Source of the DNA: an archaeon | GTDB taxonomy: Archaea; Nanobdellota; Nanobdellia; Pacearchaeales; GW2011-AR1 | Assembly: GCA_018696115.1 (NCBI GenBank) | Contig: JABHQH010000009.1 | Coordinates: 1-52,066 of the forward strand | DNA: 52,066 bases | Direction of reading: 5' to 3' | Shown: piece after piece, positions 1-52,066 of the stretch | Layout of the letters: every line of letters starts with the position of its first letter | Numbering within the stretch: the first letter of the stretch is position 1 | Position numbers and translations under genes: made by a program | Notes under the pieces: generated by a model | Told to the model about the DNA's origin: nothing | What the model saw: only the letters and a program-made list of their open reading frames with translations | Databases searched by the model: none

Positions 1-113
1 TTAAGTCTTGTCGACCACCTACTGGTGACATATCAATTGTAGATATTTTTTGTTTTGTATTCATAGCTTTTTCTAAAAAAAATCTGTCCCCGCGATTGGT
101 CAAAAGGGTGCTA

Positions 114-186
114 CGCTCCCGCCGGGATTTGAACCCGGGTCACTGCCGTGAAAGGGCAGCATCCTTGGCCACTAGACTACGAGAGC
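114..186 (-). tRNA. tRNA-Glu (anticodon UUC), 73 nt, no intron, CCA not encoded
   Basis: Reverse complement folds as a canonical cloverleaf. Acceptor GCTCTCG/CGGGAGC has one G.U pair. Anticodon stem CTGCC/GGCAG with loop CTTTCAC gives anticodon TTC. T-arm is CCGGG-TTCAAAT-CCCGG. Confidence 0.8.
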
Positions 187-366
187 ACTACTCGCGTGGT
201 CTTCATGAAACGGTAAACCGTTACTTTAGACTACGAGAGCATGTCTTTATTCACCAATTTTCACTTTTAAAGCTTACGCATCATCAAATAATCTCCCGGC
301 CGTCGTTACTGATACCTCCCTAAAATGAATCAAAACACATAAAAAGCAACAAATCCCTTAAATCCT

Positions 367-1338
367 ATGGCAGAATCGAAGACCGAATCTAAAGATAAGC
401 CAAAAATTAATGATTTAATTTTCAAAGAGCTTATCAAACGAGGATATTCCCTAGAAGGAAATACGCGAATCTGGAATATCGCTGATTCTAAGTTATGGTA
501 TTTAACACCCGGACAAGCACAAGCATTTCTGGATCTTGAAAAATCAGAGAACTATGATCTTAATATTATCAAGAAAGAAATAAAATTAATCAATGATAAT
601 ATGCCGGAGATTCTTAATAAGGTAAAAGAAACCCCCCTGAACATTATTGATCTTGGTTGTGGGGACGGAAAAAAGGCAGTCATCTTCACTGAGAAACTTA
701 AGGGAAATGTGAAATTAAGATACTGTCCTGTAGATATTAGTGGATACATGGTAGAGAAGGCTCTCAAAAATATCCGAGGATTAGATGCTGGAGAGGTAGT
801 AGAATTCCAATGGAACATTTCCGATTTCGAAAATATCCAAAATATAACGGGACTACTCAGACAAGGAGAATTCAAGAAAAATCTTATTCTGCTTCTTGGA
901 AATACTTTGGGAAACTTTGAGATTAATGAATTGTTATACGAAATTAGAAGTTCGATGAAAGGTGGAGATTTCCTACTTATCGGAAATGGATTAAGTACTG
1001 TAAATCCTGAAGATCTCCTTAAGACATATACTACTGATGAGGTAAATAATTTCTTGATCAAGATTCCACAACAGCTGGGCCTAAATGAGAAAGAAGTAGA
1101 ATTTGGGACTCGGTTTAAGAACTCCCGTATTGAACTTTATTATACTATAAAGCAAGATAAGAATCTTGAATTTCAGGGAAAAAGGGTTCACTTTAATGAG
1201 GGTGATCAGATTATTGTCTCAGTATCCTACCATTATAATCGAGAAGATTTCATAAGTTTCCTAAACCTATATTTTGATGACGTGCTTGTAAAAGTTTCAG
1301 AAGATGGATCTTACGCATTAGCACTTTGTAAAAAGTAA
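367..1338 (+). CDS. class I SAM-dependent methyltransferase (possibly EgtD-like N-methyltransferase)
   Basis: 323-aa ORF with motif I IIDLGCGDGKK, followed by the acidic post-I and motif II pattern. No overlapping alternative ORF. Confidence 0.55.
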   Translation: MAESKTESKDKPKINDLIFKELIKRGYSLEGNTRIWNIADSKLWYLTPGQAQAFLDLEKSENYDLNIIKKEIKLINDNMPEILNKVKETPLNIIDLGCGDGKKAVIFTEKLKGNVKLRYCPVDISGYMVEKALKNIRGLDAGEVVEFQWNISDFENIQNITGLLRQGEFKKNLILLLGNTLGNFEINELLYEIRSSMKGGDFLLIGNGLSTVNPEDLLKTYTTDEVNNFLIKIPQQLGLNEKEVEFGTRFKNSRIELYYTIKQDKNLEFQGKRVHFNEGDQIIVSVSYHYNREDFISFLNLYFDDVLVKVSEDGSYALALCKK

Positions 1339-1908
1339 CTAACTAAATAATCTTTTACGCGGCTCCCCGACCTTACTACAATCTAGCTTAAACCGTGAAG
1401 TCAAGCCATGCTTCTTCAATAAAATCATATTACTTAGGACTTCTTCAGGTTTTGGGGCATGTGCAACATTTCTCCATTCCTTAGTCCGATAATGTCCAAA
1501 CTTTCTTCGGAGAGTATCCATGCCTTCGTTATCTGCATACCTTGTAGGTCCAAGAATATCCTTAAGTCTCTGAGAAACATTTTCTCCCCGATAGACAATG
1601 ATTCTAGGACTTCGATCCAGAGTCATGAAATCATCAATCATTGTTTCAAATCCTTCCCACTCTCGAGCTCCATCATATAATTCTTCATAGAAATCTCGGC
1701 TAAGTTCTGGAACTGCAATTTCATTATTCGCAACAAATCCTCCACCATTCTCAAGCGCATCTTCAGTAAAGGAAATAACTTCTTGTTCCGTCTTGCGATC
1801 ATACCACGGCTTGGTCATAAGAAGTGTAGTGTGTGGCAATGTAACAGTTTTAACAAGATGATTCTTTGCAGCCCATAAATCTTCTGAGGATATATATTCA
1901 TCTTCCAT
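1339..1908 (-). CDS. hypothetical protein
   Basis: 189-aa uninterrupted ORF in an AT-rich genome. No motif I recognise. Confidence 0.4.
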   Translation of the reverse strand: MEDEYISSEDLWAAKNHLVKTVTLPHTTLLMTKPWYDRKTEQEVISFTEDALENGGGFVANNEIAVPELSRDFYEELYDGAREWEGFETMIDDFMTLDRSPRIIVYRGENVSQRLKDILGPTRYADNEGMDTLRRKFGHYRTKEWRNVAHAPKPEEVLSNMILLKKHGLTSRFKLDCSKVGEPRKRLFS

Positions 1909-2018
1909 AATTTTCTAGAATAATCTGGGTTTATATCTATTTCTATCTTCTAGGCGGGTCTACTAAGCACTTCGTAAGTACCCTTCGGGCGATTTGAACT
2001 CAGAGTTCAATCTTACCA

Positions 2019-2136
2019 TGAGCCTACGGAGATTTGAACTCCGGACCTCTGGCTCTCTTCGAGTGAAGTGAGCTAACGTTCTAGCGAACATCCATCTTAT
2101 AAGACCAGCGCTCTAACCTGGCTGAGCTATAGGCTC
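2019..2136 (-). tRNA. intron-containing tRNA; anticodon loop CUUAUA|A suggests UAU (Ile) or a modified decoding tRNA; ~43-nt intron at canonical 37/38
   Basis: Reverse complement shows acceptor GAGCCTA/TAGGCTC, D stem GCTC/GAGC and anticodon 5' stem CTGGT with loop CTTATA. After a ~43-nt insert comes A+GCCAG (the 3' stem), then T-arm CGGAG-TTCAAAT-CTCCG and discriminator A. Confidence 0.55.
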
Positions 2137-2188
2137 CTAGTAGTCCACAATAAAAAAGATATAAAAACCTTCCCCCCGCACTAATTAT

Positions 2189-3370
2189 ATGCTACTTGGA
2201 CTAGTTGGGAAGCCTTCCTGCGGGAAATCGACATTCTTTAAGGCAGCAACGCTTTCAGACGTTTTAATCGCTTCATACCCCTTTGCAACAATAAAACCTA
2301 ACCACGGGATCGGATACGTGCGTGTTGAAGCTCTCTGTAAGGAACTCGGGGTAAAATGCAATCCACGAACAGGATATTGCACTGGAGAGACACGATTTGT
2401 CCCCGTAGAGCTTATGGATGTAGCAGGTTTAGTCGAAGGAGCATCCGAAGGAAAGGGATTGGGGAATCAATTCTTAGATGATTTAAGGAAGGCAGATGTC
2501 TTCATGCATATTGTAGACATTTCTGGGACAACCGATGCGGAAGGAAAGGAAGGACAAGGAGATCCAGTAGCAGACGTAAAAATGTTAGAGAACGAACTAG
2601 ACAAGTGGTATCGGGGAATTCTTGCAAAGGTTTGGCATAAACTTTCCAGAACAATCCAAACATCAAAACAAGATTTTGCAGCAACAATCGCAAAACAATT
2701 TTCTGGATTAAAGGTGGATGAAGATGATGTGAAAGATGTTACACTAAAATTAAAACTCGATCCAGAAAAGCCTGCAGACTGGTCGGAAGAAGATCTAGCG
2801 AAATTTGCAACAACCCTAAGGCATATGACTAAACCAATGATAATCGCAGCAAATAAGGTAGACAAACCAAATTCAAAAGAAAATTTAGAAAGACTAAAAC
2901 AAGAATATCCCGATCTTATGGTCATCCCGTGCTCCGCAGATAGCGAGCTTGCATTAAGGGAAGCAGCCCAACACGAATTAATTGAGTACATTCCTGGAGA
3001 GAAAACCTTCAAAATAAATGAAGACAAAATAAACGAAAAACAAAAAGCTGCATTACAATCAATTCAAAAAAACGTCCTTGACGTATTTGGATCAACCGGA
3101 GTTCAAGATGTTCTAGACAAGGCAGTTTTCGATCTTCTAAAGTACATCGCTATTTTTCCAGCCGGATCAAAACTCGCAGATAGTAAGGGTAACGTTCTGC
3201 CAGATTGTTTCCTTCTTCCAGAAGGTTCAACAGCCCTAGATTTCGCTTACCACCTCCACACAGACATTGGAGATGGTTTCATAAAAGCAGTTGATGTAAG
3301 AACAAAACAACCAGTAGGAAAAGATCATCCGTTAAAGAATCGAGATGGTATTGAGATTATGACAAAGTGA
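2189..3370 (+). CDS. Obg-family P-loop GTPase (YchF/OLA1- or DRG-like) with C-terminal TGS domain
   Basis: G1 motif GLVGKPSCGKST and G3 motif DVAGLV. The C-terminal ~80 aa resemble a TGS domain. Length 393 aa. Confidence 0.7.
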   Translation: MLLGLVGKPSCGKSTFFKAATLSDVLIASYPFATIKPNHGIGYVRVEALCKELGVKCNPRTGYCTGETRFVPVELMDVAGLVEGASEGKGLGNQFLDDLRKADVFMHIVDISGTTDAEGKEGQGDPVADVKMLENELDKWYRGILAKVWHKLSRTIQTSKQDFAATIAKQFSGLKVDEDDVKDVTLKLKLDPEKPADWSEEDLAKFATTLRHMTKPMIIAANKVDKPNSKENLERLKQEYPDLMVIPCSADSELALREAAQHELIEYIPGEKTFKINEDKINEKQKAALQSIQKNVLDVFGSTGVQDVLDKAVFDLLKYIAIFPAGSKLADSKGNVLPDCFLLPEGSTALDFAYHLHTDIGDGFIKAVDVRTKQPVGKDHPLKNRDGIEIMTK

Positions 3371-3469
3371 TTCCATCGAGGCGAGATGGTGAATGATTTG
3401 CTCTTGAACAAGATTAAAAATACTCCAGAGCAAATTATGAATTTGAGATTATGACAAAGTAAGAATTTT

Positions 3470-3961
3470 CTAAACATGTCCTGGACAAAGCACATCATAA
3501 TCAAGACCCCTTAACAAGGCTAAACTTTCATCCATCTTCTCTGGTTCGCTCTCTTCTAAATCTCTCCTACCGATCCCACTTCCGTGAAAAAGCGTATCTC
3601 CTGAAAATAAAAATTTCTTGTACAAAAGAGCAATACTATCAAAGGTATGTCCTGGGCAACGGAAAACTTTCATCCCTTCAATCTCCAAATCATCAATATT
3701 TTCATTATTAAAGATCTCAGCGTTGGAGAAAACTCCCGCATTTTCAACATGATCCCAATGTGTATGTGTTAAAATCAAGGTATCAACACTTGCAGGATCA
3801 ATCTTTAGCTTATCCAAATCTTCAAGCAACTCTTCCTTATTCTTTTTAGTAGAAGTATCAATAATAACCTTTCTTCCATCAGCTAGCTTAAAATAATAAA
3901 CACAAGAACCAAACTGAGAAAAACACATCTGAGAAATTTCATCTGAGATTATATTTATCAT
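3470..3961 (-). CDS. metallo-beta-lactamase fold hydrolase (short)
   Basis: HxHxDH motif (LTHTHWDHV) plus downstream His/Asp ligands (CPGHT, GDTLFHG). Confidence 0.65.
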
Positions 3962-4380
3962 TCTCCAATCACCTTAACTAAAACTCGTTTATCTCTTCGC
4001 CCATCAAATTCTCCATAAAAAATCTGTTCCCACGGCCCAAAATCTAGCTGTCCATCAGTTATAGCAACAACAACTTCTCGCCCCATTATCGTTCTCTTCA
4101 AATGAGCATCCCCATTGACCTCTCCAGTTCGATGATGCCTATATCCGTCAGGTGTTGCCCGAGTCGGAGCCAACTTCTCAAGCCATTCCATAAAATCTTC
4201 CTTCAACCCCGATTCTTCATCATTAATAAAAACCGAAGAAGTAATATGCATAGAATTAACAAGAGCAATGCCTTCCTTAATTCCAGAATCAATAATCGCT
4301 TCCCCAACATCTCGAGTGATATTAACAATTTCCTTCTCCTTTTCTGTCCGAATCAGAAGGTGTTTCATGAAACTTTTCAT
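3958..4380 (-). CDS. YjbQ/UPF0047 family protein (secondary thiamine-phosphate synthase-like)
   Basis: Family-typical stretch [16 protein letters not shown]...[20 protein letters not shown]. 140 aa. 4-nt overlap with the upstream gene suggests an operon. Confidence 0.7.
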
Positions 4381-4476
4381 AAAATCAAGACCCCAATATC
4401 CTTTATATTAATTGTTATACCAAGGCACCTCATTTCTCCCCTAAATATTTATAAACTTATTCAACCTTACCAAATT

Positions 4477-4692
4477 ATGTGGAATAGATTAGCAATGCAG
4501 GAGAGAGAACGTCAAAATAGGTTGCGTAGACAATTAATTGCGAGTCAAATGGAGGCTCAAGGAGCAACTCCGGCAGAAATCAGTCGCGCAATAAATCCCG
4601 ATCGAAAAGTTGATGATTCGCTCGGAAGGGATGAATTATATCTGAGAGAACCTTGCCACATAGATCTCCCGCCACCTTACAATCCTAATTAA
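4477..4692 (+). CDS. small hypothetical protein (~71 aa), Arg/Gln-rich N-terminus
   Basis: Internal Met of ORF 4102..4692 that lies in an otherwise empty gap. A TTTATAAAC box sits ~25 nt upstream, consistent with an archaeal leaderless transcript. The 5' part of the long ORF is antisense to yjbQ. Confidence 0.3.
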   Translation: MWNRLAMQERERQNRLRRQLIASQMEAQGATPAEISRAINPDRKVDDSLGRDELYLREPCHIDLPPPYNPN

Positions 4693-4770
4693 TCTTAGCA
4701 ACAACAATCAATATAAACCATCCAATCTTACCCGGATTATGACAAATAAACAAAAGGTAATCGAAATAAA

Positions 4771-5211
4771 ATGAGCATGCCCGTATATTATGGAATTAGT
4801 CCCCTAAGTGGAAAAATTATGATCCACGCACCCGGAAGGTTTTTAGCTGCGGCAACAAATACCGAGAAGAAGGTAACTGTTTCAGTATATATCGACAGGA
4901 AACCAGTCGAAGAGGCATTCCAAAATATATTATTAAATAATGAGTATTTGAGATTCGCAGTTTTTACTGGAATGGTAACCAAATACAAATTAGGTGATCG
5001 GAGAATAAGAGAAATGGATAAACTTGAAAGAAGGGGCCAAATTGGTAAATTGAATAAGAAAATACAGGGATACTGTATTGGGATGGTTAAACAGATGGAC
5101 GCCATAACAACCTTTGTTCTAGATTCCTTAGATGATTTTGAGTTAGGTTCCAAAATGAAAAAAAATAGAAGAGATGATTCCGAAGATCAGGGAGAATACC
5201 TTGCCCATTAA
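4771..5211 (+). CDS. hypothetical protein
   Basis: 146-aa ORF with no recognisable motif. Confidence 0.4.
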   Translation: MSMPVYYGISPLSGKIMIHAPGRFLAAATNTEKKVTVSVYIDRKPVEEAFQNILLNNEYLRFAVFTGMVTKYKLGDRRIREMDKLERRGQIGKLNKKIQGYCIGMVKQMDAITTFVLDSLDDFELGSKMKKNRRDDSEDQGEYLAH

Positions 5212-5614
5212 ATATTTTCATGCACCAGATATAAAAAAGGCGGCAGGAGAGATTGTAGAAATGCTCGGATGGAATCATATTCTTTTAGAACACGTCGCAT
5301 TTATTAGGAGTCTCGGTTCAAAATCACGAGGTACAATTGCACGATGTCATGCTCTTGGGAAAGCAATGCAAATTGGAATGGGACGGGACAAAGGATTCTA
5401 TCTTATCGAAGTTATTTCTAAAAGATTTGATAATCTTCCCGTCGAGGAACAGATAAAAGTTATCATTCATGAGCTCATGCATATTCCAAAATCCTTCGGA
5501 GGAGGATTTATTCATCACGACAAGGTTCATGAGCGCGCCGTAGAGAAAGTCTACCAACATTATTGTAACTTAAAGCAAGGAGAAAATCCCGAGGAAAAAA
5601 AAGGATGGTTCTAG
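5174..5614 (+). CDS. putative HExxH zinc metallohydrolase (DUF45/SprT-like)
   Basis: IIHELMHIP motif near the C-terminal third. 146 aa. Confidence 0.45.
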   Translation: MIPKIRENTLPIKYFHAPDIKKAAGEIVEMLGWNHILLEHVAFIRSLGSKSRGTIARCHALGKAMQIGMGRDKGFYLIEVISKRFDNLPVEEQIKVIIHELMHIPKSFGGGFIHHDKVHERAVEKVYQHYCNLKQGENPEEKKGWF

Positions 5615-5904
5615 AAAAATTTACATACTTTGTCGACGGAAAAAAGAAAACAATCGACGTAAAAAAAGTATCTATATTTTCTCCAGGACTTCTTTTCAGA
5701 AGAAAATCGCCCCCACTTCTTTTCACACTTAGAAAAGAAAAAAGTTTTTCGATCTTTTCACTTTTTTGTAAACCCTTCAAGGCAATTTGGATTGACGAAA
5801 AGAAGCGCACAACAAAAATTGTCGACGTGAAAAATTGGAAACTCAACATCCGCGGTCATGGCAAATACTTACTAGAAATACCGACGAGGATTACTCAAAA
5901 ATGA
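5605..5904 (+). CDS. hypothetical protein
   Basis: 99-aa ORF overlapping the previous stop by 10 nt. Lys-rich. Confidence 0.35.
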   Translation: MVLEKFTYFVDGKKKTIDVKKVSIFSPGLLFRRKSPPLLFTLRKEKSFSIFSLFCKPFKAIWIDEKKRTTKIVDVKNWKLNIRGHGKYLLEIPTRITQK

Positions 5905-5998
5905 TAAAACTGCCTCGATAATCGGGGCGAAACATTTAAATAGAAAACCGATCTAAGAGGATTGAATCTTTAGAAGAGGTAAAAAGGAGGTTATAAAC

Positions 5999-6175
5999 AT
6001 GGGAAAAATTATCGCTAAAAACGTCGTTGAACGAAAATCTGGATTTCTATATTATGTAGATGGAAAGGGAAACGTTTGCGAGGCTAAGATGGCTCGAGGT
6101 GGAAAGAAGAAAAAGAAAGCCGCTAAGAAACCAGCAAAGAAGAAGCCAACTGCTAAGAAGAAAAAGAAGAAGTAA
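5999..6175 (+). CDS. small (58 aa) beta-rich protein with poly-Lys C-terminal tail; candidate chromatin/nucleic-acid-binding protein
   Basis: Not in the ORF track because it is under 60 aa. ATG at 5999 is preceded by AAAAAGGAGG (6-8 nt spacing). TAA at 6173. Sequence: MGKIIAKNVVERKSGFLYYVDGKGNVCEAKMARGGKKKKKAAKKPAKKKPTAKKKKKK. Confidence 0.55.
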   Translation: MGKIIAKNVVERKSGFLYYVDGKGNVCEAKMARGGKKKKKAAKKPAKKKPTAKKKKKK

Positions 6176-6215
6176 TTCTTCACAACTATTATTAATTTTT
6201 TAATTTATCACATTC

Positions 6216-6253
6216 AATGAATCTCCCACGTTAGGGAGCTTGGGAGATTCATT
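6216..6253. terminator. perfect 13-bp inverted repeat hairpin between convergent genes
   Basis: AATGAATCTCCCA-(12 nt)-TGGGAGATTCATT, located between the stops at 6175 (+) and 6384 (-). Confidence 0.4.
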
Positions 6254-6383
6254 ATAACTTGCCGAGCTTGTTTGGTTTATCAAATGCCATCTAGGCACGA
6301 GGTACACCATTGGGTGTTATATTCAATCTCTTCCGATTTAGAAACCTAATCTTTTTATCTGTCGTATTATATTTAGGTATTAC

Positions 6384-7115
6384 TTACTTACCAGCAAGTT
6401 TCCAAAGCATTTTAAAATAATCTCTAAAGCTATCCGCATAATCTTTATTCTCTACAACAAACGCGATCGGGTTTTCTGCCCAAACAATCGTCGCAGTTTT
6501 ATTCCCATAGACATTAACAACTGCAGGAGTGATATATTCCTTCGGCAAAACTTTCATAGACGTCAAAGGGTTCTTCCTGGATTCTTGAATAAAGTTCACA
6601 GCTTCCTTATTATAAATTATCTTCAACTTGAGTTTCTTTTTGAGTCTTCTTTTTGTCCAATGCAAAACATATCTCTCAAAAACTTCGGGTATGTCTATGG
6701 CTCCAAAAACAAGATATTCATCTCCAGGATTCAACGTATCTAAGATATCCTCAAAAACCTGTTTAATTCCTGCGTACCCTTCGTAAATTGTCGCCCCTTG
6801 TTTTTTTGCTTTAGTCATTTTCTTTTGCAACTCAAGTTCCTTAACGACTGTTTTTAGCTCACTCTCTCTAGATTTAAATTTTTCAAGAAGCTGCTTCGGA
6901 TCTCCAGCCTCAAAATAAGTTTTTTTATTTTTCTTAACCGTAGAAATCAATCCTTTCTTTATCAGCCTCTCTAAAATGCTATATCCATTTGACCTATCAA
7001 GCCCCGCATTTCTAGTAATTTCAGCAGCAGTCGAAGAATCCATTCTAAGACATGCAAGATAAGCCTTTATTTCCCCCTCATTCAATCCAGCTTCTTTCAA
7101 CACTTCTAAATTCAT
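6384..7115 (-). CDS. TrmB-family transcriptional regulator
   Basis: N-terminal winged HTH typical of TrmB (EGEIKAYLACLRMDSSTAAEITRNAGLDRSNGYSILERLIKKGLIS). 243 aa with a C-terminal sensor-like domain. Confidence 0.65.
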   Translation of the reverse strand: MNLEVLKEAGLNEGEIKAYLACLRMDSSTAAEITRNAGLDRSNGYSILERLIKKGLISTVKKNKKTYFEAGDPKQLLEKFKSRESELKTVVKELELQKKMTKAKKQGATIYEGYAGIKQVFEDILDTLNPGDEYLVFGAIDIPEVFERYVLHWTKRRLKKKLKLKIIYNKEAVNFIQESRKNPLTSMKVLPKEYITPAVVNVYGNKTATIVWAENPIAFVVENKDYADSFRDYFKMLWKLAGK

Positions 7116-7325
7116 CTATCTTAAATGTAATCCTTCTTTATAAAGTTGTTGTTAGTACAACAACAAAACTTAATATAGCCTCTAATATTGTAACTACTAT
7201 AGAGTTAAGATAGACTCAAAAAAATAAAATGAAGACACAGAAAACAGAAAACATTGAAAGAGAAAAAATTGATTCAGGTAGACCTCAAATTCAAAAAGAT
7301 TTGATGAAAGGAGGTAATAATTAAA

Positions 7326-8072
7326 ATGAGCAAACAAATAAACGAACAAATAAAACCATATGCGGATCTTCTAGGTATACGTAATAGATCAGCGCAGTTT
7401 GCAGGTGCAAATCTTAGAGGGATAGATCTTAGAAGTGCAGATTTTTCATATGGAAATTTTGGAGGAGCAGATCTCCGATGGGCAAATCTCCGATGGACAA
7501 AGCTTACTGATGCATATCTTAAAGGCGCAGATCTTAGAATGGCAGATCTTGAATGGGCAGGCCTTCACGAAGCAAACCTTCAAGATACAGATCTTAGAGG
7601 GGCAAATCTTACTCATGCACGTTTTTGTGACGCAAACCTTGAAGGTTCGAATCTTCATGAAGCAGAACTTGGCGATGCATCTATGATATATGCAAATTTT
7701 AGCGGGGCAAATCTTCAAAATACATATTGTCAAGGTGCAAGGCTTTGCGGGTCAAAGTTTATAGGGGCAGATCTTAGAGGGGCAGATCTTACCCATGCAG
7801 ACCTTTGTAGCGCAACTTTTCAAGATACAGATCTTAGAGGGGCAAATCTTCGCGAAGCAAATGCCTATGAAGAATATTATAAGGCAACTTTTCAAAATGC
7901 AGATCTTAGAGGGGCAGATCTTAGCGGGGCAAATCTTCAATATGCAAATCTTATAGGAACAGATCTTAGAGGGGCAAATCTTGAAAATACAGATCTTAGA
8001 GGAATACGCGTTGATAGCCCTAATGGAAAGCATTATCAGTGGTCAAAGAGAAATGAACTACGAGAAGAGTAG
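7326..8072 (+). CDS. pentapeptide-repeat protein
   Basis: About 40 consecutive A(D/N)LxG/ADLRGANL pentapeptides. AGGAGG lies 8 nt upstream. A T-rich tract at 8095-8130 follows the stop. Confidence 0.85.
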   Translation: MSKQINEQIKPYADLLGIRNRSAQFAGANLRGIDLRSADFSYGNFGGADLRWANLRWTKLTDAYLKGADLRMADLEWAGLHEANLQDTDLRGANLTHARFCDANLEGSNLHEAELGDASMIYANFSGANLQNTYCQGARLCGSKFIGADLRGADLTHADLCSATFQDTDLRGANLREANAYEEYYKATFQNADLRGADLSGANLQYANLIGTDLRGANLENTDLRGIRVDSPNGKHYQWSKRNELREE

Positions 8073-8170
8073 TAAAGTAGCTAAGCATTTATCTAAAAAA
8101 GAGGTGATTTTTTTATTTTTTTAAATTGTATTAGTTGATACATTTTCCAATAAGGTATACAATATACTAA

Positions 8171-8539
8171 CTACAAATCCCCAATAGCCTTCTGCAAAGC
8201 ATCCGCAGCCAAATTAGAACAATGAACTTTTATCGGAGGCAACTGACCCAACGCCGCAGCCACATCCTTATTTGTAACCTTCTTAGCCTCGCCCAAACTT
8301 TTACCCTTAACCAAAGTCGTCATCATCGAAGAACTCGCAATCGCCGCAGCACATCCAAAAGTCTGAAACTTCACATCCTCAATCTTATCCCCATCAACTT
8401 TCAACATAACTTTCAAAACATCCCCACAACTAGGATTCCCAACAGTCCCAACACCATCAGCATCCTCAATCTCACCCATGTTCCGCGGATTCTGAAAATG
8501 ATCGAAAACCGCCTTCGTATAATCACAATTACTCTCCAT
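8171..8539 (-). CDS. iscU: Fe-S cluster assembly scaffold IscU/NifU N-terminal domain protein
   Basis: Three conserved Cys contexts (NPSCGD, FGCAAA) plus the LPPIKVHCS region. Confidence 0.85.
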   Translation of the reverse strand: MESNCDYTKAVFDHFQNPRNMGEIEDADGVGTVGNPSCGDVLKVMLKVDGDKIEDVKFQTFGCAAAIASSSMMTTLVKGKSLGEAKKVTNKDVAAALGQLPPIKVHCSNLAADALQKAIGDL

Positions 8540-9179
8540 TTTTACCCTCCATAAAAAAGTAATTCAAAACATTCACACCATCAACCCATTTTTTCTCGAA
8601 GACTTTACTTTCAATAATTTCAAAATGAGCCCCAAACAAACCCATAAGCTCATCTGAAGATGAGAAATACATTTTTGCTCCAACAATCGCCCTAGCATTC
8701 TCAGGAATTATTCTCAACTTTCCTTCTCCAAACTTTTTATCCCGATCATTAAAACACACCGAAAAATACTTCCCATTTTCATTCAACAAATTAGCAACAT
8801 CTCCAACATATTTCTCCCTATTCTCTGGCATCACAAGATGCAAAAGAGCCCATTCCAAAACGAAACCAAACTTCTCATCTAACTTATCCAAATCCGCAAC
8901 ATCCATTGCCATAAATTTAACATCAACTCCAGCATCCTCAGCATTTTGCTTCGCATACTTTATAGCATTCTCAGACAAATCAATCGCCGTAACGTCAAAT
9001 CCCTTCGAAGCAAGATAAATAGCATAAAACCCCTCGCCGCACCCAACATCAAGACATTTGCACGGTTTAATTTTCCCAGATTCAACCAATTCAACCAATT
9101 CAGTTGGCGGCTCAGATCGCGTCCAAACAGCCCCAGGTTTCTCGTAAGTCTTTTCTAGAAGTTCTTTTCCATTATTCAT
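8529..9179 (-). CDS. class I SAM-dependent methyltransferase (TPMT-like)
   Basis: Motif I CLDVGCGEGFYAIYLA. 216 aa. Confidence 0.6.
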   Translation of the reverse strand: MNNGKELLEKTYEKPGAVWTRSEPPTELVELVESGKIKPCKCLDVGCGEGFYAIYLASKGFDVTAIDLSENAIKYAKQNAEDAGVDVKFMAMDVADLDKLDEKFGFVLEWALLHLVMPENREKYVGDVANLLNENGKYFSVCFNDRDKKFGEGKLRIIPENARAIVGAKMYFSSSDELMGLFGAHFEIIESKVFEKKWVDGVNVLNYFFMEGKNGE

Positions 9180-9373
9180 TTTTTATTCAGCTCCGCCAAC
9201 AACTCGTCAACATCAACACCATGTGCTTCAGCACCCCGTTCAATGGTCTCTAATTGCGCCATAGGACAACCACCACAGAACATTCCTCGCTCAGCTAACT
9301 TCTCAGCAGCAGCAGGATTTGCATGAATCAACTCCGCAAACGTCATTTCCTTGTGTATTTTTTTCTTTGCCAT
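9176..9373 (-). CDS. DUF1858-type small redox-disulfide protein
   Basis: FCGGCPMAQLETIERGAEAHGVDVDELLAEL matches the hybrid-cluster-associated disulfide domain. It overlaps the upstream gene's 3' end in a different frame, so the start is uncertain. Confidence 0.6.
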   Translation of the reverse strand: MAKKKIHKEMTFAELIHANPAAAEKLAERGMFCGGCPMAQLETIERGAEAHGVDVDELLAELNKK

Positions 9374-18909: not shown

Positions 18910-20667
18910 TTAAACTCCCCAGGTTACGTTTTCTCTTCTTTTAATCTCCGCAATCTCCATTAATACCTTCTTTTCTTCAGAAGAAAGTAACGCCTTATGT
19001 TCCTTAAACTTTCTAAACTGAGATTCAGCTAGATCTGAGAATAAACTCTCACCAACCTCTAGCTGCCTTTCAAAATTAACTCCCGGAACGGAGATTGCAA
19101 CTTCTTTTCCTGAAGCAACTTCTTGAACGTTCTTTTTATCTTCCTGGAGTTCCTTAACTCTTCCTATCTTAACATCACTTTTATTTATCAAGGAAATACC
19201 TTTCTTCAAAATCCCTCCCTTAACCTCAACTCCAAAAACCGCAGGACTAGAATTTCTAAAAACAAAATCCAAAATTGTAACCTTAGAAAGCGCAGGAAGC
19301 TCTTTTAGCTTAGCACGTTCCATTTCCTGAACCTTACTTTCCTTCCACTTCCCAAAATTTTCAATTAGTTTGTAAACCACTGGATCAGACAAAACCTTTA
19401 CGTTCTTGAGCTCCTCAACATCTGCATCCTCTGCGAGATTCACATTAAAACCCAGAATTATCTTATCCTCTTCTTGAAGGGAATTAGCTACATACACATC
19501 TTTTTTGTTTATTGGGCCGATACCAACTTTCATCACTCGAATATTATTCTGCCTTAGCAAAACTAATAATGCCTCAAGGCTTCCCAGAGAATCTGCCTTA
19601 ACAACAATTCCCTCATCATCCACCCGAATCTCTTCGGAAATCTCTTCTGCAAACTCTTCTTTAATCTTTTCAACAGTATTTTTAGAATCAATAACTCTAA
19701 ATGGCATTCCGGGCAAGATTTCTTCCCTAGAAGTTATTTGTAGTCTCATTCCTGCAGCAGCTTCAACATCTTTCTTAGTTTCAAATCCTTTGTTTAATGG
19801 TAAAGCTTCTTGGATATTTCTAACCTTTGTCACAACAACATCATCAAATGAGGCAATAGCAATCTCATCATCTGTAGAAAGTTTTCCATCATAAAGGATA
19901 CTTTCAAGATAACTCACCGCCTTATCTTTTTTAACTTCTAAAACTACTCCTTTTCCTTGTTCCCCCACCTCAATACGTTCTGTTAGGAACTTCTGGCTCA
20001 ATGCTGCCAACATTGCAAGAATCTCTGAGATTCCTTCTCCAGTTTCTGCAGAACAGGGGACAATTGCAACATTCTTTGTATAATCTGAAATCTTAGAATA
20101 TATCTCTGCGTTTATCCCATGAGAGTTTAATGCCCCAATAATTGTATAAAACTTTTCATCAAAGTTTTGTTTAACATTAACTGCCTGGTTTTCAATCGCC
20201 TCAATAGAAAGTTTTGAATCAGCAGTCTTCCATCCAGATATATTATCCAACTTATTAAGGGCTATAATAAATGGGGTCTTGTTCGCTTTCAAAATTTGTA
20301 AAACTTCCGCAGTCTGGGGTTTGATGCCGTCATTAATATCAATTACTAAGATCGCAATATCTGCCAAACTTCCTCCACGCTTTCTGAGGTTTGTAAAAGC
20401 TGCATGTCCGGGAGTATCAATAAAAAGAAGGCCAGGGATTTTAAGCGGAATCTTGAATTTGTCAAGAACAACACCTGCTCTCTCAAGAATATTCTTCTCT
20501 GGGAGCGTGGTGAAAGAAATTTTCTGAGTAATTCCTCCTGCTTCTCCAGATTGGATAGAGGTACCCCTAATTTTGTCTAAAATAGACGTCTTTCCATGGT
20601 CCACATGTCCTGCGACCGTTACGATCGGTTGTCTGATCCTTGCCATAGAAAAACCATGAGGTTCCAA
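18910..20667 (-). CDS. infB: translation initiation factor aIF5B (IF2 homolog)
   Basis: VAGHVDHGKTS G1 motif and DTPGH G2/G3. Four-domain length of 585 aa typical of archaeal aIF5B. Confidence 0.9.
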   Translation of the reverse strand: MEPHGFSMARIRQPIVTVAGHVDHGKTSILDKIRGTSIQSGEAGGITQKISFTTLPEKNILERAGVVLDKFKIPLKIPGLLFIDTPGHAAFTNLRKRGGSLADIAILVIDINDGIKPQTAEVLQILKANKTPFIIALNKLDNISGWKTADSKLSIEAIENQAVNVKQNFDEKFYTIIGALNSHGINAEIYSKISDYTKNVAIVPCSAETGEGISEILAMLAALSQKFLTERIEVGEQGKGVVLEVKKDKAVSYLESILYDGKLSTDDEIAIASFDDVVVTKVRNIQEALPLNKGFETKKDVEAAAGMRLQITSREEILPGMPFRVIDSKNTVEKIKEEFAEEISEEIRVDDEGIVVKADSLGSLEALLVLLRQNNIRVMKVGIGPINKKDVYVANSLQEEDKIILGFNVNLAEDADVEELKNVKVLSDPVVYKLIENFGKWKESKVQEMERAKLKELPALSKVTILDFVFRNSSPAVFGVEVKGGILKKGISLINKSDVKIGRVKELQEDKKNVQEVASGKEVAISVPGVNFERQLEVGESLFSDLAESQFRKFKEHKALLSSEEKKVLMEIAEIKRRENVTWGV

Positions 20668-20726
20668 CTTAAAAGCTTAATGATTCTTTCCAAAAACCTT
20701 ATAATGCTCCAAAATTTTAACCAATC

Positions 20727-20993
20727 ATGGTAGAAACACTAGAAAACTTGCAAAAAATGTATGATTTAGAACTAGACAAGGTCATAGATGAAATAAAATC
20801 AAAAAAAGTGAAAACTGTACTTCTCCAATTCCCGGATGGGCTAAAACCTCATGCAACACAAATAGCAGAACATATTGAAAAAAATACTGAAGCAATGGTC
20901 TCGATAAGATTGGGAGATTGCTTTGGAGCTTGCGACACTCCTCAAACAAGCGCAGAGTTGATTATCCAATTTGGCCATGCTCCTTGGAAATAA
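20727..20993 (+). pseudogene. dph2: truncated diphthamide synthase Dph2 N-terminal fragment (88 aa of ~330)
   Basis: LLQFPDGLKPHATQIAEHIEKN...GDCFGACD...IIQFGH matches Dph2 domain 1. Stop at 20993, with pyrG starting 60 nt later. No continuation is present in any frame. Confidence 0.55.
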
Positions 20994-21053
20994 TTTTCCA
21001 ATCACACACCAAATCACATAAATCTTTATAAGCCCCACAGATTTTCTAGAATC

Positions 21054-22787
21054 ATGACGAAGTATATCTTTGTTTCAGGGGGTGTAATTTCTGGTGTAGG
21101 AAAAGGAGTGGCGACAGCTTCCATCGGGAGAATTCTAAAAGAGTATGGCTTTTCTGTAACTGCAATAAAAATTGATCCATACATAAATTGTGACGCAGGT
21201 ACACTCCGTCCAACAGAACACGGAGAAGTTTGGGTTACTGAAGACGGTGGAGAGATAGATCAAGATTTGGGAAACTACGAAAGATTTCTAGAAACAAATA
21301 TCCTCAAAGATAATGCAATAACCACCGGACAAGTTTATAGGGAACTCATCGAGCAAGAACGACGTGGAGATTTCCTTGGAGAAACAGTTTCATTTATTCC
21401 CCATGTTCCGGACGAAATAAAAAGAAGAATAAAAAAAGCTTCTGAAGGATTTGATATTTGTTTAATTGAGATTGGAGGAACAATTGGAGATTATGAAAAC
21501 ATCCCGTTCCTATTTGCATCAAGATCTCTTGAAGCAGAACTTGGTAGAGAAAATGTCTGCCACATAATGGTAACCTACATGCCGGTTCCAAGCCATATTG
21601 ATGAAATGAAAACCAAACCCACTCAACTAGCCATAAAACTTCTTAGAGAAAACGGGATTCAGCCTGATTTCATTCTTTGTCGAGGAAAACACGCTCTTGA
21701 TGAACCAAGAAAAAAGAAAATCGAAAGATATGCAAACATCCATTCAGATCATGTAATTTCTATGCCTGATGTAATCGGAGATAAAACTGCGAACACAATC
21801 TACGTAATCCCTTTAGATCTCGAAAAAGAAAATTTCGGAGAAAAAGTTCTTACAAGATTAAACCTAAGGAGAAGAAAGCAGGTAGATTGGTCACAATGGT
21901 CTAAGATGGTTCGAAGAATCTCAAGTCCTTCAAAAGAAATAAACATTGCACTCGTTGGAAAGTACTTAGATATTGGAAACTTCCAACTTACTGATTCATA
22001 TCTTTCGGTTGCGGCTGCACTCCAACATGCCGGGGCAAAAAATGACGTAAGGATAAAGATTCATTGGGTAAATTCAAAAGATATTGAAAATTGGAAAGTA
22101 GATTTCAAGAAGTTTGATGGAATTCTTGTACCTGGGGGATTTGGGAACTCTGGAGTTGAAGGAAAAATCCTTGCAATAGAACACGCAAGAAAAACGAATA
22201 CCCCGTTTCTAGGATTATGTTATGGATTACAGCTTGCAGTAGTCGAATTTGCGAGGAATGTATGTGATCTAAACGCAAATTCAACAGAGATCAATCCAGA
22301 GATAGAGCACAAAGTCATAGATATTCTCCCAGATCAAGTCAACGTCAATAATAAGGGCGGAACCATGAGGCTTGGGGCCTATCCAGCAATCTTAATGCCA
22401 AATTCAAGAGTTAGTAAGATCTATGGGTCTGAAAAAGTTTCAGAAAGACACAGACACCGATACGAGGTAAATCCAAAATATCACAATATCCTTAAGGAAA
22501 AAGGATTAATTATCTCGGGAAAGAGTCCTGACGGAAAGCTCGCAGAGTTTATCGAACTCCCAAATCATAAATTCTTCATCGCAACTCAAGCACATCCCGA
22601 ATTCAAGAGTTATCCCGTAAAACCCGCACCATTATTTGATGAATTTGTTAAGGCTTGTATGGAAAAGCCAGAAAGTCCACAAAAGAATAATCCACAACAA
22701 CCTCAACCTACTCAAAATCAATCACGAGAAATCCGACAAGGTACGCAAGAATCATCACATCCCGAAGAATTGAAGAAATGGGAATAG
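21054..22787 (+). CDS. pyrG: CTP synthase with ~40-aa Gln/Pro-rich C-terminal extension
   Basis: N-terminal synthetase domain (KYIFVSGGVISGVGKG) and GATase domain (GLCYGLQ, HPEF). TTTATAA sits ~26 nt upstream of the ATG. Confidence 0.95.
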   Translation: MTKYIFVSGGVISGVGKGVATASIGRILKEYGFSVTAIKIDPYINCDAGTLRPTEHGEVWVTEDGGEIDQDLGNYERFLETNILKDNAITTGQVYRELIEQERRGDFLGETVSFIPHVPDEIKRRIKKASEGFDICLIEIGGTIGDYENIPFLFASRSLEAELGRENVCHIMVTYMPVPSHIDEMKTKPTQLAIKLLRENGIQPDFILCRGKHALDEPRKKKIERYANIHSDHVISMPDVIGDKTANTIYVIPLDLEKENFGEKVLTRLNLRRRKQVDWSQWSKMVRRISSPSKEINIALVGKYLDIGNFQLTDSYLSVAAALQHAGAKNDVRIKIHWVNSKDIENWKVDFKKFDGILVPGGFGNSGVEGKILAIEHARKTNTPFLGLCYGLQLAVVEFARNVCDLNANSTEINPEIEHKVIDILPDQVNVNNKGGTMRLGAYPAILMPNSRVSKIYGSEKVSERHRHRYEVNPKYHNILKEKGLIISGKSPDGKLAEFIELPNHKFFIATQAHPEFKSYPVKPAPLFDEFVKACMEKPESPQKNNPQQPQPTQNQSREIRQGTQESSHPEELKKWE

Positions 22788-22850
22788 AATCCTCGTGACA
22801 ATGTAATCAATCTCATAAATATTTATATACTTTAATTCTTAGATAACGAA

Positions 22851-23096
22851 ATGGGTACTAAAATGAGAAAAGTTGGATTCACTTTTAATGAAGCTAGTTT
22901 AAAATCCTTAGACGATATGTGGGCAAGATCCGGATTGCCAGATAGGGCCGCTGTTGTCAAACAATCCTTACAAATTCTCCAAGCCCTCCAAACACAAGAG
23001 GCGCAAGGTTATACTCAAGTATCTGTTAGAAATCCTGAAACGGGAGAAGAAAGATTCTATAATGGATCTTCATTAGATCATTTTCTTAGAAACTAG
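22851..23096 (+). CDS. small ribbon-helix-helix-like protein, hypothetical
   Basis: KVGFTFNEASLKSLDDMWARSGLPDRAAVVKQSL resembles a CopG/RHH beta-alpha-alpha fold. 81 aa. Confidence 0.35.
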   Translation: MGTKMRKVGFTFNEASLKSLDDMWARSGLPDRAAVVKQSLQILQALQTQEAQGYTQVSVRNPETGEERFYNGSSLDHFLRN

Positions 23097-23138
23097 TTAC
23101 ATCCTAACTTTTTTAAACGACTTTTATTAAGTTATTAG

Positions 23139-24203
23139 ATGAGAAAACTATCTTTTCTATTCGTAGGACTTTTATTAGCGATTCTAGTAACAACCATGAT
23201 GGCTGGGGCTTCTCCCCAAGAACAAACAAATGTTTATTATTTCTATGGAGAGACTTGCTCACACTGTGCTGTTGTTGCCGACTCGAACATCTTAGAAAAA
23301 GTAGCCGAGATGGAAAATGTTTCAGTAGCAAAATACGAAATATATAACGATCAAGAGAATAGAGATTTATTCTTAGAAACAAGCGAAAAAATAGGATTAG
23401 AACAATCTCAAATGGGGGTCCCATTTTTAATCATAGAACAAAACGGAAAGTATTCCTACCTCTCTGGAGATAGCCCAATTATAAATAATCTAGAAGAAGA
23501 AATAACAAATTTCAAGGGGGTAGAATCCAAGATTGATCCAACTACTGAAACTCTTACTCTAACCATGATTCTCAGTGCAGCACTAATCGATTCAATAAAT
23601 CCGTGCGCATTTGGAGTACTTCTTTTCTTAATGGCCGTTCTCTTATCCATGGGATCTTCCAAAAAAGCACTAAAGGCCGGAATAATTTACACTATCGTTG
23701 TCTTCCTCGCCTATCTTGCAGCAGGAATCGGAATTCTAAGACTAATCGGATTCTTCTCAATAATTAATTACATAACTGCAATCGCAGGAATCTTAGTACT
23801 TATCGGAGGAATAATTGAGATAAAAGACTTTTTCTGGTACGGAAAAGGAATTTCCTTAAGGATCCCGACAAAAGCAAAACCGGTCCTAGAGAAATTAATT
23901 CATAATGGGACCCTCCCTGCAGTTATTATCCTTGGGATAATCGTGGCAGCAGTAGAGCTTCCTTGTACTGGGGGAATTTATCTGGCGATTTTAACAATAA
24001 TGTCCAAAACGCCTGCTTTCGGAATAGGCTACCTGATACTTTACAACTTCATATTTGTTCTCCCACTCCTAGTCTTAACATTATTAATCTATAAGGGAAC
24101 TCACGTTGACAACATAAAGGTCTGGGTAGACAAAAACAAAAAATACATGAGACTGGCTGCAGGTATAATTATGATCATCCTGGCAATATACCTTCTAGTA
24201 TAA
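23139..24203 (+). CDS. ccdA: thioredoxin-like CxxC domain fused to CcdA/DsbD-family transmembrane disulfide transporter
   Basis: Signal/TM helix, then GETCSHCA, then 6 TM helices with the INPCAFGVL and ELPCTGG paired-Cys motifs. Confidence 0.75.
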   Translation: MRKLSFLFVGLLLAILVTTMMAGASPQEQTNVYYFYGETCSHCAVVADSNILEKVAEMENVSVAKYEIYNDQENRDLFLETSEKIGLEQSQMGVPFLIIEQNGKYSYLSGDSPIINNLEEEITNFKGVESKIDPTTETLTLTMILSAALIDSINPCAFGVLLFLMAVLLSMGSSKKALKAGIIYTIVVFLAYLAAGIGILRLIGFFSIINYITAIAGILVLIGGIIEIKDFFWYGKGISLRIPTKAKPVLEKLIHNGTLPAVIILGIIVAAVELPCTGGIYLAILTIMSKTPAFGIGYLILYNFIFVLPLLVLTLLIYKGTHVDNIKVWVDKNKKYMRLAAGIIMIILAIYLLV

Positions 24204-24237
24204 TTAATCTTAAATATCTAAAAACCACCGAAATAAC

Positions 24238-24981
24238 ATGGGAATATTAAGCTATATCAAAGGAATAGGAAGCAACACCCTTTACTATCCGGGATGCCTT
24301 ACTGAAGGAGTTCTTAGCCAAGAATTTGAGAACTATAAGGAAATATTCAACAAACTAGGGGTAGATTTCATTCTTTTGCCTAACAAACCCTGTTGTGGCC
24401 TCCCCGTTCTAAATGCAGGGTATAAAAAAGATGCAAGAAAGCTTGCAAAAAAGAACTTAGAGCTTTTTAAAAAACATTCAATCAAAAAGATAATTACAAA
24501 CTGCCCTTCCTGTTATCATACTTTCAAGGAAATTTATCCGACACTTCTAAGGGACTGGGATATTGAGGTAGAACACGCAACAATTACAATTCTTAATGCA
24601 CTTCAAAAAAAGCGTATAAGGTTTAAGGGAAATGATGAAGATCGTGAACCAATAACCTATCATGATCCTTGTCATCTTGGAAGATATTCAGAGATCTATG
24701 ACGAACCAAGACAAGTTATAGAACTTCTTGGAGGAAAGATTATTGAAATGAGACATAATAAAAGAACTGCAATGTGTTGTGGCGGGGGCGGAGGAGTTCG
24801 GGCAAACTTTCCAGAACTAGCAAAAAAAATAGCAAAAAAAAGAAGTGAAGAAGTTCCAAAAATCGCAACAAAAATTATCTCTCCATGCGGATTATGTTTT
24901 GCAAATATCAAAAGTGCAGATGAGCGAAGTACAGAATTTTCAACATTCGTATTAGGTAAATTAAGGGGTCTAAGAAGATGA
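24238..24981 (+). CDS. CCG-domain (HdrB/GlcF C-terminal-like) Fe-S oxidoreductase subunit
   Basis: Two Cys-rich CCG repeats: PGCL...PCCGLP...CPSCY and DPCHLGR...MCCGGGGG. Confidence 0.7.
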   Translation: MGILSYIKGIGSNTLYYPGCLTEGVLSQEFENYKEIFNKLGVDFILLPNKPCCGLPVLNAGYKKDARKLAKKNLELFKKHSIKKIITNCPSCYHTFKEIYPTLLRDWDIEVEHATITILNALQKKRIRFKGNDEDREPITYHDPCHLGRYSEIYDEPRQVIELLGGKIIEMRHNKRTAMCCGGGGGVRANFPELAKKIAKKRSEEVPKIATKIISPCGLCFANIKSADERSTEFSTFVLGKLRGLRR

Positions 24982-26102
24982 CATTAAATAAATCTACAAC
25001 GAAATCTTATGAGACTGATGCGTCAGGATTAAGGGGGAAAGCTAAGGAAGTCATTTTCCCAAATTCAATACCTGAAGTTCAAAAAATAGTAACTATAACT
25101 CCTAAAATTGTTCCAAGAGGTGGAGGAACCGGACTTGCAGGTGGAGCAGTTCCACAAAATGGACAAGATACTGTCTTAGATCTTTCAAAATTAACTCGGA
25201 TTCAAAGTTTAGATAAAGAAAGAAGTTCCATCGAGGTGGAGGCAGGAGTAATTCTAGATGACTTGCAACATCACTTGAAGAGATATAACTTGGAGTTTCC
25301 GGTAAATCCTTCTAGCCACACTATTGCAACTATTGGGGGAATGATTGCGACAGATGCTGTAGGATCAAGAGCAATAAAATATGGACGTACCTCGAAATGG
25401 GTAAAATGGGTGGATATTGTTGATAGTCAAGGAAACCTTCAGAGAAAGGGAGCAACAGAACTTAGTGATTATGCCGGAATGGAGGGAACTACGGGGGTGA
25501 TTGTTAAAGCATGCCTAAAACTTTCTCCGAGGAAATTAAGGACCGCGTCTTTGGTCCCTCTCGAAACAGTTAAAGAAACTCTGGCGTTAGTTCGGCAGTT
25601 AAAACTTGATTCTTCAGTAAGTATGATGGAATTTATGGACAAAAGGATCTCTAAGGATCTAGGATTAGAAGAAAGATATCATTTAATTGTGGAATATGAA
25701 TCCGATAAGGGGAAAATAAAAGATGGTGCATACGAAAAACTTCTAGCCCTAAGGGACAGGACCTACCCATTACTTGCATCAGAAGGTTATACTAGAATTG
25801 AAGACCCAAAGATCCTAACCGATAGATTCGATAAAATTATGCCTTGGTTTGAATCAAAAAATATTCCGGTCTTCGGACATCTTGGCGTTGGGATTCTTCA
25901 TCCCTGCTTTAATCATGATCAAGAAAAATTTATCCCAGAAATGATGAAACTTGTGAGAAAACTTGGGGGACAAATAAGTGGGGAACACGGAATAGGACTA
26001 CTAAAAAAATCATTCATCGAACCAAATGATAAAAAAATCCTAGTTAACATAAAAAAGAGAACCGATCCAATAAATAAATTCAATCAGGGAAAAGTAATAT
26101 GA
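24978..26102 (+). CDS. FAD-linked oxidase (GlcD/D-lactate dehydrogenase family) catalytic subunit
   Basis: FAD-binding PCMH-type N-terminus (PRGGGTGLAGGAVP). Start codon overlaps the upstream stop. Confidence 0.75.
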   Translation: MTLNKSTTKSYETDASGLRGKAKEVIFPNSIPEVQKIVTITPKIVPRGGGTGLAGGAVPQNGQDTVLDLSKLTRIQSLDKERSSIEVEAGVILDDLQHHLKRYNLEFPVNPSSHTIATIGGMIATDAVGSRAIKYGRTSKWVKWVDIVDSQGNLQRKGATELSDYAGMEGTTGVIVKACLKLSPRKLRTASLVPLETVKETLALVRQLKLDSSVSMMEFMDKRISKDLGLEERYHLIVEYESDKGKIKDGAYEKLLALRDRTYPLLASEGYTRIEDPKILTDRFDKIMPWFESKNIPVFGHLGVGILHPCFNHDQEKFIPEMMKLVRKLGGQISGEHGIGLLKKSFIEPNDKKILVNIKKRTDPINKFNQGKVI

Positions 26103-26506
26103 GTACAAAAAAAGTATCCAAACAAGATAAGCTAGAGGCAGAAAATTTAATGGAAGAAGTACAGGAAATTATCTCTCCTTGTATCAAATGCGGAATGTGC
26201 AAGTCTTTTTGTCCGGTGTTCAAAACTCTCCGGGAAGAACATCACTCCCCGAGGGGGAAGGCAGTAATACTTTCGGAAAAGATTCTAGATAAAGTACTCT
26301 TTCAGTGTAATCTCTGTAAGGCTTGTGAGGTAAGATGTCCCCTAAACATCAAAGTCTGTGATGCAATTAAGAAAGCAAGAGAAGCAATGGTTCTCAAGGG
26401 TCACGAACTTAAACAAAATAAAGAGATGATAACAAATATTCGAAAGACGAATAATCCCTTCGGAAATGATCCAGAGAAAAGCAAAGATAAATTATACTGT
26501 TGCTAA
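26099..26506 (+). CDS. 2x[4Fe-4S] ferredoxin-like subunit (GlcF N-terminal-like)
   Basis: CIKCGMCKSFCP and CNLCKACEVRCP. Translationally coupled to the upstream gene. Confidence 0.7.
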   Translation: MSTKKVSKQDKLEAENLMEEVQEIISPCIKCGMCKSFCPVFKTLREEHHSPRGKAVILSEKILDKVLFQCNLCKACEVRCPLNIKVCDAIKKAREAMVLKGHELKQNKEMITNIRKTNNPFGNDPEKSKDKLYCC

Positions 26507-26733
26507 ATCTTCTTCAAATTTCTAGCCAAAATAGCCCGCCTTTCAAGCTTCCGAGTGACCTTAATCTTATTAAGCCCAATTTTCGTCGGGTTCTTAATAA
26601 CGTCTCCCGCTTGGGCTGCAACAATAGAATCAAGCAAACGAACAGGAATCTTTTTATCAACTGGAATTCCCAACTGTCTATGGAGCGTCCCTTTCTTAAG
26701 CCCAATTTTTTGGATCCATTTCATTACATTCAC
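26503..26733 (-). CDS. small basic protein, hypothetical
   Basis: 76-aa ORF in an intergenic gap. Lys/Arg-rich. Confidence 0.35.
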   Translation of the reverse strand: MNVMKWIQKIGLKKGTLHRQLGIPVDKKIPVRLLDSIVAAQAGDVIKNPTKIGLNKIKVTRKLERRAILARNLKKI

Positions 26734-26752
26734 CTCCTTTTTATTTTACTAT

Positions 26753-28453
26753 CTACCTATTCCCAAACCAAAACTCTAATTTCTCTTTTCCATCTTCCTT
26801 TTTCTTTTTGTGAAGTCTAACAAAACCAAATCGCTCAAATTGAATAATATCTCCCACCTTAAGTTTCTTAAGTGCAGATTCTCCTAGTCCATGAATAATT
26901 GTACCGTCGTCCATCCTGATTTTTGTATCAACATTCTCAGCATTAGCCGGTAACCATTGGATGAATTTAGTTTCCAAGTCATTATCCGGATCTTCAGAAA
27001 CAAAACTAAAATCTCTCGGACGTATTTTTCCAACCTCACCAGACTTAAAATTAAGTAAGTGCATCAACCGATAATTCCCGTTACGCATCAAATCATAATC
27101 TTGTCCGGGAATAAAGAACTCTTGCCGGGTCATATACTCTCTAAATCCCTTCTTTCCATCCGGGTGGAGAGGTAATTTAGCATGAAATTCAGGACAACCA
27201 CCTATTTTGATTTTCTGCGGCCTTTCTACAAAGAAATATCTTGGGACGTCTGCAAGATTTTTCTTATTAATTGAATATAGTACATCTACCGGAACAACTG
27301 CATTAGACCTCTTAACTCCCATACCTAAAATAAATTCGCGAATAGTCTCCGGTAATATCCCCCTATCCTTCAAACTTCTCAAACTCCAAGTTCTGGGATC
27401 ATTCCACCCCGTATAGGTTCCTGATTTAACTTCTGCAGCCCCCTTGGACTTGGAAATCTTTACACCCTCAATTGCAAAATGCCCCGTGTGAATAACTTCA
27501 GGGTGCTTCCATCCAAAAATATCCCAAATAAACTTCTCAACCTTAGTTTCCATCATTAGTTCCATCCCCCTAATAATATGGGTAACTCCCAAAAGATGAT
27601 CATCAATTGCCCAAGAAAAGTCAAGAAGGGGATAAACACGATACTTTTTCCCAAGCCTAGCGTGAGGACGATCAGATATTCTAAACATGATACGATCTCG
27701 AAAGGCAGGGTTCGGATCATCCATAGAAGTTTTAAGTCGAACGGTAAAACTTCCAACAGGAGCATCAAACATTTTCTTCCATCTCTTTTCATGTTCACTA
27801 GGCAACAATCTTCGACAACTACACTCAACACCCTTAACTTTCAGTTCATGCATCTCATCCTGCGGACAAGAACAAACGTACAAATAACCTTTCTTAATCA
27901 TCTCTTCAGCATAAGCATAGTATTTCTCAATCCTGTCAGATTTGTAAATAATCTTTTTATCATATTTTGCTCCAAGAAATTTAACATCTTCTTCAATCAT
28001 CTTATATGCTTCAGGTTCAATTGGTTTAGCTTCAGAACCAATTGTATCATCCATAACTAAAATCATTCTCCCCCCATACATTTTTGCATACTCATCATTG
28101 AGGATTAATGGTCTAGCATTTCCAATATGTAGGGGTCCCGAAGGAAACGGAGCAAATCTCGTGATAACTTTCCCATCTTCTGCATTAGGCAATTCGGGCA
28201 ATCCTTCACGAACTTCTCGCTTACTAACATTTACCTTCAATTTATCAAATTCTTCTGCCTGTTTTTCCATATCCAGAGAATTAACTGCCTTCAAAACTTC
28301 CATTATTTTTGGGAGGATTTCCTTAACCTTATCTTTCTCAAGTCCTTCTGCGAAAAGCCCAGCCAGAACCGCACCCTGATTTGCCTTTCCCCCATACTTT
28401 AGAGCATTCTCCAATGCATAGGCACGAATAATTTTCTTTGAAATTTCTACCAT
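26753..28453 (-). CDS. gltX: glutamate--tRNA ligase, archaeal/eukaryotic type
   Basis: HIGNARP (HIGH) motif and KISKSKG (KMSKS) motif. 566 aa. Confidence 0.9.
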   Translation of the reverse strand: MVEISKKIIRAYALENALKYGGKANQGAVLAGLFAEGLEKDKVKEILPKIMEVLKAVNSLDMEKQAEEFDKLKVNVSKREVREGLPELPNAEDGKVITRFAPFPSGPLHIGNARPLILNDEYAKMYGGRMILVMDDTIGSEAKPIEPEAYKMIEEDVKFLGAKYDKKIIYKSDRIEKYYAYAEEMIKKGYLYVCSCPQDEMHELKVKGVECSCRRLLPSEHEKRWKKMFDAPVGSFTVRLKTSMDDPNPAFRDRIMFRISDRPHARLGKKYRVYPLLDFSWAIDDHLLGVTHIIRGMELMMETKVEKFIWDIFGWKHPEVIHTGHFAIEGVKISKSKGAAEVKSGTYTGWNDPRTWSLRSLKDRGILPETIREFILGMGVKRSNAVVPVDVLYSINKKNLADVPRYFFVERPQKIKIGGCPEFHAKLPLHPDGKKGFREYMTRQEFFIPGQDYDLMRNGNYRLMHLLNFKSGEVGKIRPRDFSFVSEDPDNDLETKFIQWLPANAENVDTKIRMDDGTIIHGLGESALKKLKVGDIIQFERFGFVRLHKKKKEDGKEKLEFWFGNR

Positions 28454-28502
28454 ACTTAATAGAGAAGAGACAAGGTTTTAAATTTGTTGTTTATCCGGAG
28501 AA

Positions 28503-28934
28503 TTACCAGCCCATAACTCCAACACTCGAATCGCTAGTAGAAGGACTAGCTTCAACACCTGCCTTTCTCTCAAGAAGTTCAATCCTTTGTTCTAACTTGT
28601 AAATCTTATTATCCAATTCTGTTATTTTTGCATCAACTTCTCTCTTATCATATCCCCCACTAGAACTTGAAAAACCATCAGAACTAGAAGAAGAACCTGA
28701 AGAGTCCATAAATCCAAAGAATTCTGAATTAGATCCTGATCCTGAGTTTTCAGAGCTAGCTTCTGACGAATCCATTCCAGAAACAGAAGAACCAACCTTC
28801 GAAGAGCCAACACCCAACTCGACAAAACCATCCTTATTAGTCGGAACTTCTACATTATTACGCGGGATCACAACAACGCCTCGCTTTTGTAGCTCTCGAA
28901 CATCAATCATCCTCTTCTTTTTTCTAAACAACAT
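28503..28934 (-). CDS. Ser-rich low-complexity protein with C-terminal coiled coil, hypothetical
   Basis: 143 aa. Basic N-terminus, an SGS-rich centre, and heptad-like KITELDNKIYKLEQRIELLERK. Confidence 0.4.
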   Translation of the reverse strand: MLFRKKKRMIDVRELQKRGVVVIPRNNVEVPTNKDGFVELGVGSSKVGSSVSGMDSSEASSENSGSGSNSEFFGFMDSSGSSSSSDGFSSSSGGYDKREVDAKITELDNKIYKLEQRIELLERKAGVEASPSTSDSSVGVMGW

Positions 28935-29008
28935 AATTCATATAAGAAGAACCTTTATTTAAAGATTGCTAAACAAACTTTTATATATCCTTCAATCTAT
29001 CTTACAGT

Positions 29009-30475
29009 ATGGGTGACATTAAAGAGGTAGTGCCAAAAATTACTAAGTTTAAGAAAGGAAAACCAATTTCTTCCTTTAAGCTAACTTTTGATTCTCAACA
29101 AGTACAGCCAGAACCAATATACTATTGGCTTCTTGATTTCGTTCAGGATGGGGGATGGGAAACAAAAAAGATCACAGATAATTTTTCAGCATCTCCAGGT
29201 TCAGGACAATTTGCAGATATTGGACAAAGAGTAACACGAATGCAAGAGGAGGGAATGAAAATCCTTGGAGGATTAAACCAAGTAATCAAGTCCTCGTTAA
29301 ATTTAATTTATGATCTTAAGGAATTCAAGATGAGGCTAGTACACTATGATGACTCAAAATCCGATAGCAAACAAACAAGAGAAAGTGGAATGCTTGCATT
29401 AAAACAGATTTGGCTTGATAGTGTAGATTTAAAGCGGGGCCGGGGATCCATTCATCAACTGGCTGCGGAGGGGGGATATACCACAATTCGTGAGGTTTTT
29501 ATGATGGCAAACAGCATTAACGATCTTAAAAAAATGAATAAGGAAGATAAAGATGGGGGGGGAATAATCAATGACCAGATTCTAAGGATGTTAATTCCAA
29601 GGCTTGCAGAGTTCAATAAGTGGGTAGAGTATTCCGAAAAGGAACTAAGAAAAAGATTCAATATTGAAAGGTCTTATCTAAAATCTCAGGTAGAGACAAT
29701 AAAACTTTATTCTTCCTGGATGAAACCGTATCTAAAGGCTGCAGAAGAACTTCGACAAAAAGGTTTCGAAGGAAACGCAGCATTAGTCAGTGCATTTAGT
29801 ACTTCAATGTTCGAACTAACTCTTTTTGGAAAGAGGAAAGTTAGCGTTCCAGAAAAATTTGGTAACGCAAAACTAAAACGGGATTATTATTCCTGTATTC
29901 TAATTAGTTTAGTTTATCGGGGGCATCTTTCGCGGAGAGAAACCCAACAAGGAGATTATGGATTTGTGATGGGTGGAAGAATAGATATGACCTTCGATTC
30001 CTATGCCCTAAATAGCGAAGAAATGGAATTAATGGAAAAAGAGCTAACAAAAGAAGATGTTGAAGATACTCTAAAATTTTCAAGCGATGTTGCAGGAGAT
30101 GCTTTAGCGGAATTAAAAGACGATCTAGACGAATTCTTAACTGATGAAGATGATAAAAAAGAAGAAAAGAAGAAAAAGAAAAAAGAAAATGACATCAATC
30201 CATTCTCTGCACTCTTCAGTTTATTCAAACCTTCCTCAAAAAAGAAAGGAAAGAAAAAAGAAATTGCTAATCTAAAAAGCATAAAAGCCGATAATTTTGT
30301 AGAAAGAGCAGTTCGTGCTAATGCTGCCCAGAGTGCGGCCGATGGAATTTACTTAGTTTATGATATCTACAAGAAATCACATGGCATGGCTTCCTCTCCA
30401 GAAGGATTCGAAAACTCAGATGAGGCAGAAACAACAGAACCTGCAGTTGAATTTAAGGATGTCTTTAAGAAATAA
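29009..30475 (+). CDS. hypothetical protein with acidic/poly-Lys disordered C-terminal region
   Basis: 488-aa ORF. C-terminal EDDKKEEKKKKKKEND segment. Confidence 0.45.
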   Translation: MGDIKEVVPKITKFKKGKPISSFKLTFDSQQVQPEPIYYWLLDFVQDGGWETKKITDNFSASPGSGQFADIGQRVTRMQEEGMKILGGLNQVIKSSLNLIYDLKEFKMRLVHYDDSKSDSKQTRESGMLALKQIWLDSVDLKRGRGSIHQLAAEGGYTTIREVFMMANSINDLKKMNKEDKDGGGIINDQILRMLIPRLAEFNKWVEYSEKELRKRFNIERSYLKSQVETIKLYSSWMKPYLKAAEELRQKGFEGNAALVSAFSTSMFELTLFGKRKVSVPEKFGNAKLKRDYYSCILISLVYRGHLSRRETQQGDYGFVMGGRIDMTFDSYALNSEEMELMEKELTKEDVEDTLKFSSDVAGDALAELKDDLDEFLTDEDDKKEEKKKKKKENDINPFSALFSLFKPSSKKKGKKKEIANLKSIKADNFVERAVRANAAQSAADGIYLVYDIYKKSHGMASSPEGFENSDEAETTEPAVEFKDVFKK

Positions 30476-30535
30476 GCTTTTTAGGCAATTTTCTCAAACA
30501 ATAAAATAATTAAACGTATTTTTCTATGATTTTTA

Positions 30536-31207
30536 ATGGCAAAGAAAGCTAAAACTGTAATTGTTAGAGAAAAAGGCCCAGCTATCCGAGAAGTCGAAAA
30601 AGAAGAGAAATTTGAAGAAGAATCAACAAAAGAAGATTCAGAAGACTCTGGGAAAGAAGAAGATTTTGAGGACTTTGTGGAGGACCTTTGGGAGGACAGA
30701 CAAAGACAGTCAGAACGAGAACCAGAAGACGCATTTACTCCAGAAGGCCTTATTTTAGAATCGGGACAGGGAGCACAAGACATTCCAACAACTCTTGAAG
30801 ACTCCTTAGGCGATGCTCCGGATACATTTGGGGATCAAGGAGAAATGGCTGGGAATGACATGTACAATACTGGCGGAGGACAAGATGGCGGAATCTATGG
30901 TGCCGCAGGAGATAGTGCCGCAGGAGATATGTATGGCACTAGTGCGGGACAGGGAGGAAGCCCTTACAGCACTGGCACAGGTGCTGAAGAAGGATCAAAT
31001 AGCATGTACAATACGGGACAAGGAAATGATACAAACTCCCAAGGCTCCTTGGCATATAATGCTGGACAAGGAAATGCTCAAAATAAGGATAATACAAATA
31101 ATCGGCAAAAAGACAAGGGCGGCTTAGAAAATCGAGGACTTGGCGGAAGAAGTTCAAAAAAAGGAAAGTCTAACTCCTCTGGAGCGCTTTATCAGGCGAG
31201 ACACTAA
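30536..31207 (+). CDS. acidic N-terminus + Gly/Tyr/Asn/Gln-rich low-complexity (prion-like) protein
   Basis: 223 aa. Repeated MYNTG(Q/G)G-type motifs. Confidence 0.4.
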   Translation: MAKKAKTVIVREKGPAIREVEKEEKFEEESTKEDSEDSGKEEDFEDFVEDLWEDRQRQSEREPEDAFTPEGLILESGQGAQDIPTTLEDSLGDAPDTFGDQGEMAGNDMYNTGGGQDGGIYGAAGDSAAGDMYGTSAGQGGSPYSTGTGAEEGSNSMYNTGQGNDTNSQGSLAYNAGQGNAQNKDNTNNRQKDKGGLENRGLGGRSSKKGKSNSSGALYQARH

Positions 31208-31247
31208 TTTTAAATAATACAAATATTTAGTATTATTAGGTGATAAA

Positions 31248-33164
31248 ATGGACTCATATGGTACAACAAGTTACGAATCTTTTCAGGATGGCACTGTCTC
31301 CTCATTAAGTCCAGACTTTGGAACTTACGGTTCTACCGGATTTAGACTAAACGCGGGAACAATCGGTTTTCCAGGATCTGCAGCGACGGCAAATCAACTT
31401 GGAGAAACAGTAAATGCACTAAAACACGGTGTTAAAACATTCGAAGTAACCCTCCTAGGTGTCCAAGATGCTGACCAGGCAATCCCTATCCAACATTTTA
31501 AGGAAATGAGAGCACTAATGAAACTTTCTGGAGTTAAACCCTCTGTCCACGGACCATTGGTGGATGCAGCAGGATTTGGGGAACAGGGTTGGGGCGGTGA
31601 GCACGTAATGGAAGATAATCAACGGAAGATGTTTGACGCGATAGAGAAAGCACACATACTCGATCCCACCGGGAATATCCCCATAGTTTTCCATTCAACA
31701 AATGGTGTGCCTGGAACAGAATGGAGGCCGGGAGATACTAGCAAGGGAGAGGATAGATTCAAGGAATTTCAAACTCCTGTAATCGATCAAGAAAGCGGAA
31801 GAGTATCACAGGTTAAAGAACATAGATCCTATTATATGAGTAGTACACCAGAAGAATTCAAACTTGGTGAGAAAGATATCGAGGAGGGGGGATCCCTTAT
31901 GACAACACGGGCGGCAATAAATAATCAAAACGCTACAGATTGGGATGAAAAATTAAAAGATATTACCCTCGGAAAGAGATATGCTGATCAGGCCCTTCAG
32001 GATGCACTCGCTAATGCTCAGGGACTTAACCTAACCAATCAAGAAATAAAATCAAGAGAAGATATGGTAAAATTGGATATGGAAATGAAATCTCATCCGG
32101 AGATTGAACGTGAGTTCACGAAGGCTGCAACTCTACTAGATAATAGTAATACTTCTTTCCGTTCCTTATTCAATAGGGCTTATAAGTACGGGACAGATGC
32201 GCAAAGAAAAGAACTTAAAACGATGGCATCTAACTGGCAAAAAGAAAAAAAGGAAGATAAGAAAGAGGTCGCTAACATCTTCCAAAAACAAATTAGGGAA
32301 TCTCAACGGCAAGATAAGTATTTTAAGGAAATGAAAAGTATCACTACCGGCGGAGGAGAGATAAATGGAAAAATGATTGGGGGAGAAGATTTCCTGGCAC
32401 CACAGGTCAACATGGCTGCAGAAGATTTTGCAATGAAAAAGGCTGCCAAAACATTCGGGAATCTTGCTTTAAAATCCTATGAAAAATTTGGAGAAACCGC
32501 CCCGATAATCGCAATAGAAAACATGTATCAGGGAATGGCATTCTCGCGGGGAGAGGACATGAAAAATTTGGTAAAGAAATCAAGAAAACAATTCGAGAAA
32601 AAACTAAGGGATGAACAAGGCTTATCAAAGGGGGACGCAAGAAGGGTGGCCAAGAAACAAATTGGGGTGACCTGGGATGTTGGGCACCTGAATGTAATGC
32701 GAAAGGCAGGGTTCGATGAAAAAGATATTGTGAAGGCAACAAAAACTGTCGCCCCCATGGTAAAACACGTACATCTAACGGACAACTTTGGTTATTCTGA
32801 TTCTCATCTAGTTCCTGGAATGGGAAATGTCCCATTCAAAAAGATCCTTGAACAATTAGAAAAAACTGGTAGGCTTGATGAGATGAGAAAAATAGTTGAA
32901 GCACCAGGATTCATCCAACATTTCAAAAAATTACCTCATTCCATGGTTCTTTCAGCCTTTGGTTCTCCAATCTACGGAGCAAAAATGGCTCCCCACTGGA
33001 ATCAGGCAGCGGGGATGGTGGGATCATATTTTGGAGGATATGGGACCCTAAATCCGCAACAGCATCATTCAATTTATGGGGCAGGTTTCACAACAATGCC
33101 TGTTGAGCTAGGGGGGATGATGGATGGAGGCCAATCAAGATTTGGCGGAACACCAATGTCCTAG
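31248..33164 (+). CDS. xylose-isomerase-like TIM-barrel (AP endonuclease 2/sugar-phosphate isomerase superfamily) protein with ~350-aa charged coiled-coil insertion
   Basis: The barrel signature is split. N-terminal part: GFPGSA...TFEV, VHGP, IVFHS (residues ~35-150). C-terminal part: IENMYQG, WDVGHLN, HVHLTDNFG...D.H (residues ~510-560). Confidence 0.5.
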   Translation: MDSYGTTSYESFQDGTVSSLSPDFGTYGSTGFRLNAGTIGFPGSAATANQLGETVNALKHGVKTFEVTLLGVQDADQAIPIQHFKEMRALMKLSGVKPSVHGPLVDAAGFGEQGWGGEHVMEDNQRKMFDAIEKAHILDPTGNIPIVFHSTNGVPGTEWRPGDTSKGEDRFKEFQTPVIDQESGRVSQVKEHRSYYMSSTPEEFKLGEKDIEEGGSLMTTRAAINNQNATDWDEKLKDITLGKRYADQALQDALANAQGLNLTNQEIKSREDMVKLDMEMKSHPEIEREFTKAATLLDNSNTSFRSLFNRAYKYGTDAQRKELKTMASNWQKEKKEDKKEVANIFQKQIRESQRQDKYFKEMKSITTGGGEINGKMIGGEDFLAPQVNMAAEDFAMKKAAKTFGNLALKSYEKFGETAPIIAIENMYQGMAFSRGEDMKNLVKKSRKQFEKKLRDEQGLSKGDARRVAKKQIGVTWDVGHLNVMRKAGFDEKDIVKATKTVAPMVKHVHLTDNFGYSDSHLVPGMGNVPFKKILEQLEKTGRLDEMRKIVEAPGFIQHFKKLPHSMVLSAFGSPIYGAKMAPHWNQAAGMVGSYFGGYGTLNPQQHHSIYGAGFTTMPVELGGMMDGGQSRFGGTPMS

Positions 33165-33209
33165 GTCAATACATTTATAAAATTGAATTACTAATTACTA
33201 TAAAAGAGG

Positions 33210-34091
33210 ATGGCAAAAAAGAAAGTTTCTAAACCTAGTCTAAAGAAAGGGGAGTCTAAAAAACCCGAGACAAAGATAGTCAGGAACAATGAGCCAAAGA
33301 CGCTAAACCTTGTCGGAGAAAGGGAAATAGCTCTAGATTTTGCAACAAAAGTCTATAATGAATTTGATCAGATGATTAAGTCAATCGTTCTTTTTGGGTC
33401 ATCTGCAAAGAAGATCTCAATGCCAGATTCAGATATAGATATAATAATTATAATCGACGACGTATCCATTCAATGGGATCAAGAACTTATTGCAACCTAT
33501 AGGGAAGAACTTGGGAAACTTATCCAAAACAATCCTTATAGAAAAGCATTACATATCAATTCCGTAAAACTTTCCACATGGTGGAGCGATTTAATGAGGG
33601 GAGATCCAGTTGTAATAAACATTTTAAGATATGGGGATGCACTTGTTGACTTCGGCGGGTTCTTCAACCCATTACGAATTCTCTTGAAGGACGGAAAGAT
33701 CAGATCAACCCCTGAATCAATTTATACCCTTTTACAGAGGGCTCCGGCACATATGGTTCGTGCAAGAGATTCAATGCTTGCAACCGTAGACGGGCTATAT
33801 TGGACAATGGTAGATTCTGCACATGCTGCGCTAATTGCTGCAAATATTATGCCGTCATCTCCAGAAGAGATTGCAGAAGTAATGACTAAACATTTCGTAA
33901 AAAAGAAACTTCTTCATAAAAAATATCCTGCCTACTACGAAAGTGCGAGAGTTATCGCAAAAGATATAGTTCACGGAAAAAGAAGAGAAATCACTGGAAA
34001 GGAAATCGATGATCTCTTTACAAAAACCGATGATTTTCTCGGAGAAATGGCAAGACTAGTAGATAGTCTAATCGATAAAAAAAATAATTAA
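33210..34091 (+). CDS. minimal nucleotidyltransferase (Pol-beta superfamily) domain protein with helical C-terminal (HEPN-like?) region
   Basis: Motif GSSAKK-x9-DSDIDI (GS...DxD). Confidence 0.55.
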   Translation: MAKKKVSKPSLKKGESKKPETKIVRNNEPKTLNLVGEREIALDFATKVYNEFDQMIKSIVLFGSSAKKISMPDSDIDIIIIIDDVSIQWDQELIATYREELGKLIQNNPYRKALHINSVKLSTWWSDLMRGDPVVINILRYGDALVDFGGFFNPLRILLKDGKIRSTPESIYTLLQRAPAHMVRARDSMLATVDGLYWTMVDSAHAALIAANIMPSSPEEIAEVMTKHFVKKKLLHKKYPAYYESARVIAKDIVHGKRREITGKEIDDLFTKTDDFLGEMARLVDSLIDKKNN

Positions 34092-34105
34092 AAAATTAAA
34101 AATAA

Positions 34106-35032
34106 TTAGTTCCCGTTATTCTGAGCAGCCATTGCAGCTTCATATTCCGCAATAGTTGTTCTTGCCAAATCATTTAGGCCTTCAACCATTGGAATAACCT
34201 GTTCAAGAGCATTCTGGGAGAATTCTCCGATACTTGCTCTTTTGTTCTGCATCCATTGCTGAAGTTCCTGAACCTTTTCCTGAGCCGGTTCTGGACCAAG
34301 TGCTTCCAATTTGCTCCTAACTTCTTGATTAAGGGCCATAATGCCTTCTGCCTGATCATTACCATAGGCATCAGCTAACTTAATATTATCTGCAACGAAC
34401 TTAGGGAATCCGTATTCTCCAACTGTTCTAATTGCCTTATTCTTTGCATTAATTCCAAATTCATCAACTATTCTATCCTTGAATGGCGTAAAAAATGCCA
34501 TTTCAATAGGTTTAAGATTCTCTGCCTTACCTGCAAAATAAGCCTCAGGATCATCAGAAATGGCCTTCTGTTCAGCCCTATAAAATTCAATAGCATCAAC
34601 AACTGGATCAAAACTAGCCCCCCTACCTTTCTTAAAAGTCGGCATTGTAAATACCATGTTGAATAGACCTTCTCCTCTTCCTTCCATCCATGCGATTTCA
34701 GCAAGAGCATTAGCATATTTAACTCCGTATTGAGTCATTCCATCTTGAGCAACCATAACACTACCTTTTCTAGCAGCCTCTACTTGTGCGGACGGAAGTC
34801 CTGCCAAAGCATCTTTATTACCAAGCATTATTTCCGAGAAAGTAGCAATATCTGCTCCAGTTATTTCTTTAGCTTGATCGTATCCTCTTGCAAAAGTTCC
34901 TGCACTCCATCCAGAATCTGCATTTAATGGAGCATAGGCTAGATCAACTAATCCTCCGTCTTCATTAACAAATTGTGTTGGTGTTATGAATCTTTCATAA
35001 TCCCTCACGTTTTCATTTCCATTAACCATGTT
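34106..35032 (-). CDS. hypothetical protein
   Basis: The ORF runs to 35110 but would abut ppsA. Start chosen at the internal Met MVNGNENV. Confidence 0.4.
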   Translation of the reverse strand, partial: NMVNGNENVRDYERFITPTQFVNEDGGLVDLAYAPLNADSGWSAGTFARGYDQAKEITGADIATFSEIMLGNKDALAGLPSAQVEAARKGSVMVAQDGMTQYGVKYANALAEIAWMEGRGEGLFNMVFTMPTFKKGRGASFDPVVDAIEFYRAEQKAISDDPEAYFAGKAENLKPIEMAFFTPFKDRIVDEFGINAKNKAIRTVGEYGFPKFVADNIKLADAYGNDQAEGIMALNQEVRSKLEALGPEPAQEKVQELQQWMQNKRASIGEFSQNALEQVIPMVEGLNDLARTTIAEYEAAMAAQNNGN

Positions 35033-35106
35033 TATTTTAGAAATATAGACTTTATAAACCTTTCGGTGTGTTGTATCTGGTGAGGGGTAACAGAATGCGC
35101 ATCTAA

Positions 35107-37797
35107 TCAACTAAAAATATCTTCCTTCTTCCTTTCTTCAACTATTTCGATATCACTTGGCTCTGAATTTGGCCGTTCAAATTCTTCAGTATTAGTTTCA
35201 GCAGGTTCCTTATCCACTACTTCAATATCACTTTCTGGAGCCCTAGCTTCTTCCCCATTTCTTTCTGATCCTTCGCTAGAACTATCAACAACTTCAATAT
35301 CATTTTCTTTGTCAACCTGCCTAACTCTCTCTGCTTCATCTTCTACTCGCTCATTCAATTCTTTCTCAACAGATTCCCTATCTCCGATCGGTTCAATTAC
35401 ACTTTCTCCTCCCGCATTTTCTGGGTTTTCTTCTCTCCGAGGATTATTTTCTACAACCTTATTTCCTTCATTTTCTACAACCCCCCCATTATTTTCCTTA
35501 ATGTTTCCATCAACATCTCCACCCTTATCGCCCCCCTCCAATCTCAAAACTAACTCCGAGATTTCCTTAGCAACATCCGCATTAACAGAGATAGAATCAA
35601 TTCCCTGCTTAACTAAGAATTCAACCATCTCTTTTTTAGAACCTGCCTGCCCACAAATAGAAGTCTCAACCCCCTGCTTTCTACATTCACGAATCACTCG
35701 GGATAATTGTTTCAAAACCGCCCAGTTCATTTCATCATAGATATATTGAACATCTTCATTTCCTCGATCAATTGCAAGAGTATACTGCGTCAAATCATTT
35801 GTTCCAAATGAAATAAAATCAAGTCCAACTTCACAAAGATCTTTTATCAAGATTGAAGCGGCAGGAGTCTCAATCATAACTCCAAATTGAACATTACTAA
35901 TTCCCATCTCTTCAAAAATCTTCTTAGCTGCCTTTACCTCATCAACAGAAATAACTTGGGGAAACATAACTCCAAATTTATGTCCCTTATCTGCAAGTTC
36001 CTTAATTGCTCCAAGCTCTGCCTTAAAGATTCCAAGATGTTTCAGTGAAAACCTAATCCCGTGATTTCCTAACATTGGATTCTTTTCAATCTCTTTTGGG
36101 GCACCCTTTAGATTAGCATATTCATCACTTCGGATATCTGAGGAACGGATCCAGATTGGCTTTCCAATAAATGTTTCAGCAATCTTTCCAAGACCCTTAA
36201 CTAACATGGCCTTATACTCTTCTAAGGTTCCTTCAGCCTCATAAGCAATCGGGTGTTTTCCTGCAGATGCGATTAAACCTTCCAATCGAACAAGTCCAAC
36301 ACCGTCCGCATTTGTCTTAGCCGCTCGCTCAGCATATTCTGGTAAGTCAACCATAACTTTTATTCGAGTTTTAGTTTTAACAATTGGCAAGATTTCAACC
36401 TTCTTACTCTGAGCTCTTCCAGAATAAACCTTACCCCTAAAACCATCCACTGTAACTTCCTGACCATCTTCCAAAACCTCTAACGCATTATCTGTCCCAA
36501 CAACTGCGGGAATACCCATTTCACGAGATACAATCGCTGCATGTGCTGTGATCCCCCCCTCACTAGTAATAATCGCCGCAGCCTTTTGCATAGTTACAAC
36601 CATGTCCGGATTAGTCATTGCAGTAACAAGAACATCACCTTTTCGAATCTTGCCCAAATCTTCCATAGACTTAACAATTTTAACAACTCCTGAAGAAATC
36701 CCTGGAGATGCGGCAAGTCCTTCCGTTAAAACTGGTCCTTCAAGTTCGTCTCCCTCACCCTCTTCCTTGCCATCACTCCCTGCTTTCAAGGTCGTAATCG
36801 GCCGAGTCTGTAAAATATATATATCCTCATTCTCAATTGCAAATTCAATATCTTGCGGTTTCTTGTAATGTTCTTCTAATTTAATCGCATATTCTGCCAA
36901 CTGCTTCAATTCATAAGTTTTCAAAACTCTCTGTCCGGATTTTTCTGGGCTTAATTGAACTGTTTTTGTAATTCCTGATGCATCTCTAACAATTGCAATT
37001 TTCTTCTCAGCAATTTTCTCATCTACAAGATCAAAAGCCCTAGAAACTGTTTGCTGGTCTGGTTTGATTTTCCCAGAAACAATACCTTCCCCTTGTCCAA
37101 AGACAGATTCTACCAAGACATCGTCCGTGTTTTTTACTGGATGTCTAGAAAAAATAACTCCGGACTTATCTGAATTAATCATTTTCTGAACAATCGCGGC
37201 AATACCCACAAGATCTTCAAATCCTTTCTTCTTTCGGTAATATATCGACCGGGCTGTAAAAATAGATGCAAAAACTCGCTTGACTTTTTCAATCAAATCA
37301 TCATTTCCCTTAACATTGATAAAACTTTCTTGCTGTCCTGCAAAACTTGCATCTCCCAAATCCTCTGCAGTGGCCGAACTTCTAACTGAAACAAAAACAG
37401 GCTCACGAGCAGATTTCAAAATGGCCAATGCTCCAGGGGAACTTTCAAGACCGCTCAAATCAACATTAAAATTATCATAGGCTTCCAAAATTTCACTTCT
37501 AAGATCCTCGGGCATTTCCGCAGCAACCATGATTTCCCTAATCTCCTTAGCTTTGCTCGAAAGACCATCAGTATCATCAACATCAATCTTATTCAAAATC
37601 TCTCGAATCTGATCCTTAATCTCCGTCTTTTTCAAAAAATGATCAAATGCCTTAGTTGTGACAACAAAAGCCTGGGGAACCGGAAATTTTGAATTAAACA
37701 TTTCACCAAGATTAGCCCCCTTACCTCCTGCGAGCTTAACATCTTTCTTAGATAAATCGGAAAGCCATGCAATGTACCCCTCTTTCATAAATTCCAA
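35107..37797 (-). CDS. ppsA: phosphoenolpyruvate synthase with ~140-aa acidic repeat-containing C-terminal extension
   Basis: N-terminal ATP-grasp start (LSDLSKKDVKLAGGKGANLGEM), phospho-His domain (GGITAHAAIVSREMGIPAV), and PEP-utilising TIM domain. The tail contains SDIEVVD/SDIEIVEE repeats. Confidence 0.9.
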   Translation of the reverse strand: MEFMKEGYIAWLSDLSKKDVKLAGGKGANLGEMFNSKFPVPQAFVVTTKAFDHFLKKTEIKDQIREILNKIDVDDTDGLSSKAKEIREIMVAAEMPEDLRSEILEAYDNFNVDLSGLESSPGALAILKSAREPVFVSVRSSATAEDLGDASFAGQQESFINVKGNDDLIEKVKRVFASIFTARSIYYRKKKGFEDLVGIAAIVQKMINSDKSGVIFSRHPVKNTDDVLVESVFGQGEGIVSGKIKPDQQTVSRAFDLVDEKIAEKKIAIVRDASGITKTVQLSPEKSGQRVLKTYELKQLAEYAIKLEEHYKKPQDIEFAIENEDIYILQTRPITTLKAGSDGKEEGEGDELEGPVLTEGLAASPGISSGVVKIVKSMEDLGKIRKGDVLVTAMTNPDMVVTMQKAAAIITSEGGITAHAAIVSREMGIPAVVGTDNALEVLEDGQEVTVDGFRGKVYSGRAQSKKVEILPIVKTKTRIKVMVDLPEYAERAAKTNADGVGLVRLEGLIASAGKHPIAYEAEGTLEEYKAMLVKGLGKIAETFIGKPIWIRSSDIRSDEYANLKGAPKEIEKNPMLGNHGIRFSLKHLGIFKAELGAIKELADKGHKFGVMFPQVISVDEVKAAKKIFEEMGISNVQFGVMIETPAASILIKDLCEVGLDFISFGTNDLTQYTLAIDRGNEDVQYIYDEMNWAVLKQLSRVIRECRKQGVETSICGQAGSKKEMVEFLVKQGIDSISVNADVAKEISELVLRLEGGDKGGDVDGNIKENNGGVVENEGNKVVENNPRREENPENAGGESVIEPIGDRESVEKELNERVEDEAERVRQVDKENDIEVVDSSSEGSERNGEEARAPESDIEVVDKEPAETNTEEFERPNSEPSDIEIVEERKKEDIFS

Positions 37798-38029
37798 GAG
37801 CTATACGATTATTTAAAGTTTGTTGTAATAATTTCACTATCTTAGAACCTGCCAGAATCAGAATATCTCATAGTATAACCGAATCGCCCACTAACTGGGG
37901 AACTATCATACTTATTTTGGTTCCATTCATACGGTGATCCCGAAGGCCTTTCAAACACATATCCTTTGGATTCACCATCTCCACATCCACATGCCATATT
38001 ATCTCAATGAATATTAGTCTTTTATGACT

Positions 38030-38285
38030 TTCGGTCAAATCTACGAAATAAAAAACACAAAGTATGTCCTACAACATATATGATACAATATCTATATTGC
38101 AATATACTATATTGCACCACATACATTGGGACAAATAAAAAACCAAACTTTGCCCTAAGGGCACCAAATCATCCGAATTTTAAGACCGAATTTTAAGAAA
38201 TAAAAAATGCAAATAAAAAACCAAACCCAAAATCTACGAAATAAAAAACACATAATCAAATAAAAAACACAAATCCAAAGGCGAG
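38030..38285. repeat. AT-rich iteron-like direct-repeat block at the compositional boundary
   Basis: The 22-nt AATCTACGAAATAAAAAACACA occurs twice, at 38038-38059 and 38231-38252. At least 6 copies of the AAATAAAAAAC(A/C) core are present. CCGAATTTTAAGA is in tandem at 38174-38199. Confidence 0.6.
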
Positions 38286-38361
38286 GAGCCCAAACAGTCA
38301 GTAAACTGAAAGTTGGGCCCCTGCCTTGGATACTACGTCTTGACCACCCAGTTAATTGGAC

Positions 38362-38823
38362 TTACTTGGGCGGATACAGAATCATAAGAATAACCAGGAA
38401 GAAGCAGACGGATATCACAACAAGCGAAGGAACGCTCGGAATGTAATATCCTTCGAGTCTTTCAATCTCCTGGAAACTGAAGACGCCACGCCCTTTTTCT
38501 CCACAATCCACATGGTACCTGTAACCTTTTTCTGCGCCACCAAAATCCCAATCCCGAATAACGCCTATCTTCCCTTCGGCAGCGGTATCCCGTTGGACGA
38601 TCTTGATTTGATCATTGATGTGATACGCCGGGCCCCACCACCAGCAGAGGAAGTAAACTCCTGCAAGGAGGAGAATCAGGACCGCCCACCCCCGGGGAGA
38701 TATCTCATTCAACTTTTTGGCAACCGCCCTTAGGGGACGGTAAACGACCAGCAAGGCAATGAACCCCCCAATCGTGGCCAACACCTGCCAATGATCACCG
38801 GCTATTTTCAAAAGTTCATCCAT
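38362..38823 (-). CDS. 3-TM membrane protein, paralog family member A
   Basis: Shares NWQVLAT, WWxGPxYxIND, GxIGVIRDW, Y.Y.V.CG and GPYIP.(V/I)P with the three downstream paralogs. AAGGAAG SD upstream. Confidence 0.7.
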   Translation of the reverse strand: MDELLKIAGDHWQVLATIGGFIALLVVYRPLRAVAKKLNEISPRGWAVLILLLAGVYFLCWWWGPAYHINDQIKIVQRDTAAEGKIGVIRDWDFGGAEKGYRYHVDCGEKGRGVFSFQEIERLEGYYIPSVPSLVVISVCFFLVILMILYPPK

Positions 38824-38921
38824 ACGTCACTTCCTTTCATTCTGTCAATTCTCTTTCTTCTAGCTCATGCACACACTGCACGAGTAATGCAAGTAAAAAA
38901 TACTCCCCCTGTCAAGGGCAA

Positions 38922-39377
38922 TTAATCCAACTTATCCCGGACGATCACCAGGAAGCTTCCCAGAATAAATATGATGAAGGATGGAATTCCGGGGATATAG
39001 GGGCCACCCAAACTCCTTATCTCCGCGAACAGAAACTTATGCTTTGCCCCCCCACACTCCACAAAGTAGGAGTAGTGGGCCATTTCAAGTTTCCAATCTC
39101 TGACCACTCCAATTTTCCCGTTGAGCTCGCTTTGCAGTCGCGTAATCTCAACTTCATCATTGGCGCCATAGACTGGGCCCAACCACCAGCTGAAACAATA
39201 AACTATCACTGCAAGGAAAACTATCCCGAAGATCGTCCACATCAGCCACTTTCCGGCTACGCGCCCCCGATCAATAGCTTTTCTTACCAAACGATAGCCC
39301 ACAACCAGAACAGCGCAGGTAGCCAACGTGGCCAGCACTTGCCAATTGTCACAGGCCATTTTCCAAAGATCATTCAT
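38922..39377 (-). CDS. 3-TM membrane protein, paralog B
   Basis: Same conserved motifs. Start set at the Met aligned with the paralogs (MNDLW). GAAAGGAAATGAAGTT lies upstream. Confidence 0.7.
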   Translation of the reverse strand: MNDLWKMACDNWQVLATLATCAVLVVGYRLVRKAIDRGRVAGKWLMWTIFGIVFLAVIVYCFSWWLGPVYGANDEVEITRLQSELNGKIGVVRDWKLEMAHYSYFVECGGAKHKFLFAEIRSLGGPYIPGIPSFIIFILGSFLVIVRDKLD

Positions 39378-39410
39378 AACTTCATTTCCTTTCATTTCGA
39401 TTATCACAAC

Positions 39411-39464
39411 CTCCCAAGGGAGAGCTAGTCATCCGGCCCACTGCCAAACAATCTAGCTCCCCCT
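39411..39464 (-). promoter_or_regulatory. conserved ~54-nt intergenic element, copy 1 (imperfect 11-bp inverted repeat GGGGGAGCTAG...CTAGCTCTCCC with ~30-nt loop)
   Basis: About 85% identical to the copy at 40030-40083. Lies between the paralog C stop and the paralog B start. Confidence 0.5.
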
Positions 39465-39502
39465 TACAATCGACCTCTTAATCGAGAGAACGACAACTAC
39501 GC

Positions 39503-39997
39503 CTAGTCACTCGCGCCTTCTTTCAGCTTCAGGGAATCCATATTCGCGGCGAGAGCTATCAGGCTTCCGATTATCATCAGGATAAGCGGAAAAACACTCG
39601 GGATATAGCAGGGGCCTTCAAACCTTTTGAGTTCCTGGAAGTGGAATTTTCCCAGTTCTTTCGCCCCATAATCCACATGATAGATGAATCCCCCTGGACG
39701 AGGACTTTCCCAATCACGGATTATTCCGACCTTTCCTTCCTCGGGGGTATCTCGTTGGACGATCGTGACCTTTTCGTTGATACCATACACCGGTCCAAGG
39801 CCCCATGCGAGGAAGTAAATCACTGCCGAGACAATTACCATCCATACGAGGGTCTTCAACACCCAACCCGTAGTGAGATTCACATACCTGGAAGCAACCT
39901 TCTTTCCCAAGCGATAAATCACGAAGAGGGAGGCGAAGACAGCCAATGTGGCAAATACCTGCCAGTTGTCGCTCACCATGTTAACAAACTCTTTCAT
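39503..39997 (-). CDS. 3-TM membrane protein, paralog C
   Basis: Same family motifs. GAAAGGAACGAGATATG at the start. Confidence 0.7.
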   Translation of the reverse strand: MKEFVNMVSDNWQVFATLAVFASLFVIYRLGKKVASRYVNLTTGWVLKTLVWMVIVSAVIYFLAWGLGPVYGINEKVTIVQRDTPEEGKVGIIRDWESPRPGGFIYHVDYGAKELGKFHFQELKRFEGPCYIPSVFPLILMIIGSLIALAANMDSLKLKEGASD

Positions 39998-40029
39998 ATC
40001 TCGTTCCTTTCGTTCAATTCATCAAAACC

Positions 40030-40083
40030 CCCAAAAGGGAGAGCTAGTCATCAAGCCCAATGCCCAACAATCTAGCCCTCCCA
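40030..40083 (-). promoter_or_regulatory. conserved intergenic element, copy 2
   Basis: GGGAGAGCTAGTCATCAAGCCCAATGCCCAACAATCTAGCCCTCCC. Confidence 0.5.
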
Positions 40084-40098
40084 AGGGTAACGCCATCG

Positions 40099-40587
40099 TC
40101 AATATCCGAAGTTCGAAGAGGATTTATTCAGGACGGGTAATCGCAAGTAGATCACCACACAAACCCCGACGGCCATTAAAACAAGGATTGGAATGCCCGG
40201 GATATGGGGCCCGTTTAACCTCTTCAGGTGCTCAAAACGGAGGCCGTAGGGTTCATCTCCCTTACAATAAACAGAATACACATAGCCATTGCCCGGAGCG
40301 AGACAATTCCAGGATCTGATTATCCCAGTTTCACCATTTACGTCGCTTCGGGGATAAACTATCTCGACTTCGTCGTTGATATGATACGCCGGACCCCACC
40401 ACCAGGTAAAGAAATAGATCCCGGCTACCACAACAACTGCCAACATGACCGTCTTCAGGAACCATCCACGTGGCAATCCCCGGTACTTGGAAACAACCCT
40501 CCTTACCACACGATAGCCCATCAGCAAGGCGACACATCCTGCCAGGGTGGCAAACACTTGCCAATGTCCAACAATAAACTCTTTCAT
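40099..40587 (-). CDS. 3-TM membrane protein, paralog D
   Basis: Same family motifs. GAAAGGAACGAGTTATG at the start. Confidence 0.7.
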   Translation of the reverse strand: MKEFIVGHWQVFATLAGCVALLMGYRVVRRVVSKYRGLPRGWFLKTVMLAVVVVAGIYFFTWWWGPAYHINDEVEIVYPRSDVNGETGIIRSWNCLAPGNGYVYSVYCKGDEPYGLRFEHLKRLNGPHIPGIPILVLMAVGVCVVIYLRLPVLNKSSSNFGY

Positions 40588-40678
40588 AACTCGTTCCTTT
40601 CATTATCTATCTTCATCCCATCTTGCCCGCACACTATGCACGAATAAAACAAGTAGGAAGTAAGTCTTCAGGCGGCGG

Positions 40679-41968
40679 TCAGGAAGGAGAGGCCAGTTTT
40701 ATCAGCTTGACCTTTATTTCATCCTTGCTATCCCACCCATATTCGGCCGCTTCCGCAAAGAGATCCAGCCACCATTCGAAGTCGCCGTCACCGAGTTCCA
40801 TCAACTTTCCAAGGAAGATTTCTCCGAGATTGTCAGATTCTCCATCTCCGAGCATCTTGTCGTAGGTCTCTTTCCAGAGATTGAAGTCGCTACACTCCAA
40901 CTCTCTGAATATTTCGATTATCCTATCCTCAGAAGGCGAGGAACCCTCTGCGTTTGTGAAGAACTCCCACCATTTGTCCGGGCCCCAATTCCTGGGTCGT
41001 TCTTCTATCTGGGTGAGGATCAGTCTTTGCCTGTCATGATCTCCATCAAACATCCCGAAGATAGCCTCCCAGTTCTCAAAGGATACCTCTTCTCTCCCTT
41101 CGAGTCTTTTAATGAGGGCATCACACATATTTTCCCAGCCATTATCGTTTGCTTCTTCCAGGAATCCTTTCAATGTCTCGAAATCTTCCTGGGGGAGTTC
41201 GGCCACATTTTCTTCGAGAGCATTGTCCGTAGTTTCATCATCGGCCACCCTATAGGCCTCCATGAGTTGCCCCATGGTGGTCACTCTCTTGACCAGTTCT
41301 TCACCGATCCTTTCCTCGTGCTGATTGTAGCAGTCCCCACGAAGGGTGCACAACTGTTCAAGGGAGGGATTGGAAGATAAGAGCAGATCGAGGAAAAGAT
41401 CTGCGACCATCTTCTTGATGCCCATCTCTTCCTTATCGGCCTCTCCAGATTCTGTATAGATGGTTTTTGCCTGATCGAAAGTTTGGATGGATCCGCCTAC
41501 ATTTTCGAGAGCGGTCTGTCTGAGGGGAGATCCAGCTTCAGCCACTTCAAGGACAGACTCCCAATCTTCCGGAGTCCTTGCCCTTCGTGAGATCTGCTCC
41601 AGGACTGAACTTTTGAGCGAGGCGTCTCCAGACCTTATGGCCGCATGGCAAAGCTTGATCCAGTTTCCGAATTCCGATCCCACACGTTGGAGCATCTGCG
41701 TTCCAGCGTGCCGGTGAAGCTCTGACAAATCTTCATTGCCTATCGAGAGTTCGAACAGTCTGAGGTTATTCTCGAATGTTGAAGCCAATCTGGCGGCTTC
41801 ACCAAGGGCGCGTTTCTTGAGGGGCTCTTCGGCCTCTCCACTGTAGTACACCTCGATCCACCGATCGAAATTCAGATCGGGGGGAGGCGCGTTATCTTGC
41901 ACATTCCAGATTGCAAGAGCTTTCATTACTCCGACCTGGGCGGCCAGAGATTCAAATGACATTTCCAT
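40679..41968 (-). CDS. all-alpha (HEAT/TPR-like?) acidic Trp-rich protein, hypothetical
   Basis: 429 aa. No TM helix, no nucleotide-binding motif. Confidence 0.45.
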   Translation of the reverse strand: MEMSFESLAAQVGVMKALAIWNVQDNAPPPDLNFDRWIEVYYSGEAEEPLKKRALGEAARLASTFENNLRLFELSIGNEDLSELHRHAGTQMLQRVGSEFGNWIKLCHAAIRSGDASLKSSVLEQISRRARTPEDWESVLEVAEAGSPLRQTALENVGGSIQTFDQAKTIYTESGEADKEEMGIKKMVADLFLDLLLSSNPSLEQLCTLRGDCYNQHEERIGEELVKRVTTMGQLMEAYRVADDETTDNALEENVAELPQEDFETLKGFLEEANDNGWENMCDALIKRLEGREEVSFENWEAIFGMFDGDHDRQRLILTQIEERPRNWGPDKWWEFFTNAEGSSPSEDRIIEIFRELECSDFNLWKETYDKMLGDGESDNLGEIFLGKLMELGDGDFEWWLDLFAEAAEYGWDSKDEIKVKLIKLASPS

Positions 41969-42035
41969 AAGGATTACCTTCTTTCGTATTATTCTACTTT
42001 TTCGATCTATCCCAACACGATGTCAGGACTCTGTT

Positions 42036-42551
42036 TTATCCGTCACTCCGACCTTCAATTTTCTCCAGCTTTTGGATGACTGCACGCCGGACTTCGCTTC
42101 CCTGGGGGGTTCCGAAATAGACATAGGTGGCCTCCCGTTCCCCTTCAGCTTGTTCGAAGTCTTGCCAGCACTGCGGGATCCATTTTTGGCGGATAGCCCT
42201 CCTTATATCTGAATCTTCCGGAGTGCAAAGATACAGGATCTTCAGTCCCAGTGCACTGTTGGCAGCAAGGCACCTGGACAAATGGATCCTTTCAATGCGA
42301 TTCACAAACTCCGGACTGACCTTCCCGCCGAGGATAACACGAAGGTAGAGCTCGAAAAGCTGTTCCTTGTTCTTCGCATTTTCCAAATGGCCGATAAAGG
42401 TCAGATCATCCATCTCTTGGAGATCCTGAACAAGGCGAATCTGGGAATTCATTAAAGCTTCCCTCGAAAAGCTTTCTTCCTTCACCGAACACCCCGGAGA
42501 CGTCAGGGATCCACAACAGACAACAACCAACAACCAACAAGGCAGTTTCAT
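42036..42551 (-). CDS. putative lipoprotein, hypothetical
   Basis: Start taken at MKLPCWLLVVVCCGSLTSPGC, a signal peptide with an L-x-x-C lipobox. The ORF could extend to 42620. Confidence 0.5.
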   Translation of the reverse strand: MKLPCWLLVVVCCGSLTSPGCSVKEESFSREALMNSQIRLVQDLQEMDDLTFIGHLENAKNKEQLFELYLRVILGGKVSPEFVNRIERIHLSRCLAANSALGLKILYLCTPEDSDIRRAIRQKWIPQCWQDFEQAEGEREATYVYFGTPQGSEVRRAVIQKLEKIEGRSDG

Positions 42552-42648
42552 AACAATTCTCCCTTCAGAGAACAAGGAACAGCGCCGGGCACCCCCCAAT
42601 AAAACATTACCCGGCCCCATTCAGGTTAGTGAAAAATCAGGCCATCAA

Positions 42649-43239
42649 TTATTCGGCATCGGCAGTCGGAATGTCGCTGAGATCGATCGGAGATCCGTCC
42701 GCTCCGCGGTAGGTCCTGAGGAGGATGTCCTCTTCGATGTGGCGTTCGTCGCCATTCGGAAGTTTGATTCGGATTACTCCTTCCTTATCGCGGATAGCGA
42801 GAACCACGTCTTTTTCGTCACGCTTCACGATCCCAGTATAGTCATCGACCATGCGACCAGCCGGCGAAAGATGATCATCCACGAAGTCAGTGTCGGCAGT
42901 GTACTGGTCACCGCACCCCTGCTCGCCTGCTGCTATAAGGATATCGTCCAGGTTATCTACCGTGGGCGGAGTCTCCATCATATCCAGAAGTGCCTCGGCG
43001 ATTTCGCCAGGAACTTCGTTGAGGATAACAACGCCTTTTTCACCGTCTGCGCCCTGCCAGGTTCCGTCGCCGTCACCGTCAGTTTCGTTGAGAACGAGAA
43101 TCACCGGACGGTCGTTATTCTGGCCATATCCGGAGACTTCCATATCCTGTTCGAATGCCACAACGACATCACTCGCGGGAACCTTGAAGATAAGCTTGCG
43201 GGTTGCGGAAACGATTTTAAGACCTTTATCAAAATTCAC
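42649..43239 (-). CDS. acidic Asp/Gly-rich protein, hypothetical
   Basis: 196 aa. DGDGDG stretch and possible Ca-binding loops. Confidence 0.4.
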   Translation of the reverse strand: MNFDKGLKIVSATRKLIFKVPASDVVVAFEQDMEVSGYGQNNDRPVILVLNETDGDGDGTWQGADGEKGVVILNEVPGEIAEALLDMMETPPTVDNLDDILIAAGEQGCGDQYTADTDFVDDHLSPAGRMVDDYTGIVKRDEKDVVLAIRDKEGVIRIKLPNGDERHIEEDILLRTYRGADGSPIDLSDIPTADAE

Positions 43240-43492
43240 AATATTCTCCTTTCTCCGTTTTGGGGAGAAAAAAAGTAAGGCCCTAACTCTTGTCAGAACC
43301 TAAAGATTCCAGCAACTTGCCAGGATCCTTTTAATGTAATGCCATGTTACGTCCCAAAAACTTATCTCCTAATCCTGAGGAGTGTTTCGAATGTGCTTCA
43401 CAAAACTCCAGATCGCAATCACTCCAGAAAAAGTGGCCCCCGAAGCGATTAAAATCCCTGCAATCTGCTGTGTCATTTCTACTCCTTTCTGG

Positions 43493-44596
43493 TCAGCTCT
43501 CCTTTGAGCCAAACCATTTACGATAGATTTCATCGTATTTACCGCTTTTCCGAATCTTCAACAAGGCGCGGTTAATCTCTTCTCGAAGATTGCTTCCTTC
43601 AGGTACGGCGAAGCCGTAGTATTGTTTGTCGAAAATCGGACCGACAACCCCCACTTCATCCGGGTGTTGCTGGGCGAAGAAAAGGACACTTGGGGAATCG
43701 AAGACAACCGCATCAACCTTCTCCTTAAGCAGGAGATCATACGATTCTTGGATAGAAGGTGTAGCAACCACCTTAGCTCCAAGGCCCTTAAGTGTCGTAA
43801 CACTTGTAGTGCCTTGTGCAGTGGCGACCGTCTTTCCTCTGAGATCTCCCGGATGGTTGATCACCGATTCAATGGCCTCGATTTCCCGGACCGTAAAAGC
43901 TGTGATGATCGGAGCAGAGACAAGGCCGACAATAACGCAGCCGTTGAGGAAGAGGGGGATGGTTAAGAGCCTTCCCCAAGTCTTCTTGGGATAGATATCT
44001 CCAAAACCTATGGTGGTCTTAATTGCCCAGACACACCAGCATGCATCGAAGAATCCTTTCCAATCGTCTGCGATTACGTCTGCACCCTGTTCAGCCCGCC
44101 ACAACAAGAATCCCCAAACGAAGAATCCAATGAAGAGGATTCCCAAAAGCCCTGCCATCTCCCAGTTGAACAGTCTTCGGAAAATAGACGAGAGGATCGA
44201 GGCCTTTTTCTTCTGACCTTTGACAACGATCCTCAATCCGGAATTCATATAGTGGTGTGAGAAGTCGAAATTCTCTTCCCGATCCGCGGTAATAAAGATC
44301 CCGGACACTGCCACATCAACCTTCCCTGCCTTAACATCCTGCAGAAGTTGGTCAAATTCCGAACCCTTGTACTGCTTGTACTCAATCTCCCAGTTGAGTT
44401 CTCCAGCAATCGCCTCAATTATTTCGATGTCTGATCCCGAAAGGCCAGACTTCGTTGAGGAACTTTCCATCACGCATGGGCGGAAGATTCCCGCACCAAT
44501 AGTGATTTTCTTTTTTTCCTGCGCTTGCACCGGGGAAACGACTGCCGCCAGAACAAGTACACCAATAACAATCAGAAAGGCGGTTTTTTGCTTCAC
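43493..44596 (-). CDS. GluR0-type ligand-gated potassium channel (prokaryotic ionotropic glutamate receptor homolog: SBP lobe1 - M1 - P-loop - M2 - SBP lobe2)
   Basis: Signal peptide, then a periplasmic-binding-protein family-3 lobe. Then TM helix, pore helix plus TTIGFGD selectivity-filter-like motif, and a second TM helix. The protein ends with the second SBP lobe (YGFAVPEGS). Confidence 0.7.
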   Translation of the reverse strand: MKQKTAFLIVIGVLVLAAVVSPVQAQEKKKITIGAGIFRPCVMESSSTKSGLSGSDIEIIEAIAGELNWEIEYKQYKGSEFDQLLQDVKAGKVDVAVSGIFITADREENFDFSHHYMNSGLRIVVKGQKKKASILSSIFRRLFNWEMAGLLGILFIGFFVWGFLLWRAEQGADVIADDWKGFFDACWCVWAIKTTIGFGDIYPKKTWGRLLTIPLFLNGCVIVGLVSAPIITAFTVREIEAIESVINHPGDLRGKTVATAQGTTSVTTLKGLGAKVVATPSIQESYDLLLKEKVDAVVFDSPSVLFFAQQHPDEVGVVGPIFDKQYYGFAVPEGSNLREEINRALLKIRKSGKYDEIYRKWFGSKES

Positions 44597-44883
44597 CTTG
44601 AGCTCCTTATATCGGAGGTTATTGAAATAGAAAAAACATCATTTCTTTTTTCGCTGTCTTCTCCCCCCTCCCGAAGATAAGCGTTCCATGAGCCTTCCCC
44701 AGATTTGTTCAGCTAAGCTCATCGCCTCGGCATCCTTTCTAGGATCGGCAAAAGCCTTACCTGCAAATCTTCTGGGCAAGTTCCATGTTTGTTGTTCTGA
44801 GCTATTCATTGCTCGTTCCTTTCTCCACGCCTAAGGTGGGGATTTATTGGTCAATCAACGTCTTGCGGACCGACTTGCAGGCA

Positions 44884-45384
44884 TTAGTCCACGTATTTAC
44901 CAACAATCTCCATGAACATGGATGTAACATAGTAACTTCTTCCATTGTACCCAAGGAAACCCCGATCCTTCAGGGTGAGGATAGTTCTCTCAGTAAATTC
45001 CTCACCCGCATCCTTGGCCTCAATGAGTTCTTCGAGGGAAAATGACACCCATCCATCTTCCTTGTTGTTTTTAAGGACCCAGATGATGTTCTCAACAGCA
45101 TCTTTCTCGCCCTGGTCTTTCCATGAAGGATCCCCGAGGGCATTATCTGCATTGACATCGCTCGGGAGGAACTTTTTGCTTTCTTCGATGACCTTCTTGC
45201 CGATAGAGGCCAAGTTCGTTCGGTTTACTCCCGATCGGAAGATTATTCCTGCATATTTCACAATTTCGGCGCTTTCGAAGACTTCGTCATCGGAGGTTAA
45301 CAAAGAAGCTTCGGCCAGGTATACTGCTCCTGCAGCTTCATTCAACAACCCCTCCTCATCGCCAGAGAGTTCTATTTTATGCAT
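44884..45384 (-). CDS. hypothetical protein
   Basis: 166-aa ORF, acidic. Confidence 0.4.
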   Translation of the reverse strand: MHKIELSGDEEGLLNEAAGAVYLAEASLLTSDDEVFESAEIVKYAGIIFRSGVNRTNLASIGKKVIEESKKFLPSDVNADNALGDPSWKDQGEKDAVENIIWVLKNNKEDGWVSFSLEELIEAKDAGEEFTERTILTLKDRGFLGYNGRSYYVTSMFMEIVGKYVD

Positions 45385-45506
45385 GTGCTTTTCTCCTTAC
45401 GTCTCGGTTATCTTGATATAGAAAAAGAACGAGGCCGGGCACCTCCCCAATAAATCACTACCCGGCCCCATTCAACCAATCCCTCAATATTCAACTATTG
45501 CTTTGT

Positions 45507-45764
45507 TCAGTCGTCGCAACCACCGCCGTCATCGCCGCCGCTATCGTAGTCGCTGTCATCGGAGCACGAGGATTCCGGTTCGGGCTCGGGATCCGGCGCA
45601 GGGGCAGGTTCCGGAGCGGGTTCGGGCATGGGTTCGGGCTCGGGAGCCTGCGGGGTTTCATCCAGTTCAACAGTCTGCTGACTGGTAACAGTTCCCGAAT
45701 CGGCTTCTCCGGATCCGGTGTCCTCAACGTTAGTTTTCACGGCCTGGTCATTCGTTTCAGTCAT
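45507..45764 (-). CDS. small acidic Pro/Glu-rich (PEPEP repeat) protein, hypothetical
   Basis: Start at MTETNDQ is preceded by AAAGGAAAGG. Three overlapping ORFs arise from the GC-rich repeat here. The minus-strand frame is chosen because of the SD and co-orientation with its neighbours. Confidence 0.35.
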   Translation of the reverse strand: MTETNDQAVKTNVEDTGSGEADSGTVTSQQTVELDETPQAPEPEPMPEPAPEPAPAPDPEPEPESSCSDDSDYDSGGDDGGGCDD

Positions 45765-45863
45765 TGTACCTTTCCTTTCTTGGTACTGTGTAAAAAACCT
45801 GCGTCGTAACATTACGACGACTATTGGTACTGCAATTCAACATTCAACTATCGAGATTCGAGT

Positions 45864-46439
45864 TTAGCCCTCTTTTACGAGGACGCGGATGTTTCTGTCA
45901 TCCACCGCATGGCCGAGGTGAGCTTCGTAGCTATTACTGTCCCATCGTTCGATTCCCATGCAGAGGGAATCGTTCGAATTGTAGTAGTCCCAGTAATAGT
46001 ACCTCTCACCGTTTCCAGAGCGGTCGCGGTAGAAGGTGGCATCATTATCGTCATCATAGCGGAATAACTCTGCACCATAACTGAAGTCTTCTTCTTCTTC
46101 CAGATCTCTTGAACCGATGCCAAGAGCTTGAAGCTTCAGAAGTTCCGTATAGATGTAGATCTCGATCGAGTCGTCCTCTTCCCACTCGAGGTAGCAGATC
46201 TTGCCACTTACGAGCGAAGTAAGGCGCAACTCGAACCACTCGGTGGTTCTGCCGTCCCATGTTTCGGAGTAGCGATTCATCTCATCGGCGTAATACACTT
46301 CGTTGCCGATCTGGATGTAACCACCGACCCTTACGTCTATAATCGATATCTGAATCTGATCGGCTTCCGACATGGGCACAGGCATTTGGCGGATGAGTCT
46401 TAGGCGTTCGGCCTGTGAGACTGTTTTGTATGTTCTCAT
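45864..46439 (-). CDS. hypothetical protein (beta-rich; possibly DUF4178-like)
   Basis: 191 aa. Aromatic/acidic-rich. No catalytic motif. Confidence 0.4.
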   Translation of the reverse strand: MRTYKTVSQAERLRLIRQMPVPMSEADQIQISIIDVRVGGYIQIGNEVYYADEMNRYSETWDGRTTEWFELRLTSLVSGKICYLEWEEDDSIEIYIYTELLKLQALGIGSRDLEEEEDFSYGAELFRYDDDNDATFYRDRSGNGERYYYWDYYNSNDSLCMGIERWDSNSYEAHLGHAVDDRNIRVLVKEG

Positions 46440-46451
46440 TTTGAAGCCTCC

Positions 46452-47114
46452 TTAGGCTTGTACTACCTGTTCAAGGAATTTGGCTTCTGTTGTAGCCGAA
46501 GCGAAGTCACCATCCCTAGCCTTGTCAGCTATGGAAACGATACGTTCCTGGAGAGCCGTGAGCGCCGAGACCGTTGCTTCCTTGGCTCGAATGCGCTCTT
46601 CCGCAGCCAGTTTTACAAAGAGGCGGATCTGCTTGGGGAGGTAATCCTCAATGACACGCCCGAGTGTGATGTTAACTTGGGATCCCAGGTTCGTCGGATC
46701 AACCTCTTCAACGATCCAGGTCAGCTGATCCACGATATCGTCAACCAGGGAGATGATAGCCTCATCCCGTAAGGGATCATTCATCACCTGAAGGCTAATC
46801 GCAGCCAGTTGATCAATCCGCTTTGCGGAGTTATCCGGAGGCAGATCTTCAGGGGCGGCGACAGCAGGAGGCCCAGTGCCCGATGGCGATTGAATCTTGA
46901 CTTTCGGGGTTTCGGGCTCCGGACTTTTCTTAACCACAGCTTCCTGGTCCTTCAAGTACTTCTTGTACGTCAGAAGGCCCCCAATGATCGCAGTCAGGAA
47001 AGCACTACCGATGGCGGTGCCCAAATAGAGGGATCCGAATATCAGCAATGCAATGAGCGTGAGTATATACACTCCCGCAAAGTTAATCAAACCGAGTTTT
47101 ACGTACTTGTTCAA
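46452..47114 (-). CDS. 2-TM membrane protein with Pro-rich linker and C-terminal helical domain (possibly XpaC/TelA-like)
   Basis: Two N-terminal TM helices, a PEPETPKV linker, and a ~120-aa helical domain. Confidence 0.4.
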   Translation of the reverse strand: MNKYVKLGLINFAGVYILTLIALLIFGSLYLGTAIGSAFLTAIIGGLLTYKKYLKDQEAVVKKSPEPETPKVKIQSPSGTGPPAVAAPEDLPPDNSAKRIDQLAAISLQVMNDPLRDEAIISLVDDIVDQLTWIVEEVDPTNLGSQVNITLGRVIEDYLPKQIRLFVKLAAEERIRAKEATVSALTALQERIVSIADKARDGDFASATTEAKFLEQVVQA

Positions 47115-47275
47115 AACAGTACTCCTTAACTAAAGTTCTTCGAAATATTCGGGGCAACCAGCCCAAGGCAAGCCTTCTCATCGAAAGGTAGAAACAAGCA
47201 CCTCCCAACAAGAAACAAGGACTGGCTGCCCCACACAACTACCTCAACATCAAATCATCCGGTGGCTAGGGGAAA

Positions 47276-52066: not shown

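Follow-up and report, generated by a model that had tools for sequence, protein, structure and literature searches.

A high-GC gene island, probably acquired horizontally, upstream of the PEP synthase gene of a DPANN archaeon

The window analysed here, meaning the whole stretch of 52,066 nt, passes at about 38 kb from native archaeal sequence into a high-GC block of at least 39.2 kb, which was followed on scaffold_50 from 38,252 to 77,476 with a GC content of 0.42–0.58. This block represents, with good probability, a horizontally acquired island of at least 39 kb and at least 46 genes, located in a recurrently variable slot upstream of the gene for PEP synthase/pyruvate-water dikinase (PEPS). 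The reading of the block as a large foreign island, one of two put forward in the earlier note on this DNA, is supported by its composition, by the reproducibility of the join and by the absence of the island from relatives.

The composition switch and the integrity of the contig

The left side of the window had been described as AT-rich and as carrying archaeal translation genes, and aIF5B, GluRS, ribosomal protein S6e and an intron-containing tRNA (2019–2136) were confirmed there, along with a class-I Tyr/Trp-type aminoacyl-tRNA synthetase and PEPS. The PEPS gene (35107..37797, minus strand; 893 aa counted from the ATG at 37,788) is the last native archaeal gene before the switch, with a GC content at third codon positions (GC3) of 0.29 and with Pfam matches to PPDK_N (340 bits), PEP-utilizers_C (240 bits) and PEP-utilizers (94 bits). 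Its product is 50–80% identical to the PEPS found at 80 loci in MAGs of Woesearchaeota, Pacearchaeota and Nanoarchaeota, and the synteny downstream of PEPS is kept in related MAG loci.

The abrupt switch in base composition claimed for about 38 kb is real by GC, GC3, codon and tetranucleotide checks, and the three comparisons proposed at the time (sliding GC, tetranucleotide frequencies and codon usage) all separate the two sides. In 1-kb windows GC is 0.35–0.43 over 1–38 kb and 0.46–0.53 over 39–52 kb, with overall values of 0.38 to the left of ~38.3 kb and 0.50 to the right, and 200-bp windows place the rise between 0.30–0.375 at 38,000–38,399 and 0.46–0.545 at 38,300–38,799. Mean GC3 is 0.32 on the left (range 0.20–0.45; n = 35 genes) and 0.54 on the right (range 0.31–0.61; n = 15 ORFs; Mann-Whitney p = 3e-7). 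The codon tables of the two sides differ with a chi-square of 1401 (df 60, p ~1e-253), against 107 for a control of odd versus even left genes, and the raw tetranucleotide correlation, 0.98 between the two left halves, falls to 0.44–0.50 between left and right. Beyond GC3, GC1 and amino-acid usage are shifted in the island too. The high-GC block is thus compositionally foreign, deviating in both base composition and codon usage.

The same junction was found at 99.9–100% identity in at least 11 independently assembled contigs, all of them colinear with the window. These include the JGI contigs 3300004111, 3300004109, 3300025659 and 3300072015 (the longest, at 385 kb), the ENA contigs scaffold_50 (177 kb), scaffold_959, SPAdes NODE_1117 and NODE_338 and MEGAHIT k141_152382 and k141_46544, and Logan SRR3719505. 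At least three NCBI MAGs carry the junction on a single contig with protein accessions that run consecutively across it (MBT3397830, PEPS, to MBT3397832, 153 aa), and the locus tags HOA55_02495 to HOA55_02820 cover both of its sides. No alternative neighbour was seen for PEPS in 34 index blocks or for the 153-aa gene in 37 blocks. It is concluded that the contig faithfully represents a single genome, belonging to a marine DPANN archaeon of Woesearchaeota/Pacearchaeota type, and is not chimeric.

The other reading in the earlier note, a chimera in which an assembler joined a DPANN contig to an unrelated organism of ~50% GC at the AT-rich, low-complexity block, is refuted by this recurrence of the identical join across three assemblers, several projects and many samples, by its presence on one contig in the NCBI MAGs and by the lack of any other neighbour for either flanking gene, and its probability is regarded as very low. 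The sharpness of the GC switch and the low-complexity A/T repeats of the junction would suit a chimera, as would two contigs (JABGUY010000006.1 and k141_163692) that stop 170–210 bp into the first island gene. However, the longest junction repeat measures 23 nt, far less than assembler k-mers (the k141 names denote k = 141 in MEGAHIT), the broken contigs stop within four tandem paralogs, as in an ordinary assembly-graph break, and related species from unrelated datasets share this architecture, which a sister species has at the same place. It should also be noted that one study binned the two sides separately, an island fragment being placed in a MAG labelled 'Bathyarchaeota'; this was counted in favour of a chimera, and such a separation fits binning by composition, although a chimera would predict it likewise.

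Gene content and expression signals of the island

The island as read so far holds 46 genes at a coding density of 0.89, with 90% of the coding sequence on one strand. Meaningful Pfam matches were obtained for three of the 46 proteins, namely a GluR0-type channel, a major-vault-protein (MVP) homolog and a PEP-CTERM tail. Against PHROGs the 46 proteins matched six families (two of K+ transporters and four of unknown function), and ten island proteins of the window that were scanned separately gave no match. A switch to a bacterial lineage had been claimed for this side, and this is overstated: only the three proteins just named look bacterial, and the other ~43 genes are without a Pfam family. 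No relatives outside this genome were found for the two ORFan families tested, the first of which, searched against 5.8 billion proteins, matched nothing but itself and a single paralog.

Within the window all right-side genes lie on the minus strand. The first high-GC genes are four tandem paralogs of 153–164 aa (38362–38823, 38922–39407, 39503–39997 and 40099–40587; GC3 0.55–0.59), each combining a pair of TM helices with a small beta-barrel and a further TM helix at the C-terminus, which are 37–42% identical to one another with 27 invariant columns. A profile of these paralogs run against 1.84 billion representatives gave four matches at E <= 1e-10, which are the four paralogs themselves (one of them as the cluster representative of the 153-aa protein), and three weak matches. 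The AlphaFold model had a pLDDT of 69 and its barrel matched SH3/Tudor/PsaE-type folds weakly (best E 2.9e-3); assignment of a function from these matches was dropped, the folds being generic and the model mediocre.

These paralogs are followed by three ORFans with no Pfam or PHROGs family: one of 429 aa (40679–41968), one of 171/194 aa with a signal peptide (42036–42620) and an acidic one of 196 aa (42649–43239). Their GC3 is 0.55–0.57, and NCBI MAGs labelled '[archaeon]' contain identical proteins. A lipobox had been claimed for this side, but the LTSPGC of the ORF at 42,036–42,620 does not agree with the canonical pattern [LVI][ASTVI][GAS]C, and signal peptides as such are found across all domains of life. 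This ORF has a Shine-Dalgarno (SD) site only if Met24 is taken as its start, which is the 171-aa call made by JGI.

The claim that this side encodes a GluR0-type channel and an MVP homolog is borne out by Pfam. The channel gene (43493..44596) encodes an N-terminal signal peptide and matches to SBP_bac_3 (1.5e-29, residues 47–363), Ion_trans_2 (7e-11, residues 168–234) and Lig_chan-Glu_bd (1.7e-8), and its layout is that of GluR0, in which a two-TM P-loop K-channel pore is inserted into a periplasmic-binding-protein fold. The product is predicted from these domains to be a prokaryotic glutamate-receptor channel of the GluR0 type. Between it and the MVP gene lie ORFans of 166 aa, 101 aa (doubtful, of low complexity), 191 aa and 220 aa (44884..47114), all four of which are called in most of the independent assemblies and which have no Pfam or PHROGs family save for one low-complexity match.

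The MVP homolog (47276..50032) is a protein of 918 aa with an acidic low-complexity insert. It contains the shoulder domain (MVP_shoulder, PF11978, residues 586–695) at 87.4 bits against a cut-off of 25, together with a single Vault_3 match of 24.5 bits that falls under the cut-off of 28.8. Its best matches outside the population are 38–44% identical and every named one is bacterial; no other archaeal MVP match was present among the best 120 listed, and no match was found in plasmids. Comparison with huge phages gave identities of 38.5–39% to ORFs of the records LR756500, LR756501 and LR756503. Bacterial MVP-like proteins align with it at 96–98% coverage, and this full-length alignment suggests the same MVP architecture in the 918-aa protein. 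The shoulder domain is common to this homolog and to the bacterial MVPs (bioRxiv 10.1101/872010; bioRxiv 10.1101/2023.11.10.566534), with ~96% of its length aligned to bacterial proteins of 810–890 aa and 84–85% to the huge-phage ORFs, while it differs from the bacterial and phage MVPs in its identity of only 38–44%, its acidic insert and its location on an archaeal chromosome.

The last right-side ORFs of the window (50233..52033) are a doubtful one of 67 aa (GC3 0.31) and a membrane ORFan of 494 aa, neither with a Pfam or PHROGs family, after which the block runs off the window. Just past its end lies a 453-aa paralog (L015:8513–9874) whose N-terminus is identical to that of the 494-aa ORFan; this paralog is missing in some strains, which explains why many contigs stop at the window end.

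An SD-like 4-mer at −18..−4 was detected for 12 of the 15 right ORFs as opposed to 5 of the 35 left genes, and an A/T box at −45..−16 for 0 of 15 as opposed to 20 of 35. The earlier note had counted fourteen right-hand CDS with an SD; the SD was recovered for the 12 ORFs, while the count itself is of 13 confident and two doubtful ORFs. The right-side sites are of the GAAAGGAG type. The same GAAAGGAG SD precedes the native AT-rich gene 7326–8072 (GC3 0.20), so that the motif suits the host ribosome and does not single out bacterial genes, and its use as proof of bacterial origin was rejected for this reason.

The junction block and the slot in related species

The junction block had been described as AT-rich and full of repeats, and this held: it measures 564 bp (37,798–38,361) and contains an exact 23-nt direct repeat in two copies with a third, degenerate one, a 17-nt repeat present twice and a 13-nt tandem pair. 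A BRE/TATA-type element, AAACTTTAAATAAT (37808..37824, minus strand), lies ~20 nt upstream of the PEPS ATG and aligns with an invariant AACATTTATATA block upstream of PEPS in all ten species compared; its position and the archaeal TATA consensus point to AAACTTTAAATAAT as the putative PEPS promoter. Further out, a distal conserved motif with the consensus CCCAATATATATACTACAATATACTATATT, preceded by a T-run (38080..38140, minus strand), is recognisable in nine of the ten aligned species, including L123, L057 and L040, which lack a high-GC island. This motif is the outermost native sequence, which places the island edge between ~38,140 and 38,362.

Six TTTTTTATTT tracts on the gene strand (38046..38267, minus strand) lie within the direct repeats of 13–23 nt. 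Six of the ten AAATAAAAAA sites of the window fall at 38,046–38,267, where 1.27 would be expected for the window as a whole, and the TTTTTTATTT motif is also found at 8109–8118, after the native gene 7326–8072. The array probably represents oligo-T transcription terminators that would insulate PEPS from the co-directional island genes. Right behind the stop codon that closes the last island gene, a long hairpin followed by a U-run (38274..38331, minus strand) resembles an intrinsic terminator. The minus strand of 38,225–38,365 folds at −44.6 kcal/mol against an average of −30.6 for shuffled sequences (z = −3.84), with none of 200 shuffles folding as well, and an analogous hairpin, GCGGCCAGCTCA...TGAGCTGGCCGC, is found at the corresponding place in the sister species. 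An att-type scar was considered for the junction block and rejected, as the block consists mostly of host-type sequence (promoter, CCCAATATATATACTACAATATACTATATT motif, TTTTTTATTT array and hairpin). No fragments of the slot tRNAs were found in the junction block, no flanking direct repeat, tRNA or tRNA fragment at the proximal island boundary, and no repeats of more than 12 nt linking the two ends of the sister island.

The gene order in related Woesearchaeota and Pacearchaeota MAGs is NTP-transferase, L35Ae, L10e, UPF0020, HerA-like ATPase, slot, PEPS, NTase and AP_endonuc_2, the slot lying upstream of PEPS with a HerA/DUF87-type ATPase gene on its far side. The slot measures 1.8–4.5 kb at native GC in L123, L120 and L128 and is GC-elevated in L046 (~5 kb, GC 0.48) and L037 (~6.7 kb, GC 0.46), and the complete slot of the sister species is 15.9 kb long with a GC of 0.486 between flanks of 0.40. 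In L126 the ATPase is followed by ORFans that are co-directional and of native GC over at least 10 kb, and the slot of L048 encodes an OMP_b-brl protein. A comparison of the 15 island proteins of the window with 80 related loci gave no homolog, and several close relatives lack the island at the corresponding syntenic position. An ortholog of the HerA-like ATPase on the contigs of this genome was not found among the best 120 matches, and the five candidates looked up were of other species; the island could therefore be much larger, or the synteny could be broken.

The sister island carries the GAAAGGAG SD on 61% of its genes and on 0% of those in its own flanks, and the raw tetranucleotide correlation is 0.72 between the two islands against 0.44–0.62 between an island and its own flanks. 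A PEP-CTERM family is common to this island, the sister species and L046. Slot tRNAs are present only in species with a GC-elevated slot, where they sit inside the islands and not at the edges; they are distinct from the chromosomal tRNA-Val(UAC), and those of the sister species include a tRNA with a UCA anticodon. What the high-GC islands have in common is thus their position and orientation, the SD motif, a single protein family and the lineage of the tRNAs inside them; they share almost no other genes. Prompted by the UCA tRNA, stop-codon recoding was considered and rejected, since reading TGA, TAG or TAA as sense barely lengthens the plus-strand ORFs.

Origin of the island and its significance

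A mobile element was probably the carrier of the island. Searches for an integrase, transposase, recombinase or replication gene with Pfam, PHROGs and NCBIfam found none in the 46 island proteins and 51 proteins of relatives' islands, a screen that covers ~39 kb of this island, and no capsid, portal or terminase gene in the 46 and 51 proteins with Pfam or in the 46 with PHROGs. The island is essentially invariant within the species (99.9–100% across samples), which is unlike an active mobile element. It is also unlikely that it is an integrated provirus or part of a very large virus-like or Borg-like element, possibly of more than 100 kb. Such an element would agree with the uni-directional, densely packed genes, mostly without a known family, with the tRNAs inside the islands (among them the UCA-anticodon tRNA of the sister species), with MVP homologs ~39% identical in phage records of 462–735 kb, and with a block that reaches the end of the readable 39.2 kb on contigs that run 60–366 kb further. 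The lack of hallmark, integrase and replication genes in the proteins screened, the absence of any sign of recoding and the fixation of the island in the population speak against it, and IMG/VR, queried with proteins and the tRNA sequence, did not contain the island. A virus origin was rejected on the IMG/VR result and on the absence of a PHROGs hallmark gene among the 46 proteins read.

Direct and recent chromosomal transfer from a Gram-negative bacterium, possibly a partner, with no mobile-element vector would account for the exclusively bacterial named MVP homologs (38–44% identity), the channel with its signal peptide, the PEP-CTERM tails in the islands of three species, the OMP_b-brl protein of L048 and the SD site on nearly all island genes, and a precedent for host-to-DPANN transfer exists in the 36.5-kb island of Mia14 (PMC5498576). 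It is nevertheless held to be very unlikely, as the best bacterial identity is just ~42%, the tested ORFan families, despite the deep sampling of Saanich Inlet, are without relatives in 5.8 and 1.84 billion proteins, there is no bacterial housekeeping or operon context, and the SD motif is on a native gene too; the common position, SD motif and tRNA lineage of the islands point instead to a common type of vector or source and not to chromosomal pieces taken at random. We give a similarly low probability to a native compartment, that is, a vertically inherited, fast-evolving region of envelope genes that keeps its own composition through, for example, biased gene conversion. The use of the same slot in many species, the PEP-CTERM family and tRNA lineage common to the islands, the host-compatible SD motif, the host-type terminators at the edge and the ORFans of L126 at native GC are all in keeping with it. 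However, the slot is without high GC in L120, L123, L128 and L126, the shift affects GC1 and amino-acid usage in addition to GC3, and no mechanism is known to us by which GC could stay 12 points apart over a boundary of at most 220 bp in a small genome. A further reading, of low probability, is an undescribed family of integrase-less high-GC elements that would always occupy the PEPS slot of marine Woesearchaeota, beside the HerA-like ATPase gene in relatives, perhaps reaching 100 kb or more here, with their own tRNAs and with Gram-negative-type envelope genes (PEP-CTERM proteins, OMP beta-barrel, MVP and GluR0). If true, these elements would testify to sustained gene flow into a DPANN symbiont, either from its bacterial partner or from the phages of that partner, or would represent a new type of giant integrated element.

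For the favoured reading, an island delivered by a mobile element, the following course is proposed. Transfer would have taken place from a gene pool of higher GC, most likely by way of a mobile or virus-like element, leaving the native chromosome (GC 0.38) to meet the proximal end of the island (GC 0.50) at ~38.14–38.36 kb. The mobility genes of the element may have been lost or may be kept beyond the 39 kb read, and repeated transfer, or turnover of islands, would have occurred at the PEPS slot in several species. Transcription of the island genes would run in long co-directional units and host ribosomes would translate them via their SD sites, with the hairpin and the oligo-T tract array stopping transcription ahead of the PEPS promoter.

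The island is real and of interest, but features of this kind are already known. Haloquadratum, SAR11 (HVR) and Prochlorococcus have hypervariable 'metagenomic islands' for cell-envelope genes. This island resembles them in its fixed position, envelope-related and ORFan content, atypical composition and lineage-specific content; the classic examples vary between strains, whereas this one is invariant within the species and varies between species. Archaeal 'dark matter' islands, reportedly treated by Makarova and colleagues in Extremophiles in 2014, are said to derive often from integrated mobile elements. The likeness lies in the clusters of uncharacterised small genes, rich in predicted membrane or secreted proteins, but such islands are usually known by integrase, virus or plasmid genes, none of which was seen in the 39 kb here.

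The 36.5-kb, 41-gene genomic island of 'Ca. Mancarchaeum acidiphilum' Mia14, attributed to lateral transfer (PMC5498576), is similar in that a small-genome DPANN archaeon carries a compositionally distinct block of tens of kb, absent from relatives and with many uncharacterised genes. In Mia14 the sequence reveals the donor, its Thermoplasmatales host, and a gene was split by the insertion (PMC5498576), while for the present island no donor is detectable, the tested genes are without relatives outside this genome, the slot is intergenic and variable in other species, and several species show the GC offset (+12 points) again.

In practical terms the contig is trustworthy, and binning by composition will wrongly split this genome; a public 'Bathyarchaeota' MAG already holds one fragment of the island. 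Despite its streamlined genome, this DPANN archaeon retains at least 39 kb of genes with a foreign composition, mostly for membrane proteins of unknown function, in an island that pairs host-compatible translation signals with a host-type terminator array at its edge. Since most of its products are membrane or secreted proteins, the island probably affects the cell envelope and the interaction with partner cells. If the signatures shared by the islands reflect a common vector or bacterial source, this locus could help to identify the partners and the mobile elements of marine Woesearchaeota.

Composition switch and junction at 38 kb

GC content in 1-kb windows was 0.35–0.43 throughout up to 38 kb and 0.46–0.53 from 39 kb to the window end, and 200-bp windows placed the switch between about 38,200 and 38,500. 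Mean GC3 was 0.54 in the 15 right-hand ORFs vs 0.32 in 35 left-hand genes (Mann-Whitney p = 3e-7), and the codon tables of the two sides differed with a chi-square of 1401 (df 60), the control of odd vs even left genes giving 107. Amino-acid usage changed as well, with Lys passing from 9.6% on the left to 6.0% on the right and Trp from 0.8% to 2.0%. Raw tetranucleotide frequencies of the two left halves correlated at r = 0.98, those of left and right at r = 0.44–0.50. Every right-hand ORF is encoded on the minus strand; an SD-like 4-mer at −18 to −4 was present for 12 of the 15, vs 5 of the 35 left genes, while an A/T box at about −25, which is typical of leaderless archaeal genes, was found for 20/35 left genes and 0/15 right ORFs. 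The abrupt switch near 38 kb described in an earlier note is therefore borne out by sliding GC, GC3, codon tables and tetranucleotides, with the boundary proper lying within about 220 bp (38,140 to 38,362).

The archaeal genes which that note had placed on the left were recovered as Pfam matches to aIF5B, GluRS, a class-I Tyr/Trp-type synthetase and S6e, plus the PEP synthase (PEPS; 35107–37797, minus strand), and its intron-containing tRNA as an Rfam match at 2019–2136 (minus strand, 118 nt, 58 bits), which was missed by ARAGORN in bacterial mode. A PEPS scan of species-representative genomes gave 80 loci (PEPS identity 50–80%), titled nearly all Woesearchaeota, Pacearchaeota, Nanoarchaeota or archaeon, and in one case bacterium. 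As these loci keep the left-side gene order (PEPS, nucleotidyltransferase, AP_endonuc_2 protein, onward to GluRS), the description of the host as DPANN-like is supported. In PEPS the PEP-utilizers_C domain ends near residue 750 of 896, and the C-terminal extension past it (window 35107–35560), roughly 140 aa long, is acidic and of low complexity; PEPS as called in relatives is 765 to 852 aa long. It should also be noted that assemblies break or diverge directly to the left of tRNA-Glu(UUC) at 113–187 (window 1–200; retrieved stretches L022:1–2130 and L023:1–1392), where a 384-aa tyrosine integrase is present in some strains, together with an N6-methylase, and a 385-kb contig has UvrD, NUMOD3 and SnoaL genes instead. 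This site is a second, classical tRNA-adjacent integration hotspot, of native GC.

The join was tested by exact-protein lookups with genes from both sides. The adjacency of the first island gene, encoding 153 aa, and PEPS recurred in many contigs, from JGI (3300004111, 3300004109, 3300025659 and, as the 385-kb contig, 3300072015), ENA (scaffold_50, 177 kb, and scaffold_959), SPAdes (NODE_1117, NODE_338), MEGAHIT (k141_152382, k141_46544) and Logan (SRR3719505), all colinear with the window at 99.9–100% identity, and the chimeric contig suggested earlier was not borne out. At least three assemblies among the NCBI MAGs labelled '[archaeon]' have their protein accessions and locus tags (HOA55_02495 to HOA55_02820) in unbroken series over the junction, and no alternative neighbour of PEPS or the 153-aa gene was seen in the contigs looked up. 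Two contigs end 170–210 bp into the island, inside the first of four tandem paralogs, and the island fragment JABGYI010000662.1 (window 38690–49157) forms part of GCA_018675375.1, a MAG labelled 'Candidatus Bathyarchaeota archaeon', the same study having placed the adjoining left part in another MAG, GCA_018646385.1. Repeats and composition-based binning would yield both observations, and the fragment was probably mis-binned owing to its composition. Judged from these assembled sequences, the junction at ~38 kb joins two parts of one genome.

Along the 564-bp junction block, taken on the minus strand in the direction of PEPS, the stop codon of the 153-aa gene (38,362) is followed by a long hairpin (38,331–38,274; fold energy −44.6 kcal/mol, z = −3.8) and six TTTTTTATTT tracts from 38,267 to 38,046, embedded in 13–23-nt direct repeats. 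The block contains 6 of the 10 TTTTTTATTT sites in the window, for the whole of which 1.27 were expected. Behind a T-run comes an AT-rich motif of 30 nt (CCCAATATATATACTACAATATACTATATT), at about 38,140–38,080, and then an invariant BRE/TATA at 37,824–37,808, some 20 nt ahead of the PEPS start codon (ATG at 37,788). The CCCAATATATATACTACAATATACTATATT motif, aligned in the window, L043 (sister-species island stretch) and the related loci L123, L057, L040, L049, L051, L055 and L053, is found in 9 of the 10 species compared, with or without an island, at a distance of about 100–330 nt upstream of PEPS; it may act as a second promoter or regulator site, or encode a small RNA. Since the T-tract motif also follows a native gene (8109–8118), this AT-rich repeat block, correctly described as such, would appear to be mostly host-type promoter/terminator sequence. 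It is suspected that the hairpin and T-tract array end transcription of the co-directional island genes ahead of the PEPS promoter.

Gene content of the island

With ENA scaffold_50 and the JGI contigs, the block could be followed over 39.2 kb (scaffold_50 coordinates 38,252 to 77,476) at a GC of 0.42–0.58, a lower bound on island size; the contigs run 60–366 kb beyond the stretch read. Coding density is 0.89, with 90% of coding sequence on the PEPS strand. Among 46 island proteins the only meaningful Pfam matches were a GluR0-type channel and an MVP shoulder-domain protein, confirming two earlier assignments, and the PEP-CTERM tail of a protein encoded shortly past the window end (L015:4323–5297), and PHROGs and NCBIfam scans of the island proteins gave nothing pointing to a virus or mobile element. 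Paralog families are frequent, among them four small TM proteins by the junction, pairs of 453/494 aa and of 283/268 aa, and at least three 'MKARNRKVNTMKRTIMM' proteins. The four tandem paralogs (153–164 aa; 38362–40587) have the layout TM, TM, small SH3/Tudor-like barrel, TM; at E ≤ 1e-10 among 1.84 billion representatives only four proteins were found, matching the four paralogs, one being the cluster representative of the 153-aa protein. For a second ORFan family, a search of 5.8 billion proteins yielded no match beyond the protein itself and its paralog.

The 494-aa gene and its 453-aa paralog (window 50549–52066; L015:8513–11485) have N-termini identical over the first 29 residues, and the latter, just past the window end, is not found in every strain (L012 and L018 lack it); such a repeat with an indel explains why many contigs, probably including the window, end at the 494-aa gene. 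Further on, three island proteins (L035:270–962, 2157–2876 and 3383–4648) have similar short N-terminal segments. A family match was obtained for the first alone, to the GspF/PilC N-terminal domain (PF28597 T2SSF_N; TIGR02120 weak, E = 4e-4), the likeness of the other two being judged by reading the sequences, and conceivably the three belong to a set concerned with secretion or pili.

The slot upstream of PEPS in relatives

The gene order in relatives is NTP-transferase (about 620 aa), L35Ae, L10e, UPF0020 methylase, small ORF, HerA/DUF87 ATPase (about 650 aa), a variable slot and PEPS. The slot is of native GC in L123 (1.8 kb, 0.33), L120 (4.5 kb, 0.34) and L128 (4.5 kb, 0.38), and in L126 a run of co-directional ORFans, at least 10 kb long and also at native GC (0.34), comes after the ATPase. 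GC is elevated in L046 (block of about 5 kb, 0.48), L037 (about 6.7 kb, 0.46) and the 1.5–3.5-kb slots of L051, L053 and L055. The sister species SI037S2_bin49, with a PEPS 78% identical, has a 15.9-kb slot of GC 0.486 between flanks of 0.40, joined from two records overlapping by 4,128 identical bases. No homologs of the window's 15 island proteins were detected in the 80 related loci. In the slot of Nanoarchaeota MAG B62T1B5, a 340-aa protein (L048:5511–6533) matches the bacterial outer-membrane beta-barrel domain OMP_b-brl (31.1 vs cut-off 28.7 bits), which is odd for an archaeon, an organism without an outer membrane.

The same GAAAGGAG SD as in this island precedes 61% of genes in the sister island vs 0% in its flanks, a PEP-CTERM protein family is common to this island, the sister species and L046, and tetranucleotide correlation between the two islands (r = 0.72) is above that of either with its own flanks (0.44–0.62). 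Slot tRNA genes, which differ from the chromosomal tRNA-Val(UAC), occur only where slot GC is elevated (this genome, the sister species, L046, L051 and L055), with none in L120 or L123. The island tRNA-Val(UAC) of this genome (L035:132–205, about 39.7 kb from PEPS) and a 75-nt sister-island tRNA (L043:497–571) have acceptor, D and T arms in common. The anticodon of the latter, UCA, would read UGA. TGA stops are rare in the sister island (1/19 vs 10/41 here), but stop-codon recoding was not in evidence.

Origin of the island

With its foreign composition, its length of at least 39 kb, its absence from several relatives and its place at a slot variable in other species, the block upholds the large foreign island proposed earlier, and it has signatures in common with other species' islands. 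The most likely reading is horizontal transfer out of a higher-GC pool, probably on a vector of mobile or virus-like kind, with acquisition recurring, or content turning over, at the slot; the island would encode envelope and interaction functions. This was weighed against a chimeric contig, direct bacterial chromosomal transfer, a giant provirus and a native compartment. The first is made very unlikely by the identical join in many assemblies and MAGs, PEPS and the 153-aa gene having no other neighbours in the contigs looked up.

The MVP homolog is 38–44% identical to proteins that are all bacterial where a source is named (Eremiobacterota, Planctomycetota, Myxococcota, Riflebacteria) and 38.5–39% identical to ORFs in 462–735-kb phage records; such homologs of bacteria and phages have already been described (bioRxiv 10.1101/872010; 10.1101/2023.11.10.566534). 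The earlier note had set a bacterial-style signal peptide and lipobox, an MVP homolog and a GluR0-type channel on the right side, and a bacterial look stands for the last two. The SD motif was rejected as diagnostic of Bacteria, as native gene 7326–8072 (GC3 0.20) carries tgaaaggaggt and the host ribosome is therefore presumably able to use it; the lipobox of the right-hand protein is non-canonical, and signal peptides are not confined to any one domain of life. What looks truly bacterial is limited to a few items, namely these two proteins, the PEP-CTERM tails and the OMP beta-barrel domain in the L048 slot. No relatives were detected for the remaining island proteins, of which two ORFan families were searched in depth. 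No mobility or virus genes were found in the 39.2-kb island stretch read, no att repeats were found, and IMG/VR contained no record of the island, which is fixed in the population; all of this points against a vector.

The feature is a genomic island in a DPANN genome, a kind already known, the nearest documented parallel being the 36.5-kb island in Mia14, also a DPANN archaeon (PMC5498576). Some aspects are unusual for such an island, namely the recurrent slot, the consistent GC excess, the tRNAs inside the islands and the lack of mobility genes in the stretch read, and these would gain interest if the rest of the island reveals a vector or a very large element.

Follow-up and report, generated by a model that had tools for sequence, protein, structure and literature searches.

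A GluR0-type potassium channel gene, most likely of bacterial origin, in a high-GC island of a DPANN archaeon

RESULTS

Layout of the channel gene

The window, meaning the whole 52,066-nucleotide stretch of DNA that was analyzed, carries on its minus strand an open reading frame for a 367-residue protein. Public records name the product a "transporter substrate-binding domain-containing protein," a description too thin for what it encodes; the gene is under-annotated. A first-pass annotation made from the letters of the sequence had proposed the order signal peptide, solute-binding-protein lobe 1, M1, TTIGFGD pore loop, M2, and lobe 2. Every one of these elements was found, and their coordinates were verified:

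43493..44596, minus strand: coding sequence of the GluR0-type channel subunit, 367 aa, GTG start, TGA stop (open reading frame list)
44603..44608, minus strand: AAGGAG, Shine-Dalgarno-like, 6 nt 5′ of the channel GTG
44522..44596, minus strand: predicted signal peptide, aa 1-25, with an h-region followed by VQA/QE (hydropathy peak of 2.65; model helix 2-19)
44207..44521, minus strand: S1 lobe, aa 26-130 (alignments to 2pyy and GlnBP 1ggg; column statistics)
44093..44197, minus strand: pre-M1 helix, aa 134-142, and M1 helix, aa 145-168 (hydropathy, model helices, KcsA alignment)
43997..44062, minus strand: pore helix and TTIGFGD, aa 179-200 (translation; model helix 179-195; alignment with TTVGYGD of KcsA)
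43997..44017, minus strand: K+ selectivity filter TTIGFGD, aa 194-200 (translation)
43886..43981, minus strand: M2 inner helix, aa 206-237 (hydropathy; model helix 206-237; KcsA alignment)
43496..43879, minus strand: S2 lobe, aa 240-367, directly followed by the stop codon (alignments to 2pyy, 1ggg, and 4zv1)

No hydrophobic segments other than the signal peptide, M1, and M2 appear in the hydropathy profile. The signal peptide is predicted to be cleaved between VQA and QE. There is no amino-terminal domain, and the chain ends 5 residues past the W361-F362 motif of S2, with no transmembrane (TM) segment after that lobe. Residues of note are F38, F81, G99, F101 (unusual), T103, and R106 in S1 and G262-T263-T264-S265, F299, and D300 in S2. 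The gene is set apart from the large genes on either side by spacers of 253 and 287 nt.

A K+-channel pore splits an amino-acid-binding clamshell

Domain scans, PDB matches, the KcsA-like pore, and the AMPA receptor fold agree that the protein is a GluR0-type receptor in which a K+-channel pore splits an amino-acid-binding clamshell, which upholds the initial call of a GluR0-like ionotropic glutamate receptor (iGluR)/K+ channel at 43493 to 44596. In the Pfam scan, SBP_bac_3 (E = 1.5e-29), Ion_trans_2 (E = 7e-11), and Lig_chan-Glu_bd (E = 1.7e-8) all exceeded their gathering scores, and Ion_trans also matched the pore. The SBP_bac_3 match covers aa 47 to 363 with the pore lying between. SBP_bac_3 and Lig_chan had been named as the families to look for. 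The former was matched, together with Lig_chan-Glu_bd, but Lig_chan itself (PF00060) was absent from the channel's Pfam matches at an E value of ≤1. In precomputed annotations, PF00060 occurs in many relatives of the TTVGYGD branch and in none of the query's subclade. The concern that the hydrophobic segments might lack a pore match and belong to an unrelated permease was not borne out: no permease fold was found for the channel, and Ion_trans_2, Ion_trans, and KcsA all match its pore.

The top PDB sequence match was 2pyy, the ligand-binding core of a Nostoc GluR0 (E = 1.1e-35). Further sequence matches were to Synechocystis GluR0 (1ii5/1iit) and to AMPA receptors, the latter over aa 85 to 365 in one stretch that includes the pore. 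S1 and S2 each aligned separately to 2pyy, 1ggg, and 4zv1, and the pore module alone aligned to KcsA across M1-P-M2 (E = 6.5e-11). An AlphaFold monomer model (pLDDT of 93.5, pTM of 0.80) shows two alpha/beta lobes together with pre-M1, M1, pore, and M2 helices, and its secondary structure agrees with the hydropathy segments. The whole-chain model matched AMPA receptor structures of the ligand-binding and transmembrane domains (LBD-TMD) with an E value of ~5e-25 over ~380 columns.

An ABC-type solute-binding protein (GlnH/ArtJ) was considered and rejected. GlnH was the top NCBIfam match (E = 2.5e-40), yet its score lies far under the equivalog cutoff (139 versus 303 bits), and the domain is split by the K+-channel pore. 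The scanned neighbors include no genes for an ABC permease or ATPase.

Relation to known receptors and channels

The design is already known from bacteria, and the gene described here is a further, incremental case of it. Group 1 prokaryotic iGluRs consist of S1 and S2 around two TM helices and a K+-filter P-loop (PMC2950845), and the Group 1 definition of Ger et al. 2010 (PMC2950845) fits the channel exactly (IPR013099/Ion_trans_2); in TCDB, this type falls in the prokaryotic branch of the GIC family. Archaea yielded neither Group 1 nor Group 2 members in that survey, the only systematic one (PMC2950845), whereas the present channel is archaeal-encoded; on archaeal GluR0 we found nothing in the literature beyond the surveys of 2005 and 2010. 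Such channels had been called uncommon, a relative term: 310 relatives were found among 185,579 species genomes, and the family comprises 556 clusters at 50% identity. A K+-type filter is present in 115 of 148 family representatives, and a C-terminal TM segment or extension after S2 is present in none (0/148).

The same minimal architecture is found in GluR0 of Synechocystis sp. PCC 6803 (slr1257; Chen et al. 1999; 1ii5/1iit/1iiw). Both proteins lack an amino-terminal domain and a third TM segment, and the Arg/Asp contacts are common to both. However, only the S2 lobe of Synechocystis GluR0 aligns significantly to the channel (E = 3.8e-16, phmmer), and its filter is of the GYG type (PMC13099474) rather than TTIGFGD. 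Its host is a cyanobacterium, whereas the present channel belongs to an archaeon and has Phe at position 101. For Synechocystis GluR0, an inverted topology, location in the plasma membrane, and K+ uptake have been shown by experiment (PMC13099474), and the N-terminal signal peptide predicted here from the sequence is consistent with that topology. Both lobes align with the Nostoc punctiforme protein (2pyy), which also has the motifs ITAxRExNFDFS and DAVVFDxP; this isolated ligand-binding-domain construct has Ser at the position of Phe101 and Thr at that of A260. Both lobes likewise align to E. coli GlnH/GlnBP (1ggg/1wdn; E = 2.3e-27).

KcsA (e.g., 1k4c and 3ogc) resembles the channel over ~100 residues in M1, the pore helix, the T-x-G-[YF]-G-D filter, and M2, but it lacks a ligand-binding domain and sits in the membrane the other way round (PMC13099474). 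The LBD-TMD portion of AMPA receptors GluA1-4 (e.g., 7oce and 9hpk) is alike in fold, and the channel has a pre-M1 helix; identity is ~20%, with a TM-score of ~0.53. Unlike AMPA receptors, the channel has no amino-terminal domain, M4 helix, or C-terminal domain, and it carries a K+-selective-type filter instead of the eukaryotic AMPA pore loop. GluR0-type channels are the prokaryotic link between K+ channels and synaptic glutamate receptors.

A conserved ligand contact is replaced by Phe101

The binding-pocket triad Arg/Thr/Asp had been proposed as a guide to the ligand. Two of its members are in place: R106, which aligns with GlnBP R75, is kept in 146 of 148 family representatives, and D300, which aligns with GlnBP D157, is kept in all 148. 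Arg and Asp are named as ligand contacts in Group 1 (PMC2950845). The third position departs from the family. The Ser/Thr found two residues ahead of the T-x-x-R motif is replaced by Phe101; at this position Thr or Ser is present in 142 of the 148 representatives, and Phe occurs only in the channel under study. Alignment to 1ggg and 2pyy confirmed the register, with Phe101 opposite GlnBP T70 and A260 opposite GlnBP K115. T70 and K115 are ligand contacts of GlnBP, K115 through its side chain, and GluA2 T480 is the equivalent of position 101, a Ser/Thr that contacts the ligand backbone. Since Phe101 is present in all independent assemblies, a sequencing error is ruled out. Judged from the alignments, Phe101 could alter, weaken, or redirect ligand binding, and as a natural Thr/Ser-to-Phe pocket variant it could be informative about ligand specificity.

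The gene lies in a high-GC island of an archaeal genome

The host is a marine, genome-reduced DPANN archaeon resembling Pacearchaeota/Nanoarchaeota. Its DNA carries archaeal markers (an intron-containing tRNA, aIF5B, an archaeal-type GluRS, and a YGR210-like GTPase), the closest named GluRS proteins are from Pacearchaeota/Nanoarchaeota, and NCBI labels metagenome-assembled genomes with this locus "[archaeon]." The channel gene is part of a compositionally distinct region:

38300..52066, minus strand: portion, inside the window, of the flexible high-GC island (at least 24 kb in total) that carries the channel gene

At ~38.3 kb, GC content steps from 0.38 to 0.49, and it stays high for at least 10 kb beyond the end of the window. 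The island genes are all co-oriented, and nearly all are without a family assignment. GC content at third codon positions is 0.52 to 0.61 in the island and 0.29 to 0.36 in host core genes; the value for the channel, 0.54, is island-like and unlike that of the core. The AAGGAG motif upstream of the channel also precedes 7 of 14 annotated island gene starts. ENA, Logan, NCBI, and JGI assemblies all have contigs on which a PEP synthase/PPDK-family gene is followed by the island and then the channel; the junction is identical in at least six independent assemblies that differ in contig-naming style and have contigs of up to 385 kb. Several related DPANN genomes have GC-elevated DNA at the same position, and the channel gene is absent from 80 related DPANN loci.

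Among the best 80 of 310 genome matches, the named relatives of the channel are all bacterial, with at most 54% identity, and the closest relative lies in a bacterial genomic context. No other archaeal-labeled channel protein was seen in a word-indexed search with the protein and a subclade profile, where most matches carry no organism label, or among the best 80 of 310 matches of a GTDB genome scan; the archaeal carriers seen belong to one species. An NJ tree of the relatives is a rough guide only. Together, these data indicate that the gene was most likely acquired from bacteria, and we infer that the direction of transfer was from bacteria to the archaeon. We also considered whether the island came from a virus or mobile element and rejected this, as there were no meaningful PHROG matches. 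Among the scanned neighbors, no family of integrases or transposases turned up, and the island was not found in IMG/VR, which contains only two distant relatives of the channel.

Across 11 independent assemblies, the channel coding sequence shows zero differences, so that dN/dS could not be calculated, and 12 kb of its flanks shows almost none. Two cluster "variants" of the protein correspond to a V/M start artifact and a single F112S change.

Neighbors of the channel

The following features flank the channel gene:

43369..43476, minus strand: candidate 35-aa single-TM microprotein, MTQQIAGILIASGATFSGVIAIWSFVKHIRNTPQD, starting 16 nt past the channel stop
43356..43382, minus strand: stem-loop CTCCTCAGGATTAGGAG plus T-run, terminator-like, at the end of the small open reading frame (terminator scan)
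45864..46439, minus strand: divergent DUF4178-family protein of 191 aa (tblastn with the DUF4178 protein of bacterial channel locus L073)

The small open reading frame is preceded by a ribosome-binding site of its own (GAAAGGAG-N5-ATG) and may be cotranscribed with the channel; one assembly, L008, lists it as a gene of 35 aa. It was rejected as a family trait: a small downstream TM reading frame is present in only 2 of 71 relatives, and the sequences are unrelated. Because it is not conserved in relatives, its status as a real gene is tentative, and we treat it as a species-specific candidate. The terminator call comes from a pattern scan, which is no proof of function, and a sigma-70 promoter scan is uninformative for archaeal DNA.

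The 191-aa protein had no direct Pfam match to DUF4178; it was assigned to that family because it matched a Pfam-verified DUF4178 protein at locus L073 (28% identity, E = 1e-21, tblastn). When 24 island proteins were compared with 80 bacterial channel loci by tblastn, this was the only protein with a match, and it matched once, at L073. It ties the channel weakly to envelope-stress/polyamine operons. B. subtilis YdjH was set aside as a DUF4178 protein, since the literature gives it a TPM domain.

A tandem membrane-protein array reported in the first-pass annotation was confirmed as four paralogues of ~160 aa (38362..40587; 36 to 43% mutual identity). The product of 42036..42620, described there as a lipoprotein, has a hydrophobic, Cys-rich N-terminal segment, and no canonical lipobox was seen in it. 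The putative lipoprotein, the array, and the channel had been thought possible parts of a ligand-sensing module. No such neighbor accompanies the channel in at least 80 relatives, and since the 191-aa protein was the sole neighbor matched, once in 80 loci, that proposal was rejected.

DISCUSSION

The reading that best accounts for the whole of these data, and one that we hold to be very probable, is that the gene encodes a subunit of a GluR0-type ionotropic amino acid receptor, most likely bacterial in origin, in a DPANN archaeon. A Sec signal peptide would export the N terminus, placing S1 and S2 outside the cell as a clamshell of the GlnH/SBP_bac_3 type. M1, the reentrant pore helix with TTIGFGD, and M2 would form a KcsA-like pore, upside down relative to classical K+ channels, and four subunits would presumably build the pore, by analogy with Synechocystis GluR0 and eukaryotic iGluRs; both this tetramer and the topology are predictions. 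An alpha-amino acid would be bound through its carboxylate by R106 and through its amino group by D300. Closure of the clamshell would then put tension on the S1-M1 and M2-S2 linkers, a K+-selective pathway would open, and an external chemical cue would thereby be coupled to the flux of K+, the membrane potential, or the volume of the cell. K+ selectivity, ligand gating, and the nature of the ligand are likewise predicted from the related systems.

The same architecture could be a functional K+ channel whose ligand or gating is unlike the classical amino acid model, which we regard as unlikely. Phe101 might occupy the pocket or change its shape so that the receptor responds to another small molecule, such as one that is smaller or more hydrophobic, or the cleft might be permanently closed and independent of ligand. 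That Phe is seen only here at a position occupied by Thr or Ser in 142 of 148 representatives, that all independent assemblies share it, and that A260 replaces the side-chain contact of GlnBP K115 speak for such a change. However, the elements that bind the alpha-carboxylate and alpha-amino groups (R106, D300, G99, and the GTTS loop) are all in place, and a ligand could still be reached by the backbone NH of residue 101.

It is highly improbable, in our estimation, that the gene is passenger DNA, recently transferred from bacteria and unexpressed or nonfunctional in the archaeon, even though the island looks foreign in composition, related DPANN genomes lack the gene, a conserved ligand contact is substituted by Phe101, and the carriers form one clonal population without variation with which to test selection. 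The reading frame is intact with all structural motifs kept, the AlphaFold model is very confident, the Shine-Dalgarno-like motif matches that of other island genes, and many samples of varied origin contain the identical sequence. The sharp GC step at ~38.3 kb and the bacterial affiliation of all relatives (among the best 80 of 310 matches) would also fit a bacterial fragment misjoined to an archaeal contig during assembly or binning, but the chance of this is close to negligible. The same junction of PEP synthase/PPDK-family gene, island, and channel occurs in at least six independent assemblies, on contigs of up to 385 kb; GC-elevated DNA lies at the equivalent position in several related DPANN genomes; and the island proteins are not recognizably bacterial.

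If the preferred reading of a bacterially derived GluR0-type receptor subunit holds, the channel is a clear example of the transfer of a signaling channel from bacteria to archaea, into a flexible island, and the presence of an intact gene in a DPANN archaeon with a reduced genome widens the known host range of the GluR0-type family. A more elaborate version, which we consider quite improbable, is that a K+ channel of bacterial origin, gated by amino acids, became domesticated in a DPANN episymbiont, with Phe101 retuning the ligand and the cotranscribed 35-aa peptide serving as an auxiliary helix. Were this so, the separately encoded peptide would cross the membrane once, N-out/C-in, and be analogous to M4, a helix present in eukaryotic iGluRs but missing from GluR0. 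The channel might then help the symbiont to sense metabolites released by its host or to withstand K+ or volume stress, with adjacent envelope-stress proteins of SPFH-like (vault-shoulder) and DUF4178-like type as possible partners. The first physiological role reported for the family, in 2026, is control of K+ and cell volume in a cyanobacterium (PMC13099474).

A GluR0-type channel subunit

The channel gene lies exactly where the first-pass annotation had placed it, with an AAGGAG motif 6 nt 5′ of its GTG codon. Hydropathy analysis identified three hydrophobic segments in the product (signal-peptide-like, M1, and M2). Hydropathy and translation revealed no third transmembrane (TM) segment, the chain stopping a few residues past the S2 ligand-binding lobe. 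M1 and M2 are separated by a segment containing WKGFFDACWCVWAIK-TTIGFGD, which supplies a pore helix and a canonical K+ filter (coordinates checked by translation).

Features of the channel gene and protein
43493..44596, minus strand: channel ORF, 367 aa, GTG start
aa 1-25: signal-peptide-like segment, ending VQA|QE (hydropathy)
aa 134-142: pre-M1 helix (AlphaFold2 model)
aa ~145-167 (hydropathy) or 145-168 (AlphaFold2 model): M1
aa 179-195: pore helix (AlphaFold2 model)
aa ~207-236 (hydropathy) or 206-237 (AlphaFold2 model): M2

Four Pfam models matched above their gathering cut-offs: SBP_bac_3 (E=1.5e-29, aa 47-363, around the pore), Ion_trans_2 (E=7e-11), Lig_chan-Glu_bd (E=1.7e-8), and Ion_trans (E=1.1e-5). 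Of the two models proposed initially as a check, SBP_bac_3 was thus found, while the Pfam scan gave no match to PF00060 Lig_chan, the pore being matched by K+-channel models instead. Resemblance to GlnH/ArtJ-type binding proteins in NCBIfam was sub-threshold only. The best PDB sequence match, covering both lobes, was the ligand-binding core of a Nostoc punctiforme GluR0 homologue (2pyy; E=1.1e-35), followed by glutamine-binding proteins, Synechocystis GluR0 (1ii5/1iit), and AMPA receptors, the last aligning with aa 85-365 in a single stretch that includes the pore. When the 118-residue pore module was searched in isolation, KcsA ranked above every iGluR (E=6.5e-11 over M1-P-M2). An AlphaFold2 model built from 50 relatives (mean pLDDT, 93.5; pTM, 0.80) contained two alpha/beta lobes, and Foldseek aligned the entire chain with AMPA-receptor LBD-TMD structures (~370-385 columns; E~5e-25). 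Together, these matches support the core design proposed at first pass, a K+-channel pore inside a periplasmic amino-acid-binding protein. The protein is very likely a true subunit of a GluR0-type amino-acid-receptor K+ channel, and its homology makes ligand-gated K+ conduction a probable activity. The GluR0 design is already known; of note here are the DPANN archaeal host, the island of foreign composition, Phe101, and a possible co-transcribed micro-protein.

This candidate micro-protein would be the product of a 35-codon ORF that starts 16 nt past the channel stop.

43369..43476, minus strand: 35-codon ORF

The ORF is preceded by GAAAGGAG-N5-ATG, with a strong SD-like motif, ends at a stem-loop and T-run, and was also called by one gene caller. 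The AGGAG motif is fairly specific to gene starts in the island (7 of 10 intergenic occurrences precede annotated starts). The product has one TM helix and a basic C-terminal tail, with N-out/C-in topology predicted by the positive-inside rule. Because the ORF is not conserved downstream of the channel in relatives, its reality and role are tentative, but it could be co-transcribed with the channel.

Family conservation and the ligand pocket

When 1.84 billion representatives were searched exhaustively with HMMER, 556 family clusters at 50% identity matched at E<=1e-30. Nearly all of the best 150 are full-length (330-420 aa), and 148 of these were aligned for column counts. Such channels had been described as uncommon; they are, yet the family is well populated, with 310 relatives confirmed among 185,579 species genomes. 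Remoter relatives without the K+ filter (NGGFEER and similar) match Group 2 of the prokaryotic iGluR classes of Ger et al. (PMC2950845). A GluR0-like gene of full length, sharing 33% identity with the query, is at 8001..9056 of L177, a 186-kb sequence classed as viral in IMG/VR (IMGVR_UViG_3300009514_000888).

Features among 148 aligned representatives
K+-type filter: 115/148 (TTVGYGD 43, STVGYGD 35, TTIGFGD 12)
C-terminal TM extension: 0/148
Arg at position 106 (alpha-carboxylate contact): 146/148
Asp at position 300 (alpha-amino contact): 148/148

The pocket register was set by alignment with E. coli GlnBP (1ggg), whose listed residues we take to have ligand-pocket roles.

Pocket positions, channel and GlnBP (1ggg)
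F81, F50
G99, G68
F101, T70
T103, T72
R106, R75
A260, K115
T263, T118
F299, H156
D300, D157

Position 101, presumably equivalent to GluA2 T480, is occupied by Thr in 93 and by Ser in 49 of the 148 representatives (142 together) and is Phe in the query alone; Phe101 was found in every independent assembly. The Arg/Thr/Asp triad suggested for predicting the ligand is therefore kept at Arg106 and Asp300, while the third contact is uniquely Phe101. Arg and Asp are ligand contacts in prokaryotic iGluRs (PMC2950845). An alpha-amino acid probably remains the ligand, and there is a real possibility that Phe101 changes specificity or affinity.

In one bacterial TTVGYGD subgroup (P0012, P0014, P0019, P0020, P0022, and P0025-P0027 of alignment A1), the ligand-binding Arg is lost ('ITHEG/F/W/A' versus 'IT..R') and 'EFT' replaces 'EGT' in the S2 loop, so ligand chemistry may differ there.

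Host, island, and origin of the gene

Up to 38 kb, the window has a GC content of ~0.38, and archaeal housekeeping genes are found there (aIF5B, archaeal-type GluRS, CTP synthase, a YGR210-like Obg GTPase, and TrmB), along with a gene of the PEP synthase/PPDK family (Pfam PPDK_N and PEP-utilizers) before the island. Source MAGs are labelled '[archaeon]' at NCBI, one as 'Candidatus Bathyarchaeota'. The nearest named GluRS proteins are from Pacearchaeota/Nanoarchaeota MAGs (63-69% identity), which indicates a DPANN-like host. A 118-nt tRNA at 2019..2136 (-) spans the entire Rfam model (58 bits), implying an intron, and is absent from the ARAGORN output; it is consistent with an archaeal host.

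GC rises to ~0.49 at ~38.3 kb, within the spacer that follows the PEP synthase/PPDK-family gene, and remains elevated over the rest of the window and at least the next 10 kb (L089 1..10000), making an island of at least 24 kb. GC3 is 0.52-0.61 in island genes, 0.54 in the channel gene, and 0.29-0.36 in core genes; overall, island GC3 is ~0.56 versus ~0.32 in the core. Island genes share one orientation; almost none could be assigned to a family, and many form tandem paralogue pairs. A chimeric junction was ruled out by the same gene order in ENA, Logan, NCBI, and JGI assemblies with differing contig-naming styles and contigs of up to 385 kb. The 12-kb locus at 38300..50100 is near-identical DNA in 11 assemblies from varied samples and sources (compared: L001-L008, L090, and L091), with variation limited to a 166-aa gene (3 SNP and 14 indel columns); unequal neighbour lengths in gene tables reflect gene-caller start choices, not sequence differences. 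Neither the channel nor any convincing island-protein homologue was present in 80 related DPANN loci found via the PEP synthase/PPDK-family protein. At the corresponding position, several of these relatives (L094, L095, L101, L102, and L152) carry GC-elevated DNA that differs from the island, suggesting that the site beside this gene is a recurrent hotspot for flexible islands. No viral signature was found in the island.

The channel is no more than 51-54% identical to its closest relatives. All of the best 80 among the 310 named-genome matches come from bacteria (Victivallales, Leptospirales, Gammaproteobacteria, Desulfosarcina, Patescibacteria, cyanobacteria, Bradyrhizobium, and others), and ORF translations around the nearest named relative gave ordinary bacterial genes (dethiobiotin synthase-like, NagA-like, and histidine kinase). 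A rough NJ tree placed the query as sister to a small bacterial group within a TTIGFGD subclade, and a profile search of the subclade yielded no other archaeal-labelled member. Ger et al. (2010; PMC2950845) found neither Group 1 nor Group 2 channels in archaea, and we found no later archaeal report. The gene's history is most economically read as horizontal acquisition from bacteria, and further archaeal members may exist.

Two adjacent island paralogues of 494 aa (50549..52033 (-)) and 453 aa (L089 8513..9874) are 38% identical overall but share identical first 29 residues (MCPSQDESNIQDDPDVKGDSEVREEVVET), suggesting a recent event of partial gene conversion or duplication.

Genomic neighbourhood and possible role

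The first-pass annotation had proposed that the channel may belong to a ligand-sensing module with a lipoprotein and a tandem membrane-protein array. The array is real; its four members share an N-terminal '…HWQVFATL…' motif and were assigned to no family. The module itself was not borne out: neither kind of neighbour accompanies the channel in relatives, and the channel gene is bounded by spacers of 287 and 253 nt.

38362..40587, minus strand: four tandem paralogues, 153-164 aa, 36-43% identical, predicted TM segments
45864..46439, minus strand: 191-aa divergent DUF4178 homologue, matching the Pfam-verified DUF4178 of L073 (E=1e-21)

A different association appears at three of ~83 loci, where channel homologues occur with DUF4178, DUF2617, or Spermine_synth genes. 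L073 (3113..11008) encodes, on one strand, TelA, DUF4178, DUF2617, a 544-aa protein, DUF350, a Spermine_synth protein, and, last, the channel homologue. In L175 (3084..9293), DUF2617, DUF350, and Spermine_synth are directly upstream of the channel gene (precomputed Pfam), and L011 (4825..11029) has at least DUF2617 (Pfam) with ~540-aa and Spermine_synth genes (tblastn). DUF4178/DUF350/7TM-spermine-synthase operons are partners of the phage-shock envelope-stress system, and related variants carry band-7 proteins and K+ channels (Ravi et al. 2024; PMC11237479). In the archaeal island, a 918-aa protein with a major-vault-protein (MVP) shoulder domain is encoded two genes upstream of the one for the DUF4178-like protein. 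Recent work showed that GluR0 of Synechocystis acts in K+ and cell-volume control (PMC13099474). Given these operon partners, the MVP-shoulder neighbour, and GluR0 physiology, it is no less plausible that the channel serves ion or envelope homeostasis than that it serves chemosensing, although the operon association is seen at only three of ~83 loci. We found no description in the literature of a GluR0-type channel linked to PSP/polyamine envelope-stress operons.

The 918-aa protein (47276..50032 (-)) is acidic and is named 'major vault protein' by JGI; its shoulder-domain match is to PF11978 (E=9e-25), and it also has a weak match to an MVP repeat. An MVP-like protein is unusual in a DPANN archaeon and may merit separate analysis.
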